In this document: piece by piece, positions 1 through 64,000 of the stretch | Layout: the number at the start of each line of letters is the position of its first letter | How positions within the stretch are numbered: position 1 is the stretch's first letter | Assembly (NCBI GenBank): GCA_963738405.1 | Contig: CAVTWJ010000016.1 | Coordinates: 1-64,000 of the forward strand | DNA from: a candidate division FCPU426 bacterium | GTDB lineage: Bacteria > Oederibacteriota > Muellerivitia > Muellerivitales > Muellerivitaceae | DNA length: 64,000 nt | Direction of reading: 5' to 3' | The notes under the pieces: model-generated | Told to the model about the DNA's origin: nothing | The model's input: only the letters and a program-made list of their open reading frames with translations | Database searches by the model: none | Program-made: the position numbers and the translations under genes

Positions 1-66
1 AAAGGCAGTATAAAAGACTTCGATTGAAACCCCAAACAAAAACGATAAAACGGCGAAGCCGAAAAA

Positions 67-288
67 TTAAACTGCGACAACTTCCTTGACCTGCGGGATT
101 TGTTCTTTCAGAATTTTTTCTACGCCCTGTTTGAGCGTCATCATCGAGCTTGTGCAGTGGACGCAAGCCCCCAAGAGTTTGACCCGTACCACTCCGTCCG
201 TTGAAACCGAAACCACCTCGATATTGCCGCCGTCGGCCTGAAGAATGGGGCGGATTTCATCGATGACTTGCTTGATCTTTTCCAGCAT
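67..288 (-). CDS. NifU/NfuA C-terminal domain Fe-S carrier protein
   Basis: IRPILQADGGNIE...LLGACVHC...TLKQGVE motif; start set at ATG 288 after AAGGGAG RBS. Confidence 0.9.
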   Translation of the reverse strand: MLEKIKQVIDEIRPILQADGGNIEVVSVSTDGVVRVKLLGACVHCTSSMMTLKQGVEKILKEQIPQVKEVVAV

Positions 289-338
289 GGTCTCTCCCTT
301 GCGTTGGCCCCGGTATTGGGAATTCCGTGGATCCGAGC

Positions 339-1112
339 CTAATCCCTCCACATCCCCTGCCCCCAGGGCCAGCCGATAAAGTGCTCAAAGTGCTCTTTTG
401 CCGTCAGGTCCAGTTGAAGGGGTGTCACGGAGACATAACCCGCCTGAACCTGCGCCACGTCGGTTTCGGGGTGTTCATCCTTAGGCTCATGGGGCGAGTC
501 GAGGATGTAGGAAAAATGGCCCTCAATCTCCAAATGGGGCTCCAAATCGTCAATATGGCGGAAGAGACCCTGGCGCGTCAATGAAACTCCCCGAATGTCG
601 CTGGCCCTCAAGGGCGGGACATTCACATTGAGAAAAACACCGGGCGGAAGAGGATGGGCCTGAATTTTCCGGCAAAGGTTAGCGGTAAAAACCGCCGCGG
701 TTGAAAAGTCTTTGGATTCGTGGGAAGTCAGGGAAACCGCCACCGAAGGGATACCTAAAAGAACGGCTTCGGCGGCGGCGGCGACCGTGCCCGAATAGAG
801 GATGAGGCTTCCAAAATTGGCGCCTTGGTTGATCCCCGAGATAATAAGGTCGGGTCTTTCAGGCATCAATTTAAGGACCGCCGTGCGCACACAGTCCGCC
901 GGCGTGCTGGAAATACGGTAGGCCTGGGAAGCGCCGGGCCAAGGCGCGCTGAGCACCCGAAAGGGTTCCCGAAGGGAGATGGAATGGCCGCTGGCGCTGG
1001 ACTGTTCATCCGGCGCGGAAATGGAAATTTTCCCAAGGGGGCGGAGCGCCTCAAACAAGGCCCTCAGGCCGGGCGCGTCAAACCCATCGTCGTTGGTGAG
1101 GAGTATCTTCAT
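339..1112 (-). CDS. surE: 5'/3'-nucleotidase SurE
   Basis: MKILLTNDDG, SGINQGAN, YSGTVAAA, VSVTPL motifs. Confidence 0.95.
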   Translation of the reverse strand: MKILLTNDDGFDAPGLRALFEALRPLGKISISAPDEQSSASGHSISLREPFRVLSAPWPGASQAYRISSTPADCVRTAVLKLMPERPDLIISGINQGANFGSLILYSGTVAAAAEAVLLGIPSVAVSLTSHESKDFSTAAVFTANLCRKIQAHPLPPGVFLNVNVPPLRASDIRGVSLTRQGLFRHIDDLEPHLEIEGHFSYILDSPHEPKDEHPETDVAQVQAGYVSVTPLQLDLTAKEHFEHFIGWPWGQGMWRD

Positions 1113-1192
1113 GGGGTTAGGATAGGCCCCGCGGCTTAAAGGGGCAACCATGACAAAGACTCAGGATGGCTCCCAAAGCACCGTTCCCTTAT

Positions 1193-3580
1193 TTAAAAAA
1201 GATTGCCCAGATTGAAATGGAGCACGCCCCCGGGAGGCGCCGCGGTCGCGGGAAGAGAGGAGGAAATCGGCCAGCCGTAATCAAGCCGGATGTCCATGAT
1301 GGTGCCCGGGATCGTTAATCTGACGCCGATTCCCGCCCCAAATTGAACCTGGTTTTCCCCCGAGAAAATGTTATAGGGAGTTGTCCAAGCGTCGCCCGAA
1401 TCGAAAAAGATCACTCCGCGAAGAGGGCCGGCAATGGGATGCTTCAGTTCGGTATTGGAGACAAAAAGGGCGTTCCCGCCCTGGACGGGTCCAATGGTTC
1501 TTTCGTTGTAGCCGCGGATGGTATCAGTGCCGCCGGCGTAAAATTTCTCGTAGATGGGAACGTCCGAGTAGCCACGGCCGGAAAACCAAAAGCCCTGGGC
1601 CGCACCAAAGCGCACATGCTCGCCGATGACGAAATCCAACGGCAGAGGGATAAAATGGCTTGTATCCTCAATCAACTTGACGAAATTGTTATCAGCGCCC
1701 AAGGGACCGCCGGCCACTTCCAAGGACAATTGATGCCGCCAGCCCGTATGGGGATCAAAATAATTATCCCGGTCGTCATAGGTCAGGCGGGGGGTCAAGC
1801 TGGACGTCGTGGAACTGGTGGCTTGGATATATTGCGAGGTTCCGGCGGTTTGGTAATATTGGCCCACGTCCTTGATTTGCACATTCTCAAGAAGGTAGGT
1901 CCCATTCACGGTCCAAAAGCGGCTTAAGCGTCGCCCCACGCTGATGGAACCGCCCAAGCTCACCTCCGTATAAAACTGTGTGGAACCATAAATGGGATCG
2001 GGTACGGCCGTCGTATAGATGCGGGTCGTGTCGAAGAAATTGAGGCCCAGCGAGGTTGGGGTGTTGAACAGCCAGGGCTCGGTAAAACCGATGTCAAAAC
2101 TGGTTTGGGAGGCCCCGAACTGCAGGTCCAAATTAACCTTCTGGCCTTTTCCAAAAAGGTTGGCTTCTTCCAATTTTAGGTTTCCAATAAAACCATCCAC
2201 GGAGCTGTAACCGCCGCCCAAGCTGATAGTACCGGTTTTGCGTTCTTTAATACGGAAAACAAGAATCTCTTTTCCCGGCGAGTCGCCGGGTTCCACCTCG
2301 GGGTTGACCTCATCGAAAAAGCCCAAGTTATAAAGGTTTCCGGCGGAAGCCTTGATCATGTCGGCCTCGAACTTATCCCCCGGCTTGATGAGCAGTTCCC
2401 TGCGAATCACGTAATCCTGAGTCTTGTAATTCCCCACAATTTTAATGTCCTGGACATAAGCCACCTGGCCCTCAATCACATTGAAAGTAAGATCGGCCTT
2501 TTTAAGGTCATCGTCATAGGCGATTTGCGGGGTCAAGCTTGCGTAAATGTACCCCTTATCGGCGTATAGGGTCTTCATTTTCTTGAGGCCGTCGTCCAAA
2601 TCCTTTTGCCTCAAAATATCCTTGGATGAGAGGTTGAGTGATTTTTTCAGATCGATATCATCGAATTGAACGTTTCCGTGGAATTGAACGTCCCCAAGGG
2701 TGTACTGGACGCCTTCCTCGACCGTGATATACAGATAAACCCTTTTTCGGGCCTCGCTTAATTTTTCCTTATGGTCCAGAACAATGGCTTTTAAATAGCC
2801 CTCATCGTGGTAAAAATCCTCAATCGCTTTGAGGTCGTCAGAAAGGGCCTCAGGCTGGTATTTTTCACCATCCCGGTTTTTCTTAATCTGATTGGCGACC
2901 TTTTGAGCGCTGAAGGCTTGGTTGCCGGTCACCGTGATATACCCCACCTTGATTTGGTCGCCTTCGGTGATGTCGATAATGACGGTCGCTTTATTCGTGT
3001 CGCTATTTAATTGGGAGGAGGAAGACACGAGAACGGTTGGATAACCCTCGTCCCGGTAGAGTTTGCGGATTCCGTCCAAATCGTCATTCAACTTGGCGGG
3101 GTCGAAGGCCTCCCCCGGGGAGGTTTTCATATCCTCTAGGAACTTGTGAGAATCCCATTTTTTGTTTCCCCGGAAAACAATTTCGCCCACCAGGGGACGT
3201 TCCTCGACCTTAAAGGTCACGATAAGTTCGCCGGGATGGTCGCCCTTTTGCACGTCAGCCTTGACGCTCGTGAAATCCCCCATGGCGAAAAGATTATGGA
3301 GATCCATCCGAATTTTGCGGAGGGAGAAGGAGTCACCTTCCTTTTCCGTAAGATGTCCAAAGAGTAGGAGGGCCGAAACGTTCTTATTACCTTCCACTTT
3401 CAAGGCTGAAATTTTGGCCGTGATGTCCTGAGGGGGCGCTGGGTTTTGGGCTTCAGCAGAAGAGCAACAGAGCAAAAGGGTTAAACCAGCCCAGGCGAGT
3501 ATAGGGGCAGGAAAAAATCTAAATATTTTATTGAGCAAAATCTTACACTCCAGAAGGTCTCCCCCAGTTGGGTCCATCAA
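1193..3580 (-). CDS. bamA: Outer membrane protein assembly factor BamA
   Basis: Five POTRA repeats (VEGNK, FRGNK, VTGNQ, FHGNV, IVGNY), barrel with IRGY motif, C-terminal Phe; true start probably slightly downstream. Confidence 0.93.
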   Translation of the reverse strand: MMDPTGGDLLECKILLNKIFRFFPAPILAWAGLTLLLCCSSAEAQNPAPPQDITAKISALKVEGNKNVSALLLFGHLTEKEGDSFSLRKIRMDLHNLFAMGDFTSVKADVQKGDHPGELIVTFKVEERPLVGEIVFRGNKKWDSHKFLEDMKTSPGEAFDPAKLNDDLDGIRKLYRDEGYPTVLVSSSSQLNSDTNKATVIIDITEGDQIKVGYITVTGNQAFSAQKVANQIKKNRDGEKYQPEALSDDLKAIEDFYHDEGYLKAIVLDHKEKLSEARKRVYLYITVEEGVQYTLGDVQFHGNVQFDDIDLKKSLNLSSKDILRQKDLDDGLKKMKTLYADKGYIYASLTPQIAYDDDLKKADLTFNVIEGQVAYVQDIKIVGNYKTQDYVIRRELLIKPGDKFEADMIKASAGNLYNLGFFDEVNPEVEPGDSPGKEILVFRIKERKTGTISLGGGYSSVDGFIGNLKLEEANLFGKGQKVNLDLQFGASQTSFDIGFTEPWLFNTPTSLGLNFFDTTRIYTTAVPDPIYGSTQFYTEVSLGGSISVGRRLSRFWTVNGTYLLENVQIKDVGQYYQTAGTSQYIQATSSTTSSLTPRLTYDDRDNYFDPHTGWRHQLSLEVAGGPLGADNNFVKLIEDTSHFIPLPLDFVIGEHVRFGAAQGFWFSGRGYSDVPIYEKFYAGGTDTIRGYNERTIGPVQGGNALFVSNTELKHPIAGPLRGVIFFDSGDAWTTPYNIFSGENQVQFGAGIGVRLTIPGTIMDIRLDYGWPISSSLPATAAPPGGVLHFNLGNLF

Positions 3581-3701
3581 GATGCACCGAAGGGGCCACG
3601 CAAAGGCGGTAATTCTAGCATGATAAAAGTGAAATGGGCAAACGAAACCCCTGCCGCCGGTTTGGACGGCCGAGGAGGCGGAAAGGGGCCGGGAAGACGC
3701 T

Positions 3702-6700
3702 TTAATCGGAGACGGCTGGAATTTTCAAAACCGTAAAGGCTTCATTACCGTTCGGATCCTTCGCGGAAATTTGTATTTTGTAATCCTGACTTTCGCTCAA
3801 ATTTTCAACGTCCATCTCGTGTTTGTAGCCCCAGCCCGATTTATCAGGGAGCACCTGAGTCATGGTTCCGGAGGAATCATAAACGCGAACCTCGCTCTTC
3901 GTGTACTTGTCCAAGGTCCAAACCAAATGATACTTTCCCTTTGGCAGTGGGTAAAAATCCGCCTGCTCGAAACGGGGTTTTTCTTTGTCACCTGGTTTGG
4001 GCGAGATGATATCGGGCAAGTACTCTTTATAGTTCAAATCGACCCGGGTTTCGGTTTGGTTGATATCATTTTGGCCGACTGAACCGCTCACGCTAAGTTT
4101 AGGCGTGAGGGAATAATCCAATCCAAATCTGCCCTGCCATTCCGCCGCGCCGCTGTAAATATCCCTTCCCACGCCCACGTCCGTTTCCACCGAAAGGCGG
4201 CGGTCGATGGGTTTTATCATTTGAAGCTGAACCAGCGGAAGGGCCGTTCCGGCCAGGGTGTTACCGTAGGGTTCAGGGGACTGGGTTCCGGGGGTCGGCA
4301 CCGAACTGGGCCCGGAACCGCCTCCAAGTGGATTACCCTTGACTTGGGCGTCGATCCCAAAGGTGCTGGAAAAGAAGGGCCGGATTTGGGAAGAAAGATA
4401 GTTCGTCCCAATACGGTTGACGGCATCAATCACCGCGGGAAGGACAACCTGACCGGCATTTTGCTGGTAAATCTGCTGGAGCTGCTGGCTGGAATAGGCC
4501 TGGCCTGAGTAACCCGTCATGTCCTTCCCGAATATGATGTACGAAAGAAGGACCTTTTGCTGGATATCCTTGTCGGTGGAACTGAAACGGGGGTTGGAAT
4601 CCAAAGTGAAATTAATATCCCCAAAGGTCCCTTTGAAGTTGACATAAACATCCATGTCAGTGTGTTGGACCGAACCGTTGGGGGTCATCAGTTCAACATC
4701 CAGAAATTTGTCCGAGGCGCTTCCCTCCATGACCGGCAATTTCCCTTCGGGTATATTGAGGTTAGCATCCTGAACCTTGAATTCGTGGCTCAGGTATCGG
4801 AGGGTTCCCTTACTGGACCCAGCCGTTCCATGGCATTTGATTCCAGCTACCTCAGGAGTCCTGTCCGAGTCCTTGCCCTCAAGGGTAATCACGTCCCCCG
4901 GGTCCACCTTGAGTTCCAGGTAGTTGGTATTGGAATCGTTGGTATACCATGTGTTTTTTCCCGAAACCAGATTCAACTCAAAGAACACATTTGCCAATTC
5001 TCGGAACTCGATCTTTTGGCCGTGCTCATCTAAGGTCTCCTCCGGGGGAAAGGTGTAATGTCCCGTGTCCAAAAGCGCGGTTCCAATGACATGAGGCTCG
5101 TGCATAGACCCGGTAATCAACATGGGGTCCTCCGGGGTCTGCCCGTAAAAATAAACCTCTCCCCATTCTCCCTTTCGCATGATGGTGGGGACATTCAGCC
5201 ATAGGCCGTGATCCCCTACGGTCCGTACCATGAAATCGAGGTATTGGGGAATGAAATTATCCAAAACCATCTTGGATTTTTCGATTGGGGGAGAGGTGAT
5301 AAAAACACGGCCTTGTCCCACCAGAAAATTGAGGTCCTCCACAGCCAATTTATTGTCACGGACCTTGATGCGTCCGTTGATGTCGTCAAGGGATTGGGCG
5401 ATCATGGAAGGAACCATTCGGCAGTTGGCAAGCCCCAGGTCCATTGAGGTTAAAACGGGGTTATCCAATGTTCCCTTCAGATGAGCGTTGAAATACATGG
5501 TCCCTTGGGCCTCCTTGGCCAAGCCCGCCGCCAATAGAAGGCTGAAATCGCCCTTGTCCATCTTCGCGGTAATGTCCATTTCACGGTTTTTAATCTCAGC
5601 GCGGGTGGTGGCGGTCAAAGCCAGCGGCAATTCTCCAAAAACAGAAAAATCATAAAGTCCGCTCCGGCTGATTTCCACCGGCGCCTCTTCGCTGCCTAGG
5701 TAAAGGGTGTCGTTTTTCGCCGAGAGACCAGCGGTAAAAAGATCGAATTTTAACTGTCCCACCTGCCCATCATTCACAGTAAGAGACGTGGTCATAAGGG
5801 GATGGGCCAAGGGACCATCAAAGACCATGTGGTAATTCGCCATTCCCGAGAGGGGAAAATCGGGCGTGACCCATTTGGCCACATCCTGAATGGGGATGCC
5901 CTTGGCGTCGGAAGTTAAATGGCTCTCGCCATTCAAATCGAGGGTTCCATCAACAGCGAAATCACCAGTGGAATTTAAAAGTTTTATCTGTTGAAAGATG
6001 ATCTTATCTGGTTGCGATAAGTCCAAAACGCCGACCAATTGCGCCTTCTGGACGGAAAGGGGAAGAAGTTCCAACACCTTATGTTTCACCCGAATATTCA
6101 GCTCAAAGGGATTCGATTTTGGCGCTGTGGGATCCGAATCCAAAATGGAGAGATTTCCGGCAAAGGTGGGTTTATCCTCGGTCTCAGCGAGATAAAGATC
6201 GCCAGCCAGGCTGATCCGGCTTGTCAAATGAAACAATGAAATCGAAAGATTCCGGGTGTTTCCAGCGAGAGAGAGCGAAAGGTGAGAGGCATCGGCGGGG
6301 TCAAAAACAAGGCTGCCCCGTTCAATGTTAATTTCACCCGTCGGAAGGGTCAATCGGGTTTTATCCACAAACAATCGGCCATCGTTATACCCGCAATGGA
6401 GATCACCTGTGGTGACCTGATCATCATCAAATTGAAGATTTTCAGCGTTCATCAAAAAATCAAAATTAAGATCGGACCAAGTTCCGCCCACCACAAGATT
6501 CCCTTTCAAAGAACCCCCCGCTCGGTGTTTGACTGGGTTCAAATCAGGAAAGAATAAAAGAAGACGGTCCAGGCTATCGTTAAAGGGTCCCTTGACCGCA
6601 ACTTTGCACTCAGGGTCCCAAAAGCCCTTCGGGGAATCCAAAGTGCCGGAAAGTTCATAGGCGGTTTTCTTGTTTTCCAACTTAAAAGCAGGCTCAAGAT

Positions 6701-9515
6701 GGGTCCTGCTCCCCGTGAAAGAAAAGCCCAAACTCTCAAAGGTGAATTTTTTGGAAATGGCGCCATCGGCGATTTGCAGGTCACCCTCTATAGGCAAGGT
6801 TTCCCAGGGACCGGGTCCAAAGTGCATTTTTCCCGAGAGGGTTCCATCCACTTTAAGGCCGGCAGGAAAAAACTGCGCCAATTCAGGCAAATTGGAAATG
6901 AGGGTGGGCGCGATGGCCAGGGAGCCCTTCAGCGGGGGGTTTTTCAGCCCTAAATTAAGGCTGGCCCGGCCCGAGAGGGCGTCCCCTAACTGAAACTTTC
7001 CCTCCAAAACCATGTCTTGAGTCACCGCATCGAGGGTCAAGCGAGAAAACGAAAAGGTGTTTTTGGCCCCGTCGCCCAAAGAAAAGACGTCGGACGAAAA
7101 CCGTCCTGTCCAGTTCTTAATCCAAGGTTCTCCGGTTTGAGCTTCCCAAAGAAAATTCCCGTTAAGGAAAGGCCCGTGACCGAGTTGAAAATTCTTGGCG
7201 AATAACCTCAGGTTCATTTGACCCGGCTGGGTATTCGTATCCCATGTTCCGCTGGCGATAAAACTATTCGCCCCTTGGGTGAGTTTGAATTTGCGGATGA
7301 GCAGTTTCCCCTGGTCTCGGTTCATGGAGGCTTCCAATTGGTCCGCCCACCAATCCCCTAATTTCAAGCGGGAGACCACCGCGTCGCCCTCCACAACCGG
7401 ATTTTTTTTCAATCCCGCCAAATGAAGGCGACCCGTCAAAATACCCTCCAAAGGCTGTGGGGTATTGGTCCAACCAGAGAGTTCAGCCAAGGTTGGAACC
7501 GGAATTCCCTGAGCTTGAATTTTTAAATCCAGGGGCGAAGCATCCTCCAAACCCAAAACTCCATGAATGGAAACAACTTGACCCAATTCGAGATCTTTAA
7601 AAACCAAGGATTCCGGGGTCCAGAGCAAATCCCCTGAAATGGAAGAGGAAGGGAGCGTGGCAACGGTAATGTTTTGTCCTGAAAGAAGCACTGCCACTGA
7701 TGGCTTATGCTTGGTTCCCAAAAACTGGGCGTTCATATCAACCCTGCCCTTTACATCCTGAAACCGTTCGCGAAACAGCGGAAGCTGTTCCAAGGCGATT
7801 CCTTTACCCTGGATCGTCAGGCCTAGGGGTTGGTCAGGGTCTTTGGGCCAGATGCCCGACGCTGTCAAGCGTCCTCCGTTTTTGGGAAAGGTGAGATCGG
7901 CTTTTTCAACCTTCCACCCATCGGGTGTTTCTTGGATCACGCCCTTCATCTGGTCTTGGCCGTTGATGGTGGAATTGAGGGTCAATACCCCATCCGCCAT
8001 CTTGATTGCGTTTTCCATTGAATAGGCGTCATGAGTATCAGTGGCGTCAAATTTGACGCTGTTCAGGGCTAAGAAAACCGGATTTTGAAGAGTGCCGGAA
8101 AGTTGAATCTGCGCTTCGGTTTTTCCGAAAAATTCCTTCCACCCGTAAGCCAGAAATAATTTTCCCGTGTCCAAATCTTTTAAATCGGCGGTAATGGAAA
8201 GGGGCGCGTCTTCCTGTCCGGTCACGCCGATTTGGCCCTGGGCAGAAAAAGTTCCTTCATAGAGGCTGCCCTCTAAGCGGGAGAACTGAAGGGTGCCGTC
8301 CTGGTAATGAGCCTGGGCCTTAAACCCATCCAGCACAATCTCCCCCAGCTTGGAGGTTCCTAATTCAGCATTACCCGTGATGAGGGGATTTTGAAAAGTT
8401 CCCTCCACGGTCAATAAAGCCTTTCCTTGACCTTGCCAGGACGGGCCTTTCAACTTAAGCAGACCCGAGGAAAGGCTGGAGAGTAATAGACCGTTTGTGG
8501 ATGCATTGACCTGGATAAGCCTTCCATCTAACGGCATCAAGCCATGCGCAGTCCAAGGCGTTCCGCTTGTACTAAAGGTTAAAACACCAGGAATCTCAAT
8601 CTCATTCGGTCGCACAGAAACCCTGCCGTTGATCTGGTCAAATGATGCCGCCAAAGGTTTGGGTGAAAGGATTGAAGCATCGTGCAAATCGGCCCGGGTG
8701 TCAAACCAAAGACCCCGGTCCGGTTGAAAAACCATGGGGCATTCGGCATCGATCTTGCCCCCCGTTAATTGCCAACCCGCAAGATCCTGGAGCACTAGTC
8801 CTGCCTGGGCAAGGGGCCACTCTTCAAGCGTGATTTTGCCTGAGACTTTTAATTGATCCATATGGAGGGCTCCGTTGAACCGCAGATATCCTCCGGCGGT
8901 GGGATCGGCCGGTTGAGCTGAAAAAACCAAAGACCAATCATTCCCATCGTTCGAAAAAGCTTCAAAATCCACTCCCGTCAAAAGGTTTTGCGGTTCCTTT
9001 CCCGCCTTGACCTGAAGTGACCCTTCTTTGATGAAAACCTTGGGGGCAGGAACCAAGAAAACAGGGAGTTTAAACGCCAGGGAAACCGGGAGAGGCGCGG
9101 AAACAGAATTGGATGAAACAGTAACCGGAATTTGAGATGCGACGCGAACCAAAGTAATTTGGGGCTTGATGATTGTTAGAGAACGAACGCAATTTTCCGG
9201 GGCTTTTTTCTTAAGCAATAGATTGAAGAGGTCAATGTTGACAGCGACTTGGCTTGCCTTCAAATGGACTTGCCAAGGTGAACCAGGCAAATCCATGGTG
9301 AGGTCGTTCAGAACAACCTCACCGGTAAGGTTTCCCCCCACCGATGAAAGCGATACAGGGCCCTGTGATACCTTTTCCAGCCCTTTGACGATCAGCGGCT
9401 TGAGTTCTACTTCAATTAGCCGATTGAAAAGAAGAAACATAAGGCCCAAAAAAGCCAATAGACCCATGGACCCCAAGAGCCAGCGAGGCCGACGGGGCCT
9501 GGAGGAGATGGCCAT
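3702..9515 (-). CDS. tamB: TamB/AsmA-like translocation-assembly protein with extra C-terminal Fn3-like domain
   Basis: N-terminal TM anchor, ~1900 aa of repeated 'GTxxxPxxxG' beta-taco motifs, 'LLSYIIFG' TamB C-terminal motif, directly upstream of bamA. Confidence 0.75.
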   Translation of the reverse strand: MAISSRPRRPRWLLGSMGLLAFLGLMFLLFNRLIEVELKPLIVKGLEKVSQGPVSLSSVGGNLTGEVVLNDLTMDLPGSPWQVHLKASQVAVNIDLFNLLLKKKAPENCVRSLTIIKPQITLVRVASQIPVTVSSNSVSAPLPVSLAFKLPVFLVPAPKVFIKEGSLQVKAGKEPQNLLTGVDFEAFSNDGNDWSLVFSAQPADPTAGGYLRFNGALHMDQLKVSGKITLEEWPLAQAGLVLQDLAGWQLTGGKIDAECPMVFQPDRGLWFDTRADLHDASILSPKPLAASFDQINGRVSVRPNEIEIPGVLTFSTSGTPWTAHGLMPLDGRLIQVNASTNGLLLSSLSSGLLKLKGPSWQGQGKALLTVEGTFQNPLITGNAELGTSKLGEIVLDGFKAQAHYQDGTLQFSRLEGSLYEGTFSAQGQIGVTGQEDAPLSITADLKDLDTGKLFLAYGWKEFFGKTEAQIQLSGTLQNPVFLALNSVKFDATDTHDAYSMENAIKMADGVLTLNSTINGQDQMKGVIQETPDGWKVEKADLTFPKNGGRLTASGIWPKDPDQPLGLTIQGKGIALEQLPLFRERFQDVKGRVDMNAQFLGTKHKPSVAVLLSGQNITVATLPSSSISGDLLWTPESLVFKDLELGQVVSIHGVLGLEDASPLDLKIQAQGIPVPTLAELSGWTNTPQPLEGILTGRLHLAGLKKNPVVEGDAVVSRLKLGDWWADQLEASMNRDQGKLLIRKFKLTQGANSFIASGTWDTNTQPGQMNLRLFAKNFQLGHGPFLNGNFLWEAQTGEPWIKNWTGRFSSDVFSLGDGAKNTFSFSRLTLDAVTQDMVLEGKFQLGDALSGRASLNLGLKNPPLKGSLAIAPTLISNLPELAQFFPAGLKVDGTLSGKMHFGPGPWETLPIEGDLQIADGAISKKFTFESLGFSFTGSRTHLEPAFKLENKKTAYELSGTLDSPKGFWDPECKVAVKGPFNDSLDRLLLFFPDLNPVKHRAGGSLKGNLVVGGTWSDLNFDFLMNAENLQFDDDQVTTGDLHCGYNDGRLFVDKTRLTLPTGEINIERGSLVFDPADASHLSLSLAGNTRNLSISLFHLTSRISLAGDLYLAETEDKPTFAGNLSILDSDPTAPKSNPFELNIRVKHKVLELLPLSVQKAQLVGVLDLSQPDKIIFQQIKLLNSTGDFAVDGTLDLNGESHLTSDAKGIPIQDVAKWVTPDFPLSGMANYHMVFDGPLAHPLMTTSLTVNDGQVGQLKFDLFTAGLSAKNDTLYLGSEEAPVEISRSGLYDFSVFGELPLALTATTRAEIKNREMDITAKMDKGDFSLLLAAGLAKEAQGTMYFNAHLKGTLDNPVLTSMDLGLANCRMVPSMIAQSLDDINGRIKVRDNKLAVEDLNFLVGQGRVFITSPPIEKSKMVLDNFIPQYLDFMVRTVGDHGLWLNVPTIMRKGEWGEVYFYGQTPEDPMLITGSMHEPHVIGTALLDTGHYTFPPEETLDEHGQKIEFRELANVFFELNLVSGKNTWYTNDSNTNYLELKVDPGDVITLEGKDSDRTPEVAGIKCHGTAGSSKGTLRYLSHEFKVQDANLNIPEGKLPVMEGSASDKFLDVELMTPNGSVQHTDMDVYVNFKGTFGDINFTLDSNPRFSSTDKDIQQKVLLSYIIFGKDMTGYSGQAYSSQQLQQIYQQNAGQVVLPAVIDAVNRIGTNYLSSQIRPFFSSTFGIDAQVKGNPLGGGSGPSSVPTPGTQSPEPYGNTLAGTALPLVQLQMIKPIDRRLSVETDVGVGRDIYSGAAEWQGRFGLDYSLTPKLSVSGSVGQNDINQTETRVDLNYKEYLPDIISPKPGDKEKPRFEQADFYPLPKGKYHLVWTLDKYTKSEVRVYDSSGTMTQVLPDKSGWGYKHEMDVENLSESQDYKIQISAKDPNGNEAFTVLKIPAVSD

Positions 9516-9527
9516 TGGGCCCTTCTT

Positions 9528-11978
9528 CTATACGGCCGCGGGAGTTACCGGTTGGGTTTCACCCGTTTGAAAAGCAAGTTTTTCACCGGCGGAACCGAGG
9601 ACGAGATCTTGGCCTTCTTTAACATTCCCCCTCAAGAGTTCCTCGGCTAATGCGTCTTCCACATACCTTTGAATGGTTCGTTTCATCTGCCGGGCGCCGT
9701 AAACCTTGTCATAGCCCTTTTCAATGAGGAAATCCCTTGCCGAGGCGTTCAGGGACAAGGAAATTTTCTTTTCCTTGAGGCGGCTTTGAACATCCGCCAA
9801 CTGGATGTCGACGATCTTCTCAATATGGGTCCGGTCCAGGGGATGGAAGGTAATGATTTCATCCACACGATTCAGAAATTCAGGGTTGAACGCCTTTTTC
9901 AGTTCATTGTGAATCTTCCCCTTCATGCTGTCGTAGGAAATCCCTTCTGTTTCCGGATTGAACCCCAGCGTTTTTTCCATTCCCATTTCGCGCGCGCCCA
10001 GATTGCTCGTCATAATGACGACCGTATTTCGGAAATCCACAACCCGGCCCAGTGAATCGGTCAAACGACCGTCTTCAAGAATTTGCAACATGACATTAAA
10101 AATCTCAGGATGGGCCTTTTCTATTTCATCAAATAGAACCACGCTATAGGGTTTGCGGCGAACCTTTTCTGTCAATTGTCCGCCCTCGTCATGCCCCACG
10201 TAACCCGGGGGCGCTCCCGCCAAACGAGAAACGTTGAATTTCTCCATGTATTCGCTCATGTCAAAACGGATCAAGGCGTCTTCATCGTCAAACAGGAACT
10301 GGGCCAGGGCCCGGGCCAACTCGGTTTTCCCCACGCCGGTAGGGCCCATGAACATGAAACTTCCAATGGGCTTCTTAGGATTGCCTATCCCAGCGCGGCT
10401 TCGGCGGATCGCCTTGGCCAAGGAATCAATGGCTTCCTCCTGCCCCACAATCCGTTTGTGTAGTTCCTCTTCCATGCGGAGCAGCTTTTCGCTTTCCTTC
10501 TCGCCTAATTTAATCATGGGGATGCCCGTCCACTTGGAGGCCACATAGGCGATATCTTCCCATGTAACCAAAGCCTCTTCTTTGCTCTTCAGGTTTTCCC
10601 ATTTTTCCTTTTCTTCCAATAGCCTTTGGCGCATTTTCTTCATCTTGTCGCGAAGATCTGCGGCCCGCTCGAATTCCTGGGTTTTGATCGCCTCTTCCTT
10701 TTCTTGTTTCACGCGTTCCAGATCTTTTTCGAGAGTGCGGATTTCGGGTGGCATGGTGGTAATACGAAGGCGGGTCCTGCTCCCCGCCTCGTCGATTAAA
10801 TCGATGGCTTTGTCTGGCAAGAAGCGCCCAGAAATGTACCTATGCGATAATTGAGCGGCCGCCTCGACGGCATCATCGGTGATGCGGACTCGGTGGTGGG
10901 CTTCATATCGGTCTCTCAAGCCTTTAATGATTTGGACTGTTTCATCCACCGATGGCTCGTCCACCATGATCATCTGGAAGCGACGTTCTAAAGCTCCGTC
11001 TTTTTCAATATATTTACGGTACTCGTTGAGCGTCGTGGCTCCAATGCACTGCAGTTCTCCCCTGGCTAAAGCGGGTTTGAGCATGTTGGAAGCGTCGATG
11101 GCACCCTCCGCCGCGCCGGCTCCCACCAAGGTATGGAGTTCATCCACGAATAGGATCACCTTCCCCGACTGCCGAATTTCATTGATTACAGCCTTCAGGC
11201 GCTCCTCAAATTCACCACGGTATTTGGTGCCGGCCACCAAGGCGGCCAAGTCAAGGGTTACAATTCGGCGATCCAATAAAAGTTCGGGAATATTTCCCTC
11301 TTTTATTCTTTGGGCCAACCCTTCCGCAATAGCGGTTTTGCCGACACCTGGTTCCCCGATCAAAACGGGGTTGTTCTTGGTTCGGCGGGAAAGGATTTGA
11401 ATCACCCTTTCGATTTCATCTTCACGGCCAATAACAGGGTCCAGCTTAGATTCCCGGGCCATTTGAGTGAGGTCTCTGCCAAAGGCGTCTAAAGCCGGCG
11501 TTTTCGATTTTTTAACCTGCTTGGAAAACTTTGGAAAGGTTCCGCCCAAAAGATTGATGACCATGTCACGGGATTTTTCATAGGTAACGCCCAAATTCTC
11601 AAGTGCCCGGGCCGCGACGCCTTCCCCTTCCTGGATAATTCCCAATAGGAGGTGTTCGGTTCCAATGTAGTTATGGCCCAGTTTTTGAGACTCTTCCGCG
11701 GCCAATTCCAGAACCTTTTTGGCCGAAGGCGTAAATTGGGGATCTCCAATGGTCAGGGTGTCAGAGGAAGGGGTGGTCAGGTTTTCGACTTCAATCCGAA
11801 CAGATTCCAAATCAACACCCAAGGATTCCAAGACCGCCACAGCCACTCCACCGCCCTCGCGGATAAGGCCCAAAAGCAAATGCTCGGTGCCGATAAAATT
11901 ATGGTTAAGCCGCCTTGCTTCTTCCTTGGCAAGGGGGTTGATGACTTTTTTAGCTCTCTCCGTAAAACGCTCGAACAT
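9528..11978 (-). CDS. clpC: ATP-dependent Clp protease ATP-binding subunit ClpC
   Basis: MFERFTERA, two [12 protein letters not shown] repeats, Walker A GEPGVGKT and [11 protein letters not shown] middle domain. Confidence 0.96.
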
Positions 11979-12100
11979 GAAATTCTCCTTAAAACGGGGC
12001 TTCGAATCTTTATTTCAACTGAACCGGGTATATAAATCAACTTTTAAGGCTTTTTAAAGCTCATATTCTTTCGGGTGTTATTAGCACCTTAGGGCTTTCG

Positions 12101-13162
12101 TCACTCAGGCTCCACCTCTTTGAGTACCTGGTTCAGAAGCTTGGCCCTTTCCGTCAATTCTGCTTGGGGGTTCATTTCTCCGGTGGAATTCTTGGCCAAA
12201 TGGGCCGGTTGAATCATGATCAGAAGCCGGTTCAATTTTGACAAGTCGATACCCTTCAATATTTTTTGGGTGACCCCCAGCCGAAGGCCCGAAAGACCGT
12301 CCAATCCCTCCTGCAGATCCACTAAACGGGCGAATTTAAGCGCGCCCAGTTCCCTGCAAATACGGTCAACGACCTTTTCTTTTTCATGCTGAAACAAGGC
12401 TTTTTGAGCCTGCGTTTCCGCTTCTACCATTTGACGCGCCACCTGCTCGACGTGTTCCACGATTTCAAAGGTCTTTTTCCCCAAGGAGGACTGGTTGGAG
12501 ATTTGGAAAAAAGCGCTGGCGACCTGGGTGGTTTCCCCCTGCAGCCCACGGATATTCAAACCGACCTGGGCGACTCCCTGGAGAACCTGTGCGATACGGT
12601 TGGAATAGACCAAGGCGGGAAGGTGGACCATTACGCTGGCCCTAAAAGCCAGTCCCAGGTTGGTGGGACAAGCGGTCAGAAACCCATATTGGGAATGCCT
12701 AGCAAAGGGAAGCCGTTCGGACAACCGGCGTTCAACTTGGGTTAGGGCCGAAGCCGCGTTCTTTAAATTAAGACCGCTTCGAAAGGCTTGAAGGCGAAGC
12801 TGGTCTTCCTCATTGATCAGAAAGCTAAACCCTTCTCTTTCGTCAAAAGCGACGGCCCTTTCACCGAGGCTCGCGGCGTGCTCAGCCGAAATCAACTGGC
12901 GTTCGGTCAAAAACTGCCGGTCAAGTGAGGATATCCCGGTCAACCGGGCGAAAGTTAAATGGGACAAACCCGTTTCGGTGAGGATCGCCCTTTGAAGGGT
13001 CTCTACAATCTCCCGCTGTTCCGCCGCGCTGGCATGGTGGGGAAATTTACGGCCCTCAAAGTTGCGGGCAAAGCGGACCCTTGTCGAGACGACGATCCCG
13101 CCGAAGGGTCCAGGCTGTGTAAACCATTCCTCGCCGTTCTTGAGCAATTCCTCGAAAGCCAT
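12101..13162 (-). CDS. mcsB: Protein arginine kinase McsB
   Basis: STRVRFARN, INEED, LTACPTNLG, RASVMVHLP, FQISNQ; lies between mcsA and clpC. Confidence 0.9.
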   Translation of the reverse strand: MAFEELLKNGEEWFTQPGPFGGIVVSTRVRFARNFEGRKFPHHASAAEQREIVETLQRAILTETGLSHLTFARLTGISSLDRQFLTERQLISAEHAASLGERAVAFDEREGFSFLINEEDQLRLQAFRSGLNLKNAASALTQVERRLSERLPFARHSQYGFLTACPTNLGLAFRASVMVHLPALVYSNRIAQVLQGVAQVGLNIRGLQGETTQVASAFFQISNQSSLGKKTFEIVEHVEQVARQMVEAETQAQKALFQHEKEKVVDRICRELGALKFARLVDLQEGLDGLSGLRLGVTQKILKGIDLSKLNRLLIMIQPAHLAKNSTGEMNPQAELTERAKLLNQVLKEVEPE

Positions 13163-13163
13163 C

Positions 13164-13724
13164 CTAGCCTTTCTCCATCCGTTGAATTTCATCCCTTATT
13201 TGGGCCGCCTCTTCGAATTTTTCTTTCTTTACTGCTTCACGCATTTTTTCCCTCATAGCGGTCAGAGGCTCATCTGTAGAAGGCGTTTTGGATGCAGGCG
13301 GTGGAGTGGCTTCTTTGTTTTCAGGTTGCTCTTCCACATGCCTAGCATGGCCGTGAATGTTGGTGATGAGAGGCTCCATAAAAGACGAGAAAGAATCGTA
13401 GCATTTCGTGCAACCCAAACGTCCGTTTTGCCTAAAGGTTGAAAGTTGATAACCGCAATGGGGACATTGAAGCTGGGTTTCATGAGAAATTGAAGCCGGG
13501 GTTGGTTCTCCGCTTGAGGATTCCGCAACACCCCACGGAAGCATCTGTTGAAGCAGACCCGTCAAAGCCGCCAAGGGATGAAAATTGAGGGCATTCCAAA
13601 CACCAAAGGTTTGACCTTGTTCCTGGGCGCAGACTTCGCACAGGTGGGCTTGAGTGGTCTCATTACCCACCGTTTGAGAAAAGAAGACGGTCGCTTGTCT
13701 CTGTCCACATTTTTGGCAAAGCAT
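13164..13724 (-). CDS. mcsA: McsB activator McsA
   Basis: Four CxxC motifs, GRLGC, C-terminal UVR domain (EKFEEAAQIRDEI); AGGAG RBS before ATG 13724. Confidence 0.92.
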   Translation of the reverse strand: MLCQKCGQRQATVFFSQTVGNETTQAHLCEVCAQEQGQTFGVWNALNFHPLAALTGLLQQMLPWGVAESSSGEPTPASISHETQLQCPHCGYQLSTFRQNGRLGCTKCYDSFSSFMEPLITNIHGHARHVEEQPENKEATPPPASKTPSTDEPLTAMREKMREAVKKEKFEEAAQIRDEIQRMEKG

Positions 13725-13887
13725 CTTCACTCCTAAAACATGAATATACCGTGAATTAAATAAACTATTTCCCGCGTTTTAAATACTCGCTAAAACTTAA
13801 CCAAATTGAATCTATTTTAAATTCTCCATTTTCAAAAACGATCATCATTGGCAAATATCTAGCCTTAGCATCAATATATGTAAAAGC

Positions 13888-14205
13888 TCACCCACCACTA
13901 GACATAAAATCTGGTCGCATTTCTTTATAATTTTTGTGTTTTTTGACCCAGTCACGAATTTTTCCAAAATCGCTTCGCCATTGGTTCCCATTGTTTTCAT
14001 TTAGGTATTTTTTTGTTATGCATTTCAAAAATTTTTTCTCGTCGTTGTTTTCTGCAGCATCCACTACAACAAATGGCAGTGAAGTAGCTGCTATATCCTT
14101 TTCTTTCCAGAAATCATCCGATCCATAAGCAATTCCAGCATCTTTTGAAAATCCTTTTTGAATACCCAACAAACACAAGAGAAAGGCAAATAAATAAAGT
14201 TTCAT
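13888..14205 (-). CDS. Small AT-rich secreted hypothetical protein
   Basis: ORF with signal-peptide-like start MKLYLFAFLLCLLG; visibly AT-rich compared with neighbours. Confidence 0.6.
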   Translation of the reverse strand: MKLYLFAFLLCLLGIQKGFSKDAGIAYGSDDFWKEKDIAATSLPFVVVDAAENNDEKKFLKCITKKYLNENNGNQWRSDFGKIRDWVKKHKNYKEMRPDFMSSGG

Positions 14206-14239
14206 TTTTAAAACCCCTAGCACCAAATAATTTTATGTT

Positions 14240-14920
14240 TTAGTTTCTCTTTTGGGTGACTTTTCCATCCTGAAGAGTCAAGACATGGTCCGCGCGTTTG
14301 GCCAAGGGCTCATAGTGGGTGACTACGATAAGGGTCCTGCCCTCGGTTTGGCATATTTTCCAAAGGGCGTCATGGATTCCCTCAGCCGTCTTGGCGTCCA
14401 GATTTCCGGTAGGCTCGTCGGCTAGGATGACTTCCGGCTCATTCATCATCGCCCTGCAAACTGCCACCCTTTGCTGTTCCCCTCCCGAAAGCTCACCAGG
14501 TTTATGGCTCGAACGGTTGGAAAGGCCTACCTGCGCCAAAAGCATTTCGGCCCGTCCCAAACAAAACTCATAGGGTTTCCGGCCGACTCGTCCCGGTAAA
14601 ATCACATTTTCGAGAGCCGTCAATTCGGGCATCAGATGGTGAAACTGGAAAACAAAGCCAAAGAATTTGTTTCGCAGGGCCGCCAATTTGTCTCCCTCAA
14701 GATCGTAAAGGGATTGATTCCGGCAATAAACTTTTCCTGCCGAAGGACTGCTTAATCCTCCCAAAAGGGTAAGCAATGTACTTTTTCCCGATCCCGAAGG
14801 TCCCAAGATGACCGTGATGTCCCCGGCGTCCAAAGAAAAGGAAACGTCATTCAGGGCGTTAATCTCCTGACCGTCCAAATGGTAGGTTTTAGTGACTTTT
14901 TCAACCTTTAAAATTTCCAT
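14240..14920 (-). CDS. lolD: Lipoprotein-releasing ABC transporter ATPase LolD
   Basis: GPSGSGKST, GFVFQFHHL, LSGGEQQR, DEPTGNLD; follows a lolC/E gene. Confidence 0.9.
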   Translation of the reverse strand: MEILKVEKVTKTYHLDGQEINALNDVSFSLDAGDITVILGPSGSGKSTLLTLLGGLSSPSAGKVYCRNQSLYDLEGDKLAALRNKFFGFVFQFHHLMPELTALENVILPGRVGRKPYEFCLGRAEMLLAQVGLSNRSSHKPGELSGGEQQRVAVCRAMMNEPEVILADEPTGNLDAKTAEGIHDALWKICQTEGRTLIVVTHYEPLAKRADHVLTLQDGKVTQKRN

Positions 14921-14947
14921 ATTCAACCTTGGCCTTGCTTATCCAAA

Positions 14948-16201
14948 TTAACTGTAACGAATCGCGTCCACCGGCTCCAACTTCGCCGCCTGACGGGCTG
15001 GGTAAAGGGTGGCTAAAAAACAAAGAACAACGGCAAGGGATGGAATCAAAAGGTAGCACAAGGCGGGGTCCACCTTTACCGGTAGGCGGTCAATGTAATA
15101 GACCATTCCCCCGCCGGGCATCGGAATGGGAACTTTTGAGATAATTTCGCAAAGGACAAACCCTCCGAACACCCCCACTATTATTCCGATAACGCCAATG
15201 AACATTCCCTCGAAGATGAAAAGAAAGGTGATGCTTTTATCCGTTCCTCCCATGGCCTTCAAGATGCCTATTTCCCTGGTTTTTTCAATCACCATCATGG
15301 TGAGCGGATTGACGATGTTGAGGGCCGCTACCAGCACGATCAAAGAGAGGATGATGGCCATGACCCATTTTTCAGTCTGAAGCGCCACGAAAAGGTTATG
15401 GTTCATCTGAAGCCAGTCCTGGACGAAATAAACCCCGTTGAACTTCTCGCGGATGGACTTAGCCACCGCCGGAGCCAAGTCCACGTCATCCACCTTGACC
15501 GCCACCCCGGTCACATTGGGATTCAGTTGGTACATCTTTTGTCCGTTATCCAGAGAAACATAGCTGTAAGCCGAATCATAGTCGTACATTCCCGTCGATA
15601 GGATGCCGACTACTTGGAATTTCATGCTGCGCGGCATCATCCCCAAGGGCGTTTGCTGAAGGATTGGCAAAAAAAGGATCAAGTCGTCTCCCACACTTAC
15701 TTGGAGCCGTTGAGCCAGTTCCGCCCCTAAAAAAATGCGCTCGTTTCGTCCGGCGCCCCCATTAGCCGGCATGACCAGGTCGGTGGACTTGGCGCTCCAG
15801 AGAAATTTGTCCAAATCCGCGATGGCTTGGGGCGCGTTGGGATCCACTCCCCATACCATCACGCCCAAAGACCTTTCCTTGGAACGGGCGAGAGCCTGTC
15901 CCTCCACATAGGGGCCCACGGCTTTGATATGAGGCATGGAGCGAATGGCGTCTGTGATTTTTTGGTAATCGGAAAGGGGTGTATTTTTGAATCCCGAAAC
16001 CACAATATGGGCGTTAAGCCCGACAATTTTCGATTTCAAGTCGTCGTCAAACCCGTTCATGACCGAAAGAACGACGTTCAAGGCCATCACCCCGATGGCG
16101 ACCCCGAGAACCGACAGCCAGGTGAGGATCGAGATGGCTTTCCGTTTACGTTTGGAACGCAGGTAGCGGAGACCCAGAAAAACTTCAAATGGTAATTTCA
16201 C
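14948..16201 (-). CDS. lolE: Lipoprotein-releasing ABC permease LolC/E (single LolF-type)
   Basis: LRYLRSKR, VLSVMNGF, EIGILKAMG, TLYPARQAA motifs. Confidence 0.9.
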   Translation of the reverse strand: MKLPFEVFLGLRYLRSKRKRKAISILTWLSVLGVAIGVMALNVVLSVMNGFDDDLKSKIVGLNAHIVVSGFKNTPLSDYQKITDAIRSMPHIKAVGPYVEGQALARSKERSLGVMVWGVDPNAPQAIADLDKFLWSAKSTDLVMPANGGAGRNERIFLGAELAQRLQVSVGDDLILFLPILQQTPLGMMPRSMKFQVVGILSTGMYDYDSAYSYVSLDNGQKMYQLNPNVTGVAVKVDDVDLAPAVAKSIREKFNGVYFVQDWLQMNHNLFVALQTEKWVMAIILSLIVLVAALNIVNPLTMMVIEKTREIGILKAMGGTDKSITFLFIFEGMFIGVIGIIVGVFGGFVLCEIISKVPIPMPGGGMVYYIDRLPVKVDPALCYLLIPSLAVVLCFLATLYPARQAAKLEPVDAIRYS

Positions 16202-16252
16202 TTTAAGGCCTTCAAAAAAGAGGTAAGGATCCGTCCAAGCAAGAAACAGTGT

Positions 16253-17761
16253 TTATTCAAAAACCATCTTTTCCTCATCTTCTCGGGACCTGAGAAGGGG
16301 AAAGAGAATGACGTCCCTGATGGAAGGGCTGTCGGTTAAAAGCATCAGCAAACGGTCGATGCCGATCCCTACTCCTCCGGCAGGAGGCATACCGTAAGAG
16401 AGGGCCAGGATATAATCCTCATCCAGATACATTCCCTCCTCATCACCGGCCTTACGAAGTTCCACTTGCTTTTCGAACCGGCGCCGCTGATCCATCGGAT
16501 CGTTTAATTCAGAAAAGCCGTTGGCGATCTCCCGCCCCAAAATGAAAAGTTCAAACCGCTCGGTCAATTCGGGTTTATCTGCCCTTGCCTTGGCAAGCGG
16601 GGACACTTCCACCGGAAAATCGGTGATAAAGGTAGGCTGGATCAGCTTATTTTCCACCAGTTCGCCGAACATCAAATAGGCCAGCTCAGCCTTGGAAAGT
16701 TTTTCGAGGTGTTTCACATTGGCGCTGGTTCCCTTCACCCTTAGGCGCAGGTCTTCCAGGCTGATGGTGTCGTAATCCACTCCGCCCAATTCTTTTAAGG
16801 CTCCAAGCAGGGACATCCTCTTAAAAGGCGGAGTAAAATCTATCTCTTCCCCGCCCACCTTCATTTGAAGTCCTTGTCCCGCGGCCTTCGCTGCTTCCGA
16901 AAGCAGGTTTTCCGTTAGGGCCATCGCCGTTTCGTTATTTCCATAAGCCTGATAGGCCTCCAGCATGGTGAACTCGGGATTGTGCTTGATGCTAATCCCT
17001 TCATTACGGAAATTGCGGTTAATTTCGTAGACCCGCTCAAAACCGCCCACCACAAGCCTTTTTAAATAAAGCTCCGGGGCAACCCGAAGATAAAGATCCA
17101 TATCCAGGGTGTTATGGTGCGTTACGAAGGGACGGGCCGCGGCGCCTCCCGGAATCGGATGCATCATAGGCGTTTCGACCTCTAAGAATCCCTGGGTGTC
17201 CATAAAGGCTCGCATGGCGGCCACGACCTTGGACCGGGCCTCGAAAGTTTTCCGCACCTCGGCGTTCACGATTAAATCAACATATCGGTTACGGTACCGG
17301 GTTTCCACGTCGGTCAAACCATGCCACTTTTCAGGAAGAGGATGGAGGGACTTTGAAAGCAATTGAAAGGATTCGGCGTGGATGGAAACTTCTCCAGTCT
17401 TGGTCTTAAAGGGAAAACCCTTGACGCCGATAATGTCCCCCAAATCCAAGGTCTTAAACACCTCGTAGGCGGATTCCCCAATCACGTCTAATCGTACATA
17501 AATTTGAATGCGGCCCTTTGCGTCCTGTAGGTGCGCGAAAGAGCTTTTCCCCATCCCGCGGATGGTCATGAGGCGGCCCGCCAGGGAAACCTTGTCACCC
17601 TCGGCATGCTCCCCCGGCTGCAAATGGGGATACTGGGCGAGGATGTCGGTGGAATGGTGGGACTGGGGAAAGGCGGCCGAGGGATAGGGATTGATTCCCT
17701 TTTCCTGAAGAGCCTTCAGTTTTTCAATTCGGATTTTGACGAATTCGTTGAGTTCGGACAA
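16253..17761 (-). CDS. lysS: Lysine--tRNA ligase (class II)
   Basis: PEKWHGL, FLEVETPMM, GGAAARPF, FRNEG, HNPEFTMLE, GIGIDRL; TTG start. Confidence 0.97.
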   Translation of the reverse strand: MSELNEFVKIRIEKLKALQEKGINPYPSAAFPQSHHSTDILAQYPHLQPGEHAEGDKVSLAGRLMTIRGMGKSSFAHLQDAKGRIQIYVRLDVIGESAYEVFKTLDLGDIIGVKGFPFKTKTGEVSIHAESFQLLSKSLHPLPEKWHGLTDVETRYRNRYVDLIVNAEVRKTFEARSKVVAAMRAFMDTQGFLEVETPMMHPIPGGAAARPFVTHHNTLDMDLYLRVAPELYLKRLVVGGFERVYEINRNFRNEGISIKHNPEFTMLEAYQAYGNNETAMALTENLLSEAAKAAGQGLQMKVGGEEIDFTPPFKRMSLLGALKELGGVDYDTISLEDLRLRVKGTSANVKHLEKLSKAELAYLMFGELVENKLIQPTFITDFPVEVSPLAKARADKPELTERFELFILGREIANGFSELNDPMDQRRRFEKQVELRKAGDEEGMYLDEDYILALSYGMPPAGGVGIGIDRLLMLLTDSPSIRDVILFPLLRSREDEEKMVFE

Positions 17762-17829
17762 GAAATGTTCCTTACAAGTTTTGCTTGGACCTTAGGCTGG
17801 TGAATCATACCAATGGGTCTCAAGGAGGG

Positions 17830-20091
17830 TCAATGAAGGGGTCCATCCGGTAGCGGTTCAGATATCCCCTTGGCCCCTTGGGCTTTTAAAAAGTCATCCT
17901 TGCTGAGTTCAACCGTCACAAAATAAGCCGCCTGATACTGATTAGGAACATTTTTCCACACTGCGTTAGGATAAACCTCTTTTAAATGTTTTTGGAAGTT
18001 CGGGCATTGCCAGGGGCAAAAAATGAAAACCACGTCCTTATCCACCTTATTCAAAATGGGCAGGACCGTGTTATCGGTGAACTCGGCAACGGGATAATTT
18101 TCATTGCTCATGATCCGCGCCGGGTTGCTCCAATCCTCCAGCAGGATAAACAACTGCCTTTGGGGACCGTAAAAATTGACCTGCTTGGATAGGAGAAGAT
18201 GGTTAAATCCCATTTGCTCCCATTGGCCCTGACCAACTGGCCAGCCAAAGAAATAGGCATGGACATTAAAAGCCAGGGAGCCGGCCATCATCAAGGCAAG
18301 CCCTCCCTGCCACAGGGTTTTCGGAAGCCTTCGCGTCAATTCCAATGCCAGAAGCCAGTCGATGAAGCGGGCCACCATCATCAAGGAAAAAGGCAAAACC
18401 AGGTAACAGCGTATCGCACTGAAATAACCCAAATCGGGATGGGTCTGGGCGAAGGCCGTGGCGGTCAGGGCGATGGCCAAGCCAGGAAGCATGATCCAGC
18501 TGAGGCGTTTCCCCAAACCGGCGATCGATAGGGCAACCCCCCCGATCAGGAAAAGGCTCGTAAAGGGGTCCAACATGGGGTTGCCCGCCGGGTCAAACCG
18601 CAGGTCGTTGCCATCCCCTGGATTTTGAACCAGAGCCAAAAAGGCACGGCCAAAATTCTCAATCGGCAGCCACCATTTATGGGACTCGGCCGCCACCTTA
18701 AAAATATTAAGTTCCCCAGCACGGCCTGTCACCACATCGGGGCTAATGATGCAAACCCAAAGGGTTGGGCCGAACAGCCACATGAAGGCCGCTAAGGTCA
18801 CCAGGATTTGTTTCCAATAGGCCTTGATAAAATGCTCCCTTCCCAGAAAAAGGGCGCCAAAGGCCGCCATGAACATCATGGGGGGAACCAGCCTGCCCGG
18901 AACATAGGTATCCAGGCAGAGAGCGGCGAAAATACCAGCCCACCAAAAATGCATCCTTTTGCCTTCCCTCAAACCCCTTTCCAGAAAATACAATCCGCAA
19001 AGGCAATAAAGAACGGTGAAAATCCCGTTGAAAGGGGAAAGGCTGTGAAAGAGGGTCCACCAGGACACGGCGAAGAAGTAACTCACCAAAAGGGAGGACG
19101 CCGATGAAAAAAACAACCGGCAGAATTTGAAAAACATGAAAATCGCCAAAAAACTTCCCAAGACGGAAACAAACCTCGCCACCCAAAGATGGGGCCCCAG
19201 TAATTTGTAAAATAAAGCTGTCACATAATAGGGCAGTGAGGCCGTCGCGCCCCATCCCACCCCGAAGGGATCGGTCATTGTGCCGTTGAGAACGTTCATG
19301 GTGTCCATAATCATGTTGGCTTCGTCGTTTTGCAGACCCACCACGTTGGCCGCCATGAAAGGAAGCCGAAGGGCCGCCGCCAAAAGAAGAATAAGGCCCA
19401 GCCAAATGGTTTCATGTTTTACGGGTTCGGAAGGAGCGGGGGCGGATTCTCCCCATTTAAAACGGATCGTCCAAATCAGAAGAACCGCGAAAGCGGCGAC
19501 CGACAGGCCAAAAAGATTTTGCATCTGAAAGAGGCCGGCTTGAGCCACGACGAGGAGCGTCAAAAGCAGACGGATGTAATCCTCCGAAAGATTCTTCGGC
19601 GATTGTTTGAGGGGTGTTTGAAGGGGAGCCAAGGAAACCTCGCCCTTGGGCGGAAGGGACAAGATCAGGGACCAAAAGGAAAAAAGCTGAATGGGAATCC
19701 CGACCCGCCAAAAGGGAGGATTGTGGCAAAAGGAAAGGACGCCGAAGGTGCCCGAAACCACCCCCGCGATAAAATGAAGCCACGAAAAGGAATGTTTCGC
19801 GCCCTTTTCATATTTCCACTTGGGATAGACCCCTCGCGCGGCAAGCCCCAGGGCCAGGACGCCGAAGAAAACAGCGGAAACCATATCTTGAAAATGTTGA
19901 TAGCAATAGGCCGCGTATAATCCAAAGCCGCCCGCGAGCAAAAAGGAAAGATCAATGGGTTGGGCCGGTGGAACCGAACCGACGGCATTCGCTGAAACTT
20001 TTTTTAGAGACGCCGGGGACCCTGCTTTTACCTTGAGGGTCTTTCCCTTCCCAGCGGAGGGTTTTCGTCTCACGGGCTTTCTGTTTGGCAT
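17830..20091 (-). CDS. Polytopic GT-C glycosyltransferase (family 39/ArnT/PMT-like)
   Basis: Many TM helices, 'LRL...GLQNDEA' DE motif, 'ARFVSVLGS', C-terminal soluble domain. Confidence 0.75.
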   Translation of the reverse strand: MPNRKPVRRKPSAGKGKTLKVKAGSPASLKKVSANAVGSVPPAQPIDLSFLLAGGFGLYAAYCYQHFQDMVSAVFFGVLALGLAARGVYPKWKYEKGAKHSFSWLHFIAGVVSGTFGVLSFCHNPPFWRVGIPIQLFSFWSLILSLPPKGEVSLAPLQTPLKQSPKNLSEDYIRLLLTLLVVAQAGLFQMQNLFGLSVAAFAVLLIWTIRFKWGESAPAPSEPVKHETIWLGLILLLAAALRLPFMAANVVGLQNDEANMIMDTMNVLNGTMTDPFGVGWGATASLPYYVTALFYKLLGPHLWVARFVSVLGSFLAIFMFFKFCRLFFSSASSLLVSYFFAVSWWTLFHSLSPFNGIFTVLYCLCGLYFLERGLREGKRMHFWWAGIFAALCLDTYVPGRLVPPMMFMAAFGALFLGREHFIKAYWKQILVTLAAFMWLFGPTLWVCIISPDVVTGRAGELNIFKVAAESHKWWLPIENFGRAFLALVQNPGDGNDLRFDPAGNPMLDPFTSLFLIGGVALSIAGLGKRLSWIMLPGLAIALTATAFAQTHPDLGYFSAIRCYLVLPFSLMMVARFIDWLLALELTRRLPKTLWQGGLALMMAGSLAFNVHAYFFGWPVGQGQWEQMGFNHLLLSKQVNFYGPQRQLFILLEDWSNPARIMSNENYPVAEFTDNTVLPILNKVDKDVVFIFCPWQCPNFQKHLKEVYPNAVWKNVPNQYQAAYFVTVELSKDDFLKAQGAKGISEPLPDGPLH

Positions 20092-20128
20092 AATCCCCTT
20101 CTCCTAATAAATTCCTTCGCAAACCAAA

Positions 20129-21224
20129 TCATTCTACCAATTTCGCTTTCAACGCCGCCTCAATAAAGGGATCGAGGTCGCCATCCATGACCCGGCTGAT
20201 ATCGTTCACTTCCACTTCCGTGCGGTGGTCCTTAACCATCTGGTAAGGCTGAAAGACGTAGGAACGAATCTGGCTTCCCCACTCAATCTTCTTCTTGGCT
20301 CCCGCCACCTTGGCCATTTCCTCGTCATGGATGTCTTGATAATACTGAAACAACCTGGCCTTTAGCATTTTCATGGCTTGATCACGGTTTTGAAGCTGGG
20401 ACCTTTGGGTTTGACAGGCCACGATGATACCGGTGGGCAAGTGGGTTAAGCGAACCGCCGTTTCCACCTTATTAACGTTTTGGCCGCCCTTGCCTCCAGA
20501 CCGGAAGGTGTCGAGTTTGATGTCATCCGACCGGATCTCGAATTCCACTTCCTCCACCTCGGGCATGACATCCACCGAAGAAAAGGAGGTATGACGCCTT
20601 TTGTTAGCGTCAAAGGGTGAAATGCGGACAAGACGGTGAACCCCCCTTTCCACCTTCAGAAAACCGAAGGCCCAGGGGCCTTTGACCCAAAGAGAAACGG
20701 ACTTGATCCCGGCTTCGTCCGCGACCTGGTAATCCAGGGTCTCCACCTCATATCCCTTGGATTCCATCCAGCGCAGATACATACGAAGCAGCATGCTGGC
20801 CCAGTCCTGGCTTTCGGTGCCGCCCGCGCCCGGATGGATGGAAAGATAGGCGTTATTAAAGTCGTACCTTCCCGTGAAATTACGGTTCAGCTCGAATTTC
20901 CGGAAATCCACCTCAAACCGGGAATAGCTTTGCTCCATCTCGGCAAGCAAAGCCGGGTCATGCTGTTCTTTGAGCAGTTCCTGGCAGGCCAGGAGATCGT
21001 GGTACTGTTTCTCAAAATGCCGTACCAGCGTTTGGGTGTCTTTGAGCCGGGAAAGCTGGGAAGTCACCTGTTGAGCCGATTTGGGATCGTCCCAGAAATG
21101 GGGTTGGGTGGTTTGAGCCTCTAAGCGCTCAATGTCACGGTTGACTTGAGCGGGGTCAAAGATGATCCCTCACTTCGGTGAATTTGCGTTCCAATTCCCT
21201 AACATCCAGTTCAAACAACGCCAA
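20129..21224 (-). CDS. prfB: Peptide chain release factor 2 with +1 programmed frameshift
   Basis: SPF and GGQ motifs; upstream frame (TTG 21224, [22 protein letters not shown]) ends in CTT TGA C and continues in the +1 frame as [13 protein letters not shown]...FWDDP. Confidence 0.95.
21155..21172 (-). other. prfB +1 ribosomal frameshift site
   Basis: Minus strand TG AGG GAT CAT CTT TGA C: slippery CTTTGAC (21155-21161) with an SD-like GAGGG upstream. Confidence 0.93.
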
Positions 21225-21376
21225 AACCACCACCACCTCTCTTGGGAAAATCGCCCTTCCGGAAGGCTCCGCCTTTCGAAGGGCCTGTTTAGCTTAAGGG
21301 ATAGGCCCTCCCGCTTCATCAAAAAAACCATTCAAATCTCAAAACCACTACTGGAGAAATGCGGCGAGGGGTCTTG

Positions 21377-21405
21377 TTGACAGGTATTTTTCCCTACTCT
21401 AAACT
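21377..21405 (+). promoter_or_regulatory. sigma70-type promoter for pheT
   Basis: TTGACA-17 bp-TAAACT, 48 bp upstream of the pheT ATG. Confidence 0.7.
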
Positions 21406-21452
21406 TTGCGTTTCCAAGTCTCATCCCTGTATTCAGGCCGCAAGGATCATTC

Positions 21453-23864
21453 ATGCTCGTCTCTGAAAAATGGCTCCGAACTTTTCTGGATTGTCCCGCT
21501 GCCCTTCCCGAAATCCTCGACAAGCTGGTGAAGGCGGGGGTTCCGGTGGAGTCGGTTCGCACTTTAGGCAAGGACACCACCCAAGTCGTCATCGCGGAAC
21601 TTTTAGAAGTAAATAAACATCCCCAAGCCGACCGCCTTTCGGTCACCCAAGTCTCCACGGGTTCGGAAACCTTTCAGGTCGTTTGCGGGGCCAAAAATAT
21701 CGCCCCGGGTCAAAGGGTCCCCTTGGCCAGGGTTGGGGCCGTGCTTCCCGGCGATTTCGCCATTAAAGCCGCCAAGATTCGAAATATTGAATCCTTTGGA
21801 ATGCTTTGTTCGGCAAAGGAATTGGGTTTGGCCGAGGAGGCGGAGGGAATCCTGATTCTCCCGCAGGACGCTCCCTTGGGCGAAGATTTTCTCAAGTACA
21901 TGGGTCTTCCCGATACCCTCTTCGAGTTGGAAATTTTTCCCAACCGCCCGGACCTTTTAAGCCACTGGGGGGTCGCCCGGGAAGTGTCGGCCCTTTTCAA
22001 TTGTTCCCTTCGGCAGCCTCAAACCCCCGCCGCGCAAGAAACCTCCACGGATATTTCGTCTCGAGCGTCCGTAACCGTGCAAAATCCAGACCTGAATCCG
22101 CTTTACACCTGCCGGATGATCGAAGGAGTCACGGTCGGCCCTTCCCCCCGTTGGCTTTCCCAAACCCTGGAAAGATTAGGCCATAGGTCCATTAACAACA
22201 TTGTGGATGTAACGAATTACGTCATGCTGGAACTAGGCCAACCCCTCCACGCTTTTGATTACGATCAACTGGCGGGTAACCAAATTGTGGTTCGAACCGC
22301 CCACAAGGGCGAGAAAATTCCACTTTTGGACAATTCGCTTCGGGAACTTCAAGAATCGATGCTGGTCATTGCCGACCGCGAAAAACCGGTCGCCCTGGCC
22401 GGCATTATGGGAGGAAGCAATTCCCAGGTGATCGGAACCACACGCAACCTGCTACTAGAATCAGCTCTGTTTCATGCCGGAGCAGTTCGTAAAACCGCGC
22501 GGCGTTTGTCGATATCCACGGATTCTTCGTATCGATTTGAAAGGGGCGTTGATCCGGGAGGCGTCCTACGGGCGCTGAACCGGGCCGCGCAACTTATTTT
22601 AGAAGTGGCGGGCGGCGCCCTCTGCAAAGGGGTCTTGGAGAAACGCGGACAGGTTCCCTCACCCTCTGCCGTGGATTACCGTTCCACGCGCGCCGATAAG
22701 ATTTTAGGTTTGAAAATCCCAGAGGACCGCCAATTGTTGATTTTAAAAAACCTCGGTTGCGAAATGACCAGCGGAACCCACCCGGGGTCCGCCAGGGTGA
22801 CGCCACCCTCGGCCAGGTTGGACCTGAACCGTGAAATCGACCTCATCGAGGAAGTTGCCAGGGTCTCGGGATATGAACAGATTCAACCCCTGGCGCCTAA
22901 AATTTCCTCCCATCTCTCCGCTGTCGGCTCCTCTATTCCATACGAAACCGAAACCCGCCAGCTATTTCACCAGATGGGCCTATTCGAGGCCGTAAACACG
23001 ACTTTCCTCCCTCCTGATTACGCCGATCGCCTTTGTTTAAACGAAAAGGATCCCCTTCGTGAAGGTCCAACCCTTTTAAATCCTCTGGCCGAGGATCAAA
23101 AGGTGCTTCGTCCCAGCCTTCTTCCATCTCTTCTTTCCAACATCCAATTGAACCTTTCCCACCAACAACCCCGGGTCGCGCTTTACGAATTAAATAAGGT
23201 TTTTAAATACCTTGCCGGACAGTCACCCGCCGAATCCTACCAAGCCGCAGCGCTGATGGCCGGTTTGATCCAAGAGCCAACCTGGACGGCCCAGGAAAGG
23301 CCCGCCGATTTTTACGACTCCAAGGGCCTAGCTGAAAGCCTTCTAGGGCATGCGGGACTTGAGAGCTTGAAATGGGAATATGGGACTCTGGGCATGCCTT
23401 ATCAAACCTCCGAAAGTTTTAAGGTATTCAACAGCGGGGGGCAAACCTTGCTTTGGGGGGGAACCCTCCACCCCAAGGTTTTGAAAAACTATGGCGTTAA
23501 CGGCGGGGTCGCCGCCATGGAGGTTGATCTGACTCTTCTGGGCCAATCTCTAACCGCCCGGCCCCAATACCGTCCCTTGCCTCGTTTTCCGGAGGCTTGG
23601 AGAGACATTGCCCTGATCGTGCCCGATGGTGTAACATCGGCCCAAGTATCGGAGGGGGTCCAGGCTCTGCAACCCGCTCACTTGGTTTCCATGGCCCTTT
23701 TTGACCATTACCGGGGAACAGGGATTCCTTCAGGGGCCCGCAGTTTGGCTTATCGCCTGCGGTTCCGTGACGCGGACCGCACCCTGACCGAAGCCGAAAT
23801 TAATGATTCACTGTCTAAGATCCTGGCCTATTTGAAGGAGAGTTTCTCCATTGCAATCCGATGA
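21453..23864 (+). CDS. pheT: Phenylalanine--tRNA ligase beta subunit
   Basis: HPQADRL, VCGAKN, SFGMLCS, NRPDLLS, SYRFERGVD, DLIEEVAR, C-terminal FDX-ACB domain. Confidence 0.97.
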   Translation: MLVSEKWLRTFLDCPAALPEILDKLVKAGVPVESVRTLGKDTTQVVIAELLEVNKHPQADRLSVTQVSTGSETFQVVCGAKNIAPGQRVPLARVGAVLPGDFAIKAAKIRNIESFGMLCSAKELGLAEEAEGILILPQDAPLGEDFLKYMGLPDTLFELEIFPNRPDLLSHWGVAREVSALFNCSLRQPQTPAAQETSTDISSRASVTVQNPDLNPLYTCRMIEGVTVGPSPRWLSQTLERLGHRSINNIVDVTNYVMLELGQPLHAFDYDQLAGNQIVVRTAHKGEKIPLLDNSLRELQESMLVIADREKPVALAGIMGGSNSQVIGTTRNLLLESALFHAGAVRKTARRLSISTDSSYRFERGVDPGGVLRALNRAAQLILEVAGGALCKGVLEKRGQVPSPSAVDYRSTRADKILGLKIPEDRQLLILKNLGCEMTSGTHPGSARVTPPSARLDLNREIDLIEEVARVSGYEQIQPLAPKISSHLSAVGSSIPYETETRQLFHQMGLFEAVNTTFLPPDYADRLCLNEKDPLREGPTLLNPLAEDQKVLRPSLLPSLLSNIQLNLSHQQPRVALYELNKVFKYLAGQSPAESYQAAALMAGLIQEPTWTAQERPADFYDSKGLAESLLGHAGLESLKWEYGTLGMPYQTSESFKVFNSGGQTLLWGGTLHPKVLKNYGVNGGVAAMEVDLTLLGQSLTARPQYRPLPRFPEAWRDIALIVPDGVTSAQVSEGVQALQPAHLVSMALFDHYRGTGIPSGARSLAYRLRFRDADRTLTEAEINDSLSKILAYLKESFSIAIR

Positions 23865-24204
23865 GCTCTTTCCGTCCGAACCGCCAACCTCCTGGCCCCT
23901 TCTTGAAAACCGCATCAATCGGCTTTTAGAAGCCATTGTGCAGCTTCGCAACGCCAACGCGTCGTTGATGAAAGAAAATGTCATTCTCCAAAACCAGTTA
24001 AAGGACAAGGAAACGGAAGCCCCCGCCCTCCCCTCCCAGCCGGTCTCGGCCGGACCCAGCCCGGAGGAAACCCGATTGCGCCACCAATATGACGAAGCCC
24101 TGGAAGATTTGAAAAAGGTAAAGACCAACCTCCAAAGACTTGAGAATTTGGCCCGCGAGTTTCACCTTGAGGATTCGGATGCTTTAGTCGAGGAAAAAGA
24201 ATGA
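23851..24204 (+). CDS. Coiled-coil protein, ZapB-like
   Basis: LENRINRLLEAIVQLRNANASL heptads; sits between pheT and zapA. Confidence 0.55.
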   Translation: MQSDELFPSEPPTSWPLLENRINRLLEAIVQLRNANASLMKENVILQNQLKDKETEAPALPSQPVSAGPSPEETRLRHQYDEALEDLKKVKTNLQRLENLAREFHLEDSDALVEEKE

Positions 24205-25070
24205 GCGAAAAAAAATCCGTCACCGTTCAAATCTACGGCAACGAATATACCCTCAAGGGCGAGGCCGACCCCCATTACATCGCCGAGCTGGCTAAATTCG
24301 TCGACACCAAAATGGCCGATATTGGGCGAAAATCCTCCGCGCCCGCCGCCAAGGTCGCCATTCTGGCGGCCATGAACATCGCCGATGAGTACCATCGGCT
24401 AGAAAAAGCCAAGGCCGAAAACCTGAAATTGATCGAAACCCTCGAAAAAAACCTTCTGGAAATGAAACGGTCTTCCGACGGCTCCCTGCGCCACACCCTG
24501 GAGCTGAAAGACCAGTTGGACCGTTTTAAGGCCGACGCGGGCGAAAAATCCAACCTCAACGAAGAAGCCGCCAAATCCAAAGCCGCGCTGGAGGACGCCT
24601 CGAAGAAATTGGCGGAGCTCGAATCCGAACTCACGCGTTCCAAGGAAACCGCGGCCTCCCTTAAGAGCCAGACGGAAAAAGTCCAACAAATGCTCGATTC
24701 GGAGAAGGCCAAGGCCGATGGGAACCTGCGGGAAATTAACGAGTTGAAGATTAATCTGGGGGAAGCCAAGGCGGAACTGGGAAAGACCAAGGAAGATGCC
24801 GAGCGTTTCAAATCCCAGTTTGAAATGGCACAGAAAGAACTTCACCAAGCCAAGTCCGAGGAAAACAAATCCGAAAAGGACGCTGAGCAGCTGCTGGAAG
24901 AACTGGAAAGGGCGCAAAACGACCTGAAATTCACCAAGACCGAGATGGAAAGATTAAGGAGCCTTTCGGGGAAACCCTTAACCCCATCCCGGCCCCCCGC
25001 CGCCCCTTCCCTGCCGCCCGATGAAAAGCTCCAGGCCCTTTTTCGGAAAATCGACGCTATTCTCGAATAG
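24201..25070 (+). CDS. zapA: Cell division protein ZapA with long C-terminal coiled coil
   Basis: VTVQIYGNEYTL...LAKFVDTKM...VAILAAMNIADE ZapA domain, then ~190 aa of heptads. Confidence 0.85.
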   Translation: MSEKKSVTVQIYGNEYTLKGEADPHYIAELAKFVDTKMADIGRKSSAPAAKVAILAAMNIADEYHRLEKAKAENLKLIETLEKNLLEMKRSSDGSLRHTLELKDQLDRFKADAGEKSNLNEEAAKSKAALEDASKKLAELESELTRSKETAASLKSQTEKVQQMLDSEKAKADGNLREINELKINLGEAKAELGKTKEDAERFKSQFEMAQKELHQAKSEENKSEKDAEQLLEELERAQNDLKFTKTEMERLRSLSGKPLTPSRPPAAPSLPPDEKLQALFRKIDAILE

Positions 25071-25095
25071 TCGATCCTCGCCCTGCCCCTTTTTC

Positions 25096-27627
25096 CTATT
25101 GGATCTTGACCGATTTTACCTTCCAGATTTCGTCGCAATATTCCTGGATGGCCCGGTCGCTCGAAAACTTTCCCATCCGCGCCACGTTTAAAATCGACAT
25201 CCTCGTCCATTGTTCCTGATCCTGGTAAAGTTTGGACACCCGATCCTGACATTCCAAATAGGAGTCAAAATCCGCCAAAAGCAGGTACTCGTCGCGGCTC
25301 AAAAGCGAATCCACGAGAGGCTTGAAGAGGTTCGGATTCTCTGGCGAGAAAAAACCGCTTGAGATCAGGTCCAGGACCCCCTTGAGTTCCGGCGATCTCT
25401 CAGCGTATTCCCAGGGCTTGAAACCTTCCCTTTTAACTTGGGCCACTTCCTCGGCCTTCAGGCCAAAAATGAAGATGTTTTCGTCGCCCACCTCTTCCTT
25501 AATCTCGATATTGGCTCCGTCCAGGGTTCCGATGGTCAAGGCTCCGTTCAAGGCGAATTTCATATTGCCGGTGCCTGAGGCCTCATAGCCGGCGGTCGAA
25601 ATCTGCTCCGAAAGATCCGTGGCCGGAATGATCTTCTCCGCCAGGGAAACCCGGTAATTGGGCAAGAAGAGCATGGTCAGCTTGCCTTGGATCTGCGGAT
25701 CCTCGTTGACCACGTCCGCGATAGAGCCGATGAACTTGATGATGAGTTTTGCCGTGGCGTAGCCCGGGGCCGCCTTTCCGCCAAAAAACACAGTTCGGGG
25801 CGTGATCACCGACCGGGGATCGGCCTTGAGGCGGCGGTAAAGGGCGATGACGTGGAGGGCGTTCAACAGCTGCCGCTTGTACTCATGGATCCGTTTTACC
25901 TGCACATCAAAAAGGGTGTCGGGGTTGACCGCCACCCGGTGCTCGGCCGCGATGAGCGCGGAAAGCTTTTCCTTGTTCAAGCGCTTGACCGCCCTCCATT
26001 CGGCCTGAAATTTCTTGTCGGCGGCGTATTTCTCGAGTTTTTTCAAATCGGTCAGGTCGGTGATCCACTTGTCCGAAATACGGGAAGTGATAAGGCTCGC
26101 CAAGGGGGCGTCGCATTTGCGAAGCCAGCGGCGCTGGGTGATGCCGTTGGTCTTGTTGTTGAACCGCTCAGGAAACAAGTCAAAGAAGTCTGGCACCACC
26201 GTCTTTTTCAGAAGTTCGGTATGCAGTTCGGAAACCCCATTGATGGAATGGCTTCCGATGATGGCCAGGTAGGCCATGCGGATGTGGGGTTCCACACCCT
26301 CCTCGAAAATGGAAACCCTGCGGAGCCGGTCCACGTCCCCGGGGTAACGGGTAGAGACTTCCCTTAAGAAACGGGCGTTGATTTCCTGGATAATCTGGAG
26401 GTGGCGGGGGAAAAGCCTCCCAAAAAGCGAGAGGGACCATTTTTCAAGGGCCTCCGGCAAAAGGGTGTGGTTGGTATAGGCGAAGATCGCCTTGGTCATC
26501 GCCCAGGCCTTCTCCCACTCCACCCCTTCCTCATCCACTAAAACGCGCATCATTTCGGCGATGGCGATGGTGGGATGGGTGTCGTTGAGCTGGATGGCCG
26601 CCGCCTCGGGAAGGTTGAGGATATTGTCCTGTTCCCGTTTGAAACGGCGAAGGATGTCCTGAATCGAGGCCGAAACGAAGAAATACTGCTGTTTCAAACG
26701 CAGTTCCCGGCCCTCCGGGTTGTTGTCGTTGGGATAAAGAATTTTCGAAATGGTTTCGGATTCGGTTTTGTGGGAAGTGGCCGCGAAATAGTTGCCCTGA
26801 TTGAAAAAATCAAGCTCGAATTCCTCGGTGGCCTTGGCGGACCAAAGCCGCAGGTTGTTGACAGTCTTGTTGCCGTATCCCGGCACGGGCGTGTCGTAGG
26901 CCTGGGCCAAAACATCTTCGGTTCCCACCCAATCGAACACCACCTTGCCGTTTCGGGAAACGCGCTGGGTCACATGACCGCCGAATTTCACCCGGTAGCT
27001 GTACTCGGGCCGCGGTATTTCCCAGGGATGTTCCTTGGCCAGCCACTCGTCGGGTTCCTCCACCTGGAAACCCCGGACGATTTTCTGGCGGAAAATGCCG
27101 TAATCGTAGCGGATGCCGTATCCGTAGGCCGGAATCTCAAGGGTGGCCAGTGAATCGAGGTAACAAGCCGCCAAACGTCCCAGGCCCCCGTTCCCCAGCC
27201 CTGCGTCCAGCTCCGCCTCTCGTACTTCTTCCAGTTTGAGCCCCAATTCATCCAAGGCTTCCAGCACGTTGGGTTCGACCTGAAGGTTGAGGATGGAATT
27301 TCCCAGGGTCCTGCCGATCAAAAATTCCAAGGAAAAGTAATAGACCCTTTTAACTTTTTGCGAACGGTAGATCCGCTGGGTGGACACCCAGTTTTCCACC
27401 AGCCGGTCCCGGATGCCGTAAGCCAGGCTTAAGAACCGGTCGTAATTGGTAGCCGTTAAGGGTTCCTTGACGAGCCTATATTTGAGGTTGTTCTCGTAAG
27501 AATGTCGGAAATCCGCGGGGGAAGTCCCTTTGTGGTAATCATGATCAATGGTGACCGGATTGGTACCCTGGGATGCCTTGGAAAGAGGTTTGGCCTTTGA
27601 GGTTTTATTGGCGTTATTCTTTTTCAT
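25096..27627 (-). CDS. glgP: Glycogen/alpha-glucan phosphorylase
   Basis: LGNGGLGRLAAC, QLNDTHP, KRIHEYKRQ, EASGTGNMK (PLP Lys). Confidence 0.97.
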   Translation of the reverse strand: MKKNNANKTSKAKPLSKASQGTNPVTIDHDYHKGTSPADFRHSYENNLKYRLVKEPLTATNYDRFLSLAYGIRDRLVENWVSTQRIYRSQKVKRVYYFSLEFLIGRTLGNSILNLQVEPNVLEALDELGLKLEEVREAELDAGLGNGGLGRLAACYLDSLATLEIPAYGYGIRYDYGIFRQKIVRGFQVEEPDEWLAKEHPWEIPRPEYSYRVKFGGHVTQRVSRNGKVVFDWVGTEDVLAQAYDTPVPGYGNKTVNNLRLWSAKATEEFELDFFNQGNYFAATSHKTESETISKILYPNDNNPEGRELRLKQQYFFVSASIQDILRRFKREQDNILNLPEAAAIQLNDTHPTIAIAEMMRVLVDEEGVEWEKAWAMTKAIFAYTNHTLLPEALEKWSLSLFGRLFPRHLQIIQEINARFLREVSTRYPGDVDRLRRVSIFEEGVEPHIRMAYLAIIGSHSINGVSELHTELLKKTVVPDFFDLFPERFNNKTNGITQRRWLRKCDAPLASLITSRISDKWITDLTDLKKLEKYAADKKFQAEWRAVKRLNKEKLSALIAAEHRVAVNPDTLFDVQVKRIHEYKRQLLNALHVIALYRRLKADPRSVITPRTVFFGGKAAPGYATAKLIIKFIGSIADVVNEDPQIQGKLTMLFLPNYRVSLAEKIIPATDLSEQISTAGYEASGTGNMKFALNGALTIGTLDGANIEIKEEVGDENIFIFGLKAEEVAQVKREGFKPWEYAERSPELKGVLDLISSGFFSPENPNLFKPLVDSLLSRDEYLLLADFDSYLECQDRVSKLYQDQEQWTRMSILNVARMGKFSSDRAIQEYCDEIWKVKSVKIQ

Positions 27628-27889
27628 GGGTTTCCTTTACATCAAATTGGGCATCATAAACTTGGGGTGTTCGTCCGATCATTTTGGATTTTTTAACATT
27701 TAAAAAAGAAGGCGCCCCTTGCTTCGGCTGGGAGGGTGCCAGCAGGGAACGAAATATTAGAAATCCGGAACCCAAAACCGCGAGGGAAATGGCCAGCATG
27801 AAGGCCACGGGAATCAAGGCCAGAACCGCTAAAACCAAAAGAGGCCCCATCCAAGCGGGGGCATTCCAAGACCTTATCACCATTCGCAT
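27614..27889 (-). CDS. Small membrane protein
   Basis: GGGAGGGG RBS, long hydrophobic stretch, overlaps the glgP start. Confidence 0.6.
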   Translation of the reverse strand: MRMVIRSWNAPAWMGPLLVLAVLALIPVAFMLAISLAVLGSGFLIFRSLLAPSQPKQGAPSFLNVKKSKMIGRTPQVYDAQFDVKETHEKE

Positions 27890-28096
27890 TCTATCCCCTC
27901 CCCCAACCTCTGCTTTTCACGATTACAAGTCACATGGAAGTAAAACGATAACGGAATGGGAAGCATTGTGCCGAAGCTCCGCCCAATTCTCAACTGCCGA
28001 ATGATTGGGTTTCTTCATGGAAAGTGCCACACCCACAGGAGACTTGAAATTTGTACTTTTCAATAGGCTAAACGTCAAAGAAAAAAAGTAGGCAAC

Positions 28097-28124
28097 TTGA
28101 CACCCGCAGGACGGGTCCTAGAAT
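28097..28124 (+). promoter_or_regulatory. sigma70-type promoter for 6S RNA
   Basis: TTGACA-16 bp-TAGAAT immediately upstream of the predicted 6S 5' end. Confidence 0.8.
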
Positions 28125-28130
28125 AACTCA

Positions 28131-28316
28131 AGGCCTTCTGCGGTGTTCGATCTTGGAATGGGAAATTTTGAGCCACAAAACAAAAAACGGGTTTCTATCA
28201 ACCTGCCGGGGATAGTCTTCTTCGGAAGCGATTGAACCGAACGGGCGGGAACCCACCTGACAACTGTCAGGCCTCAAAAGAGTACTGTTTCAACCGGCAC
28301 AGGCGGGGGCTTTTTA
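28131..28316 (+). ncRNA. ssrS: 6S RNA
   Basis: ~185-nt rod: CCTTCTGCGGTGTTCG pairs with CGGCACAGGCGGGG; TTTTGAGCC with GGCCTCAAAA; A-rich central bubble opposite CCTGACA-AC-TGTCAGG hairpin; GGGTTTC with GGAACCC; upstream of rarA and 5-FTHF cyclo-ligase. Confidence 0.88.
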
Positions 28317-28373
28317 TTTTTCTCAATCCTAACACCCCTTGCCCCTCCTCGCCCCCGCGCTTAACATAAACTT

Positions 28374-29723
28374 ATGGATTTATTCGATTCCATCCCGGAA
28401 GAAAAAGACGAAGCCCGCCCCCTCGCCATCCGCATGTCCCCCAAAACCCTCGAGGATTACGTGGGCCAGGAGCACCTTCTGGGGACCGGAAAACTTTTGC
28501 GGCGTTTGCTGGAATCGAACCGTATCGTTTCTTTAATCCTCTATGGCCCTCCGGGAACCGGAAAAACCGCCTTCGCCCGTTTGGTGGCGAGGCGGACCAA
28601 AAGCCGATTCACGGCCCTCAACGCGGTGACTTCGGGGTTGGCTGATCTGCGCAAGGTCTTTGACGAGGCCTCCGAAAACAAGAAACTTTACCAACGTTCC
28701 ACGATTTTATTTTTGGACGAGATTCACCACTTCAACAAGAGCCAACAGGACGCCCTCCTTCCCCATTTGGAACAAGGCACGGTGATTTTGATCGGAGCCA
28801 CCACCCAGAACCCTTTTTTCGCCCTCAACAACGCCCTTCTCTCCCGGTCCAGGGTTTGTGAATTGCGGCCCTTGGAGGAATCCCATTTGAACCTGATCTT
28901 GGATCGGGCCCTATCCGATCCCCAAGCGGGCCTCGGCCAGCACAAGGTTCAAATGTTTCCGGAGGCCAGGGAACATTTGATCAAGGCCTGCGGCGGGGAT
29001 GCCCGCTCCCTTTTGAACGCCCTGGAGGTCGGGGTGCTGACCACTCCCGCCGGGGCGGATGGAACGATCCCTTTCACCCTGGAAGTCGCGCAGGAATCCA
29101 TTCAAAAGCGGATGGTCCGCTATGACGCCGACGGCGACGGCCACTACGACACCATCTCAGCCTTCATCAAAAGCATCCGGGGCTCAGATCCGGACGCGGC
29201 CCTCTACTGGCTGGCGAAGATGCTTTACGCGGGCGAGGACCCCCGGTTCATCGCGAGAAGGCTGGTTATTTCAGCGTCCGAGGATGTCGGCAACGCGGAC
29301 CCCCAGGCCCTTTTGGTCGCCACGGCCGCCCAGCAGGCCTTCGAATTTTTGGGGTTGCCCGAAGGACGAATCCCCCTGGCACAGGCCACGGTTTATTTGG
29401 CCACGGCCCCCAAGAGCAACGCTTCCTACATGGGGCTTGAAAATGCCACGGAGGACGTGAAAAAGGAATCCACCAAAGAGGTTCCCGATCACCTTCGAAA
29501 CGCTCCCCATCCCGGCATGAAAGCCCTGGGGCATGGGGTGGGCTACCAATACGCCCATGATTTTCAAGACCATTTTGTCAGCCAGGAATACGCGCCCAAC
29601 CTGCCGGTCTATTACATCCCGACCCACCTAGGTTATGAGGCTAAAATCAAAGCCTGGATGGAACACTTGAAAGAATTGACCCAACCCAAGGAAAAGGAGG
29701 GTCCCAATGGTTCAACGCCCTGA
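28374..29723 (+). CDS. rarA: Replication-associated recombination protein RarA/MgsA
   Basis: GPPGTGKT, DEIHHFNKSQQD, ISAFIKSIRGSDPDA, ASEDVGNADP, KSNA. Confidence 0.95.
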   Translation: MDLFDSIPEEKDEARPLAIRMSPKTLEDYVGQEHLLGTGKLLRRLLESNRIVSLILYGPPGTGKTAFARLVARRTKSRFTALNAVTSGLADLRKVFDEASENKKLYQRSTILFLDEIHHFNKSQQDALLPHLEQGTVILIGATTQNPFFALNNALLSRSRVCELRPLEESHLNLILDRALSDPQAGLGQHKVQMFPEAREHLIKACGGDARSLLNALEVGVLTTPAGADGTIPFTLEVAQESIQKRMVRYDADGDGHYDTISAFIKSIRGSDPDAALYWLAKMLYAGEDPRFIARRLVISASEDVGNADPQALLVATAAQQAFEFLGLPEGRIPLAQATVYLATAPKSNASYMGLENATEDVKKESTKEVPDHLRNAPHPGMKALGHGVGYQYAHDFQDHFVSQEYAPNLPVYYIPTHLGYEAKIKAWMEHLKELTQPKEKEGPNGSTP

Positions 29724-30306
29724 TAACCCCGCCCCGAAGGACGAAAAGTCCGAATTGAGGGAAAAGCTCAAGCATATCCGCGATTCAGTGGATCGGGGGC
29801 TCGCGGAAACTTCCTCCCTGATGGTTTGGAATATCCTCAAGGCCCGAGTGGAATACCAAAAGGCCAAGGGTATCGGCGCCTTTGCCTCCATCCCGCACGA
29901 AATCAACACTTACCCTATCCTCGAAGGCGCCCTCTCCTCGGGTAAAAAGCTGTACCTTCCGAAGGTCAGTAAAGATAAAGAATATTTCGAGTTTTACCCC
30001 GTCACCGACCTTAAAAATCTCCAGCCGGGACCCTTCGGCATCCAGGAACCCACCTCAACCAAAGCCGCGGATTGGGAAGACCTGGACCTGGTTTTGGTTC
30101 CCGGCTTGGCCTTTGACCGAAAGGGCAACCGCTTGGGGTTCGGCAAAGGCTTTTACGACAGGGTTCTTCCCCGCCTGAAAAAGAGCTGTTTAATTGTGGG
30201 CCTGGGCTATGCCTTCCAACTGGTGGAACAGGTTCCCGCCGGCATTCATGATGTACCGGTAAAGGCTATTCTCTGTGAGACCGGGTACATCCACTGCGCT
30301 AAATAA
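29707..30306 (+). CDS. ygfA: 5-formyltetrahydrofolate cyclo-ligase
   Basis: VPGLAFDRKGNRLGFGKGFYDR, HDVPV. Confidence 0.93.
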   Translation: MVQRPDNPAPKDEKSELREKLKHIRDSVDRGLAETSSLMVWNILKARVEYQKAKGIGAFASIPHEINTYPILEGALSSGKKLYLPKVSKDKEYFEFYPVTDLKNLQPGPFGIQEPTSTKAADWEDLDLVLVPGLAFDRKGNRLGFGKGFYDRVLPRLKKSCLIVGLGYAFQLVEQVPAGIHDVPVKAILCETGYIHCAK

Positions 30307-30424
30307 GCTGTACGAATCTATTCAACTTTTAAAAATTTATAATCCTAAAACAAATGGGTCCATTTGCTTTTCTGGAGTGTTTTGATTACTCTTTGGGCCA
30401 GTTCCACCTTCGAAAGGCTTTTCA

Positions 30425-31207
30425 ATGAACATCCTACTTATCGGCGATATTATCGGCAAACCAGGCCGCCACGCCGTTCATAACAGTCTGGCCCGCCTTC
30501 GGGCCGACCACACCATCGATTTCATTGTGGCCAACGGCGAAAACCTCGCCAACGGTACGGGTATCCAGCCCGAACAGTTCAAAAACCTGATTGATATGGG
30601 GGTCGATGTGGTCACCTCGGGCAACCACATATTTTCTAAAAAAGAAGTCCGTGAAATTTTAGGTAAAGATCCCCGTCTTTTGAGGCCGCACAATTACCCA
30701 TCCGAAAATCCCGGTTCAGGACTTGGCATCTACGATTGCAAGGGCATCCCGGTCGCGGTGCTCAATCTCATGGGCCGGGTCTACCTCTATCCCATCGACT
30801 GTCCTTTCAAGAGCGCCGACAAGGCTCTGGAACAGGTCAAGGGCAAGGCCAAAATTGTGATCGTGGATATGCATTGCGAAGCCACCAGCGAAAAAAGGGC
30901 TATGGGGTTTTATTTGGACGGAAGAGTTTCTTCGGTTACGGGAACCCATACCCATGTCATGACGGCGGATGAGGAAATTTTGCCGGGGGGAACGGCCTAT
31001 CTCACGGATATCGGCATGTCGGGCTCTTCGAAATCATTGATCGGGATGAAGCCCGAACCCATCCTGCAGCGCTTTTTAACCGGAGCCCCGGCCCGTTTCG
31101 AGGTTTCGGAAGAACTTCCCTACCTCTTCCAGGCCGCCCTCGTTTCGGTGGACCCCGAAAACGGCAAGGCCACCAAAATCGAGCGCATTCGGCAATTCAT
31201 CAGTTAA
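30425..31207 (+). CDS. ymdB: YmdB-family metallophosphoesterase
   Basis: GDIIGKPGR, NGEN, TSGNH, DMHCEATSEK, GTHTHV, TDIGM. Confidence 0.93.
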   Translation: MNILLIGDIIGKPGRHAVHNSLARLRADHTIDFIVANGENLANGTGIQPEQFKNLIDMGVDVVTSGNHIFSKKEVREILGKDPRLLRPHNYPSENPGSGLGIYDCKGIPVAVLNLMGRVYLYPIDCPFKSADKALEQVKGKAKIVIVDMHCEATSEKRAMGFYLDGRVSSVTGTHTHVMTADEEILPGGTAYLTDIGMSGSSKSLIGMKPEPILQRFLTGAPARFEVSEELPYLFQAALVSVDPENGKATKIERIRQFIS

Positions 31208-31239
31208 TCGTGCTTTTTTCAAACCCCGACCGCCCATCC

Positions 31240-32493
31240 CTATTTCGTGTTCCCCGTATCAATGGGAACCGTTGCGCTATTGCCCGTTGAAGTGGGGGCC
31301 GGTGATTCGGGGACCGCGGTAGGGGCCGCATTTTCATCTTGGGGCGCGGCGGTAGCGGCTGGGATAGATGAATCGGTTGGAGTCGCGGCGGCTCCCTGAT
31401 CTTCGGACGCGGAAACAGCGGAGACCTGGGCCAACTGAGCCTTTAGTTTTTTATAGTATTTTTTGACGGCAGGCGTGGTGGGATCGATCTTCGCGGCCTT
31501 CTTGTAATTCTCCAAAGCTAACTTTAAATGGTTCTTCCCCTTCAAATGGAACTGGTAAATCACCCCGATCGTGCCGTAGGACTCCGCATAGTAGTAATAA
31601 GCCACCTTTTCCTTGATCGAAACGGCCTTCTTTAAATCGGCCACGGCGGTCTGGTATTTATGGGCGTAAAAGGCGTTGATGCCCATGAGATAAAACTTTT
31701 TCACCCTTGAATGAAAAACCGAGCCCTCGCCCGGGGCGGGAGTCGGAGTGTTTTCAATCAGCAATTCGGATTCGGTCGGGGTCGGGCTGGGGCTTGAAAC
31801 ATAAGGCACGGAAGTGGGCGTGTCCGTTTCCATTGGAGCCATGGGAGTGGGTGTCTCGGTCGGTGTCATCCGGACCACGGGAGAAGGCATAGGGCTTTCC
31901 ACAGGAGAAGCCGCGGGAGTTTGAACAGGGGTAGGCGTGGGAGCCGCCGAACTTTCCAAGGCAATCGCGTAATCAATCCCCACCCTGGCGTCCACATATT
32001 GAAAAAAATTCGGCGAATTCCCCATCCAGTGGCTTTCCACGGCGAAATCCAAGGACATGGGGCCCACAAACGCTACCTTGGTGCCAATCCCGGCCTTAAG
32101 CGCCGTGCTTCCTCCCCATTGGGTTGGGGAAGCTCCAGCCAGGTTTAAACCCGCCCCTCCTGAAATGTAAGGGTTGTAAGGCAGCTTCATTCCCGCGAAA
32201 GGAAAAAGCCTTCCTTCCACATTTAAGCTGCCCGCCGTAAAGGCCTGGAGTCCGTAAAAGGTGGCGGTCTCGTAACTGAGTCCCACCGAGGCATAATGGC
32301 TGGGTTGGTATTCGGCCAGAAAGTCCAAACCCAGTCCGTCATAATTTGTTTGTCCAAGGGATAACGGCTGAACCGGTGTGCCATAGAGAAAGAAAAGGGA
32401 GGCCGAAAGGGGGGCTAGATCATCCGCCGCTCCCGCGAAGGAAACGGCCAACAGGAAGAAACCGACGGTCAAGGCGAAGCGGTAAGTTTTCAA
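31240..32493 (-). CDS. Secreted protein: small OM beta-barrel + Pro/Thr linker + TPR
   Basis: Signal peptide, alternating beta strands (PYISGGAG, ARVGIDY), PT-rich linker, TPR (ALENYKKAAKIDP). Confidence 0.7.
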   Translation of the reverse strand: MKTYRFALTVGFFLLAVSFAGAADDLAPLSASLFFLYGTPVQPLSLGQTNYDGLGLDFLAEYQPSHYASVGLSYETATFYGLQAFTAGSLNVEGRLFPFAGMKLPYNPYISGGAGLNLAGASPTQWGGSTALKAGIGTKVAFVGPMSLDFAVESHWMGNSPNFFQYVDARVGIDYAIALESSAAPTPTPVQTPAASPVESPMPSPVVRMTPTETPTPMAPMETDTPTSVPYVSSPSPTPTESELLIENTPTPAPGEGSVFHSRVKKFYLMGINAFYAHKYQTAVADLKKAVSIKEKVAYYYYAESYGTIGVIYQFHLKGKNHLKLALENYKKAAKIDPTTPAVKKYYKKLKAQLAQVSAVSASEDQGAAATPTDSSIPAATAAPQDENAAPTAVPESPAPTSTGNSATVPIDTGNTK

Positions 32494-32533
32494 GAATGTC
32501 CCTTTTTCGCTTTCCGCCTCAAATCGAAGCGTC

Positions 32534-33160
32534 TCAGCGGGAATGTTTTGTCAATTTCTTCAGATACTTTCGGGCGGTACGGTTCGCGGGATCGCATCTC
32601 AAGGCCGCCCTGTAATAAATCACAGCCTTCTTGTTGTGACCCTTTTCCGGATAATAAAATTCGTAAATAAGCCCCAGGGTGGAATAAGCCTCGGAATATT
32701 TATATTTGGGCATAGTGGGATCGGAAAAATTAATAGTCTTTTTCAAATAGGTGATGGCCGTTTCGTAATCCTTTTGTTTGTAACGCTTAATTCCCGCATC
32801 GTAGAACTCCCTGGCATGGACGGAACCGTGAAAATATTTAACGGCAGGGGTCGGGGTATCGGTGGGTTCGGCTTCCATCGCGGTTTCGGAGGCGGGAGCC
32901 GATTGGGTTTGAACAGTGGCGGTGGGCTTCGGGGCCAAGCCACCTGACATTATCATGGTAGCGGTCGGCAGGGGGGCAGCGGCGGGCATGGGGGTGGGGG
33001 TAGCAACCGGCATGGGGATCGACGTGGCCGTTGGCGCAGGGTTATTTAAATCGGACATATCAATTTCGACTTCGGCAAAGGCTTTTTGAAGGCCCAAACC
33101 GGCCAAAAGAACGATTAAAAGAGCCGTAGAAACTCTTTTCAGATTCAGCCCAAAAACCAT
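32534..33160 (-). CDS. Secreted Pro/Thr-rich TPR protein
   Basis: Signal peptide, PTATP repeats, TPR (AYSTLGLIY...YYRAALRCDP). Confidence 0.75.
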   Translation of the reverse strand: MVFGLNLKRVSTALLIVLLAGLGLQKAFAEVEIDMSDLNNPAPTATSIPMPVATPTPMPAAAPLPTATMIMSGGLAPKPTATVQTQSAPASETAMEAEPTDTPTPAVKYFHGSVHAREFYDAGIKRYKQKDYETAITYLKKTINFSDPTMPKYKYSEAYSTLGLIYEFYYPEKGHNKKAVIYYRAALRCDPANRTARKYLKKLTKHSR

Positions 33161-33191
33161 GATCTACCTCCAAGTTTCACATGAAAGTTTA

Positions 33192-34493
33192 TCAATTTTT
33201 GGCCGTCTCCTCCAAACTTTCTCCAACAACCCTCACTATTTTCTTGGCCAAATCAGGGGTTAAGGCATCCGAAAAGAACCAGCATTCAAACTGGGAAGGG
33301 GGTAAATAGACCCCCCTGCGGGCCATGGCCCAGAAAAACTTTCCAAACCGCGCCCCATCGCTTTTCTTTGCTTCCAAATAACTTCTAACCGGACCCTTTG
33401 TGAAAAAGAGGGTTCCCATGCTTCCGACCCTTTGGAAGCAGGCCTCAATGCCTTTTTTTTGAACCGCCCTACCTATTCCCTCTTCCACAAAAGAGGCGGT
33501 TTGTTCCAGTTTGGAATAAACAATGCCGTTTTTTAAAGATTTCAAAGTGGCCAAACCTGCCGCCATGGCAACCGGATTGCCGGATAGGGTTCCGGCCTGG
33601 TAAACGGGCCCAAGAGGGGCTATCTGATCCATCAGTTCTTCCCTGCCCCCATAGGCCCCAACCGGCATGCCGCCGCCGATGATCTTTCCGAGGGTCGTCA
33701 GGTCGGGTTTAATTTTATAAAGTTCCTGCGCTCCGCCAAAAGCGACCCGGAAGCCGCACATGACCTCGTCAAATATCAGGAGCGAGCCATTCTTAAGGGT
33801 CATTTCCCTCAAACCCTCCAAAAAACCGGGTGCGGGAGGCACCAGACCCATGTTTCCGGCGATGGGTTCCACAATGACCGCCGCGATGTCCTTAAAACGG
33901 TCGAAGGCTTGGCTTACCGCCTCCAGGTCGTTGTAAGGCAGGCTCAGGGTCAACGAGGCGATTTCCTCGGGAACTCCCGGGCTGTCCGGAAGCCCCAAGG
34001 TGGCAGGGCCGCTTCCGGCCGCTACCAGCAAAGAATCCCCATGGCCGTGGTAACAGCCGTCGAACTTGAGAATTCTTTTCCGCCCTGTCGCCGCGCGGGC
34101 CAGACGGATGGCGCTGAAGGTGGCCTCGGTGCCGGAAGAAACAAAACGGATTTTCTCGATGGAGGGATAGGCTTCTTTAACCAGCATCGCCAATTCCCCT
34201 TCCAAGGGGGAAGGAGCGCCAAAGGTGAAGCCTTTGCGCATGGTCTTTTGAACTTGGTTCAGCACCTTTAAGGGCGCATGGCCCAGAATCAGCGGTCCCC
34301 AGGAACCCACTAGGTCGATGTAGCGGTTCCCATCCGCGTCGATTAGATAAGGTCCCTTGCCCCGTACGAAAAAGATGGGTGTTCCGCCCACGCCCTTAAA
34401 GGCGCGAACCGGGCTGTTAACGCCGCCCACCAAATGTTTTTTGGCGAGTTCGAATAGTTTTTTGGAACGTTGGTTTGAATATTCAGGGGGCAT
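33192..34493 (-). CDS. hemL: Glutamate-1-semialdehyde 2,1-aminomutase
   Basis: [43 protein letters not shown]; start uncertain (34493 or 34556). Confidence 0.96.
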
Positions 34494-34587
34494 GGGGGCT
34501 CGTAGTAAGTGTGTTGGTGTTTTGGTCAGTTTAACTGAAGAGGAAGAGAGTGACAACGACCGGGGTTAAGGAATGCGAGAGCTTTAG

Positions 34588-34615
34588 TGTCCAATCCGGG
34601 TCCCCATCGTGGACA
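34588..34615. repeat. 28-bp hairpin repeat, degenerate copy
   Basis: TGTCCAATCCGGGTCCCCATCGTGGACA; 24/28 identical to 35399-35426. Confidence 0.85.
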
Positions 34616-34636
34616 GCTCCAAAAAGTGCGAACCTT

Positions 34637-35377
34637 TTAATAATTCTTTAACTGCATTTTTTCCATCGCCACCTTAGTTATGTTGGGATAAAAATTAATT
34701 TTACATTCTATCTGGCCATTGCGATCTAAAAGCCCCACCCTTCCCAAGGGGTAAATTGGCCCTTTAACAAAAGTAAAAGAGGCTTCGTTTTGAACATCCA
34801 CCTCAACACTTTGATCGTTTAATTTTTTTAAATGAAAATCACCGCAAGAATAATAAGATTTTAAGCTCAGTACTTTTGAACCCGGAAGGCTATCAGAAAA
34901 AACACCCAAATCGGCACTATAACAAAGGTCTCCAGGTATGCTCCTAACAAAAACTAATTCTTGCTTCCCATCTCTTTTCAAATCCGCAATGCAATATTCC
35001 TTAACATTAAATCCAAGATGATAAACTTTCATATCTTTTATTAAAAAGGTATCCCCTGCGTTAATTTGCACTTTATCATTCTTGTCGAGCTCATCGATTA
35101 CAAACACCTGGCCATTTAAACCCACCCAAACTTCCTTAGTCGTTACTTCTTTGACGGGAAATATTTGATCTTTTTCAATTGGGACGGAATTCTTAAACTC
35201 GTTAAAAAGCCATGCCTCAATTAGTTTTTCTGCTTTTGAATTTGAAATTCGCCCGGAATCAGTTCCGCGAGAGGTGGTCTCTTCAGCGTTGAGTTTCCCT
35301 AAAAACAAATCATGATTGGAAATAATAAATAATGCCATAACCAGCCCTACCAAAAGATTTTTCTTCATGAGTTTCAT
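34637..35377 (-). CDS. AT-rich secreted hypothetical protein
   Basis: Signal-like N-terminus, ADLKRDGKQELV (FG-GAP/VCBS-like) motif; start may be 35392, 35377 or 35368. Confidence 0.7.
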   Translation of the reverse strand: MKLMKKNLLVGLVMALFIISNHDLFLGKLNAEETTSRGTDSGRISNSKAEKLIEAWLFNEFKNSVPIEKDQIFPVKEVTTKEVWVGLNGQVFVIDELDKNDKVQINAGDTFLIKDMKVYHLGFNVKEYCIADLKRDGKQELVFVRSIPGDLCYSADLGVFSDSLPGSKVLSLKSYYSCGDFHLKKLNDQSVEVDVQNEASFTFVKGPIYPLGRVGLLDRNGQIECKINFYPNITKVAMEKMQLKNY

Positions 35378-35398
35378 TAGGCCTCTCAACATGTTACC

Positions 35399-35426
35399 TG
35401 TCCACGACGGGTCCCCGTCGTGGACA
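35399..35426. repeat. 28-bp perfect hairpin (REP-like)
   Basis: TGTCCACGACGG-GTCC-CCGTCGTGGACA, 12-bp perfect stem, no U-tract adjoining on the minus strand. Confidence 0.9.
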
Positions 35427-35440
35427 AAGAAAAATCGAAA

Positions 35441-36445
35441 TTAGGAATGTTGGAAATATTTCGCCGCTTCCTTGGCCCAATAGGTCACGATCCTGTCCGC
35501 CCCGGCGCGTTTGATGGCCAGCAGGCTTTCCGCCATGGCGGCTTCCTCGTTCAGCCAGCCCATCTTCCCCGCGGCCTTGATCATCGAATATTCGCCAGAG
35601 ACGTGGTAGGCCCAGATGGGCGCGAGAAACCGGGTCTTGGCTTTGGTGATGATATCCAAAGCTGTCAAAGCGGGCTTCACCATCACGGCGTCAGCCCCCT
35701 CTTCTAAATCCAGCATGATTTCTTTCATGGCTTCCCTGCTATTGGTCGAGGGCATCTGATAGCTTTTGCGGTCGCCGAAGGCGGGGGTGGAATCGGCGGC
35801 GTCCCGGAACGGCCCATAAAAAGCGGAAGAAAATTTGGCGGCGTAGCTTAAAAGCAATGTGTCGGGAAAGCCGCTCTTGTCCAGGGCTTTTCGTATGGCG
35901 CCTACCCGCCCATCCATCATGTCCGAAGGGGCGACGATATCGGCTCCGGCATCGGCGTGGGACAGGGCGATTTTTTGAAGCAGTCCCAATGTGGAGTCGT
36001 TATCCACTTCCTTGCCGTTCAACAACCCGCAATGGCCGTGGGAGGTGTATTCACAGGCGCAGACATCGGTAATGACGACCAGGGTTGGAATTTCTTTTTT
36101 GAGCAGCCGAACCGCTTTTTGCACGATCCCGGTTTTGGCGAAGGCCTGGCTTGCTTGGTTGTCTTTCGTTTTAGGCAGGCCGAACAACAAGACGGCGGGA
36201 ATGCCCAGGGTATGGGCCTGATGGGCCTCATGGACCAAGGAAGTCAGGCTGTGGCGCCTCACCCCCGGCATGCTTTCAATGGCCTCCGAACCCTTTAAGC
36301 CCTCCGCCACAAAAAGGGGCAAAACAAAATCTGCGGCGGATAAACGGGTTTCCTGAAAAAGGGCCCGAATGCCCTTGGTCTTGCGCAACCGGCGCATACG
36401 GTTCGTGGGATAGGACAAAGTAACTCCTTGTTTCCTGCTTTTCAC
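35441..36445 (-). CDS. hemB: Porphobilinogen synthase
   Basis: DVCACEYTSHGHCG (Zn ligands), APSDMMDGR, FYGPFRDA, VMVKP, VSGEY. Confidence 0.97.
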   Translation of the reverse strand: MKSRKQGVTLSYPTNRMRRLRKTKGIRALFQETRLSAADFVLPLFVAEGLKGSEAIESMPGVRRHSLTSLVHEAHQAHTLGIPAVLLFGLPKTKDNQASQAFAKTGIVQKAVRLLKKEIPTLVVITDVCACEYTSHGHCGLLNGKEVDNDSTLGLLQKIALSHADAGADIVAPSDMMDGRVGAIRKALDKSGFPDTLLLSYAAKFSSAFYGPFRDAADSTPAFGDRKSYQMPSTNSREAMKEIMLDLEEGADAVMVKPALTALDIITKAKTRFLAPIWAYHVSGEYSMIKAAGKMGWLNEEAAMAESLLAIKRAGADRIVTYWAKEAAKYFQHS

Positions 36446-36488
36446 TCGGTGGCGAAAAGCGGGTCTTGAATCGGCTTTGTTTTGGTTC

Positions 36489-36860
36489 TTACTTCGCGGG
36501 CGGGTTCTGCGAAAGATAAACCTTCAAGGCCTCGATATCTTCTTCCTTCATGGCCAAGAAATGAAGCCCTAAGCCTTCCGAGTTGGACCAAACCACCTCG
36601 GCAAAGGCCGCGATCGCCGTGGTTTGTCCCGGAATGGTCATATCCAGCCGCAGGATGCTTCCCACATTGACGGCGACATCGGCGACCAAATAAAGCCCGC
36701 CCATACTTAAGTCCATTGTCCGGCTGGTTTTATTCTTATGTTCACGGTTGAAAACCGTTTCAATTTCTTTCGAATCCTCGATCAGGCGGAATTTGACTGG
36801 GACATGGGCCGAAACCCGTGGGTGAACCCTTTTCTCAAGGTACATTTTCGCATCAGGCAT
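36489..36860 (-). CDS. Single-domain PilZ protein (c-di-GMP receptor)
   Basis: RVHPR (RxxxR) and DLSMGG (DxSxxG) motifs; AAGGAG RBS. Confidence 0.88.
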   Translation of the reverse strand: MPDAKMYLEKRVHPRVSAHVPVKFRLIEDSKEIETVFNREHKNKTSRTMDLSMGGLYLVADVAVNVGSILRLDMTIPGQTTAIAAFAEVVWSNSEGLGLHFLAMKEEDIEALKVYLSQNPPAK

Positions 36861-37029
36861 GGTTGCGCTCCTTAAATCGTTCAGGGCCATAAACAAACTT
36901 CTGAACTAAAATACATCACATATTACCCTTTTGGCCCAGCTCCGCCTCTTACAAATAAGTTAAATAAACACGGATTTATATGAGATTTTAACTTTTTTGG
37001 TAAAACGACTGCTACCGGTTGATCAAACG

Positions 37030-37074
37030 AAAAAGAAAAACCCCGCGAAAACATTACTTTGTCTTCACGAGGTT
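37030..37074 (-). terminator. Intrinsic terminator
   Basis: AACCTCGTGAAGAC-loop-GTTTTCGCGGGGTT followed by a U-rich tract, downstream of the 37143 gene. Confidence 0.7.
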
Positions 37075-37142
37075 CGATTTCGTCTAAAGTTGCGAGGGTC
37101 ATTTTCTTGTCTTTTTGGACTCCCCCGTCTCAAACATAGTGT

Positions 37143-37466
37143 TTAGCGAATATTGTGTTTCTTCATTAATTCCTTTGTAGAAACCCATCCACCCTTTTTC
37201 TTAGAGCGGTTAATAGACTCTTCTATTTCCTTAGCCTCTTTTTCATTCGCATTAATGAAATTCAAAGGAACATGTTTAGTAATAACACGCTCAATTTCGT
37301 GAGTAATTTTACGAATAGTCGTATTAGCACCAACTTCATCACTAAGAACAACACTAACAGCATGGTCGATAAATTGGTTCATATTCTTGTAATGAAGCTT
37401 GGTTATTACCAAACGTTCTAGTTTTCGCTTTCCAATTGCAGGGCGATAGCTAATTGGAGCTTCCAT
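37143..37466 (-). CDS. Putative RHH antitoxin
   Basis: ISYRP strand + helices + YKNMNQFIDHAV (RHH-like); C-terminal EIEESI...GWVSTKELMKK typical of RelB/ParD-like antitoxins; GGGAGG RBS. Confidence 0.55.
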   Translation of the reverse strand: MEAPISYRPAIGKRKLERLVITKLHYKNMNQFIDHAVSVVLSDEVGANTTIRKITHEIERVITKHVPLNFINANEKEAKEIEESINRSKKKGGWVSTKELMKKHNIR

Positions 37467-37534
37467 AACACGCCTCCCGCTCTCTATTGTTATTTAATAT
37501 ATTAACATATTAACATAATTACTAAAAGATGCTT

Positions 37535-37837
37535 TTATGATGCTTTTTGTGGCTTTGGACGTAGTCGAAATCGGTCAATTTCCACAGCCTGAATTCGGTG
37601 TTGTTTATCGTAAGTGATCTTACCTTGAATATCGAAAATGACATGGTTATCCGATTTGAAATAACCTTTGCCTTCCTTTTCATGAATGTCTCCCCATTTT
37701 TCGGGCGGGAAATCATCTAACTCTCTTAAGTAACGTCCTGCAAGCCCACACACGGAAGGATTTTCTAACAACTCCGCAAATTCCTTTTGGGCTTGCGGAG
37801 ATAATGAAACCTCAATTTTACCAATGTTATCTCTCAT
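37535..37837 (-). CDS. Putative RelE/ParE-fold toxin
   Basis: 100 aa; VSLSPQAQKEFAEL start and terminal AVEIDRFRLR strand resemble RelE/ParE. Confidence 0.5.
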   Translation of the reverse strand: MRDNIGKIEVSLSPQAQKEFAELLENPSVCGLAGRYLRELDDFPPEKWGDIHEKEGKGYFKSDNHVIFDIQGKITYDKQHRIQAVEIDRFRLRPKPQKAS

Positions 37838-37954
37838 TGCTGTTATTTTCCGCGCCTTAGTTTTTTTGGCTTCTGCGACAGTCTATTGAGCGAACTTCTT
37901 ATTTGAGGTCCTGATCAACCTATTTTCCGCTTCTCAAGTCCGTTAAAAGGTAGG

Positions 37955-39259
37955 TTATTTTTCCACTTCCGGGCTTTTATCGAGCGTCACTTTGATTCCT
38001 ATTGAAAAGCTTTGATAGCTGGTATTAAGCGCGCTGGACCCGCTCGGTGAAATGACCTGGGGCGGATAACTTGGATTATTTGAGAAAAGGCTGACAACCG
38101 GGAATTGCCCGGAAAGAAAAATTTGAAAATCGTCGTTGAGGTCGTAACCCAAATAAAGCCCCGTCTCGAGACCATAGGAACCGAAGGTGTAATCTGGGGC
38201 TGGAATGTCATAGGCAACGGTTGTTCCTGCCGATGGCACTGTTTTATCAATCATCACATTGGTCATGCTGATGCTTTGGTAGGTCAACCCGGCAAAGGGA
38301 CTGATTTTAAGCGGGCTTTCCAAAGGCAATTCGTAAAGAAACCGAATATCAAAACCGATGGCCGTCAGGTTCGGGTTTACGTTGCCGCTAAGATAGGATC
38401 TTTGATCGACCGTTTGATCCTTGGTGATTTCCGACGTAAAAAGAGAAATAAACCCGCCGATTTCCAAGGAGATATTTCCGCCGAAAGAACGTCCAATGGC
38501 CCCGTTGAAGCCGTAGCCCCCGGTGACTTTGGGGAGGAAAAAATAAGGCTGGGCCTGACCCAACCCGACAGCGGTACCGTTTGTCTGGCCCAATTCATTC
38601 CCGTCGAAATTGTTCCAAAGACCCGGCAACGAAGCCCCTACACGGAAATAATCTCCCGCTCCCTCAATTTTCGCTTCCCTTCCAGTACCCGCTTCTGAGG
38701 TTGCGGATGGCGCGGGTAGCTTGTTGGGAGTTTCTTTTAATGGGGTCTCAACCTGGGGCGTCGTAGAAGGAGTGGTCTGTTCTGTTCCAAGACTTTCCAA
38801 ACCTTTTTTTGCCGTTTCATTTTGCGGGTCGGCTTCCAACGCGGCCATGTAATAGGTCCTGGCCAAATTCAAACGGCTCTCGGACCCCTGGTGATTCTGG
38901 TAAATATCCCCTAAGTCCGCGTTCGCTTGCGCGACTTCGGGCGTTTTAGTTCCTAAATCCACCGAAGCCAAGGCCTGGGGCAGTAAATCGAGGGCTGTCT
39001 TGTAATCTTGGGATGTGTAGGCCGCCAGGCCTCTTTTGAATAGATCAGAACCCGATGTAGTGCCAAGTAAAGAGACAGGGATGGTGAGCGTCGTTTCAGG
39101 GGTTGGGATTATAAGTTGAGTTGCGTCTTGGGCCGTAGGCGAGGCAGTGGCTTCTTGCCCTCTCACTTGTGCCGCCAAACCCATCACGCAAACAAACAAT
39201 AAAGCCTGGAGACCGATGAATGACAAATCGAATTCTTTTCGCATTGAAGTTCCGTTCAT
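37955..39259 (-). CDS. Secreted protein: Pro/Thr linker + TPR + OM beta-barrel
   Basis: Signal peptide, TPR (ADLGDIY...YYMAALEADP), barrel strands (SPFAGLTY, FSIGIKVTL). Confidence 0.7.
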   Translation of the reverse strand: MNGTSMRKEFDLSFIGLQALLFVCVMGLAAQVRGQEATASPTAQDATQLIIPTPETTLTIPVSLLGTTSGSDLFKRGLAAYTSQDYKTALDLLPQALASVDLGTKTPEVAQANADLGDIYQNHQGSESRLNLARTYYMAALEADPQNETAKKGLESLGTEQTTPSTTPQVETPLKETPNKLPAPSATSEAGTGREAKIEGAGDYFRVGASLPGLWNNFDGNELGQTNGTAVGLGQAQPYFFLPKVTGGYGFNGAIGRSFGGNISLEIGGFISLFTSEITKDQTVDQRSYLSGNVNPNLTAIGFDIRFLYELPLESPLKISPFAGLTYQSISMTNVMIDKTVPSAGTTVAYDIPAPDYTFGSYGLETGLYLGYDLNDDFQIFLSGQFPVVSLFSNNPSYPPQVISPSGSSALNTSYQSFSIGIKVTLDKSPEVEK

Positions 39260-39311
39260 TTAATTTTACCAATTGAGATTTTTTCTAAAAGCGAACTACT
39301 TTAACCTTTTT

Positions 39312-40202
39312 TTACGATTCAAAATACCGATCCGCGAGGAATTTTTGAAAAATCTCCCGAAGCTCCGAAATCGGGGCTAGGTTTTCGTAGAGATGGTAGG
39401 TATCTCCCGATTTGGTTGTCATGGCTAAATAATATTTTTTAAAGTTTCCCCTGTTCGAATCGTACTTGACGTTGAATTTGCTGATATCTTCCCTCACCAA
39501 GACCTTGCGCCGAAAGGCGGTCCGGACCGCCGCCTCGTTATCGTTGACCGTCAGGGCAAAAACCCTGCCGACAAGGAAGGGATAAAGCCCTACAAGGACG
39601 ACCGCGAGGAAAAACACCACCCTCCATTGGTCCAGCCTGATCTCCTGATCAGAAAAGACTAAGGTCAAGGTCAGCAAGATAATCCCATACCAAGCGAGGG
39701 TCCCAAGGATGTAGGTGGTTTTGGAGCTTAGGCGAATCGGAAATTCGGGAAGCCTTAAGTTTTTGCCGCATCGTTTCGATATTTCATTCAAAAGCCCGTC
39801 ATAGAACTTCAACTTGCGGCTGATCTCAATGGTCTTTTTTCGGGTAAGGTCCTGAAGCAGGTAGGCTTCCTTCGTGTAATGTTCGTGAAGATAGGCTACT
39901 TCCCCCCAAGAGATAAATTCTTTCGGTCTCTTTCCCAGCAGATCGTAAATTCCCTTGAAGTCATAGGCCACTCTACGGTTTCTTTTAGCCCAAATCATCA
40001 CTTCCACAGCCAGGCATATCACCACCAATATCCCAAAAATGATGATCGTACTTTTGGTGCTATTGTCGTGGATTGAGTAACTAAGGCCCATGCCGAAGAG
40101 AAGGACCAGAATAATGGCCAGCACCAACAACTGCCCCGCCCAATAGCCAGGTTGGGGCACTTCGTAGATATCGTCGTAAGAGGCGGATTCGTTATCGATC
40201 AA
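39312..40202 (-). CDS. Membrane protein with two TM-pair + bacterial PH-like repeats
   Basis: Two TM hairpins, each followed by a 'GI...FISWGEV' / 'VLVREDISKF' type segment. Confidence 0.6.
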   Translation of the reverse strand: MIDNESASYDDIYEVPQPGYWAGQLLVLAIILVLLFGMGLSYSIHDNSTKSTIIIFGILVVICLAVEVMIWAKRNRRVAYDFKGIYDLLGKRPKEFISWGEVAYLHEHYTKEAYLLQDLTRKKTIEISRKLKFYDGLLNEISKRCGKNLRLPEFPIRLSSKTTYILGTLAWYGIILLTLTLVFSDQEIRLDQWRVVFFLAVVLVGLYPFLVGRVFALTVNDNEAAVRTAFRRKVLVREDISKFNVKYDSNRGNFKKYYLAMTTKSGDTYHLYENLAPISELREIFQKFLADRYFES

Positions 40203-40207
40203 AAAAG

Positions 40208-40360
40208 CTAACCCTTAGTGCGGATGGTGGTTGAAGAAATACAATAAAAACCCAAAATTAGAAACATGAAAAGTCCATAAAACAAGAACCCTTGGAATTG
40301 GTAAAAGAGAGCCCATCGGATCAATTTCGGAGTTAAAGCAACGCTTATTTCACGGTCCAT
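40208..40360 (-). pseudogene. Truncated paralog of the YcxB-like gene (50 aa)
   Basis: AGGAG RBS; MDREISVALTPKLIRWALFY vs MDREISVHLNAGLFRLAFLY of 40368-40934; below the ORF-track cutoff. Confidence 0.7.
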
Positions 40361-40367
40361 ATAACTC

Positions 40368-40934
40368 CTAGGGCGAGTGGCGCATCAGCAAATACATGCA
40401 AACCGCGAAAACAAAAAGAAAAAAAGCCAGCCTCATATATCCACCTTTCACCCCTCCATTTTCCTTCAGCACTTTTTCGGTCAAAAAATATTTTAGTTCG
40501 TCATCCAAAAGTTCCGTAGGGATGACATAGGCCTTTTCCGATCCGTAGATCAGCCTCCAAAGTTTCGTGTCTTTTTGAATTCTCTTGATCACGTTCCACG
40601 GGTTTTGTTCTGAACCCAGTTCAGAATTAACATAAAACCATTCATCGGTGAACCGGTACTTGATCAGGGGCTCCTTCATTTTTTGAATCATGACCATGTT
40701 CTTGTGATAGAGGTTGTAAAAAATAAACCAGCACCAAAGAAGAATGAGGACGATGGGCATGATTTTTCCAAAATAATCGCGCGGAATAAGAGGGCCGCTA
40801 GTTATCAAGTGCAGCAGGATTGCAGCAGCCCCCAAAATAGGAAAAGCGAACCCAATAATGATGGATTTAATCCGATATAAAAATGCCAAACGAAAAAGCC
40901 CGGCATTGAGATGAACGCTTATTTCCCGGTCCAT
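40368..40934 (-). CDS. YcxB-family membrane protein
   Basis: Two TM helices then YRFTDEWFYVNSELGSEQNPWNVIKRI...AYVIP. Confidence 0.7.
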   Translation of the reverse strand: MDREISVHLNAGLFRLAFLYRIKSIIIGFAFPILGAAAILLHLITSGPLIPRDYFGKIMPIVLILLWCWFIFYNLYHKNMVMIQKMKEPLIKYRFTDEWFYVNSELGSEQNPWNVIKRIQKDTKLWRLIYGSEKAYVIPTELLDDELKYFLTEKVLKENGGVKGGYMRLAFFLFVFAVCMYLLMRHSP

Positions 40935-41030
40935 ATCGCCCCTCTTAAAACCGAAATTCACGCCATTGCTTATTCAGTTTACCCAAGCGAATCGGAAAGG
41001 CAAAGCACGCAGAAAGGGCAAGAGTAATGG

Positions 41031-41183
41031 TTATTTATTAGTTTTATGAGGATACAAAGGGGGCTCGTTCTGGATGATCTCCCCAGTTAATCGGTAGAGG
41101 TCGTCACCTGCTTCGAGACCACAAGTCGAGGAGCACGTCTTGGTTGCACCAATGTCCGAGAAAGACATTGGTGTATTGGTCAT
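41031..41183 (-). pseudogene. Truncated Rhs leader fragment (50 aa)
   Basis: MTNTPMSFSDIGATKTCSSTCGLEAGDDLYRLTGEIIQN matches the start of 42232-43737, then diverges and stops. Confidence 0.8.
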
Positions 41184-41455
41184 TTAATCGGAATGGATTT
41201 TGAGAGGGTGTTTAACTGGGTATTCAGGTCGGCCACCTGGGCATCGGTGAGGGTTTTGGAGTTGTTCGCTTTGAGGTCGGCTGATTCCTGTTTGCGGATC
41301 GCGTCCACCTGGGTTTTGAGGGTCTTGGCCTGGGCTTTGGTCAGTTTCCCAGCCTTAACTTCCCTCTGAATTTGGATGTTCTGCTGGCGAAGGCGAACCG
41401 TCAGGCGGTTCATGGGAGTATTGGGGAGGACTTTGGGTGCGGTGGGGGTGGGCAT
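41065..41455. repeat. 391-bp direct repeat, copy B
   Basis: Ungapped match to 43619-44009 (offset 2554 at both ends). Confidence 0.92.
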
Positions 41456-41518
41456 GGTTGTGGCAAAGGCCACACTTTGAGTCAGGACCAATGCAAAAAC
41501 GAATGATGAGTATTTCAT
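41180..41518 (-). CDS. Small secreted helical protein, copy B
   Basis: Signal peptide + MPTPTAPKVLP...QREVKAGKLTKAQAKTL; near-identical mature part to 43734-44072. Confidence 0.85.
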   Translation of the reverse strand: MKYSSFVFALVLTQSVAFATTMPTPTAPKVLPNTPMNRLTVRLRQQNIQIQREVKAGKLTKAQAKTLKTQVDAIRKQESADLKANNSKTLTDAQVADLNTQLNTLSKSIPIK

Positions 41519-41677
41519 AATTCCTTCTTTATCTCAAAATTTAGTATTAGCACAGTTCTCTATTACTTACTCAATTTCTTCAACCGGGAGGCTTAATGAC
41601 CTCGACGGAATTTTTGCACCATAAGGCGAAGCCATACTTAAAAAAACAAAAAACAACATTTCAGCTTTAGTAGATTT

Positions 41678-42220
41678 CTATCTTTCATGGCCATCCGTTT
41701 TAAACGCCTTTTCCATTGATGAGGCAAATTTATTGAGATTTTCGTTTTTGTTTGCAGAACACTTTTTGATTATTCCCATCATTTTTTTAAGTTCACTATC
41801 GTCGATTTCTTGAACTATTTTGTAATTGTCAATTATCAACAAGACCTGATAATTGGCCTCTGATTGCATTTTTTCAGTGCTTAAAAACAATGATTTAATT
41901 TTTAAAGACATCCCCTTTAAAAGAGAGTCACTGACAATGAATTGATTCGGATTCATCGACGTATCTTTTATCAAATAATTCAATTCACTAACGCTTAGTT
42001 CTTTTTCTGTAATCGTAATTAAAGGTTGCATCAAATCAGAACTGCCAATGAAATAAATAAATATTCCATTTGTGCAATTGGAATATTTATCAATACCGAC
42101 ACCCCCCAAAGGGCCGCTCGCAATCGAACTGTGTGTTTTTACAAGGTTATTATCTGCAAACAACTTTATAGAAAATATCCCCATCAAAAAAAGTAATAAA
42201 ACAAAAATTATATTTTTCAC
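41678..42220 (-). CDS. Putative immunity protein (signal peptide)
   Basis: AT-rich, directly after the Rhs-CT, GAGGG RBS, similar to 44120-44770. Confidence 0.7.
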   Translation of the reverse strand: MKNIIFVLLLFLMGIFSIKLFADNNLVKTHSSIASGPLGGVGIDKYSNCTNGIFIYFIGSSDLMQPLITITEKELSVSELNYLIKDTSMNPNQFIVSDSLLKGMSLKIKSLFLSTEKMQSEANYQVLLIIDNYKIVQEIDDSELKKMMGIIKKCSANKNENLNKFASSMEKAFKTDGHER

Positions 42221-42231
42221 TCTTCCCTCGT

Positions 42232-43737
42232 TTAGTAGAGGTAATTAAATACAACGGGATCAGCAGTTACGTTATATATTGATCCTTCTTTAGTAACTTT
42301 CCAACCCCAATCAATTTCTCCAAGGTAACTATTAAAGCTAGTCGTATTCCAATTATCTAACCCAACAAGATAAGCTTGAGCTTCCCAGTGACAACTTCCT
42401 CCATTATTATCAATATCCTTTCTCGGTCTCTGTGATTGGTCAGTAAAACGGGCATTCCCCTTATCTGTTTGTTGTAATGCTTTCTCTATAGTGGTTGGAT
42501 AAAGCAAAGGCCATGGCGAACCTTGTGGAAATCCATTTGCAATTGCTTGCGGACTATTCGGAATAAATCCATCAAAGTACCAATCATCTTTCGGTTGCCT
42601 GGATGTTAAGGGTATATCTGTTTTTACCCTTTGCACCCATCTATAAACATTAAATTTCGGTATTCTATTTACAGTTAAGGCATGCGCATTAAGTAAAAAA
42701 CCACAACTATGGCCATCGTTGTCTACTTCGCTTATTGGTAAAAATTCGAACCTAATTGTTCCTGCCAAATCATGAGCCAAAGCCGACCAAAATACATGTG
42801 GCTCACTGCTAATTCCGCCATCATCATTCCCACTTGGGTCAAACCTGTTCTCGGGATTATTAGAAGCAAATTCGTATTTGTGGAGTGTTAGCGGGTCTTC
42901 CGTTTCCCCCTCATAACTATCCATCGTCTCAAATCTTCCGATGCCTGGATTCATCCATCTCGCTCTCAGATTGTAAAAACCTGTATTCGGATCGAGCTGT
43001 TCCCCATCGAATTGACAAACATTCTGGGTTGATCCAGTCGAAGAAATAGAATTCCCAAACGCATCCAGGGTGTAGGTATCTCCCGTAACTTGGCCGGCTG
43101 AATTCATCAGGTAACGAACTGATCCCTGTCCGTCATATCCGTAGTAAGAAAGGGTGAAGGTGCCAGGGACAAAGGAGCCGTTAGAAATTGCCTCTTGGTC
43201 TTCCGCTATTCGGCTTATCCCATAGGTGTAAGTCCTTCCCACTGCCCCGCCTTGGAGTTCATCCATCACTTGGGCGTAGCCGGTAAGGTTGGTGGAGCTG
43301 ATTAAGTAGTTGGTGGTCACGCTATTGACCGTCTGGGAAACCTTGTTACCATCCCCGTCATAGATGAAAGATTCATTCAAGCCTGAGCCCGTCACGGTTA
43401 AAAGGCGGTCTAGGGAATCATAGGTATAGGTCTTGGCCGTGGGGTCGGTGAGGGTGTTTCCATCGCTGTCGTAGGTGTAACCCGCCGTCAGGCGGTCGTT
43501 TAGGTCATATTGGCCCGTGAAGGTCTGGCCGGGAATCTGTGACAGGTCGGAGGTCCTTTGGTTGCGGTTGCCTACGGGATCGTAGGTATAGCCAATAGCC
43601 CCATTTATGCTCACCGGGTCGTTTTGGATGATCTCCCCAGTTAACCGGTAGAGGTCGTCACCTGCTTCGAGACCACAAGTCGAGGAGCACGTCTTGGTTG
43701 CACCAATGCCTGAAATGGGCATTGGTGCGTAGATCAT
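42232..43737 (-). CDS. Short Rhs/YD-repeat protein with C-terminal toxin-like domain
   Basis: YTYD repeats, core FDGEQLD...YNLRARWMNPGIGRF...DPSG, AT-rich CT. Confidence 0.92.
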   Translation of the reverse strand: MIYAPMPISGIGATKTCSSTCGLEAGDDLYRLTGEIIQNDPVSINGAIGYTYDPVGNRNQRTSDLSQIPGQTFTGQYDLNDRLTAGYTYDSDGNTLTDPTAKTYTYDSLDRLLTVTGSGLNESFIYDGDGNKVSQTVNSVTTNYLISSTNLTGYAQVMDELQGGAVGRTYTYGISRIAEDQEAISNGSFVPGTFTLSYYGYDGQGSVRYLMNSAGQVTGDTYTLDAFGNSISSTGSTQNVCQFDGEQLDPNTGFYNLRARWMNPGIGRFETMDSYEGETEDPLTLHKYEFASNNPENRFDPSGNDDGGISSEPHVFWSALAHDLAGTIRFEFLPISEVDNDGHSCGFLLNAHALTVNRIPKFNVYRWVQRVKTDIPLTSRQPKDDWYFDGFIPNSPQAIANGFPQGSPWPLLYPTTIEKALQQTDKGNARFTDQSQRPRKDIDNNGGSCHWEAQAYLVGLDNWNTTSFNSYLGEIDWGWKVTKEGSIYNVTADPVVFNYLY

Positions 43738-44009
43738 CTAATCGGTATCGACTTGGAGAGGGTGTTTAACTGCGCATTCAGGTCGGCTACCTGGGCGTCG
43801 GTGAGGGTTTTGGTTCCGTTGGCTTTGAGGTCGGCTGATTCCTGCTTGCGGATCGCGTCCACCTGGGTTTTGAGGGTTTTGGCTTGGGCCTTGGTCAGTT
43901 TGCCCGCCTTCACTTCCCTCTGGATTTGAATGTTCTGCTGACGAAGCCGGATCGTCAGGCGGTTCATAGGGGTATGCGGAAGAACTTTGGGGGCGGTGGG
44001 CGTTGGCAT
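43619..44009. repeat. 391-bp direct repeat, copy A
   Basis: Ungapped match to 41065-41455. Confidence 0.92.
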
Positions 44010-44072
44010 TCCCGCGCTAAAAACGGTTGTTTGAACCACAATAAAAAAAAGAATAAAAATTAATAATTTCAT
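43734..44072 (-). CDS. Small secreted helical protein, copy A
   Basis: Signal peptide; stop overlaps the Rhs start (ATGA). Confidence 0.85.
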   Translation of the reverse strand: MKLLIFILFFIVVQTTVFSAGMPTPTAPKVLPHTPMNRLTIRLRQQNIQIQREVKAGKLTKAQAKTLKTQVDAIRKQESADLKANGTKTLTDAQVADLNAQLNTLSKSIPIR

Positions 44073-44119
44073 CTTTGGTAGTCCCTTTAAACCTCTTTAA
44101 TCGAAATAGCCAACACACC

Positions 44120-44770
44120 TTACATTCCAAAACGGCTTTCAAGATCAGAAATATGGTCATAAAGGTCTTTGTATTTTTCTTTAGAAATATTTTTTATACG
44201 GTCAAAAATCAATTTTGATTTTTTTAAACTCAAAACATTCATTTTATTGCATTCATCTGCATTCCCGCTTTCGACAACCACAACATTAAATTTTCCGGAT
44301 GGCAGATCCATGTTACTTGTTCGATTATTTTTTACGGGATATTTGAGTTCAATAGTACTGGTTACCGGTTTATTTACACTGCCGACATCAAAAACCGAAA
44401 CGCCAAAGCTTTTCCCAATCTCAACTTCCGATTCTTTAGAAAAATAACCTTTGAATTCGTTCAATATTTTTAAAAAATCAACCTTGGTAACTACATATTG
44501 ATTAATCAAGTCATAAAAATTCAAATTATTTAGTTCGGTATTCAAGATTTTGAAACCATTCGTATTACCAAAAAAAAGTTTTATTTCTTTGGAATCCATC
44601 TTTTTCATACTAATGATCATTGGAAATGTCGGGTGTGTTTCCGAGCCATAATATTCAACCCATATCGCATTAAACTTTTCATCGTTTTTATTTTGGGTTA
44701 TCCCAGCAAAAAGTGATTTGAAAAGGAATAAACAGCAAAAAATTAATAAGAATATATTTATGGCCTTCAT
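44120..44770 (-). CDS. Putative immunity protein (signal peptide)
   Basis: AT-rich, TAATG-coupled to the upstream Rhs-CT. Confidence 0.7.
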   Translation of the reverse strand: MKAINIFLLIFCCLFLFKSLFAGITQNKNDEKFNAIWVEYYGSETHPTFPMIISMKKMDSKEIKLFFGNTNGFKILNTELNNLNFYDLINQYVVTKVDFLKILNEFKGYFSKESEVEIGKSFGVSVFDVGSVNKPVTSTIELKYPVKNNRTSNMDLPSGKFNVVVVESGNADECNKMNVLSLKKSKLIFDRIKNISKEKYKDLYDHISDLESRFGM

Positions 44771-45652
44771 TAATAACCCCCTTGGTAATCAATCGTTATT
44801 GGCTCTGGTCTTAAATTCAGCGTGCGTCCATTTATAACATCAAAAGCAAAACCATAACGAAATGAAACCATTGGTTGAAAGTTAAGGTCGTTCAGAGAAT
44901 CGGTAGCTACAAATGAAAGGTCCGCTTCAAATGTTGTGTGTTTCGTAGTTAATACAGCACGCGGCATATCGAAAAAGACTTCATCGTAAGATGGAAAAAG
45001 TTTTTGCGCATTGTTTGCCTCAGTGGCGTTTTGATAGTAATACGGTATTGAACTTTTTGGCGGTACATCCAAATGCCAACCAGAAGGTTCTCCAGGTATT
45101 GAATAACTCGCATTTACATATTGAACCCAGTTATAAATCGGATTTTTAAATGTGACGTTTGGGTTTGATCGATTTTTTGTAAGCGCACCTAAAATAATTT
45201 GAAGCCCCGCTGTTTGTTCATGATGCAACTCAGAATCATTTGATATGTAAATGCCTTTATATACCAATTGATCAACTCGGATTGCCGAAAACTGAAGTGA
45301 ATTAGGCCATAAAACTTTTGGTTCAGACGCAGTCAATGACATCATGTCATCATTCCCAGTTGGATCGATACGATCAACTGGATCATTAGAATCATAAACG
45401 TATTTGTGCAAGCTCAATGGGTTTTCTTGGGCACCTTCATTTGTGTCCATGCTCATGAACCGCCCCAGGCCTGGGTTCATCCACCGCGCCCTTAGATAAA
45501 TTAGGCCTGTGTCGCTGTCGGCGTATTCACCGAATGCGCCCACGTTGTTGGCAGTTCCCGCGCCTGAACTGGAAATCAAATTCCCAAAGGCGTCCCAGGT
45601 ATAGGCATCGGTAATTTGCCCGCCATCATTCATCAAGAAGCGGACATTCTGT
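44770..45652 (-). CDS. Orphan Rhs core + CT (5'-truncated)
   Basis: QNVRFLMNDGGQITDAYTWDAFGN...YLRARWMNPGLGRF...DPTG; homology stops ~45652 with an in-frame TGA just upstream. Confidence 0.85.
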
Positions 45653-45784
45653 AAGAGAATTAGGGGTCAGGCCTACATTTTCCATTCACTCAACTTGATG
45701 GTTCGTGGTAAGTATATTATTGGGTAGGTATGCAAATGCTCGTACAGGCATTTGCATCACCAAAACTCACCCAATAACTTGTTG

Positions 45785-47800
45785 TTATTGGACATGTATC
45801 TTTTCCACCTTAGAAACCCGCGGCGGCGGGCCGGGGTACACCCCAAAGATAATCGCCACCGGCTGGGTGGCAACCACCTCTCCGGGGTAATGCAGATCGC
45901 TTTGAACCGTCAAAGCGCCCTCCACCCGGAAATCATCCTCGAAATAGTCCGCCTTGACGCATTCGGCTGGTTTTGTTGCCTTGAAAAAGACGTTGAGCTT
46001 CTCGTCCTGAACCTTTTGCAGATAGGACGGGGGAAAAAAGTCGTAAAAGAACTTCTCAGAATAGTTTTCCCATACCTCGTTTTTGAGGTATCCCAGCCAG
46101 ACGGGAGTGTCCCGGTAGGTCGCCCCGAAGAAATAACCGGCAAAATCCTGAACGAACATCTTTTCGGATGGAATCCGGCTTTGGTATTGAACAGGGATCG
46201 AAAGGGTTGGAGCCGCTTGGGCCGGAACCACAGGTGGAGGCCCTTGATTTGGCGCCGCCGCGCTTTTTCTGATCTTTTGATGTTGCCGTGGTTGTGCCGG
46301 CGCAACCGCGGCGAGTATAGATGACGCGGCTGGTGTCAATATCGCCTTTGGCGACGGCGGAGAGCCAGACGTTTTGGCTTGCTCCCAGCCAGTGGCAGAG
46401 TCATAAACCCTTTCGGCTTCCCCTTCCACCCATCCCACCACCCGGCCTGGGTGGCGCCAAGCCCAAAGGATTGCCCAAAGGACCAGGGCGGTGAAACCCA
46501 GCTGGATCAGCCCGTTGACCCATTTCCCCTCGGCACAAAGGCGGATGCCCTTTTCCAGCATTCGATAGGGCCATTTCACTAACCATTCAATTGCCCCAAT
46601 CAGCTTGTGCCACACCCATGCCAAAGACTTCCACCATAGGGATTTGGATGCCTTAGCTTTTGAGGCTGTTTTGCCCTTACCGCCTCCTTTGGACCCAGAC
46701 TTTGGCTTGCCCTGAGTTTTAGCCGTGCCCAAGGCTGAGGAGGCTTTGGTAAGGTGACCGGCCACTGCCGTTAGGAACTTGTGCAACCCGCCCTGAGCGG
46801 GAATGGTGGTATGGGTCTTTTGTTTCTCATATTCCTCGGGCGGGGTACCCGCCAAGACCGCCTGTACCAGGGCCTTCACCTTGGCTTCGGTCATCTTGTG
46901 ATCTATGGCCACCTTTAGCGCCCGTAGAACCAGGTCTTGTGTTTCGGGGGGAATGGGCGGGTAGGGCCATAGTTTCTGGGGTGCCAGCTGGGCCGAGGCC
47001 TCAAGCCGAGGCCCGTGACTTGCTTGTCCCGGCTCAATGGGGGTATCAGGAGCCGGGATCACCATTTTCTTCTTCACCCCCGGCTTTAGACCCGTTCCGG
47101 GGCCCAAACCCGCCAATTGAAAGGCCGCTCGGTCCGAAAATTCCCACTTTTTGCGATTCGAATTGCTAGCGTTGCTAGCAATTGACGGCTTTAGGGTGGA
47201 TGAATTGCTAGCAACGCTAGCAATTAAAGCCCTTGATTCAGGATTTAGGAGCGGTAACAAGCGTATGGCTCGATTTACTTTTACTTCATCTATCTTCCAT
47301 TTGTCCGCAATCTGCCTCTGGGTAATGTCCGGGTTGGATTTAATCTTTAGTTCTATGTAAAGGTAATCCGCCCACCAGCCCCTTTTTCTGACTTTATTGT
47401 CCCAATAGAGAAGATCGGCGGCTTCTTCGGGGGTCGGGTTGTGGATGAACCCGTCAATGGTCTCCCATTGAAGCAGTTCGGCGGCCCTGTCCCGCAGTTC
47501 CCCGCCGTAGATCAGGTAATTGAAATCCCCCAGCTCCCAAGGCTTGCCATCCGCCCTTAGCCGGGGGTCATCGGGATGAAGTTGGGCTCCCCCCGCCAGG
47601 GGGTTAGCCTTATCAGGCCCCACCTGGATGGGATTCTGGAGCCCCCTTTGGGCCATATCATCCGCCTGATCCTTAATTTCTTGTTCGGTGGGCTTACCGG
47701 GGTTGTCCGGGTTGCGGCGGAGATTCTTTCTGGGCAGGGGCTGTTTGCCTGGGAACATTTCCGGCAATAACGCCAAAACATCTTCGATGGTTACGGGCAT
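45785..47800 (-). CDS. ParB-family protein fused to TM segment and C-terminal periplasmic domain
   Basis: NPDNP, GLQNPIQV, IYGGELRDRA (ParB N-domain), HTH TQRQIADKWKIDEVKVNRAIRLL, TM LIQLGFTALVLWAILWAW; GGAGG RBS before ATG 47800. Confidence 0.8.
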   Translation of the reverse strand: MPVTIEDVLALLPEMFPGKQPLPRKNLRRNPDNPGKPTEQEIKDQADDMAQRGLQNPIQVGPDKANPLAGGAQLHPDDPRLRADGKPWELGDFNYLIYGGELRDRAAELLQWETIDGFIHNPTPEEAADLLYWDNKVRKRGWWADYLYIELKIKSNPDITQRQIADKWKIDEVKVNRAIRLLPLLNPESRALIASVASNSSTLKPSIASNASNSNRKKWEFSDRAAFQLAGLGPGTGLKPGVKKKMVIPAPDTPIEPGQASHGPRLEASAQLAPQKLWPYPPIPPETQDLVLRALKVAIDHKMTEAKVKALVQAVLAGTPPEEYEKQKTHTTIPAQGGLHKFLTAVAGHLTKASSALGTAKTQGKPKSGSKGGGKGKTASKAKASKSLWWKSLAWVWHKLIGAIEWLVKWPYRMLEKGIRLCAEGKWVNGLIQLGFTALVLWAILWAWRHPGRVVGWVEGEAERVYDSATGWEQAKTSGSPPSPKAILTPAASSILAAVAPAQPRQHQKIRKSAAAPNQGPPPVVPAQAAPTLSIPVQYQSRIPSEKMFVQDFAGYFFGATYRDTPVWLGYLKNEVWENYSEKFFYDFFPPSYLQKVQDEKLNVFFKATKPAECVKADYFEDDFRVEGALTVQSDLHYPGEVVATQPVAIIFGVYPGPPPRVSKVEKIHVQ
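47161..47225. repeat. Two 23-bp palindromes in inverted orientation inside the ParB-like gene
   Basis: AATTGCTAGC-GTT-GCTAGCAATT (47161-47183) and AATTGCTAGC-AAC-GCTAGCAATT (47203-47225). Confidence 0.92.
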
Positions 47801-48005
47801 ACATACCTCCGGCCTATAGGGTTGTACGGCTGATTTTGGATATTTAAATTGTGTAGAAATAATTTTCAAGAAAAAACGGGGGAAACACTTAAACAGTTTG
47901 GACAATTATTGTGCGGTTTTTTGAAACAACCGCGCTTTATCCTTAGATAAATTCAAATTTGCGAATAAAAAGGGCTGTCGCTTTGGGACAAAGACCCTCA
48001 GAAAT

Positions 48006-48035
48006 AAAAAAAGCCGCCGGGGTTTCCGGCGGCTT
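48006..48035 (-). terminator. Intrinsic terminator
   Basis: GCCGCCGG stem followed by T7 on the minus strand, after the 48053 gene. Confidence 0.85.
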
Positions 48036-48052
48036 ATGAATAAATAAAAGAA

Positions 48053-48364
48053 TTACTTGGCGGCGCAAATCTTCAACTGGTCCAAAGCCGCATTGATGGC
48101 GCCGATCGCGTCCATTTTATGGCCGTTGAAATCATTCTTGGCCTCCCAAAGGGTATGCTTGGCGTTGCGCAATTGCTGGGCGGCTTTCCAAATCATGGGG
48201 TGGTAATGCCTCGCCCCGGCCTTGAAATCGAAATGGGCGTTATCGTCGCTCCCAACATTAACCGATAAATCGACTCCATCGGCTTTCACAACCACGGGCA
48301 TCGCCAACAGTCCCAACAAGGCCATTCCCAAAACCCCAACTCTCAAATAATTCGAAACGTTCAT
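48053..48364 (-). CDS. Small secreted helical protein
   Basis: GGGAGG RBS, signal peptide, HP...DFNGHK..A helical hairpin. Confidence 0.75.
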   Translation of the reverse strand: MNVSNYLRVGVLGMALLGLLAMPVVVKADGVDLSVNVGSDDNAHFDFKAGARHYHPMIWKAAQQLRNAKHTLWEAKNDFNGHKMDAIGAINAALDQLKICAAK

Positions 48365-48486
48365 GCAACCCTCCCTCTCAAAGTTAATCCGATCCCGACT
48401 GCGGATTCGGAACGCCAATATTAAGACGTTACTGGGGGGCGGAGGGTTACATCCGGGAGAATTAAAATAGATTTTCCGTAAAGCGA

Positions 48487-50031
48487 TTAACCGGCCTTGT
48501 TCGATTTGGTTCGCTTGACCATCGCCTCTACCAGGGCCGGAAGGGTATGGGGTTTGGCCTCGACCGCCACTTTGCCCCCCCACTTCTTCACGGTATCGCC
48601 CGTGATCGGCCCCACCACCGCAATTGAAACATCTTTCAGGACTTGTTTCCGTTGAACGGAAGTAAAGGCTCCGCAGAAATGATCCACCGTCGAGGAAGCG
48701 GCGAACACCAGCCAGTCCACCCCACCTCCCTTGAAAAACAAATTTTGAAGACTTTGTTTGGCTTGTTTCGGCACACGGGTTTCATAGAGGGACCAAAGGG
48801 TAACCTGGGCTTTTTGTTTTCTCAAGGCCTTCTCCAGTAAATCCCTTCCCTCCTTGGCCCTAGCGAAAAGAATCCGCTTCCCTTCCAGCTTCTGGCCTAT
48901 CTTGCCGAAAGATTGAACCAGCCCTTCCTGTTTGTAGTCTTTAGGAACCAGGTCCGCCTTGAGTCCGTACTTTTTCAGCGCCATGGCCGTGACCTCGCCC
49001 ACGCAGGCGATCTTGAGGCCGGAGAGGCTTCGCACATCCAATTTAGAAACCGTCAGGTGGGAAATTAAAATATCCACCGCATTAGCGCTGGAAAAGATAA
49101 ACCAATCGTAAGAGGAAAGGTTTTTGAGAATCTTTTTCCCCTCAGCTTTGAGGGGCAGGGCCGCGATTTCAATGGTAGGAATTTCAACCACTTCCCCGCC
49201 TTGGTCTTCCAACAATTGAGTGAGAAAACTGGCCTGCTCCCTGGATCGGGTTACGAGTATTTTCTGGCCCGAAAGGGCTTTATATTTCATCCAACTCAAG
49301 GGGTTCATCAGTTCCACCACCTTTCCCATCACGACCGTGCAGGGAGCCCTTAAGCTCCTTTTTTTGACCCCATCAACGATATCAATTAGTTTTCCAACAA
49401 CGGCCCGTTGGGATCCGGTGGTTCCCGATTGGATGACCGCTACCGGGGTCGAGGGGTCTTTGCCTTCGCCTATGAGCCTCTCACAGATTCCCGGCAAAGT
49501 ATGCAGACCCATAAGGAAAACCAGCGTACCTTCGGTTTGAGCCAAATGGGCCCAATCAATGCTCGTTTCAGCCTTGGCCGGGTCTTCATGGCCCGTCAGG
49601 ATAGTCAGCATCGAATTAAAGGCCCGGTGGGTCACCGGAATGCCCGCATAGGCGGGAACGGCAATGGCGGAGGATATCCCCGGCACCACTTCAAAGGGGA
49701 TTCCCTTTTCCACCAGGGCCAGGGCTTCTTCGGCTCCACGGCCAAACACAAAGGGGTCGCCGCCCTTGAGCCGGACGACGATTTTGCCCTGGAGGGCCTT
49801 ACGCACCAGAAGGTTGTTGATAGCTTTTTGGCTCAAGGCCCCCTTTTGGGAACGGTGCCCCCGGAATATTTTTTCGCAACTTGGGGGAATCAGGCTTAGG
49901 ATTCTTTGGGGTATCAATGCGTCGTAAATGACCACATCCGCTTTGGCTAGAACCTCCACAGCCCGAAGGGTTAAGAGGCCCGGATCGCCCGGACCGGCCC
50001 CGACGAGATAAACCCTGCCCATGGGGTTCAT
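48487..50031 (-). CDS. cobA: Uroporphyrinogen-III C-methyltransferase / synthase fusion (CobA-HemD)
   Basis: VYLVGAGPGDPGLLT, RLKGGDPFVFGRG, then HemD (ILVTRS, FSSANAV, CVGEVT). Confidence 0.95.
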   Translation of the reverse strand: MNPMGRVYLVGAGPGDPGLLTLRAVEVLAKADVVIYDALIPQRILSLIPPSCEKIFRGHRSQKGALSQKAINNLLVRKALQGKIVVRLKGGDPFVFGRGAEEALALVEKGIPFEVVPGISSAIAVPAYAGIPVTHRAFNSMLTILTGHEDPAKAETSIDWAHLAQTEGTLVFLMGLHTLPGICERLIGEGKDPSTPVAVIQSGTTGSQRAVVGKLIDIVDGVKKRSLRAPCTVVMGKVVELMNPLSWMKYKALSGQKILVTRSREQASFLTQLLEDQGGEVVEIPTIEIAALPLKAEGKKILKNLSSYDWFIFSSANAVDILISHLTVSKLDVRSLSGLKIACVGEVTAMALKKYGLKADLVPKDYKQEGLVQSFGKIGQKLEGKRILFARAKEGRDLLEKALRKQKAQVTLWSLYETRVPKQAKQSLQNLFFKGGGVDWLVFAASSTVDHFCGAFTSVQRKQVLKDVSIAVVGPITGDTVKKWGGKVAVEAKPHTLPALVEAMVKRTKSNKAG

Positions 50032-50961
50032 TTAGACCCGTCCATAATGGTCAAGAATTTCCTGTCCGCCGTTCTCAATGAAAAACTGGGCGAGACGCTC
50101 GCCCAAGGCCAGGGGGTTATCTTTCAAATCCCTCATGCTGTCTTTAATGATAATTTCACCGGTGGAATCGGCCACGACCCCCGTGAGACGGAGTACTTCC
50201 CCTTCCAAAATAGCCAGGGCGCCCACCGGCACCCGGCAGCCGCCCTGCAGGGCCTTAAGGAAAGATCTTTCGGCCATGGCGCAGATGCGGGTGGCGGGGT
50301 CATTCAAGGGGCGAAGCTTTTCCAGCATGTCATGGTCGTGGGAAAGCGCCGTGATGACCAGGATGCCCTGGGCCGGGGCGGGAACCATGACTTCGGGGTC
50401 TAAAAATTCGGTGATTTCCGCTTCCCTTCCCAATCGCTTCATGCCCGCGGCGGCCAAAAGGATGGCGTCCACCTCGCCCGCTTGAAGTTTTTTGATTCGA
50501 GAATCCACGTTGCCGCGGATAGGCACCACCGTTAGATCGGGACGGGCGGCCTTCAGCTGGGCTTCCCGGCGGGGCGAGCTGGTGCCCACCTTGGAACCGG
50601 CGGGCAGTTGGGCCAGCAGATGGCCCTCCCTTGAAATGAGAGCATCCCTGGGATCTTCCCGGGCGATGAGTGCGGCATAGACGATGCCGTGGGGCAAGGT
50701 CGTGGGCACATCCTTGAGGCTGTGGATGGCGGCCCGGATGGTGCCGTTGAGGAGTGCGTCATCTAATTCCCTCGTGAAAAGGCCGGGAGGAATGCCCGTC
50801 AAATCGGTAGGCGCCGGTTGCACGCCCCAAGCGTCGCCCTGAGTTTTAACTACCCGCAATTCCAATGGTTCATTAGGCAAAAGCTTGGCCATTTCGTTTA
50901 GCACCATGCCCGCTTGGGCTAGGGCCAGTTGGCTTCCGCGGGTGCCGATGATTAAAGGCAT
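50032..50961 (-). CDS. hemC: Hydroxymethylbilane synthase
   Basis: GTRGSQLALAQ, HSLKDVP, GTSSPRR, RGNVDSR, GGCRVP. Confidence 0.96.
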   Translation of the reverse strand: MPLIIGTRGSQLALAQAGMVLNEMAKLLPNEPLELRVVKTQGDAWGVQPAPTDLTGIPPGLFTRELDDALLNGTIRAAIHSLKDVPTTLPHGIVYAALIAREDPRDALISREGHLLAQLPAGSKVGTSSPRREAQLKAARPDLTVVPIRGNVDSRIKKLQAGEVDAILLAAAGMKRLGREAEITEFLDPEVMVPAPAQGILVITALSHDHDMLEKLRPLNDPATRICAMAERSFLKALQGGCRVPVGALAILEGEVLRLTGVVADSTGEIIIKDSMRDLKDNPLALGERLAQFFIENGGQEILDHYGRV

Positions 50962-50988
50962 GGAACGCCTAAGGGGAGGCTGTTGAAT

Positions 50989-52263
50989 TTAAGCATCGGG
51001 ATGTTCCTCAAAAAGGCTGAAGATTTCACTCAACATGCGGGCATACTCAAACCGGTCCGTTTCCTGGGTGATGGTTTTTAAATTGACCGAAGGTTCGTGT
51101 AGAAGCTTCCCCACCAGGTCATGGGTGAGCTTTTCCACCGCCCTGCGTTCTTTTTCGCCAAGGGACGGGTTCTTTTTGAAAAACTCGTCCAGTTCCCTCT
51201 TACGGGCCGTTTCGTATTTATTCCTCAACCTTACCACCGTAGGCACCAGTTCCAGGGTGTTGAGCCAGGAACAAAGTTTTTCCACTTCCTCTTTTAGAAT
51301 CGCTTCGGCGTTTTGGGAGGCCTTTTGGCGCTCATCCCGGTTGCGGTTGGCCAATTGGGAAAGGTCGTCGATGTTATAGAGATAGAGGGAGTTGATTCCC
51401 GAGGCCGATTCCTCCACGTTGCGGGGTACCCCTGTATCAATGATGAAGAGGGGGTTGCCCTGCCTTTGTCTCATCGCCTCCTCCAACCTTTCGCGGGTCA
51501 GGAGGGGCTGCGGCCCGGCCACAGAAGTGAGGATAATATCGACCTGGGATAATTGGGAGAGGGCATCCTCCAAGGGCAGGGCCTTGCCGCCCAGGGAGGC
51601 GGCCAGGGTTTTCGCCTTTTCCAGTGTTCGGTTGGCCAGGCGGAAACCCCTGACCCCCGCGTCGAACAGGTATTTGGCGGTTAGCTCGCTCATTTCCCCG
51701 GCGCCGATTAAGAGAACCTGCCTTTGGGCGAGCGGGCTGAAGATTTTCCCCGCCAAATCCACCGCCACCGAGGAAACATTGGTGGGCATGCGCGCGATTT
51801 CAGTTTGGGTGCGCACCCTTTTGGCGGCGGAAAAGGCCCGGTGGAAAATGCCGTTCAAGGTGGAACCGAGGGTGCCATTGGATGCCGCGGTTTCATAAGC
51901 TTCCTTGACCTGGCCTAAGATCTGGGCTTCCCCCAGCACCATCGAATCAAGCGAGCTGGCGACCCGAAATAAGTGCAGGAAGGCCTCGGGCCCCTCGTAA
52001 TGGTAAAAGTACCGGGAAATTTCCTTGGGACGAAGCCGGTGGTGTTTGAACAAACTCCGGTGCACCGTTTCCAGGGCTTCTTTCTCCCGGTCGGTGGCGA
52101 AGTAAAACTCCACCCGGTTGCAGGTGGAAAGAAAAACCGCCTGGGGAGCCGATTCTTTCAAACCTTGGAGTGTTTCCCCCACCTGCTCAGGGGTCAGGGC
52201 GTATTTTTCCCGGACCGATACGGGAGCGGTGCGGTGATTGAGCCCGTAGGCGATGAATTTCAT
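50989..52263 (-). CDS. hemA: Glutamyl-tRNA reductase
   Basis: LSTCNRVE, LDSMVLGEAQILGQVK, IGAGEM, PRNV. Confidence 0.96.
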   Translation of the reverse strand: MKFIAYGLNHRTAPVSVREKYALTPEQVGETLQGLKESAPQAVFLSTCNRVEFYFATDREKEALETVHRSLFKHHRLRPKEISRYFYHYEGPEAFLHLFRVASSLDSMVLGEAQILGQVKEAYETAASNGTLGSTLNGIFHRAFSAAKRVRTQTEIARMPTNVSSVAVDLAGKIFSPLAQRQVLLIGAGEMSELTAKYLFDAGVRGFRLANRTLEKAKTLAASLGGKALPLEDALSQLSQVDIILTSVAGPQPLLTRERLEEAMRQRQGNPLFIIDTGVPRNVEESASGINSLYLYNIDDLSQLANRNRDERQKASQNAEAILKEEVEKLCSWLNTLELVPTVVRLRNKYETARKRELDEFFKKNPSLGEKERRAVEKLTHDLVGKLLHEPSVNLKTITQETDRFEYARMLSEIFSLFEEHPDA

Positions 52264-53093
52264 GGAACGGCTTTCCAGAACAGATGCTGGGTCTGGAGAA
52301 AAACCTGGACCCCCACAAAGGTAAAGAGGGCCAAAAAGTAGCCTGCCATCACCAGCGCCATGGTCTTACGGCCCCTGATCTTGAAACCCCATCGAGCCAA
52401 AAAGAAACCCGCGTAAATCAAGAGCACCAAAAAGGCCCCCAAAATCTTGGGGTCGCCTATGGGAAGGCGGTTCCAGACCAAAAAAGCCTGGTAGGTTCCA
52501 AGGACGAGGCCGATGAGCCAAAAGAGAAATCCCCAACCGATGTAAAAAACCGTCAGGCGGTCCAAAAGCTCCAGCGGCGGAAGACGAAAACTCCAGGGCT
52601 TCATTTGGTGGCGTTTCAGCTGGCCTTCCTGGATCCAAAAGGCCACCCCCACCCCAAAGCCCAGCGTGAAACAGGCGAACCCCAAGAAGATCGAAAAGAT
52701 GTGGCAGGCCATCCAGAGGGTCATGAGGGATGGGTTGGGAAAAACCGAATCCTTGAAACTCAAAGCGAATCCCATCAAGGCCAAAAAAAACACCAGGGGC
52801 AGAAAAAGCGAAGTCAGGAGGGGGACGGGAGCACGGAGCCTGCCCATCCAAAGCGCGATCCCTAAGCAATAGGTGATGACCAAAAGAATCCCACTCAGGG
52901 TCAAAAGGGGCGGATAACCCGTTTCCACCCATTGAATCAGTATCATGGCGGATTGGACGGCGAGGGCCCCGCCCAGCCAGGAACCCGCTTTCCCATCCTG
53001 GGCCTCATCCATCGAAAGGTAATACCGCATGGAAAACCAGGCCGCCAGGCCCAGCAGGATGACGCTAACCGCAGAGAACAGTTGGACGGCCAT
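52260..53093 (-). CDS. ccsA: CcsA/HemX-family cytochrome c biogenesis membrane protein
   Basis: Eight TM segments, conserved His (ACHI), LPPLELLDRL, DPK; translationally coupled to hemA. Confidence 0.82.
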   Translation of the reverse strand: MAVQLFSAVSVILLGLAAWFSMRYYLSMDEAQDGKAGSWLGGALAVQSAMILIQWVETGYPPLLTLSGILLVITYCLGIALWMGRLRAPVPLLTSLFLPLVFFLALMGFALSFKDSVFPNPSLMTLWMACHIFSIFLGFACFTLGFGVGVAFWIQEGQLKRHQMKPWSFRLPPLELLDRLTVFYIGWGFLFWLIGLVLGTYQAFLVWNRLPIGDPKILGAFLVLLIYAGFFLARWGFKIRGRKTMALVMAGYFLALFTFVGVQVFLQTQHLFWKAVP

Positions 53094-53182
53094 TTTGCCC
53101 TTCCTTTTGCCGGTCTTCGTTGTGAGAAAGCTATTTTCGACTTACGGGTAGGCCTTTGCAACTCAAGACCCTTTTCCGCAAT

Positions 53183-53214
53183 AAAAAAACCCCGGTCCTT
53201 ACGGCCGGGGTTTC
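53183..53214 (-). terminator. nuo operon intrinsic terminator
   Basis: AAACCCCGG-CCGTAAGGA-CCGGGGTTTTTTT. Confidence 0.85.
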
Positions 53215-53234
53215 GGAATGGGAAGTTTTAACTT

Positions 53235-54704
53235 TTAAAAGATGCTGGAGGCGGCCGCTTCGGCGAGTTTCATGATGGGGGCTGGCCAAAAGCCCAAAAC
53301 CACCGTCACGATGATGCATAGAAGGAGAACGGCCTTTTCGAGCACATTGACGGGAATGGGGGATGGGTCCGCTGCGTCCGAAACCAAAGCCGTCTTAGCC
53401 ACCATGAGGTAATAGTAAAGAGACACCACGCTGAAAACCATGCCGACTAAGGCCAGCCAGGTATAGCCCTGGTGGATGGCAGCGCCGAAGAGGTACCACT
53501 TCCCCGAGAAGCCGGCAAAGGGCGGCACACCCGCCAGGGAAAGCAGGCCCACTAAAAGCATCACGCCGATAATCGGCGATCTTTTCCAAAGACCCGCGAA
53601 ATCGGCGGTGTTCTCGCTTCCCGTCTTGGCGGAAACCAGGCTGATGGAAAGGAAAACCCCCATGTTGGCGAAGAGGTAAACAAAAAGGTAAAAGAGAACG
53701 GCCGTCAGGCCCAGTTGCCCCCCCGCCAGGAACCCGGTGGAAATGTAACCCGCTTGGGCGATGGAGGAATAGGCCATGAGGCGTTTCAAATTGGTTTGGG
53801 GCAGGGCTTCCAAGTTGCCGAGAACGATGCTGGCAGCCGCAAGAACCGCGAAGAGGCCGACCCAAACCGGTTGGAGCGAAGGCACCGCCAGCCCCACCCA
53901 AAAGAGCCGGACGAAGGCGGCAAACCCGGCCGTCTTGGAAGCCGTTGAAAGAAATGCCGTAATGGGCGTGGGGGCTCCCTCATAGACATCCGGCGTCCAC
54001 ATGTGGAAAGGCGCCAGGGAAATTTTGAAGGACAACCCAGCGATCACCAAAATCACGGCCAAGACCCCGAGGGGTGAAACCGGTTGGAGAGCCAAGGCCT
54101 TCGCGATGCCCGCCAAGGTGGTGGTTCCGGCGAGTCCGTAGAGATAGGAAAATCCAAACAACAAAAGGGCGGATGAGAAGGCCCCAATGAGCAGATACTT
54201 CATTCCGGCTTCGTTGCTCTTGGTGTCCTTTTTCATGAAAGAGGCCAAAAGATAACTGCTGATGGTGAGGGTTTCCAGGGCGATATAAAGAGTCACCACT
54301 TCCTGGGCGGAAGACAAGGCGGAAGCGCCGGCGGCGGAAAAAAGCAGAATGGACAAAAATTCCGCCGGGTAGGGCGTGGGCTGGGCCTTGAAATGCCGGT
54401 GGGTGATCACCAAAGTCAGCAGGGTCGCCAGCAACACCACCATTTTGAAAAAAACGGCAAGGGCATCCAATTTGAGGAAGCCGTTGAAGGTTTCACTCGG
54501 AAAAAGGCCGAGCGAGCAAGCCCCCGAGCAGCAGAGGCTGCCGAGGCAAGGGAGTGTGACCAGCGCCCCCAGGATGCCGAGTGCGGCCACCCAGCTCAAT
54601 ACAACGCGATCTGTTTCTTTTTTCATAACCAAATCGAAAAGAAGGATCAGCACCGCGGTGGATACCAGCCAAATTTCCGGAAGAAAAACGGAGTATTGGA
54701 TCAC
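53235..54704 (-). CDS. nuoN: NADH-quinone oxidoreductase subunit N
   Basis: EAGMKY, FKISLAPFHMWTPDVYEGAP, KRLMAYSSI. Confidence 0.95.
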   Translation of the reverse strand: MIQYSVFLPEIWLVSTAVLILLFDLVMKKETDRVVLSWVAALGILGALVTLPCLGSLCCSGACSLGLFPSETFNGFLKLDALAVFFKMVVLLATLLTLVITHRHFKAQPTPYPAEFLSILLFSAAGASALSSAQEVVTLYIALETLTISSYLLASFMKKDTKSNEAGMKYLLIGAFSSALLLFGFSYLYGLAGTTTLAGIAKALALQPVSPLGVLAVILVIAGLSFKISLAPFHMWTPDVYEGAPTPITAFLSTASKTAGFAAFVRLFWVGLAVPSLQPVWVGLFAVLAAASIVLGNLEALPQTNLKRLMAYSSIAQAGYISTGFLAGGQLGLTAVLFYLFVYLFANMGVFLSISLVSAKTGSENTADFAGLWKRSPIIGVMLLVGLLSLAGVPPFAGFSGKWYLFGAAIHQGYTWLALVGMVFSVVSLYYYLMVAKTALVSDAADPSPIPVNVLEKAVLLLCIIVTVVLGFWPAPIMKLAEAAASSIF

Positions 54705-56266
54705 TTGAAGCCTCCGATCAAATCCACCAGCGGAGCGATGGCGCTATTGGAAAGATCCACGAAAGGTTTGGGGTAAAGCCCGACCGCGAGGGACACGATG
54801 AGGAGGAAGGCGATGGGAAGAATTTCAATGAATCCCCCGTCTTGGGCGCCCTCCAGCATGTGCGGGTCTTTGACGGGGCCGTAAAACACCATTTGAACCA
54901 GGCGCAGGTAGTAAACCGCCGTCATGACGATGGAAAGAATCGCGATCGGAAAGATGATTTGGAAAATACTGAACCCGCTCTTGAAGGCCCCCATGAAGAT
55001 CAGGAATTCGCCCACGAAGCCGCTGAGGCCCGGCAAGCCCACATTGGCCATGGCCGCTGCCACAAAAAGTCCGCCCAGGATGGGCATGACCTTCGCCAGA
55101 CCGCCTAACTTGGCCAGTTCCCTCGTATGGGCCTTGCCATAGACCGTTCCCACCAAGGCGAAGGTCATGGCCGCCACGATGCCGTGCGACAAGGTTTGAA
55201 TGACCGCCCCATTCAAACCCGCCACCTGCAGAGTGCAAATGCCAAAGAGGATGGCCCCGCAATGGGAGACGGAAGAATAGGCGATGACATATTTGAAGTC
55301 TTTCTGTTTCAGCGCCACGAAGGCCGCGTAAAGGATGTTAATCAGGGTTAAGACCACCAGGAATGGAAGCCAGTATTTGGCCCCATCCGGAAAGGCGGGC
55401 AGGGCCACCCGGATGATGCTGTAGCCGCCCAGGCTCTTCAAGACCCCGGCATGGAGCATCGACGCCGCGGTAGGGGCGGAACCATATCCATCAGGCGACC
55501 AGGTATGGAAAGGGAAAACAGCCGCGATGACCCCAAAGCCCAGGAACAACAGCGGAAACCAGAATTTCTGAAATTCGGGGGTGAAGCCCGTTTGCGAGAG
55601 GTGACCTAAGATACGGATGTCGAAGGTGTGGACGCTGGAAGTGAAATACATGGCAAGGAAACCCACCAGCATGAAGGCCGAACCAGCGAGGAGCATAACC
55701 GTCAGCTTCATGGCCGCGTATTCCTTGCGCCCCGAACCCCAAATGCCCACCAAAAGATACATGGGAAGCACCGCGAACTCGTAAAAGAGGAAAAAGAAGA
55801 AGAGATCGAGGCTGACATAGGCCCCGGCGACCCCGCCGACCAAGAGGGAAAAGAGCACATAATATTCACGCGTGCGCAGGGTGATATTCCAGGAAATCAG
55901 CGTGCCGGCGAAATAAACGCAGGCCACCAGGAAAACCATGAGGGTGCTCATGCCGTCCACGCCCAGGAGATAGTTAATCCCTAAGTTGGAAAGCCAGGGC
56001 ACCTTCTCGACGAATTGGAACCCGCCCTCAGCCACCGAAAAGGACGTCAACACATAGAAGGCAAGACCCAGTTCCAAGGAGGCGGCAATGAGGCTGATCC
56101 ACCGGATCATCTTTTCGCCCGCGACCAAAATGGCCAGCGCGGCCAGGTTGGGGATCAGGATAAAGGATGTCAAAATCGGGAGGCAGGCGCAACCCGGGCC
56201 CGCACTATGAAAAACAAAATAAGAGGCCAGGAAAGGCAGGATGATAGCGGTTAGAACTGGAAGCAT
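54701..56266 (-). CDS. nuoM: NADH-quinone oxidoreductase subunit M
   Basis: LGVDGMS, FYEFAVLPMY, PFHTWSPD, IAYSSVSH, GLPGLSGFVGE. Confidence 0.95.
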   Translation of the reverse strand: MLPVLTAIILPFLASYFVFHSAGPGCACLPILTSFILIPNLAALAILVAGEKMIRWISLIAASLELGLAFYVLTSFSVAEGGFQFVEKVPWLSNLGINYLLGVDGMSTLMVFLVACVYFAGTLISWNITLRTREYYVLFSLLVGGVAGAYVSLDLFFFFLFYEFAVLPMYLLVGIWGSGRKEYAAMKLTVMLLAGSAFMLVGFLAMYFTSSVHTFDIRILGHLSQTGFTPEFQKFWFPLLFLGFGVIAAVFPFHTWSPDGYGSAPTAASMLHAGVLKSLGGYSIIRVALPAFPDGAKYWLPFLVVLTLINILYAAFVALKQKDFKYVIAYSSVSHCGAILFGICTLQVAGLNGAVIQTLSHGIVAAMTFALVGTVYGKAHTRELAKLGGLAKVMPILGGLFVAAAMANVGLPGLSGFVGEFLIFMGAFKSGFSIFQIIFPIAILSIVMTAVYYLRLVQMVFYGPVKDPHMLEGAQDGGFIEILPIAFLLIVSLAVGLYPKPFVDLSNSAIAPLVDLIGGFK

Positions 56267-56378
56267 TCGATTAGATCCTCCGGACTATTTTCAAAAACAT
56301 TCAAGGCAACCCCACGATTCCTGCGGAATCTTTGGGATAGCAGGCTGATTTGCAGCCTATTTCATTTTTTGCAGCCTG

Positions 56379-58262
56379 CTAGAAACTAACGATTAGAAAA
56401 AGAACCGCGACAGCGCCAAATATAACGAGTGCGTAGTTCTGAACATAGCCGGTTTGGGTGAGGCGGAAAAAGCCGCCCATCTTGCGGGCCGTCCAACCGG
56501 CGCCGTCCACCATGCCGTCATCGATCACGTTGTCGTCGAACCAAGTAAAGACGGTAGCCATTCCAAAGACCACCTTCTGGACCATCCAACCGTAAAATTC
56601 GTCGACATAATATTTGTTTTTCAAGAGTAAATAGATGGGACGGAAGGTTTGCGCCACCTTGTCGGCCGAGAAAATCTTCCAGTAATAAAAACAGGCCGCC
56701 AGGGCAATCCCTAAAAGGGATATACCGACTGAAACCCAGCCCATCGTCCAGTCGAATTCGTGGGGCTGATAGTCGCCGTAATGCAGGAACTTGGAATAGC
56801 CGTCAAAACCCGGCCAGTTGAGCCAACCCACACAAACGGAAAGGACGGCCAGAACCATAAGGGGGCCCGTCATGGAAAGAGGTGATTCGTGGGCATGGTC
56901 ATGGGCGTGAGGATCGCGAGGCTCCCCGGTAAAGACCACGAAGAAGAGGCGAAACATGTAGAAGGCGGTCAGGAAGGCCGTGAAGACGGCGGCGGCGTAA
57001 AGGATCTCATGGCCCGGAACCGAGCTTTCCCTCACGGCGTCAAGGATGGCGTCCTTGGAGAAAAAGCCCGCCAGGGGAAATATCCCCGCGATCGCAAGGG
57101 TCGCGACCGCGAAGGTCACGGCGGTAATTTTCATTTTTTTGGCTAAGCCGCCCATTTTCCAGATGTCCTGGTTATGCAGCCCGTGAATAACGCTTCCCGC
57201 GCCCAGGAATAGCAGGGCCTTGAAGCAGGCATGGGTAGTCAAATGGAACATGCCTTGGGTATAACCGCCCACACCCAGAGCCAAAATCATGTAGCCCAGT
57301 TGGGAAAGGGTGGAATAGGCCAGGATGCGTTTGATGTCGTCCTGAGCCAGGGCGATGGTAGCCGCGAAGATGGCGGTAAAACCCCCGGTCCAGGCCACGG
57401 CGGTCATGGCGGTTGGATCAGCGGAAAACAATAGATAGGTGCGCGCCACCATGAAAACACCGGCCGCCACCATGGTAGCGGCGTGAATGAGGGCCGAGAC
57501 CGGGGTGGGGCCTTCCATAGCGTCGGGAAGCCACACATGAAGCGGAAACTGGGCGCTCTTGCCTACCGCTCCGCCAAAAAGCAAAAGGGCGATACCCGCG
57601 ATATAAAGCGATGGAATGGTGTGTTTGGCCAATCCGTCAGCTACAAGGATTTGAACCTGGGCGAAATCGAAAGTCTTGAAAACCATTCCGATGGTAATGA
57701 CCCCCATGAGAAAGGCCATATCCCCAACCCGGTTGACAATGAAAGCCTTTTTGCAGGCGTCCGCGGCCTCGGGCTTGTGAAACCAGAACCCGATTAAAAG
57801 ATAAGAACAAAGCCCCACCAATTCCCAGCCCACGAAGAGCTGAAGGAAACTGGTGGAAAGCACCAAGATCAGCATGGAAGCGGTGAAAAGAGAAAGATAG
57901 GAGTAATAGGGGGCAAATCCTTCATCGTCATGCATGTAGCCAAGCGAGTAGATTTGAACCAACAGCGAAACCAAGGTGACCACCACCAGCATGTTGGCGC
58001 CAAGAGGGTCAATCAAGACCCCGAACTGGGCGGATAGGGGGGGAAGGTCCAGCCAGGTAAAGCTGAGTGAAATGGATCGGGACGCTGGGTCCAGCCCTAA
58101 AAGTTCTGCCAGGATGCCCAGCGACAAAATCAGGCAGACCGCCATGGAGAAAATAGAGATCGTTGCGGATAGCTGGCGCGACTTGCGCGTGAACAGGGTA
58201 ATGACCGCGTAGGAAAGGGCCGGCAAAGCCGGAATCAGCCAGGCGAACCGAATCATGACCAC
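56379..58262 (-). CDS. nuoL: NADH-quinone oxidoreductase subunit L
   Basis: GWELVGLCSYLLIGFW, KSAQFPLHVWLPDAMEGPTPVSALIHAATMV. Confidence 0.97.
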   Translation of the reverse strand: MVMIRFAWLIPALPALSYAVITLFTRKSRQLSATISIFSMAVCLILSLGILAELLGLDPASRSISLSFTWLDLPPLSAQFGVLIDPLGANMLVVVTLVSLLVQIYSLGYMHDDEGFAPYYSYLSLFTASMLILVLSTSFLQLFVGWELVGLCSYLLIGFWFHKPEAADACKKAFIVNRVGDMAFLMGVITIGMVFKTFDFAQVQILVADGLAKHTIPSLYIAGIALLLFGGAVGKSAQFPLHVWLPDAMEGPTPVSALIHAATMVAAGVFMVARTYLLFSADPTAMTAVAWTGGFTAIFAATIALAQDDIKRILAYSTLSQLGYMILALGVGGYTQGMFHLTTHACFKALLFLGAGSVIHGLHNQDIWKMGGLAKKMKITAVTFAVATLAIAGIFPLAGFFSKDAILDAVRESSVPGHEILYAAAVFTAFLTAFYMFRLFFVVFTGEPRDPHAHDHAHESPLSMTGPLMVLAVLSVCVGWLNWPGFDGYSKFLHYGDYQPHEFDWTMGWVSVGISLLGIALAACFYYWKIFSADKVAQTFRPIYLLLKNKYYVDEFYGWMVQKVVFGMATVFTWFDDNVIDDGMVDGAGWTARKMGGFFRLTQTGYVQNYALVIFGAVAVLFLIVSF

Positions 58263-58344
58263 CTCACTAAGATTAATACTTTAAGCATAAACACACAAAA
58301 AGATCTGCCCCAAAACCGAATGACTCCCTGCCGTTCGACGGGAA

Positions 58345-58659
58345 TCAGCCTCTCAGGGTATGGATTTCGTCGACATTGACGTTGCGCCATTGACGGTAAA
58401 TGGAAATCACAATGGCCAGCGCCACCGCGGCTTCCGCCGCGGCGATGGTGATAACAAATACAACGAAAACCTGGCCCGGCAGCGAGGCCGAACCCCAGTA
58501 TTTTCCGAAGGCCAGGAAATTGATATTGACCGCATTGAGCATCAATTCAACGCCCATCAAAACCGATAGGGCGTTCTTTCGGGTTAATACCCCAACAAGA
58601 CCAATGGTGAAGAGGATCGCGGCAAGATAAAGAAAATGAACGACGGGTACGGAATTCAT
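58345..58659 (-). CDS. nuoK: NADH-quinone oxidoreductase subunit K
   Basis: VELMLNAVN, AAAEAAVALA; AAGGA RBS. Confidence 0.95.
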   Translation of the reverse strand: MNSVPVVHFLYLAAILFTIGLVGVLTRKNALSVLMGVELMLNAVNINFLAFGKYWGSASLPGQVFVVFVITIAAAEAAVALAIVISIYRQWRNVNVDEIHTLRG

Positions 58660-58744
58660 GCCGACCGTCCTTTCAAGAAAAAAGAACAAAGGGGACGGCA
58701 TAGAGCCGAACCCTTTTTCATGATTTTCACTGAGGAGTATTGGC

Positions 58745-59272
58745 TCATGAGGGGTCCTTTCGGGCGATCACAATGGCTCCCACAAGGGCGGAGAGAAGGA
58801 GAATCGAAACAAACTCAAAGGCAAAGGCAAACCCATTCGAGGGAAGGATGAGGGCGGGCCCCAGGGCATAAACGTTGTTCATGGCGGATGCGGCCGGCGA
58901 AGCCAGGGTTCCCGGCGGCTGATCGGACCACTGAAAAATGGATTGGACCAGGGCGAAGAGAGTCACAAAAAGAAAGGAAGCGCCCACGAGAAGTGAAAGG
59001 GGCACCTGTGAATTTCGAGCGGGGGTTTTTTCGTCCATCACATTCCGCGTCAACATGATCCCGAATATGACAAGAATGGTCACAGCCCCGACGTAGATCA
59101 GAACCTGGACGGCGGCTAAAAACTCGGACCCGAGGAAAAGAAACACGCCCGAGACGCCGAACATGGCCACCGCCAGAAACAAAGCGCAGTGAAAAAGATT
59201 TTTCAACGCCACCACCATGAGGGCGGAAAGAATCACGATCGCGGCGATGGCGTAAAAAACATAGGGGGTCAT
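58745..59272 (-). CDS. nuoJ: NADH-quinone oxidoreductase subunit J
   Basis: AAVQVLIYVGAV, FEFVSILLL. Confidence 0.95.
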   Translation of the reverse strand: MTPYVFYAIAAIVILSALMVVALKNLFHCALFLAVAMFGVSGVFLFLGSEFLAAVQVLIYVGAVTILVIFGIMLTRNVMDEKTPARNSQVPLSLLVGASFLFVTLFALVQSIFQWSDQPPGTLASPAASAMNNVYALGPALILPSNGFAFAFEFVSILLLSALVGAIVIARKDPS

Positions 59273-59790
59273 GCTTGGGCTCCGGTGGCGGCCGCAGGAA
59301 CCAGAGCGGGAGTTGCCTCTTCCGGCTTGGGGGCCAAATGGGGAGGACGTACCCACTTCATGGCATTCTCATCTTGAAGAAGGCTTCCCCGCCGGTAGAC
59401 TGAATTTTCATATTCTTCAGAAACGAAGGTAAGCGCGTCGAATCCACAAGCCTCCACGCAGTAACCGCAAAAGATACAGGTGGAAAAATCGAGTTTAAAG
59501 GTCGTCATACGCCTTTTGCCATCCGGCATGCGCACTCCCTCCAGCTTGATACAGCTGTTGGGACAGGCCTTCGCGCACATCATGCAGGCCACGCAATTGA
59601 ACTGGTCTTTTTCGCCATCGTAAATCAGTTTGATCATGCTGCGGCTGCGGACCGGCAAGGGCAGGCGCTCTTCCGGATATTGGACGGTCGTGACAGGCTT
59701 GAAGAAATATCCAATGGTGACAGAAAGACCAACCAGCAAATTCCAAAGGCCCGTCAGAACGCCCCAAAAATATTTAAAGATCGTACCCAT
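59269..59790 (-). CDS. nuoI: NADH-quinone oxidoreductase subunit I
   Basis: TVQYPEE, CVACMMCAKACP, CIFCGYCVEAC. Confidence 0.95.
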   Translation of the reverse strand: MGTIFKYFWGVLTGLWNLLVGLSVTIGYFFKPVTTVQYPEERLPLPVRSRSMIKLIYDGEKDQFNCVACMMCAKACPNSCIKLEGVRMPDGKRRMTTFKLDFSTCIFCGYCVEACGFDALTFVSEEYENSVYRRGSLLQDENAMKWVRPPHLAPKPEEATPALVPAAATGAQA

Positions 59791-59791
59791 G

Positions 59792-60856
59792 TCAGCCTCC
59801 CTTCTGCATCATCAACAAAACACACCCCGTGAGAAGAATATTAATAATGGAGATGGGGATCAAAACTTTCCACCCGAAATCCATCAGTTGATCCACCCTC
59901 AAGCGCGGAAAAGTCCAGCGGAACGACATAATCAGGAAAATCATCGCCAGAAGTTTAAGCATGAACCATACGAACCCGGGGACCGGAAGGCCGGACATAA
60001 AGGGAAATGGAAGCCAGCCGCCAAGGAAAACAGAAACAGCGACCGCCGAGGAAACCACAATGGCGATATATTCGCCTAAGAAAAACATCGCGAATTTAAC
60101 ACCGGAATATTCGGTGTGGAACCCGCCGATGAGTTCCGATTCAGCCTCAGGAATATCAAAGGGAGCCCGGTTCGCTTCCGCAGTGGCGGAAGTGACAAAA
60201 ACAAGAAATCCCACGATTTGGGGAACCACAAACCACATTCCAAGCGAATGCTGAAATTCCACGATGGCGTTCAAGCTCAAGGTGCCCGCCGTCATAATGA
60301 TCGGAACCAAAGAAAGGACAAGTGGAACCTCGTAGCTGACGATCTGTGCGGCGGATCTGAACCCGCCCAGTAGGGCAAAACGGTTATTCGAACTCCATCC
60401 TGCCGTTAAGATTGCGATCACGGTGAAGCTTGTAATGGCAACAATATAGAGTAGACCTACATTGAGATCCTGAACGACTACTCCTTTATCAAAAGGAATC
60501 ACCACAAGGCCCATAAAGGTCGCCACAAAAGCGACGATGGGCGCGATGGTATAGGGAATCTTATCCCGGTGAGCGGGTTTGACATCTTCTTTAATGGTTA
60601 ACTTGATCGCGTCCGCGAGGGTCTGTAATAAACCCAAAGGGCCAACCCGATTGGGACCTATGCGGCTTTGCATGTGCGCGGAGACTTTGCGTTCCATCCA
60701 GACCAAGAACATGACGAATAGGGATGTGGCCCCAAACATCGCCACCACAATCACCACCGAATCCAAAAGGGTCGTCCACCTCGCCACTCCCAATGAGAGA
60801 TAAAGCCAATGGAGCGTTTCCCCGATTTGAAAAATCAAGTTAGAGACCAGGTTCAT
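59792..60856 (-). CDS. nuoH: NADH-quinone oxidoreductase subunit H
   Basis: ERKVSAHMQSRIGPNRVGP, AQIVSYE, RAPFDIPEAESEL. Confidence 0.97.
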   Translation of the reverse strand: MNLVSNLIFQIGETLHWLYLSLGVARWTTLLDSVVIVVAMFGATSLFVMFLVWMERKVSAHMQSRIGPNRVGPLGLLQTLADAIKLTIKEDVKPAHRDKIPYTIAPIVAFVATFMGLVVIPFDKGVVVQDLNVGLLYIVAITSFTVIAILTAGWSSNNRFALLGGFRSAAQIVSYEVPLVLSLVPIIMTAGTLSLNAIVEFQHSLGMWFVVPQIVGFLVFVTSATAEANRAPFDIPEAESELIGGFHTEYSGVKFAMFFLGEYIAIVVSSAVAVSVFLGGWLPFPFMSGLPVPGFVWFMLKLLAMIFLIMSFRWTFPRLRVDQLMDFGWKVLIPISIINILLTGCVLLMMQKGG

Positions 60857-60882
60857 AATGGGAAGGGCCCTTTCATGATGGG

Positions 60883-62025
60883 TTACCGGTCAACTTCTGG
60901 GACGATTAAATCGAAACTGCCAAGGACTGCCATGATGTCGGCGACTTTCCATCCGCGGGTCAACTGGTCGAGGAGATAAAGGTTGCTGAAGGAAGCGCAG
61001 CGGAACTTGGCCTTCCAGGGTTTCGGAGTGCCATCCCCCACCAAATAAATGCCCATTTCCCCCCGGGAAGATTCGGTCCGCACATAAGCCTCGCTGGCCA
61101 CAGGGGCCTTCAAAATAGGAGGCATCTTAGCTTCGATGGGCCCGGGTTCCAGCTTATCCAAACATTGACGGATGATGGAAACACATTCCCGCAGTTCGTT
61201 CATCCGCACTTTGTAACGGCTCCAACAATCCCCCGCCGTCTGAAGGCACTCGTTAAACTTGACTTGATCGTAATAAAGATAGGGCTGTTGTTTTCGAACA
61301 TCGCAGGAAACCCCGGAACCCCGCAAGGACGGCCCCGTGAAGCCGCAGTTGATGCCGACTTCCGGGGTAACAATTCCTACCCCGCGGGACCTTTCAAGAA
61401 ATATGGGGTTATAAGTTAATAAGTCCTCATACTCGTCAATCTTGGGTTCGAAATAGTCGAGAAAGGTTCGGCATTTGGCGGTAAATTCAGGAAGGATGTC
61501 GATCATGACCCCTCCGATTCGGATGTAGTTGTAGGTAAGGCGCTGCCCGCAGGTCATTTCAAAAAGATCGAGAATACGCTCCCGTTCCCTTAAACCATAC
61601 AAGAATGGGGTCAGGGCCCCGATATCGCCCGCGAAAGCGCCAAACCATAGAAGATGGCTGGCAATACGTTGAAGTTCACAAAAAATCATTCTCAGCCATT
61701 GGGCCCTTGGAGGCGCCTGGATGCCCATCAGCTTTTCCGCAGCCAGAGCAAATGCCAGATTAACTGTCATCGCCGAAACGTAATCCACCCGATCGGTATA
61801 GGTAATACATTGGGGATAGGTACGGTTTTCACAGATTTTTTCGATGGATCGATGCAGATAACCCAAGACGGGCGTTGTTTGTTTTACGGTCTCGCCGTCG
61901 AGTTTGACGATCAACCGCAATACGCCGTGGGTCGCCGGGTGTTGGGGCCCCATATTGACGACGTACTCGTCCGTGCCGATGGAAGAAACGTCCCCCTTAA
62001 TTCGGCTTAACAATAAATCCGTCAT
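60883..62025 (-). CDS. nuoD: NADH-quinone oxidoreductase subunit D
   Basis: [28 protein letters not shown]-terminus; no NiFe CxxC pairs. Confidence 0.96.
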
Positions 62026-62470
62026 CGGAAAAATCCTTCCTGAGGGGATACTTCAAATAATCATCCGGCATCATGATGCGGCGTAAATCCGAGTGGCCGT
62101 CAAAAATAACCCCATAAAGGTCAAACACTTCCCTTTCAAGCCAATTGGCGCTTTTCCATATATTTTCCAGCGTAGGCGCCAGGGGTGTAGCCCGGGGAAC
62201 GTCCAACTTGAGGGTCAGTTGATGTTTTTTCTTATAAGACCAAAGGTGGGAAACCACCGTGATTTTATTTTCTTTTGGGTAATCCACTGCTGTCAAATTG
62301 GAAAGGTGGTCAAAGTCGAATTCATTGTTTTCTTTTAAGGACTTTGCCAAAAAAAGGTAGGTTTCCGATTTGGAGGTTATGATTACTTCTCCCTGAGGAG
62401 ACAGGGCCACTGATAAAATCGAATCCTTAAAATCGGTTTCGACTTTATTTTTGAGATCTTCGTTCGTCAT
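61997..62470 (-). CDS. nuoC: NADH-quinone oxidoreductase subunit C
   Basis: [24 protein letters not shown]. Confidence 0.95.
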
Positions 62471-62499
62471 TTAAATAATTCCTTAAAATAGCGAATAAT

Positions 62500-63042
62500 T
62501 CAAACGCCTCGCCGTCTGCGAAAAACCGGCTCATCATCTATTTTCTTTTGGATGGCCATCAAACCATGGATCAACGATTCGGGTCTCGGCGGGCATCCAG
62601 GAACGTAAACATCCACCGGCACAAAGGAATCAATTCCCTTCACAACAGTATAGGAATCGTAATAGTAGGGACCGCCGGCTATCGTACAGCTTCCCATTGC
62701 GATCACCCAGCTGGGTTTTGGCATTTGTTCATATAGCCGTTTAAGGGCATATCCCATTTTTTCCGTAATCGTCCCGGCGGCGATTAAGAGATCCGCTTGC
62801 CTGGGGGAAGGCCTGAAAACCTCGGCCCCAAAGCGGGCCAAATCATAACGCCCCCCAGCCGTTGCCATCATTTCGATGGCACAGCAAGCCGTTCCAAACT
62901 GAAGAGGCCACAATGAATTTTTTCTGGCCCATTTAAAAATAAACCCCATGGCCTTTTCTAAGGTCCAAAGGCCCGGGATCTTGCTTTCATCTTCCATGAG
63001 TTGTATTTCGGATTTAGAAATGCCCGGCAGGGTTAATCCCAT
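62500..63042 (-). CDS. nuoB: NADH-quinone oxidoreductase subunit B
   Basis: [37 protein letters not shown] before ATG 63042. Confidence 0.96.
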
Positions 63043-63413
63043 TTCAACGCCTCCTTTTTCCAGGCATAGGCCAAGCCCACGAGAAGAATGGCAATAAAAA
63101 CAACCATTTCTCCGAAGCCAAAAACGCCCAATTGCCGGAAAGAAAGGGCCCATGGGTATAAAAAAACCGTTTCGATGTCGAAGATAACGAAAAGGAGAGC
63201 ATAAAGATAAAAGCTTACGTTGAATCGAATCCATGAGGTGCCGTAGGTTTCCACACCGCATTCGTAGGTATCGACAAGGACATCTTTTTTATATTTGTAT
63301 TGAAGCCCTAAAAGTCCGTTGGGGCTTAGAGCCCAACCTGTCACGAAAGCCATCACGATGAAAAATATTCCCGCCAAAAGGAAAACCAAAACGCTGCCAT
63401 ATTGCTCCAACAT
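63033..63413 (-). CDS. nuoA: NADH-quinone oxidoreductase subunit A
   Basis: [19 protein letters not shown]. Confidence 0.96.
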
Positions 63414-63503
63414 CAGCGCCCCCCTCTTTGGTTAATGATTGGCCCCGAACAACGTATTCTATACATACGTCGCAGTAAAATATCAAGCTTAACCCCGAGA
63501 GGT

Positions 63504-64000
63504 TCAAAAATCCCGTTCGAGAATGAAATCAGCAAATTGAAGCAATTCGGTATTGTCTCCTCGTCCGTTCAAACCGCGCAATGAAGATTTGGCTTCTTCC
63601 GCGAATCGGCGTGCGACGCCGACTGAATAGGCGATAGCGTCATATTTTCTCAAAAGCTTTCCTAAAAAAGAAATATCGGAGGCCGTTTTCACTTTTTTCA
63701 GTATTCCAGCCTTAAGTCGTTTGTTTTCGGCGGCAGTGGCATTCGCCATGCAGTGAAGCACCGGCAAGGTCAATTTTCCTTCGCGCAAATCGCTCATAAC
63801 CGGTTTACCAACCCGAGAAGCTTTTCCCACAAAATCCAAAGTGTCATCAATGATTTGAAAGGCCATCCCAACACCCAAACCAAAATTGTAAAGGCTTTGG
63901 ACGGTTGTTTTGTCACCACCCATCAGCATTGCTGAAGATTGACAACTGGCCGCAAGGAGAGAGGCGGTTTTTTCGCGGACCACTTGAAAATACTGTTCTT
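63504..64000 (-). CDS. Polyprenyl diphosphate synthase (3' part; runs off the window)
   Basis: KTASL, GMAFQIIDDTLD, GKP..DLREGKLTLP. Confidence 0.92.
   Translation of the reverse strand, partial: EQYFQVVREKTASLLAASCQSSAMLMGGDKTTVQSLYNFGLGVGMAFQIIDDTLDFVGKASRVGKPVMSDLREGKLTLPVLHCMANATAAENKRLKAGILKKVKTASDISFLGKLLRKYDAIAYSVGVARRFAEEAKSSLRGLNGRGDNTELLQFADFILERDF

Follow-up and report, generated by a model that had tools for sequence, protein, structure and literature searches.

Background

Within the ParB family, ParB itself serves segregation, Noc nucleoid occlusion, and KorB and VirB transcription; to our knowledge, all members are soluble or peripheral proteins. In canonical ParB, the ParA-activating motifs lie in a disordered N-terminal peptide, and the conserved motifs are known as box I (QPR), box II (GERRxRA) and box III (ENxxR). 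In VirB8 proteins, the cytoplasmic part is no more than a short tail. Proteins of the ARC6/PARC6 (Ftn2/ZipN-like) type are bitopic and relay position across the membrane through an NTF2-like domain in the inter-membrane space, their cytoplasmic or stromal part being a J-like FtsZ-binding module with no DNA-binding ParB. ToxR/CadC and RodZ share a layout of N-terminal cytoplasmic HTH, single transmembrane (TM) helix and periplasmic C-terminal domain; the HTH is an OmpR-like winged helix in ToxR/CadC and Xre-type in RodZ, no NTPase domain is present and the periplasmic folds are other ones. Among ParB-family proteins, Noc uses a CTP switch to control the attachment of specific DNA sites at the membrane, according to the accessible part of PMC8429893.

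A preliminary description of a locus from a candidate division FCPU426 bacterium had proposed a membrane-spanning ParB fused to a putative VirB8/TraE-like periplasmic domain. Here, this locus is compared with the systems above.

Results

Gene structure and genomic setting

The window analysed in this study, a stretch of 64,000 nucleotides, was found to encode the protein in question (P0002, hereafter the query) in the single ORF of the preliminary description, located on the minus strand at 45785..47800 and specifying 671 aa plus a stop codon. Protein features below are given with their minus-strand coordinates. An alternative TTG start would produce a longer form of 706 aa; homologues begin at the equivalent of the ATG ('MPV/MSV..IEDVL'), in agreement with a start at 47800, and a GGAGG ribosome-binding site (47806..47810, minus strand), read from the sequence, lies 5 nt ahead of this ATG. 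A strong terminator-like hairpin (48011..48035, minus strand; 10 pairs, 8 of them GC, with a T-run) closes the upstream gene, and the ParB-like gene therefore appears to open its own transcription unit.

GC content of the ParB-like gene was 0.51–0.56, compared to 0.52–0.59 in its housekeeping neighbours, and heme-synthesis genes adjoin it. BamA and TamB are encoded in the window, pointing to a diderm host. Rhs fragments were seen downstream of the ParB-like gene.

Neither ParA-type nor type IV secretion system (T4SS) families were detected in the 51 window ORFs scanned or in 26 ORFs around four related loci, which bears out the earlier remark that no parA lies next to the gene. Canonical parS gave no matches in the window at up to three mismatches. 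PADLOC assigned no defence family to the ParB-like protein or to 12 neighbours, with small ORFs giving only weak matches above E = 1e-3, while an Rfam search of positions 45500–48300 returned generic hairpin matches only, far under gathering scores.

ParB-like cytoplasmic module

Judged by family profile and predicted fold, residues 1–330 are a divergent ParB NTPase-fold N-domain plus HTH. Pfam-A returned no match for the query itself, even at E ≤ 10, and the assignment consequently rests on these two lines of evidence and not on a curated threshold. The family profile aligned to PDB entries of Spo0J (1vz0, E = 1.4e-15), Noc (E = 2e-10), Myxococcus xanthus ParB (E = 3e-8) and KorB (E = 0.026), and Foldseek searches with the full AF2 model retrieved Noc, ParB and KorB at E = 2e-8 to 5e-5, the best being Noc 7nfu (E = 2.1e-8). 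NCBIfam TIGR00180 covered query residues 92–192 (E = 5.7e-4, 19.7 bits, under the cut-off of 58.45). Homologues do reach PF02195, such as P0019 with 46.4 bits against a cut-off of 26.3, and precomputed PF02195 matches were present in 44 of the 52 homologues. Taken from the sequence alone in the preliminary description, the ParB N-domain and HTH were thus recovered by profile and structural searches.

The N-terminal domain (residues 1–123; 47432..47800) was delimited by AF2 (pLDDT 89–98), Foldseek and the family profile. It contains a lineage-specific insertion of ~32 aa (residues ~62–93; 47522–47617), visible in the profile comparison with Spo0J 1vz0 as two matching stretches, one on each side. 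The HTH DNA-binding region (residues 124–200; 47201..47431) follows from the TIGR00180 match and from alignment of the profile with the HTH region of Spo0J; homologues matched HTH_ParB, HTH_24 and MarR_2. A conserved post-HTH helical region (residues 223–330; 46811..47134) carries the motifs LGPGTGLKPG and LWPYPPIPPETQDLV as well as invariant or near-invariant columns, with pLDDT of 82–95 for residues 280–330. No C-terminal ParB dimerisation domain family was found in the query by Pfam; beyond residue 330 come a linker, the TM helix and then the VirB8-like domain.

The variant arginine patch GELRDRA, singled out earlier as a departure from the canonical motif, was located at residues 100–106 (47483..47503). 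Within the 52-member family, G100 (51/52), E101 (48/52), R103 (51/52), R105 (40/52) and A106 (49/52) were well kept, and position 102 was occupied by N in 16 members, R in 14 and L in 13. Other pocket residues were near-invariant: N33, P34 and G35 (50/52), N56 (48/52) and D134, N135 and R138 (52/52). Box I thus reads NPG instead of QPR (50/52), box II GE[N/R/L]RxRA and box III DNxxR (52/52), and the nucleotide pocket is, by the alignment, conserved but altered. With the box I arginine and the first arginine of box II missing, the query may bind CTP differently or no longer at all. According to the available part of a 2025 survey, nucleotide specificity is not reliably predictable from sequence or AF3 (10.1101/2025.10.10.680097).

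Palindromes within the coding region

Two perfect 23-bp palindromes, AATTGCTAGC-GTT/AAC-GCTAGCAATT, were found just after the HTH (47161..47225, unstranded; copies at 47161–47183 and 47203–47225), the two copies being exact reverse complements. At the protein level they read IASVASN and IASNASN, and they sit 575–640 bp into the coding region, away from the promoter. P0004 and P0035 have the insertion after the HTH in common with the query. The pattern matched twice (0.01 expected), and all four GCTAGC sites of the 64-kb window fall in the two copies. Predicted RNA folding over this region reached −41.8 kcal/mol (z = −7.15). The palindromes are candidate cognate DNA sites or, alternatively, could represent an mRNA hairpin or an in-frame duplication. 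Equivalent palindromes were absent from the four related loci.

Predicted membrane segment and topology

The central part of the protein was resolved into the same succession of segments as proposed from the sequence. A flexible Lys/Gly/Ser-rich linker (residues 331–387; 46640..46810; pLDDT <50 over residues 329–386) is Lys-rich at about residues 361–387. It is followed by a Trp-rich amphipathic helix (residues 388–423; 46532..46639), modelled as helical by AF2, under the Kyte-Doolittle TM threshold and probably interfacial. A TM helix was then predicted at residues 427–449 (46454..46522) by Kyte-Doolittle analysis and the AF2 helix; this was the sole Kyte-Doolittle segment of the query, with a 19-residue mean of 1.71 against a threshold of 1.6. 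AF2 placed after it a juxtamembrane helix (residues 451–470) and an Ala/Pro-rich disordered linker from about residue 471 to ~540 (together 46181..46453), with pLDDT <50 at residues 470–492 and 498–520.

An N-in/C-out topology, with the terminal domain outside the cytoplasm, is proposed. The Lys-rich linker lies on the N-side of the predicted TM helix, and in the stand-alone homologues P0075, P0080 and P0089 (207–211 aa) the terminal domain is preceded only by a signal or anchor at the N-terminus. The terminal domain would instead be cytoplasmic if the Trp-rich helix also spans the membrane; a few relatives score two or four Kyte-Doolittle segments.

Terminal domain

The compact terminal domain of the preliminary description corresponds to residues 541–671 (45788..46180) and was modelled by AF2 at very high confidence (pLDDT 96.9, pTM 0.89), with a predicted topology of four helices and then an antiparallel sheet of five strands. 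At E ≤ 0.001, Foldseek returned ten PDB matches, every one a VirB8-like periplasmic domain (TM-score 0.69–0.78), namely DotI, IcmL-like, TraM of R64 and Rickettsia VirB8-like structures. CagV, VirB8, TrwG, TraE, PrgL and TcpC appeared further down, and the NTF2 sensor domain of the anti-sigma factor RsgI9 was present at rank 42. The domain is therefore predicted to have the NTF2-like fold of VirB8/DotI periplasmic domains, as had been suspected from its residue pattern.

Pfam detected no family in the query terminal domain at E ≤ 1 (neither PF04335 VirB8 nor PF11393 DotI/IcmL was reached), and sub-threshold matches to PF11393 (T4BSS_DotI_IcmL) were seen in 3 of 58 relatives: P0065 (25.5 bits, cut-off 27.7), P0069 (E = 1.5e-3) and P0080 (E = 3.6e-3). 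Leads from Protein Atlas comprised unnamed clusters (0.91–0.92) and ARC6-like_IMS (0.90). A two-copy complex prediction of the domain scored 0.00, which tells neither for nor against self-association.

Family and relatives

A search with the terminal domain produced 54 matches at E ≤ 1e-3 among 1.84 billion representatives. ParB_N was found in 13 of the 31 terminal-domain relatives scanned at E ≤ 1e-3 (26/58 at E ≤ 1), and many relatives combine ParB_N, a TM segment and the terminal domain. Their ParB domains are only 24–41% identical to that of the query, and the fusion is seen in many independent clusters as well as on contigs of up to 576 kb, which speaks against the one-off artefact that the preliminary description had allowed for. 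Conservation was strong across 52 sequences. The family is small, with about 70 members, and, in the data examined, confined to uncultivated lineages. For LysS, used as a taxonomic marker, named taxa reached at most 59% identity.

P0057, P0078 and P0087 lack ParB_N and keep the HTH, helical module, TM segment and terminal domain. At least one TM segment was predicted in all 11 other carriers of the terminal domain and in all five carriers of an alternative terminal domain in the first family, and 27 of 35 further relatives were without one, including P0016, which has a second ParB_N. P0004, the nearest relative (80% identity in the N-module, 73% across the TM region), nevertheless ends in a different terminal domain; for this alternative type, a weak PDZ match was obtained in P0012. 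A homologue search started from the stand-alone P0080 gave three matches, including the query.

A scan of genome contigs identified four related loci (L001–L004) with no neighbours in common; their neighbourhoods are unrelated to one another and offered no functional clue. One MAG carries two paralogues, L003 and L004, the latter interrupted by a transposase gene.

A ToxB-type polymorphic toxin with a ParB fold, of the kind set out in the accessible part of 10.64898/2026.05.05.722872, was considered because of the Rhs fragments downstream. This candidate was rejected: the query has an HTH and a TM helix and does not form the C-terminal part of Rhs or CdiA proteins, and no Rhs neighbours were present at the four related loci.

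Discussion

Our leading reading, tentative and judged a little short of an even chance, is that the query is a ParB-family protein, bitopic in the inner membrane and with a predicted VirB8/DotI-fold extracytoplasmic domain, which would hold DNA at the envelope. The cytoplasmic ParB module would bind specific palindromic DNA, for which the two 23-bp palindromes in its own gene are the best candidates, and the altered nucleotide pocket (NPG for QPR, GE[L/N/R]RxR, DNxxR for ENxxR) would serve as a switch. Because the protein is proposed to be integral to the membrane, the bound DNA would be kept at the inner membrane, much as if Noc were permanently anchored. In place of the usual C-terminal dimerisation domain, the VirB8-like domain would either provide self-association or dock to a periplasmic or envelope partner; such docking could fix where the DNA is held, or relay an envelope signal to the DNA-binding module. 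Tethering of a DNA locus across the membrane to an envelope or secretion complex, as originally suggested, may result.

A transmembrane one-component transcription regulator of the ToxR/CadC kind is unlikely but deserves serious weight. The periplasmic NTF2-like domain would here sense a ligand or the state of the envelope and govern how the ParB-type HTH dimerises and binds DNA, genes would be regulated as by KorB and VirB, and the intragenic palindromes would be operator or autoregulatory sites. Exchange of outer domains on the cytoplasmic module (P0004, and the PDZ type in P0012), together with the many further relatives that lack a TM segment and the second ParB_N of P0016, resembles the sensor swapping typical of signalling proteins. 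The variants that keep HTH, TM segment and terminal domain without the NTPase domain, the RsgI9 sensor domain in the structural list and the paralogues in one MAG point the same way. However, the top structural matches are VirB8-like scaffolds of T4SS and not sensor NTF2 domains, the palindromes lie deep within the coding region instead of in a promoter, and the residues of the nucleotide pocket are invariant throughout the family, for which a ParB-type switch provides a better fit than a plain HTH regulator.

Interference with T4SS transfer is known for ParB/Srx-fold proteins such as Osa, and the uniformly VirB8-like character of the ten best PDB matches, along with the sub-threshold PF11393 matches in relatives, would suit an accessory or docking subunit of a T4SS, conjugation or DNA-uptake machine whose genes lie in another part of the genome. 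Through its VirB8/DotI-like domain, the query would enter the VirB8 layer of such a machine, and the ParB module would deliver DNA to the channel or, alternatively, intercept it as an exclusion or fertility-inhibition factor. We regard this as improbable: T4SS families were missing from the ORFs scanned in the window and at the related loci, the query terminal domain has no Pfam match, and the gene matches its housekeeping neighbours in composition and adjoins heme-synthesis genes, with no obvious conjugative element. An assembly chimera or a decayed, functionless gene, which the origin of the window in an uncultivated lineage and the transposase-broken copy L004 might bring to mind, is scarcely credible and already contradicted by the intact frame with its good ribosome-binding site, the recurrence of the architecture in independent clusters and on long contigs, the high AF2 confidence for all folded parts and the strong conservation.

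Returning to the envelope-anchored ParB protein, a further form of this reading, which we consider doubtful, is that of a transmembrane nucleotide-gated ParB clamp acting as a chromosome-to-envelope tether via the VirB8/DotI-like domain, or as a DNA-docking subunit that puts the VirB8 scaffold to new use outside a classical T4SS. The clamp would bind chromosomal palindromic sites, starting with those in its own gene; being fixed to an envelope structure through the VirB8/DotI-like domain, it would therefore form a tether across the inner membrane, likened to the LINC complex or to a hard-wired Noc. The site at which the DNA is held, or the signal to which its holding responds, would depend on the exchangeable outer domain, either VirB8-like or PDZ-containing.

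If true, the ParB nucleotide switch would, in an integral-membrane member with an extracytoplasmic domain, also operate in trans-envelope coupling of DNA, and the VirB8/DotI scaffold would gain a role outside secretion-system operons. The family is simple enough for in vitro work on the cytoplasmic module with the candidate palindromes and on the structure of the periplasmic domain. Literature searches returned no description of a ParB + TM + VirB8-like architecture, nor was it found by term searches of the available text and supplements of the 2025 survey of ParB-fold fusions (10.1101/2025.10.10.680097), in agreement with the earlier impression that it was undescribed. That Pfam-based survey states, in the part available (section 7), that long 'single-domain' bacterial ParB-fold proteins must contain unrecognised domains, and the query is a concrete example of such a protein.

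Comparison with known systems

In overall layout, the query resembles ToxR/CadC and RodZ, but its cytoplasmic module is ParB-type, with no Pfam match of the Trans_reg_C type that would mark an OmpR-type winged helix. Domains of ARC6/PARC6 from the inter-membrane space matched the query terminal domain at TM-scores of 0.44–0.54, clearly weaker than VirB8-like domains. VirB8, DotI (IcmL), TraM (R64), TraE and PrgL share the fold predicted for the terminal domain (TM-score 0.60–0.78, rmsd 2.5–4 Å over ~125–140 columns) and place an extracytoplasmic NTF2-like domain after a TM helix, the layout proposed for the query. Sequence identity to these subunits is just 7–15%, however, the query is not encoded with T4SS genes in the ORFs scanned in the window and at the related loci, and it has a 400-aa ParB module where VirB8 proteins have their cytoplasmic tail.

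Spo0J/ParB and KorB have the ParB fold in common with the query, and the location of parS inside the spo0J gene of Bacillus subtilis parallels the candidate site inside the query's own gene. Unlike these proteins, the query has neither a parA neighbour nor a C-terminal dimerisation domain and carries the ~32-aa insertion in its N-domain; its residues 1–30 are predicted to be folded (pLDDT 95–98), in contrast to the disordered peptide of canonical ParB. Noc (7nfu, 7ol9), which ranked first in the structural search with the full model, shares the ParB N-domain and HTH, and compared to it the query has NPG for QPR and lacks the first Arg of GERRxR. Noc is a peripheral protein whose short amphipathic helix at the N-terminus binds the membrane reversibly, and it retains the ParB C-terminal dimerisation domain, whereas the anchor of the query is a predicted integral TM helix that comes after the DNA-binding module and before a predicted extracytoplasmic domain.

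The P0002 gene and its ParB module

P0002, the 671-aa ParB-like protein with a VirB8/DotI-like terminal domain, is encoded by one intact minus-strand ORF (45785–47800), with GGAGG preceding the ATG at 47800. Since the N-termini of its homologues take the form 'MPV/MSV..IEDVL', equivalent to this ATG, a longer 706-aa form starting at TTG appears unlikely. A strong terminator-like hairpin (48011–48035, minus strand) closes the gene upstream, and the P0002 gene therefore begins its own transcription unit. All elements listed for the protein in the preliminary description were recovered from the sequence and the AlphaFold2 (AF2) model, in the order and at the sizes proposed.

Queried alone, P0002 had no match in Pfam-A even at E ≤ 10, and in NCBIfam it matched only parB_part, weakly (residues 92–192, E = 5.7e-4; score 19.7 bits, cut-off 58.45). 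A homologue search of a 5.8-billion-protein set, in which 8000 candidates were scored, yielded 52 proteins at E ≤ 1e-3, 44 of them carrying PF02195. The profile of this 52-sequence family (alignment A2) matched Thermus Spo0J (E = 1.4e-15), Noc (2e-10 to 9e-9), Myxococcus xanthus ParB (~ 3e-8) and KorB (0.026); its alignment to Spo0J consisted of two stretches either side of a ~ 32-residue lineage-specific insertion in P0002. AF2 modelling on A2 gave a mean pLDDT of 79.3 (88–98 over residues 1–200), with residues 1–30 predicted as folded (95–98) rather than as a disordered peptide, and Foldseek placed Noc (7nfu, E = 2.1e-8), ParB and KorB at the top of the PDB matches to the full model. By predicted fold and profile P0002 is a ParB family member, and it is through its relatives that this sequence-based assignment becomes firm.

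Canonical ParB nucleotide pockets are marked by the motifs QPR and GxxQP and by boxes II and III. QPR is replaced by NPG in 50/52 family members, and the Gln of GxxQP by N56 in 48/52. Box II reads G-E-[N16/R14/L13]-R-x-R-A across the 52 sequences (R103 in 51 and R105 in 40), and box III, D-N-x-x-R, is present in all 52. Judged from these alignments, the pocket is conserved yet altered.

Membrane segment and topology

A 19-residue Kyte-Doolittle scan (threshold 1.6) predicted one transmembrane (TM) segment in P0002, at residues 427–449 (score 1.71). An AF2 helix covers the same span, which agrees with the TM helix claimed earlier, and lies between helices at 388–423 (Trp-rich and amphipathic) and 451–470. 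Because a Lys/Gly/Ser-rich linker (329–386, very low AF2 confidence) precedes the TM segment, the positive-inside rule would put the ParB module in the cytoplasm. BamA and TamB are encoded in the window, and the host is therefore diderm and 'outside' is the periplasm. Were helix 388–423 a membrane-spanning helix too, the terminal domain would lie in the cytoplasm. Such a second crossing is disfavoured by the diderm host, by the stand-alone terminal-domain homologues P0075, P0080 and P0089 (207–211 aa), in which a basic-hydrophobic N-terminal signal/anchor leads directly into the domain, and by the mostly odd number of Kyte-Doolittle segments in relatives (2 or 4 in a few, by this crude method).

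The terminal domain has a VirB8-like predicted fold

Residues 535–671 alone were searched against 1.84 billion representative proteins, producing 54 matches at E ≤ 1e-3, of which 25 reached E ≤ 1e-10 and three E ≤ 1e-30; together with earlier matches these gave an alignment of 58 carriers (A3). The AF2 model built on it (pLDDT 96.9, pTM 0.89) comprises four helices followed by a five-stranded antiparallel sheet. Ten PDB structures were matched by Foldseek at E ≤ 0.001, all VirB8-like periplasmic domains, including DotI (3wz4, 3wz5), an IcmL-like protein (5cnl; TMq 0.78, rmsd 2.5 Å), TraM of R64 (3wz3) and a Rickettsia VirB8-like protein (4o3v). Next came CagV, Agrobacterium VirB8, TrwG/TrwJ of R388, TraE, PrgL, TraH and TcpC; weaker matches were the ARC6/PARC6 inter-membrane-space domains (TM 0.44–0.54), the RsgI9 NTF2 domain and Tim44. 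The full-length model recovered the same type IV secretion system (T4SS) domains. The VirB8/TraE-like (NTF2-like) resemblance first suggested from the sequence is thus matched by the predicted fold, with 10/10 best matches VirB8-like. Sequence identity to these structures is only 7–15% and Foldseek E-values are modest (1e-4). Pfam had no match to the terminal domain of P0002, and PF11393 (T4BSS_DotI_IcmL) fell below threshold within this domain in 3/58 A3 members, namely P0065 (E = 1.1e-5, 25.5 bits vs 27.7), P0069 (E = 1.5e-3) and P0080 (E = 3.6e-3). A VirB8-like fold is therefore predicted where curated sequence thresholds are not reached, and we read the domain as a probable distant relative of DotI/VirB8 periplasmic domains.

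Five relatives (P0010, P0029, P0071, P0093 and P0006) extend past the VirB8-like domain in a low-complexity tail ending in a conserved motif like ...D(K/A)AK(K/R)LLGF/LGL, which could serve in sorting or in the binding of a partner.

Recurrence and exchange of outer domains

In a local BLAST census of domain pieces against 53 proteins (P0002–P0054), the N-module (residues 1–330) was present in 53/53 and the P0002-type terminal domain in 11 proteins besides P0002. Five relatives (P0004, P0012, P0036, P0039 and P0049) carry another and longer type of extracytoplasmic domain in place of the VirB8-like one; P0012 has a weak PDZ_2 match (E = 3.9e-4). TM segments were predicted in 11/11 and 5/5 of these outer-domain carriers, and 27 of the 35 proteins with neither terminal type had none. 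The closest relative, P0004, has an N-module 80% identical and a TM region 73% identical to those of P0002, yet a different terminal domain, which argues that outer domains are swapped by recombination.

Of the terminal-domain representatives, 31 longer ones were scanned with Pfam and 13 of them contained ParB_N at E ≤ 1e-3 (best 1.6e-15); at E ≤ 1 it was present in 26/58. Because their ParB domains are only 24–41% identical to that of P0002 and differ in box II (e.g. GHVRLxA, GGHRRRA, GQRRxxA), the combination of ParB_N, TM segment and terminal domain is either old or repeatedly assembled. P0057, P0078 and P0087 have no NTPase domain and keep the HTH, helical module, TM segment and terminal domain.

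P0016, P0009 and about 25 other TM-less relatives (545–580 aa) keep the same N-module. The best Pfam ParB_N match in P0016 lies at residues 337–424, which we read as a probable second ParB_N domain, and P0009 has two ParB_N stretches. At one related locus (L004, 10001–12238), one of two paralogues from the same metagenome-assembled genome (MAG) is apparently interrupted: its ORF breaks off at 238 aa, and the span of the tblastn match contains a DDE transposase gene (10843–11886, opposite strand).

Genomic neighbourhood

The window, from an uncultivated lineage, is chromosomal and housekeeping in content (SurE, BamA, TamB, ClpC/McsAB, tRNA ligases, complex I). The P0002 gene directly adjoins hemD-cysG, hemC and hemA and resembles them in composition (GC 0.51–0.56, against 0.52–0.59 for these neighbours). 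Genes for heme synthesis are split by ~ 11 kb into hemL and hemB (33192–36445) and hemD/cysG, hemC and hemA (48487–52263). The stretch between them (~ 36500–48050) holds mostly low-GC, family-less ORFs, together with Rhs fragments and the P0002 gene, the only one there with host-like GC. Genes for ClpC and for McsA-like UVR and McsB-like guanido kinase proteins (9528–13730) lie beside those for BamA and TamB (1193–9515), so that a diderm envelope is combined here with a protein-arginine-kinase quality-control module of Gram-positive type.

Downstream of the P0002 gene, on the same strand, lie Rhs protein fragments (GC 0.33–0.47) with small ORFs between them. Fragments of 288 aa (44770–45636; TIGR03696, E = 5.5e-16) and 501 aa (42232–43737; TIGR03696, E = 1.3e-14) each join an Rhs core end to a variable tail, different in the two, and no full-length Rhs gene is present in the window. 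With family-less small ORFs after each fragment, the region 41180–45636 (minus strand) looks like orphan toxin/immunity cassettes. Each cassette is followed by one of two 112-aa paralogues, 80% identical and with hydrophobic N-termini (43734–44072 and 41180–41518, minus strand), which suggests duplication of the entire cassette.

No ParA-type or T4SS family was detected among 51 window ORFs scanned, in line with the earlier remark that no parA lies beside the gene. A scan of genome contigs identified four related loci, all in MAGs, whose 26 scanned ORFs included no shared neighbours and no ParA, T4SS or Rhs families. Of the Rhs and T4SS neighbourhoods proposed for checking, Rhs adjacency was thus seen in the window and neither was seen at the related loci, so the Rhs adjacency looks coincidental.

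Palindromes within the gene

Two perfect 23-bp palindromes (47161–47183 and 47203–47225; 10-bp arms, centres GTT and AAC) lie inside the P0002 gene and are exact reverse complements of each other. The pattern has two matches in 64 kb at ≤ 3 mismatches vs 0.01 expected. All four GCTAGC sites of the window fall within this stretch, and CTAG is ~ 7-fold depleted in the window (35 sites, where base composition predicts ~ 250). In the protein the palindromes correspond to IASVASN and IASNASN, part of a 13-residue insertion that closely follows the recognition helix and is shared in alignment A1 only by P0002, P0004 and P0035. As RNA, 47161–47225 forms a 23-bp hairpin (−41.8 kcal/mol, z = −7.15) that fits no Rfam family, and the four related loci have no equivalents. 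The palindromes are a candidate binding site of P0002; they could just as well be a structure in the mRNA or a remnant of an in-frame duplication.

Possible functions and comparison with known systems

By computation, P0002 combines a ParB-type fold and HTH with a TM helix and a VirB8/DotI-like terminal fold, in a recurrent fusion with no parA or T4SS neighbours. Our tentative reading, to which we give slightly less than an even chance, is a tether. The ParB module would bind specific DNA, the altered pocket would serve as a nucleotide switch, and the TM helix would keep the bound DNA at the inner membrane. Taking the place of the usual ParB dimerisation domain, the outer domain would let P0002 associate with itself or dock to a partner in the envelope. 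A ToxR-like signalling protein, a reading favoured by exchangeable outer domains, relatives without a TM segment and variants without the NTPase domain, seems rather unlikely. A role as a T4SS accessory is suggested by the VirB8-like fold of the terminal domain but weakened by the genomic context, and we regard it as improbable. That the fusion is an artefact is hardly credible: the same architecture recurs across relatives, which excludes the assembly chimera against which the preliminary description had cautioned.

Full-text literature searches on ParB-like, transmembrane and VirB8/NTF2 fusions found no description of a P0002-like protein. A large Pfam-based survey of ParB-CTPase-fold fusions states that long bacterial 'single-domain' proteins probably contain domains absent from Pfam (Kaljevic et al. 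2025, bioRxiv 10.1101/2025.10.10.680097; also PMC12704722). The terms transmembrane, VirB8, NTF2 and periplasm were absent from its bioRxiv main text; transmembrane, membrane-anchored, VirB8, NTF2, periplasmic and secretion from that of the PMC version; and transmembrane, VirB8, NTF2 and DotI from six supplementary files of the latter. Within these sources the architecture is undescribed, as had been supposed, and P0002 would therefore be a novel variant on the known ParB theme.

Unlike canonical ParB, P0002 has no C-terminal dimerisation domain, parA partner or canonical parS, and two residues of the canonical pocket are missing. The resemblance of its terminal domain to VirB8 is one of fold only. 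In its working P0002 would be most like Noc, whose nucleotide switch controls the attachment of DNA to the membrane, whereas the anchor of P0002 is predicted to be integral and a periplasmic domain is added.
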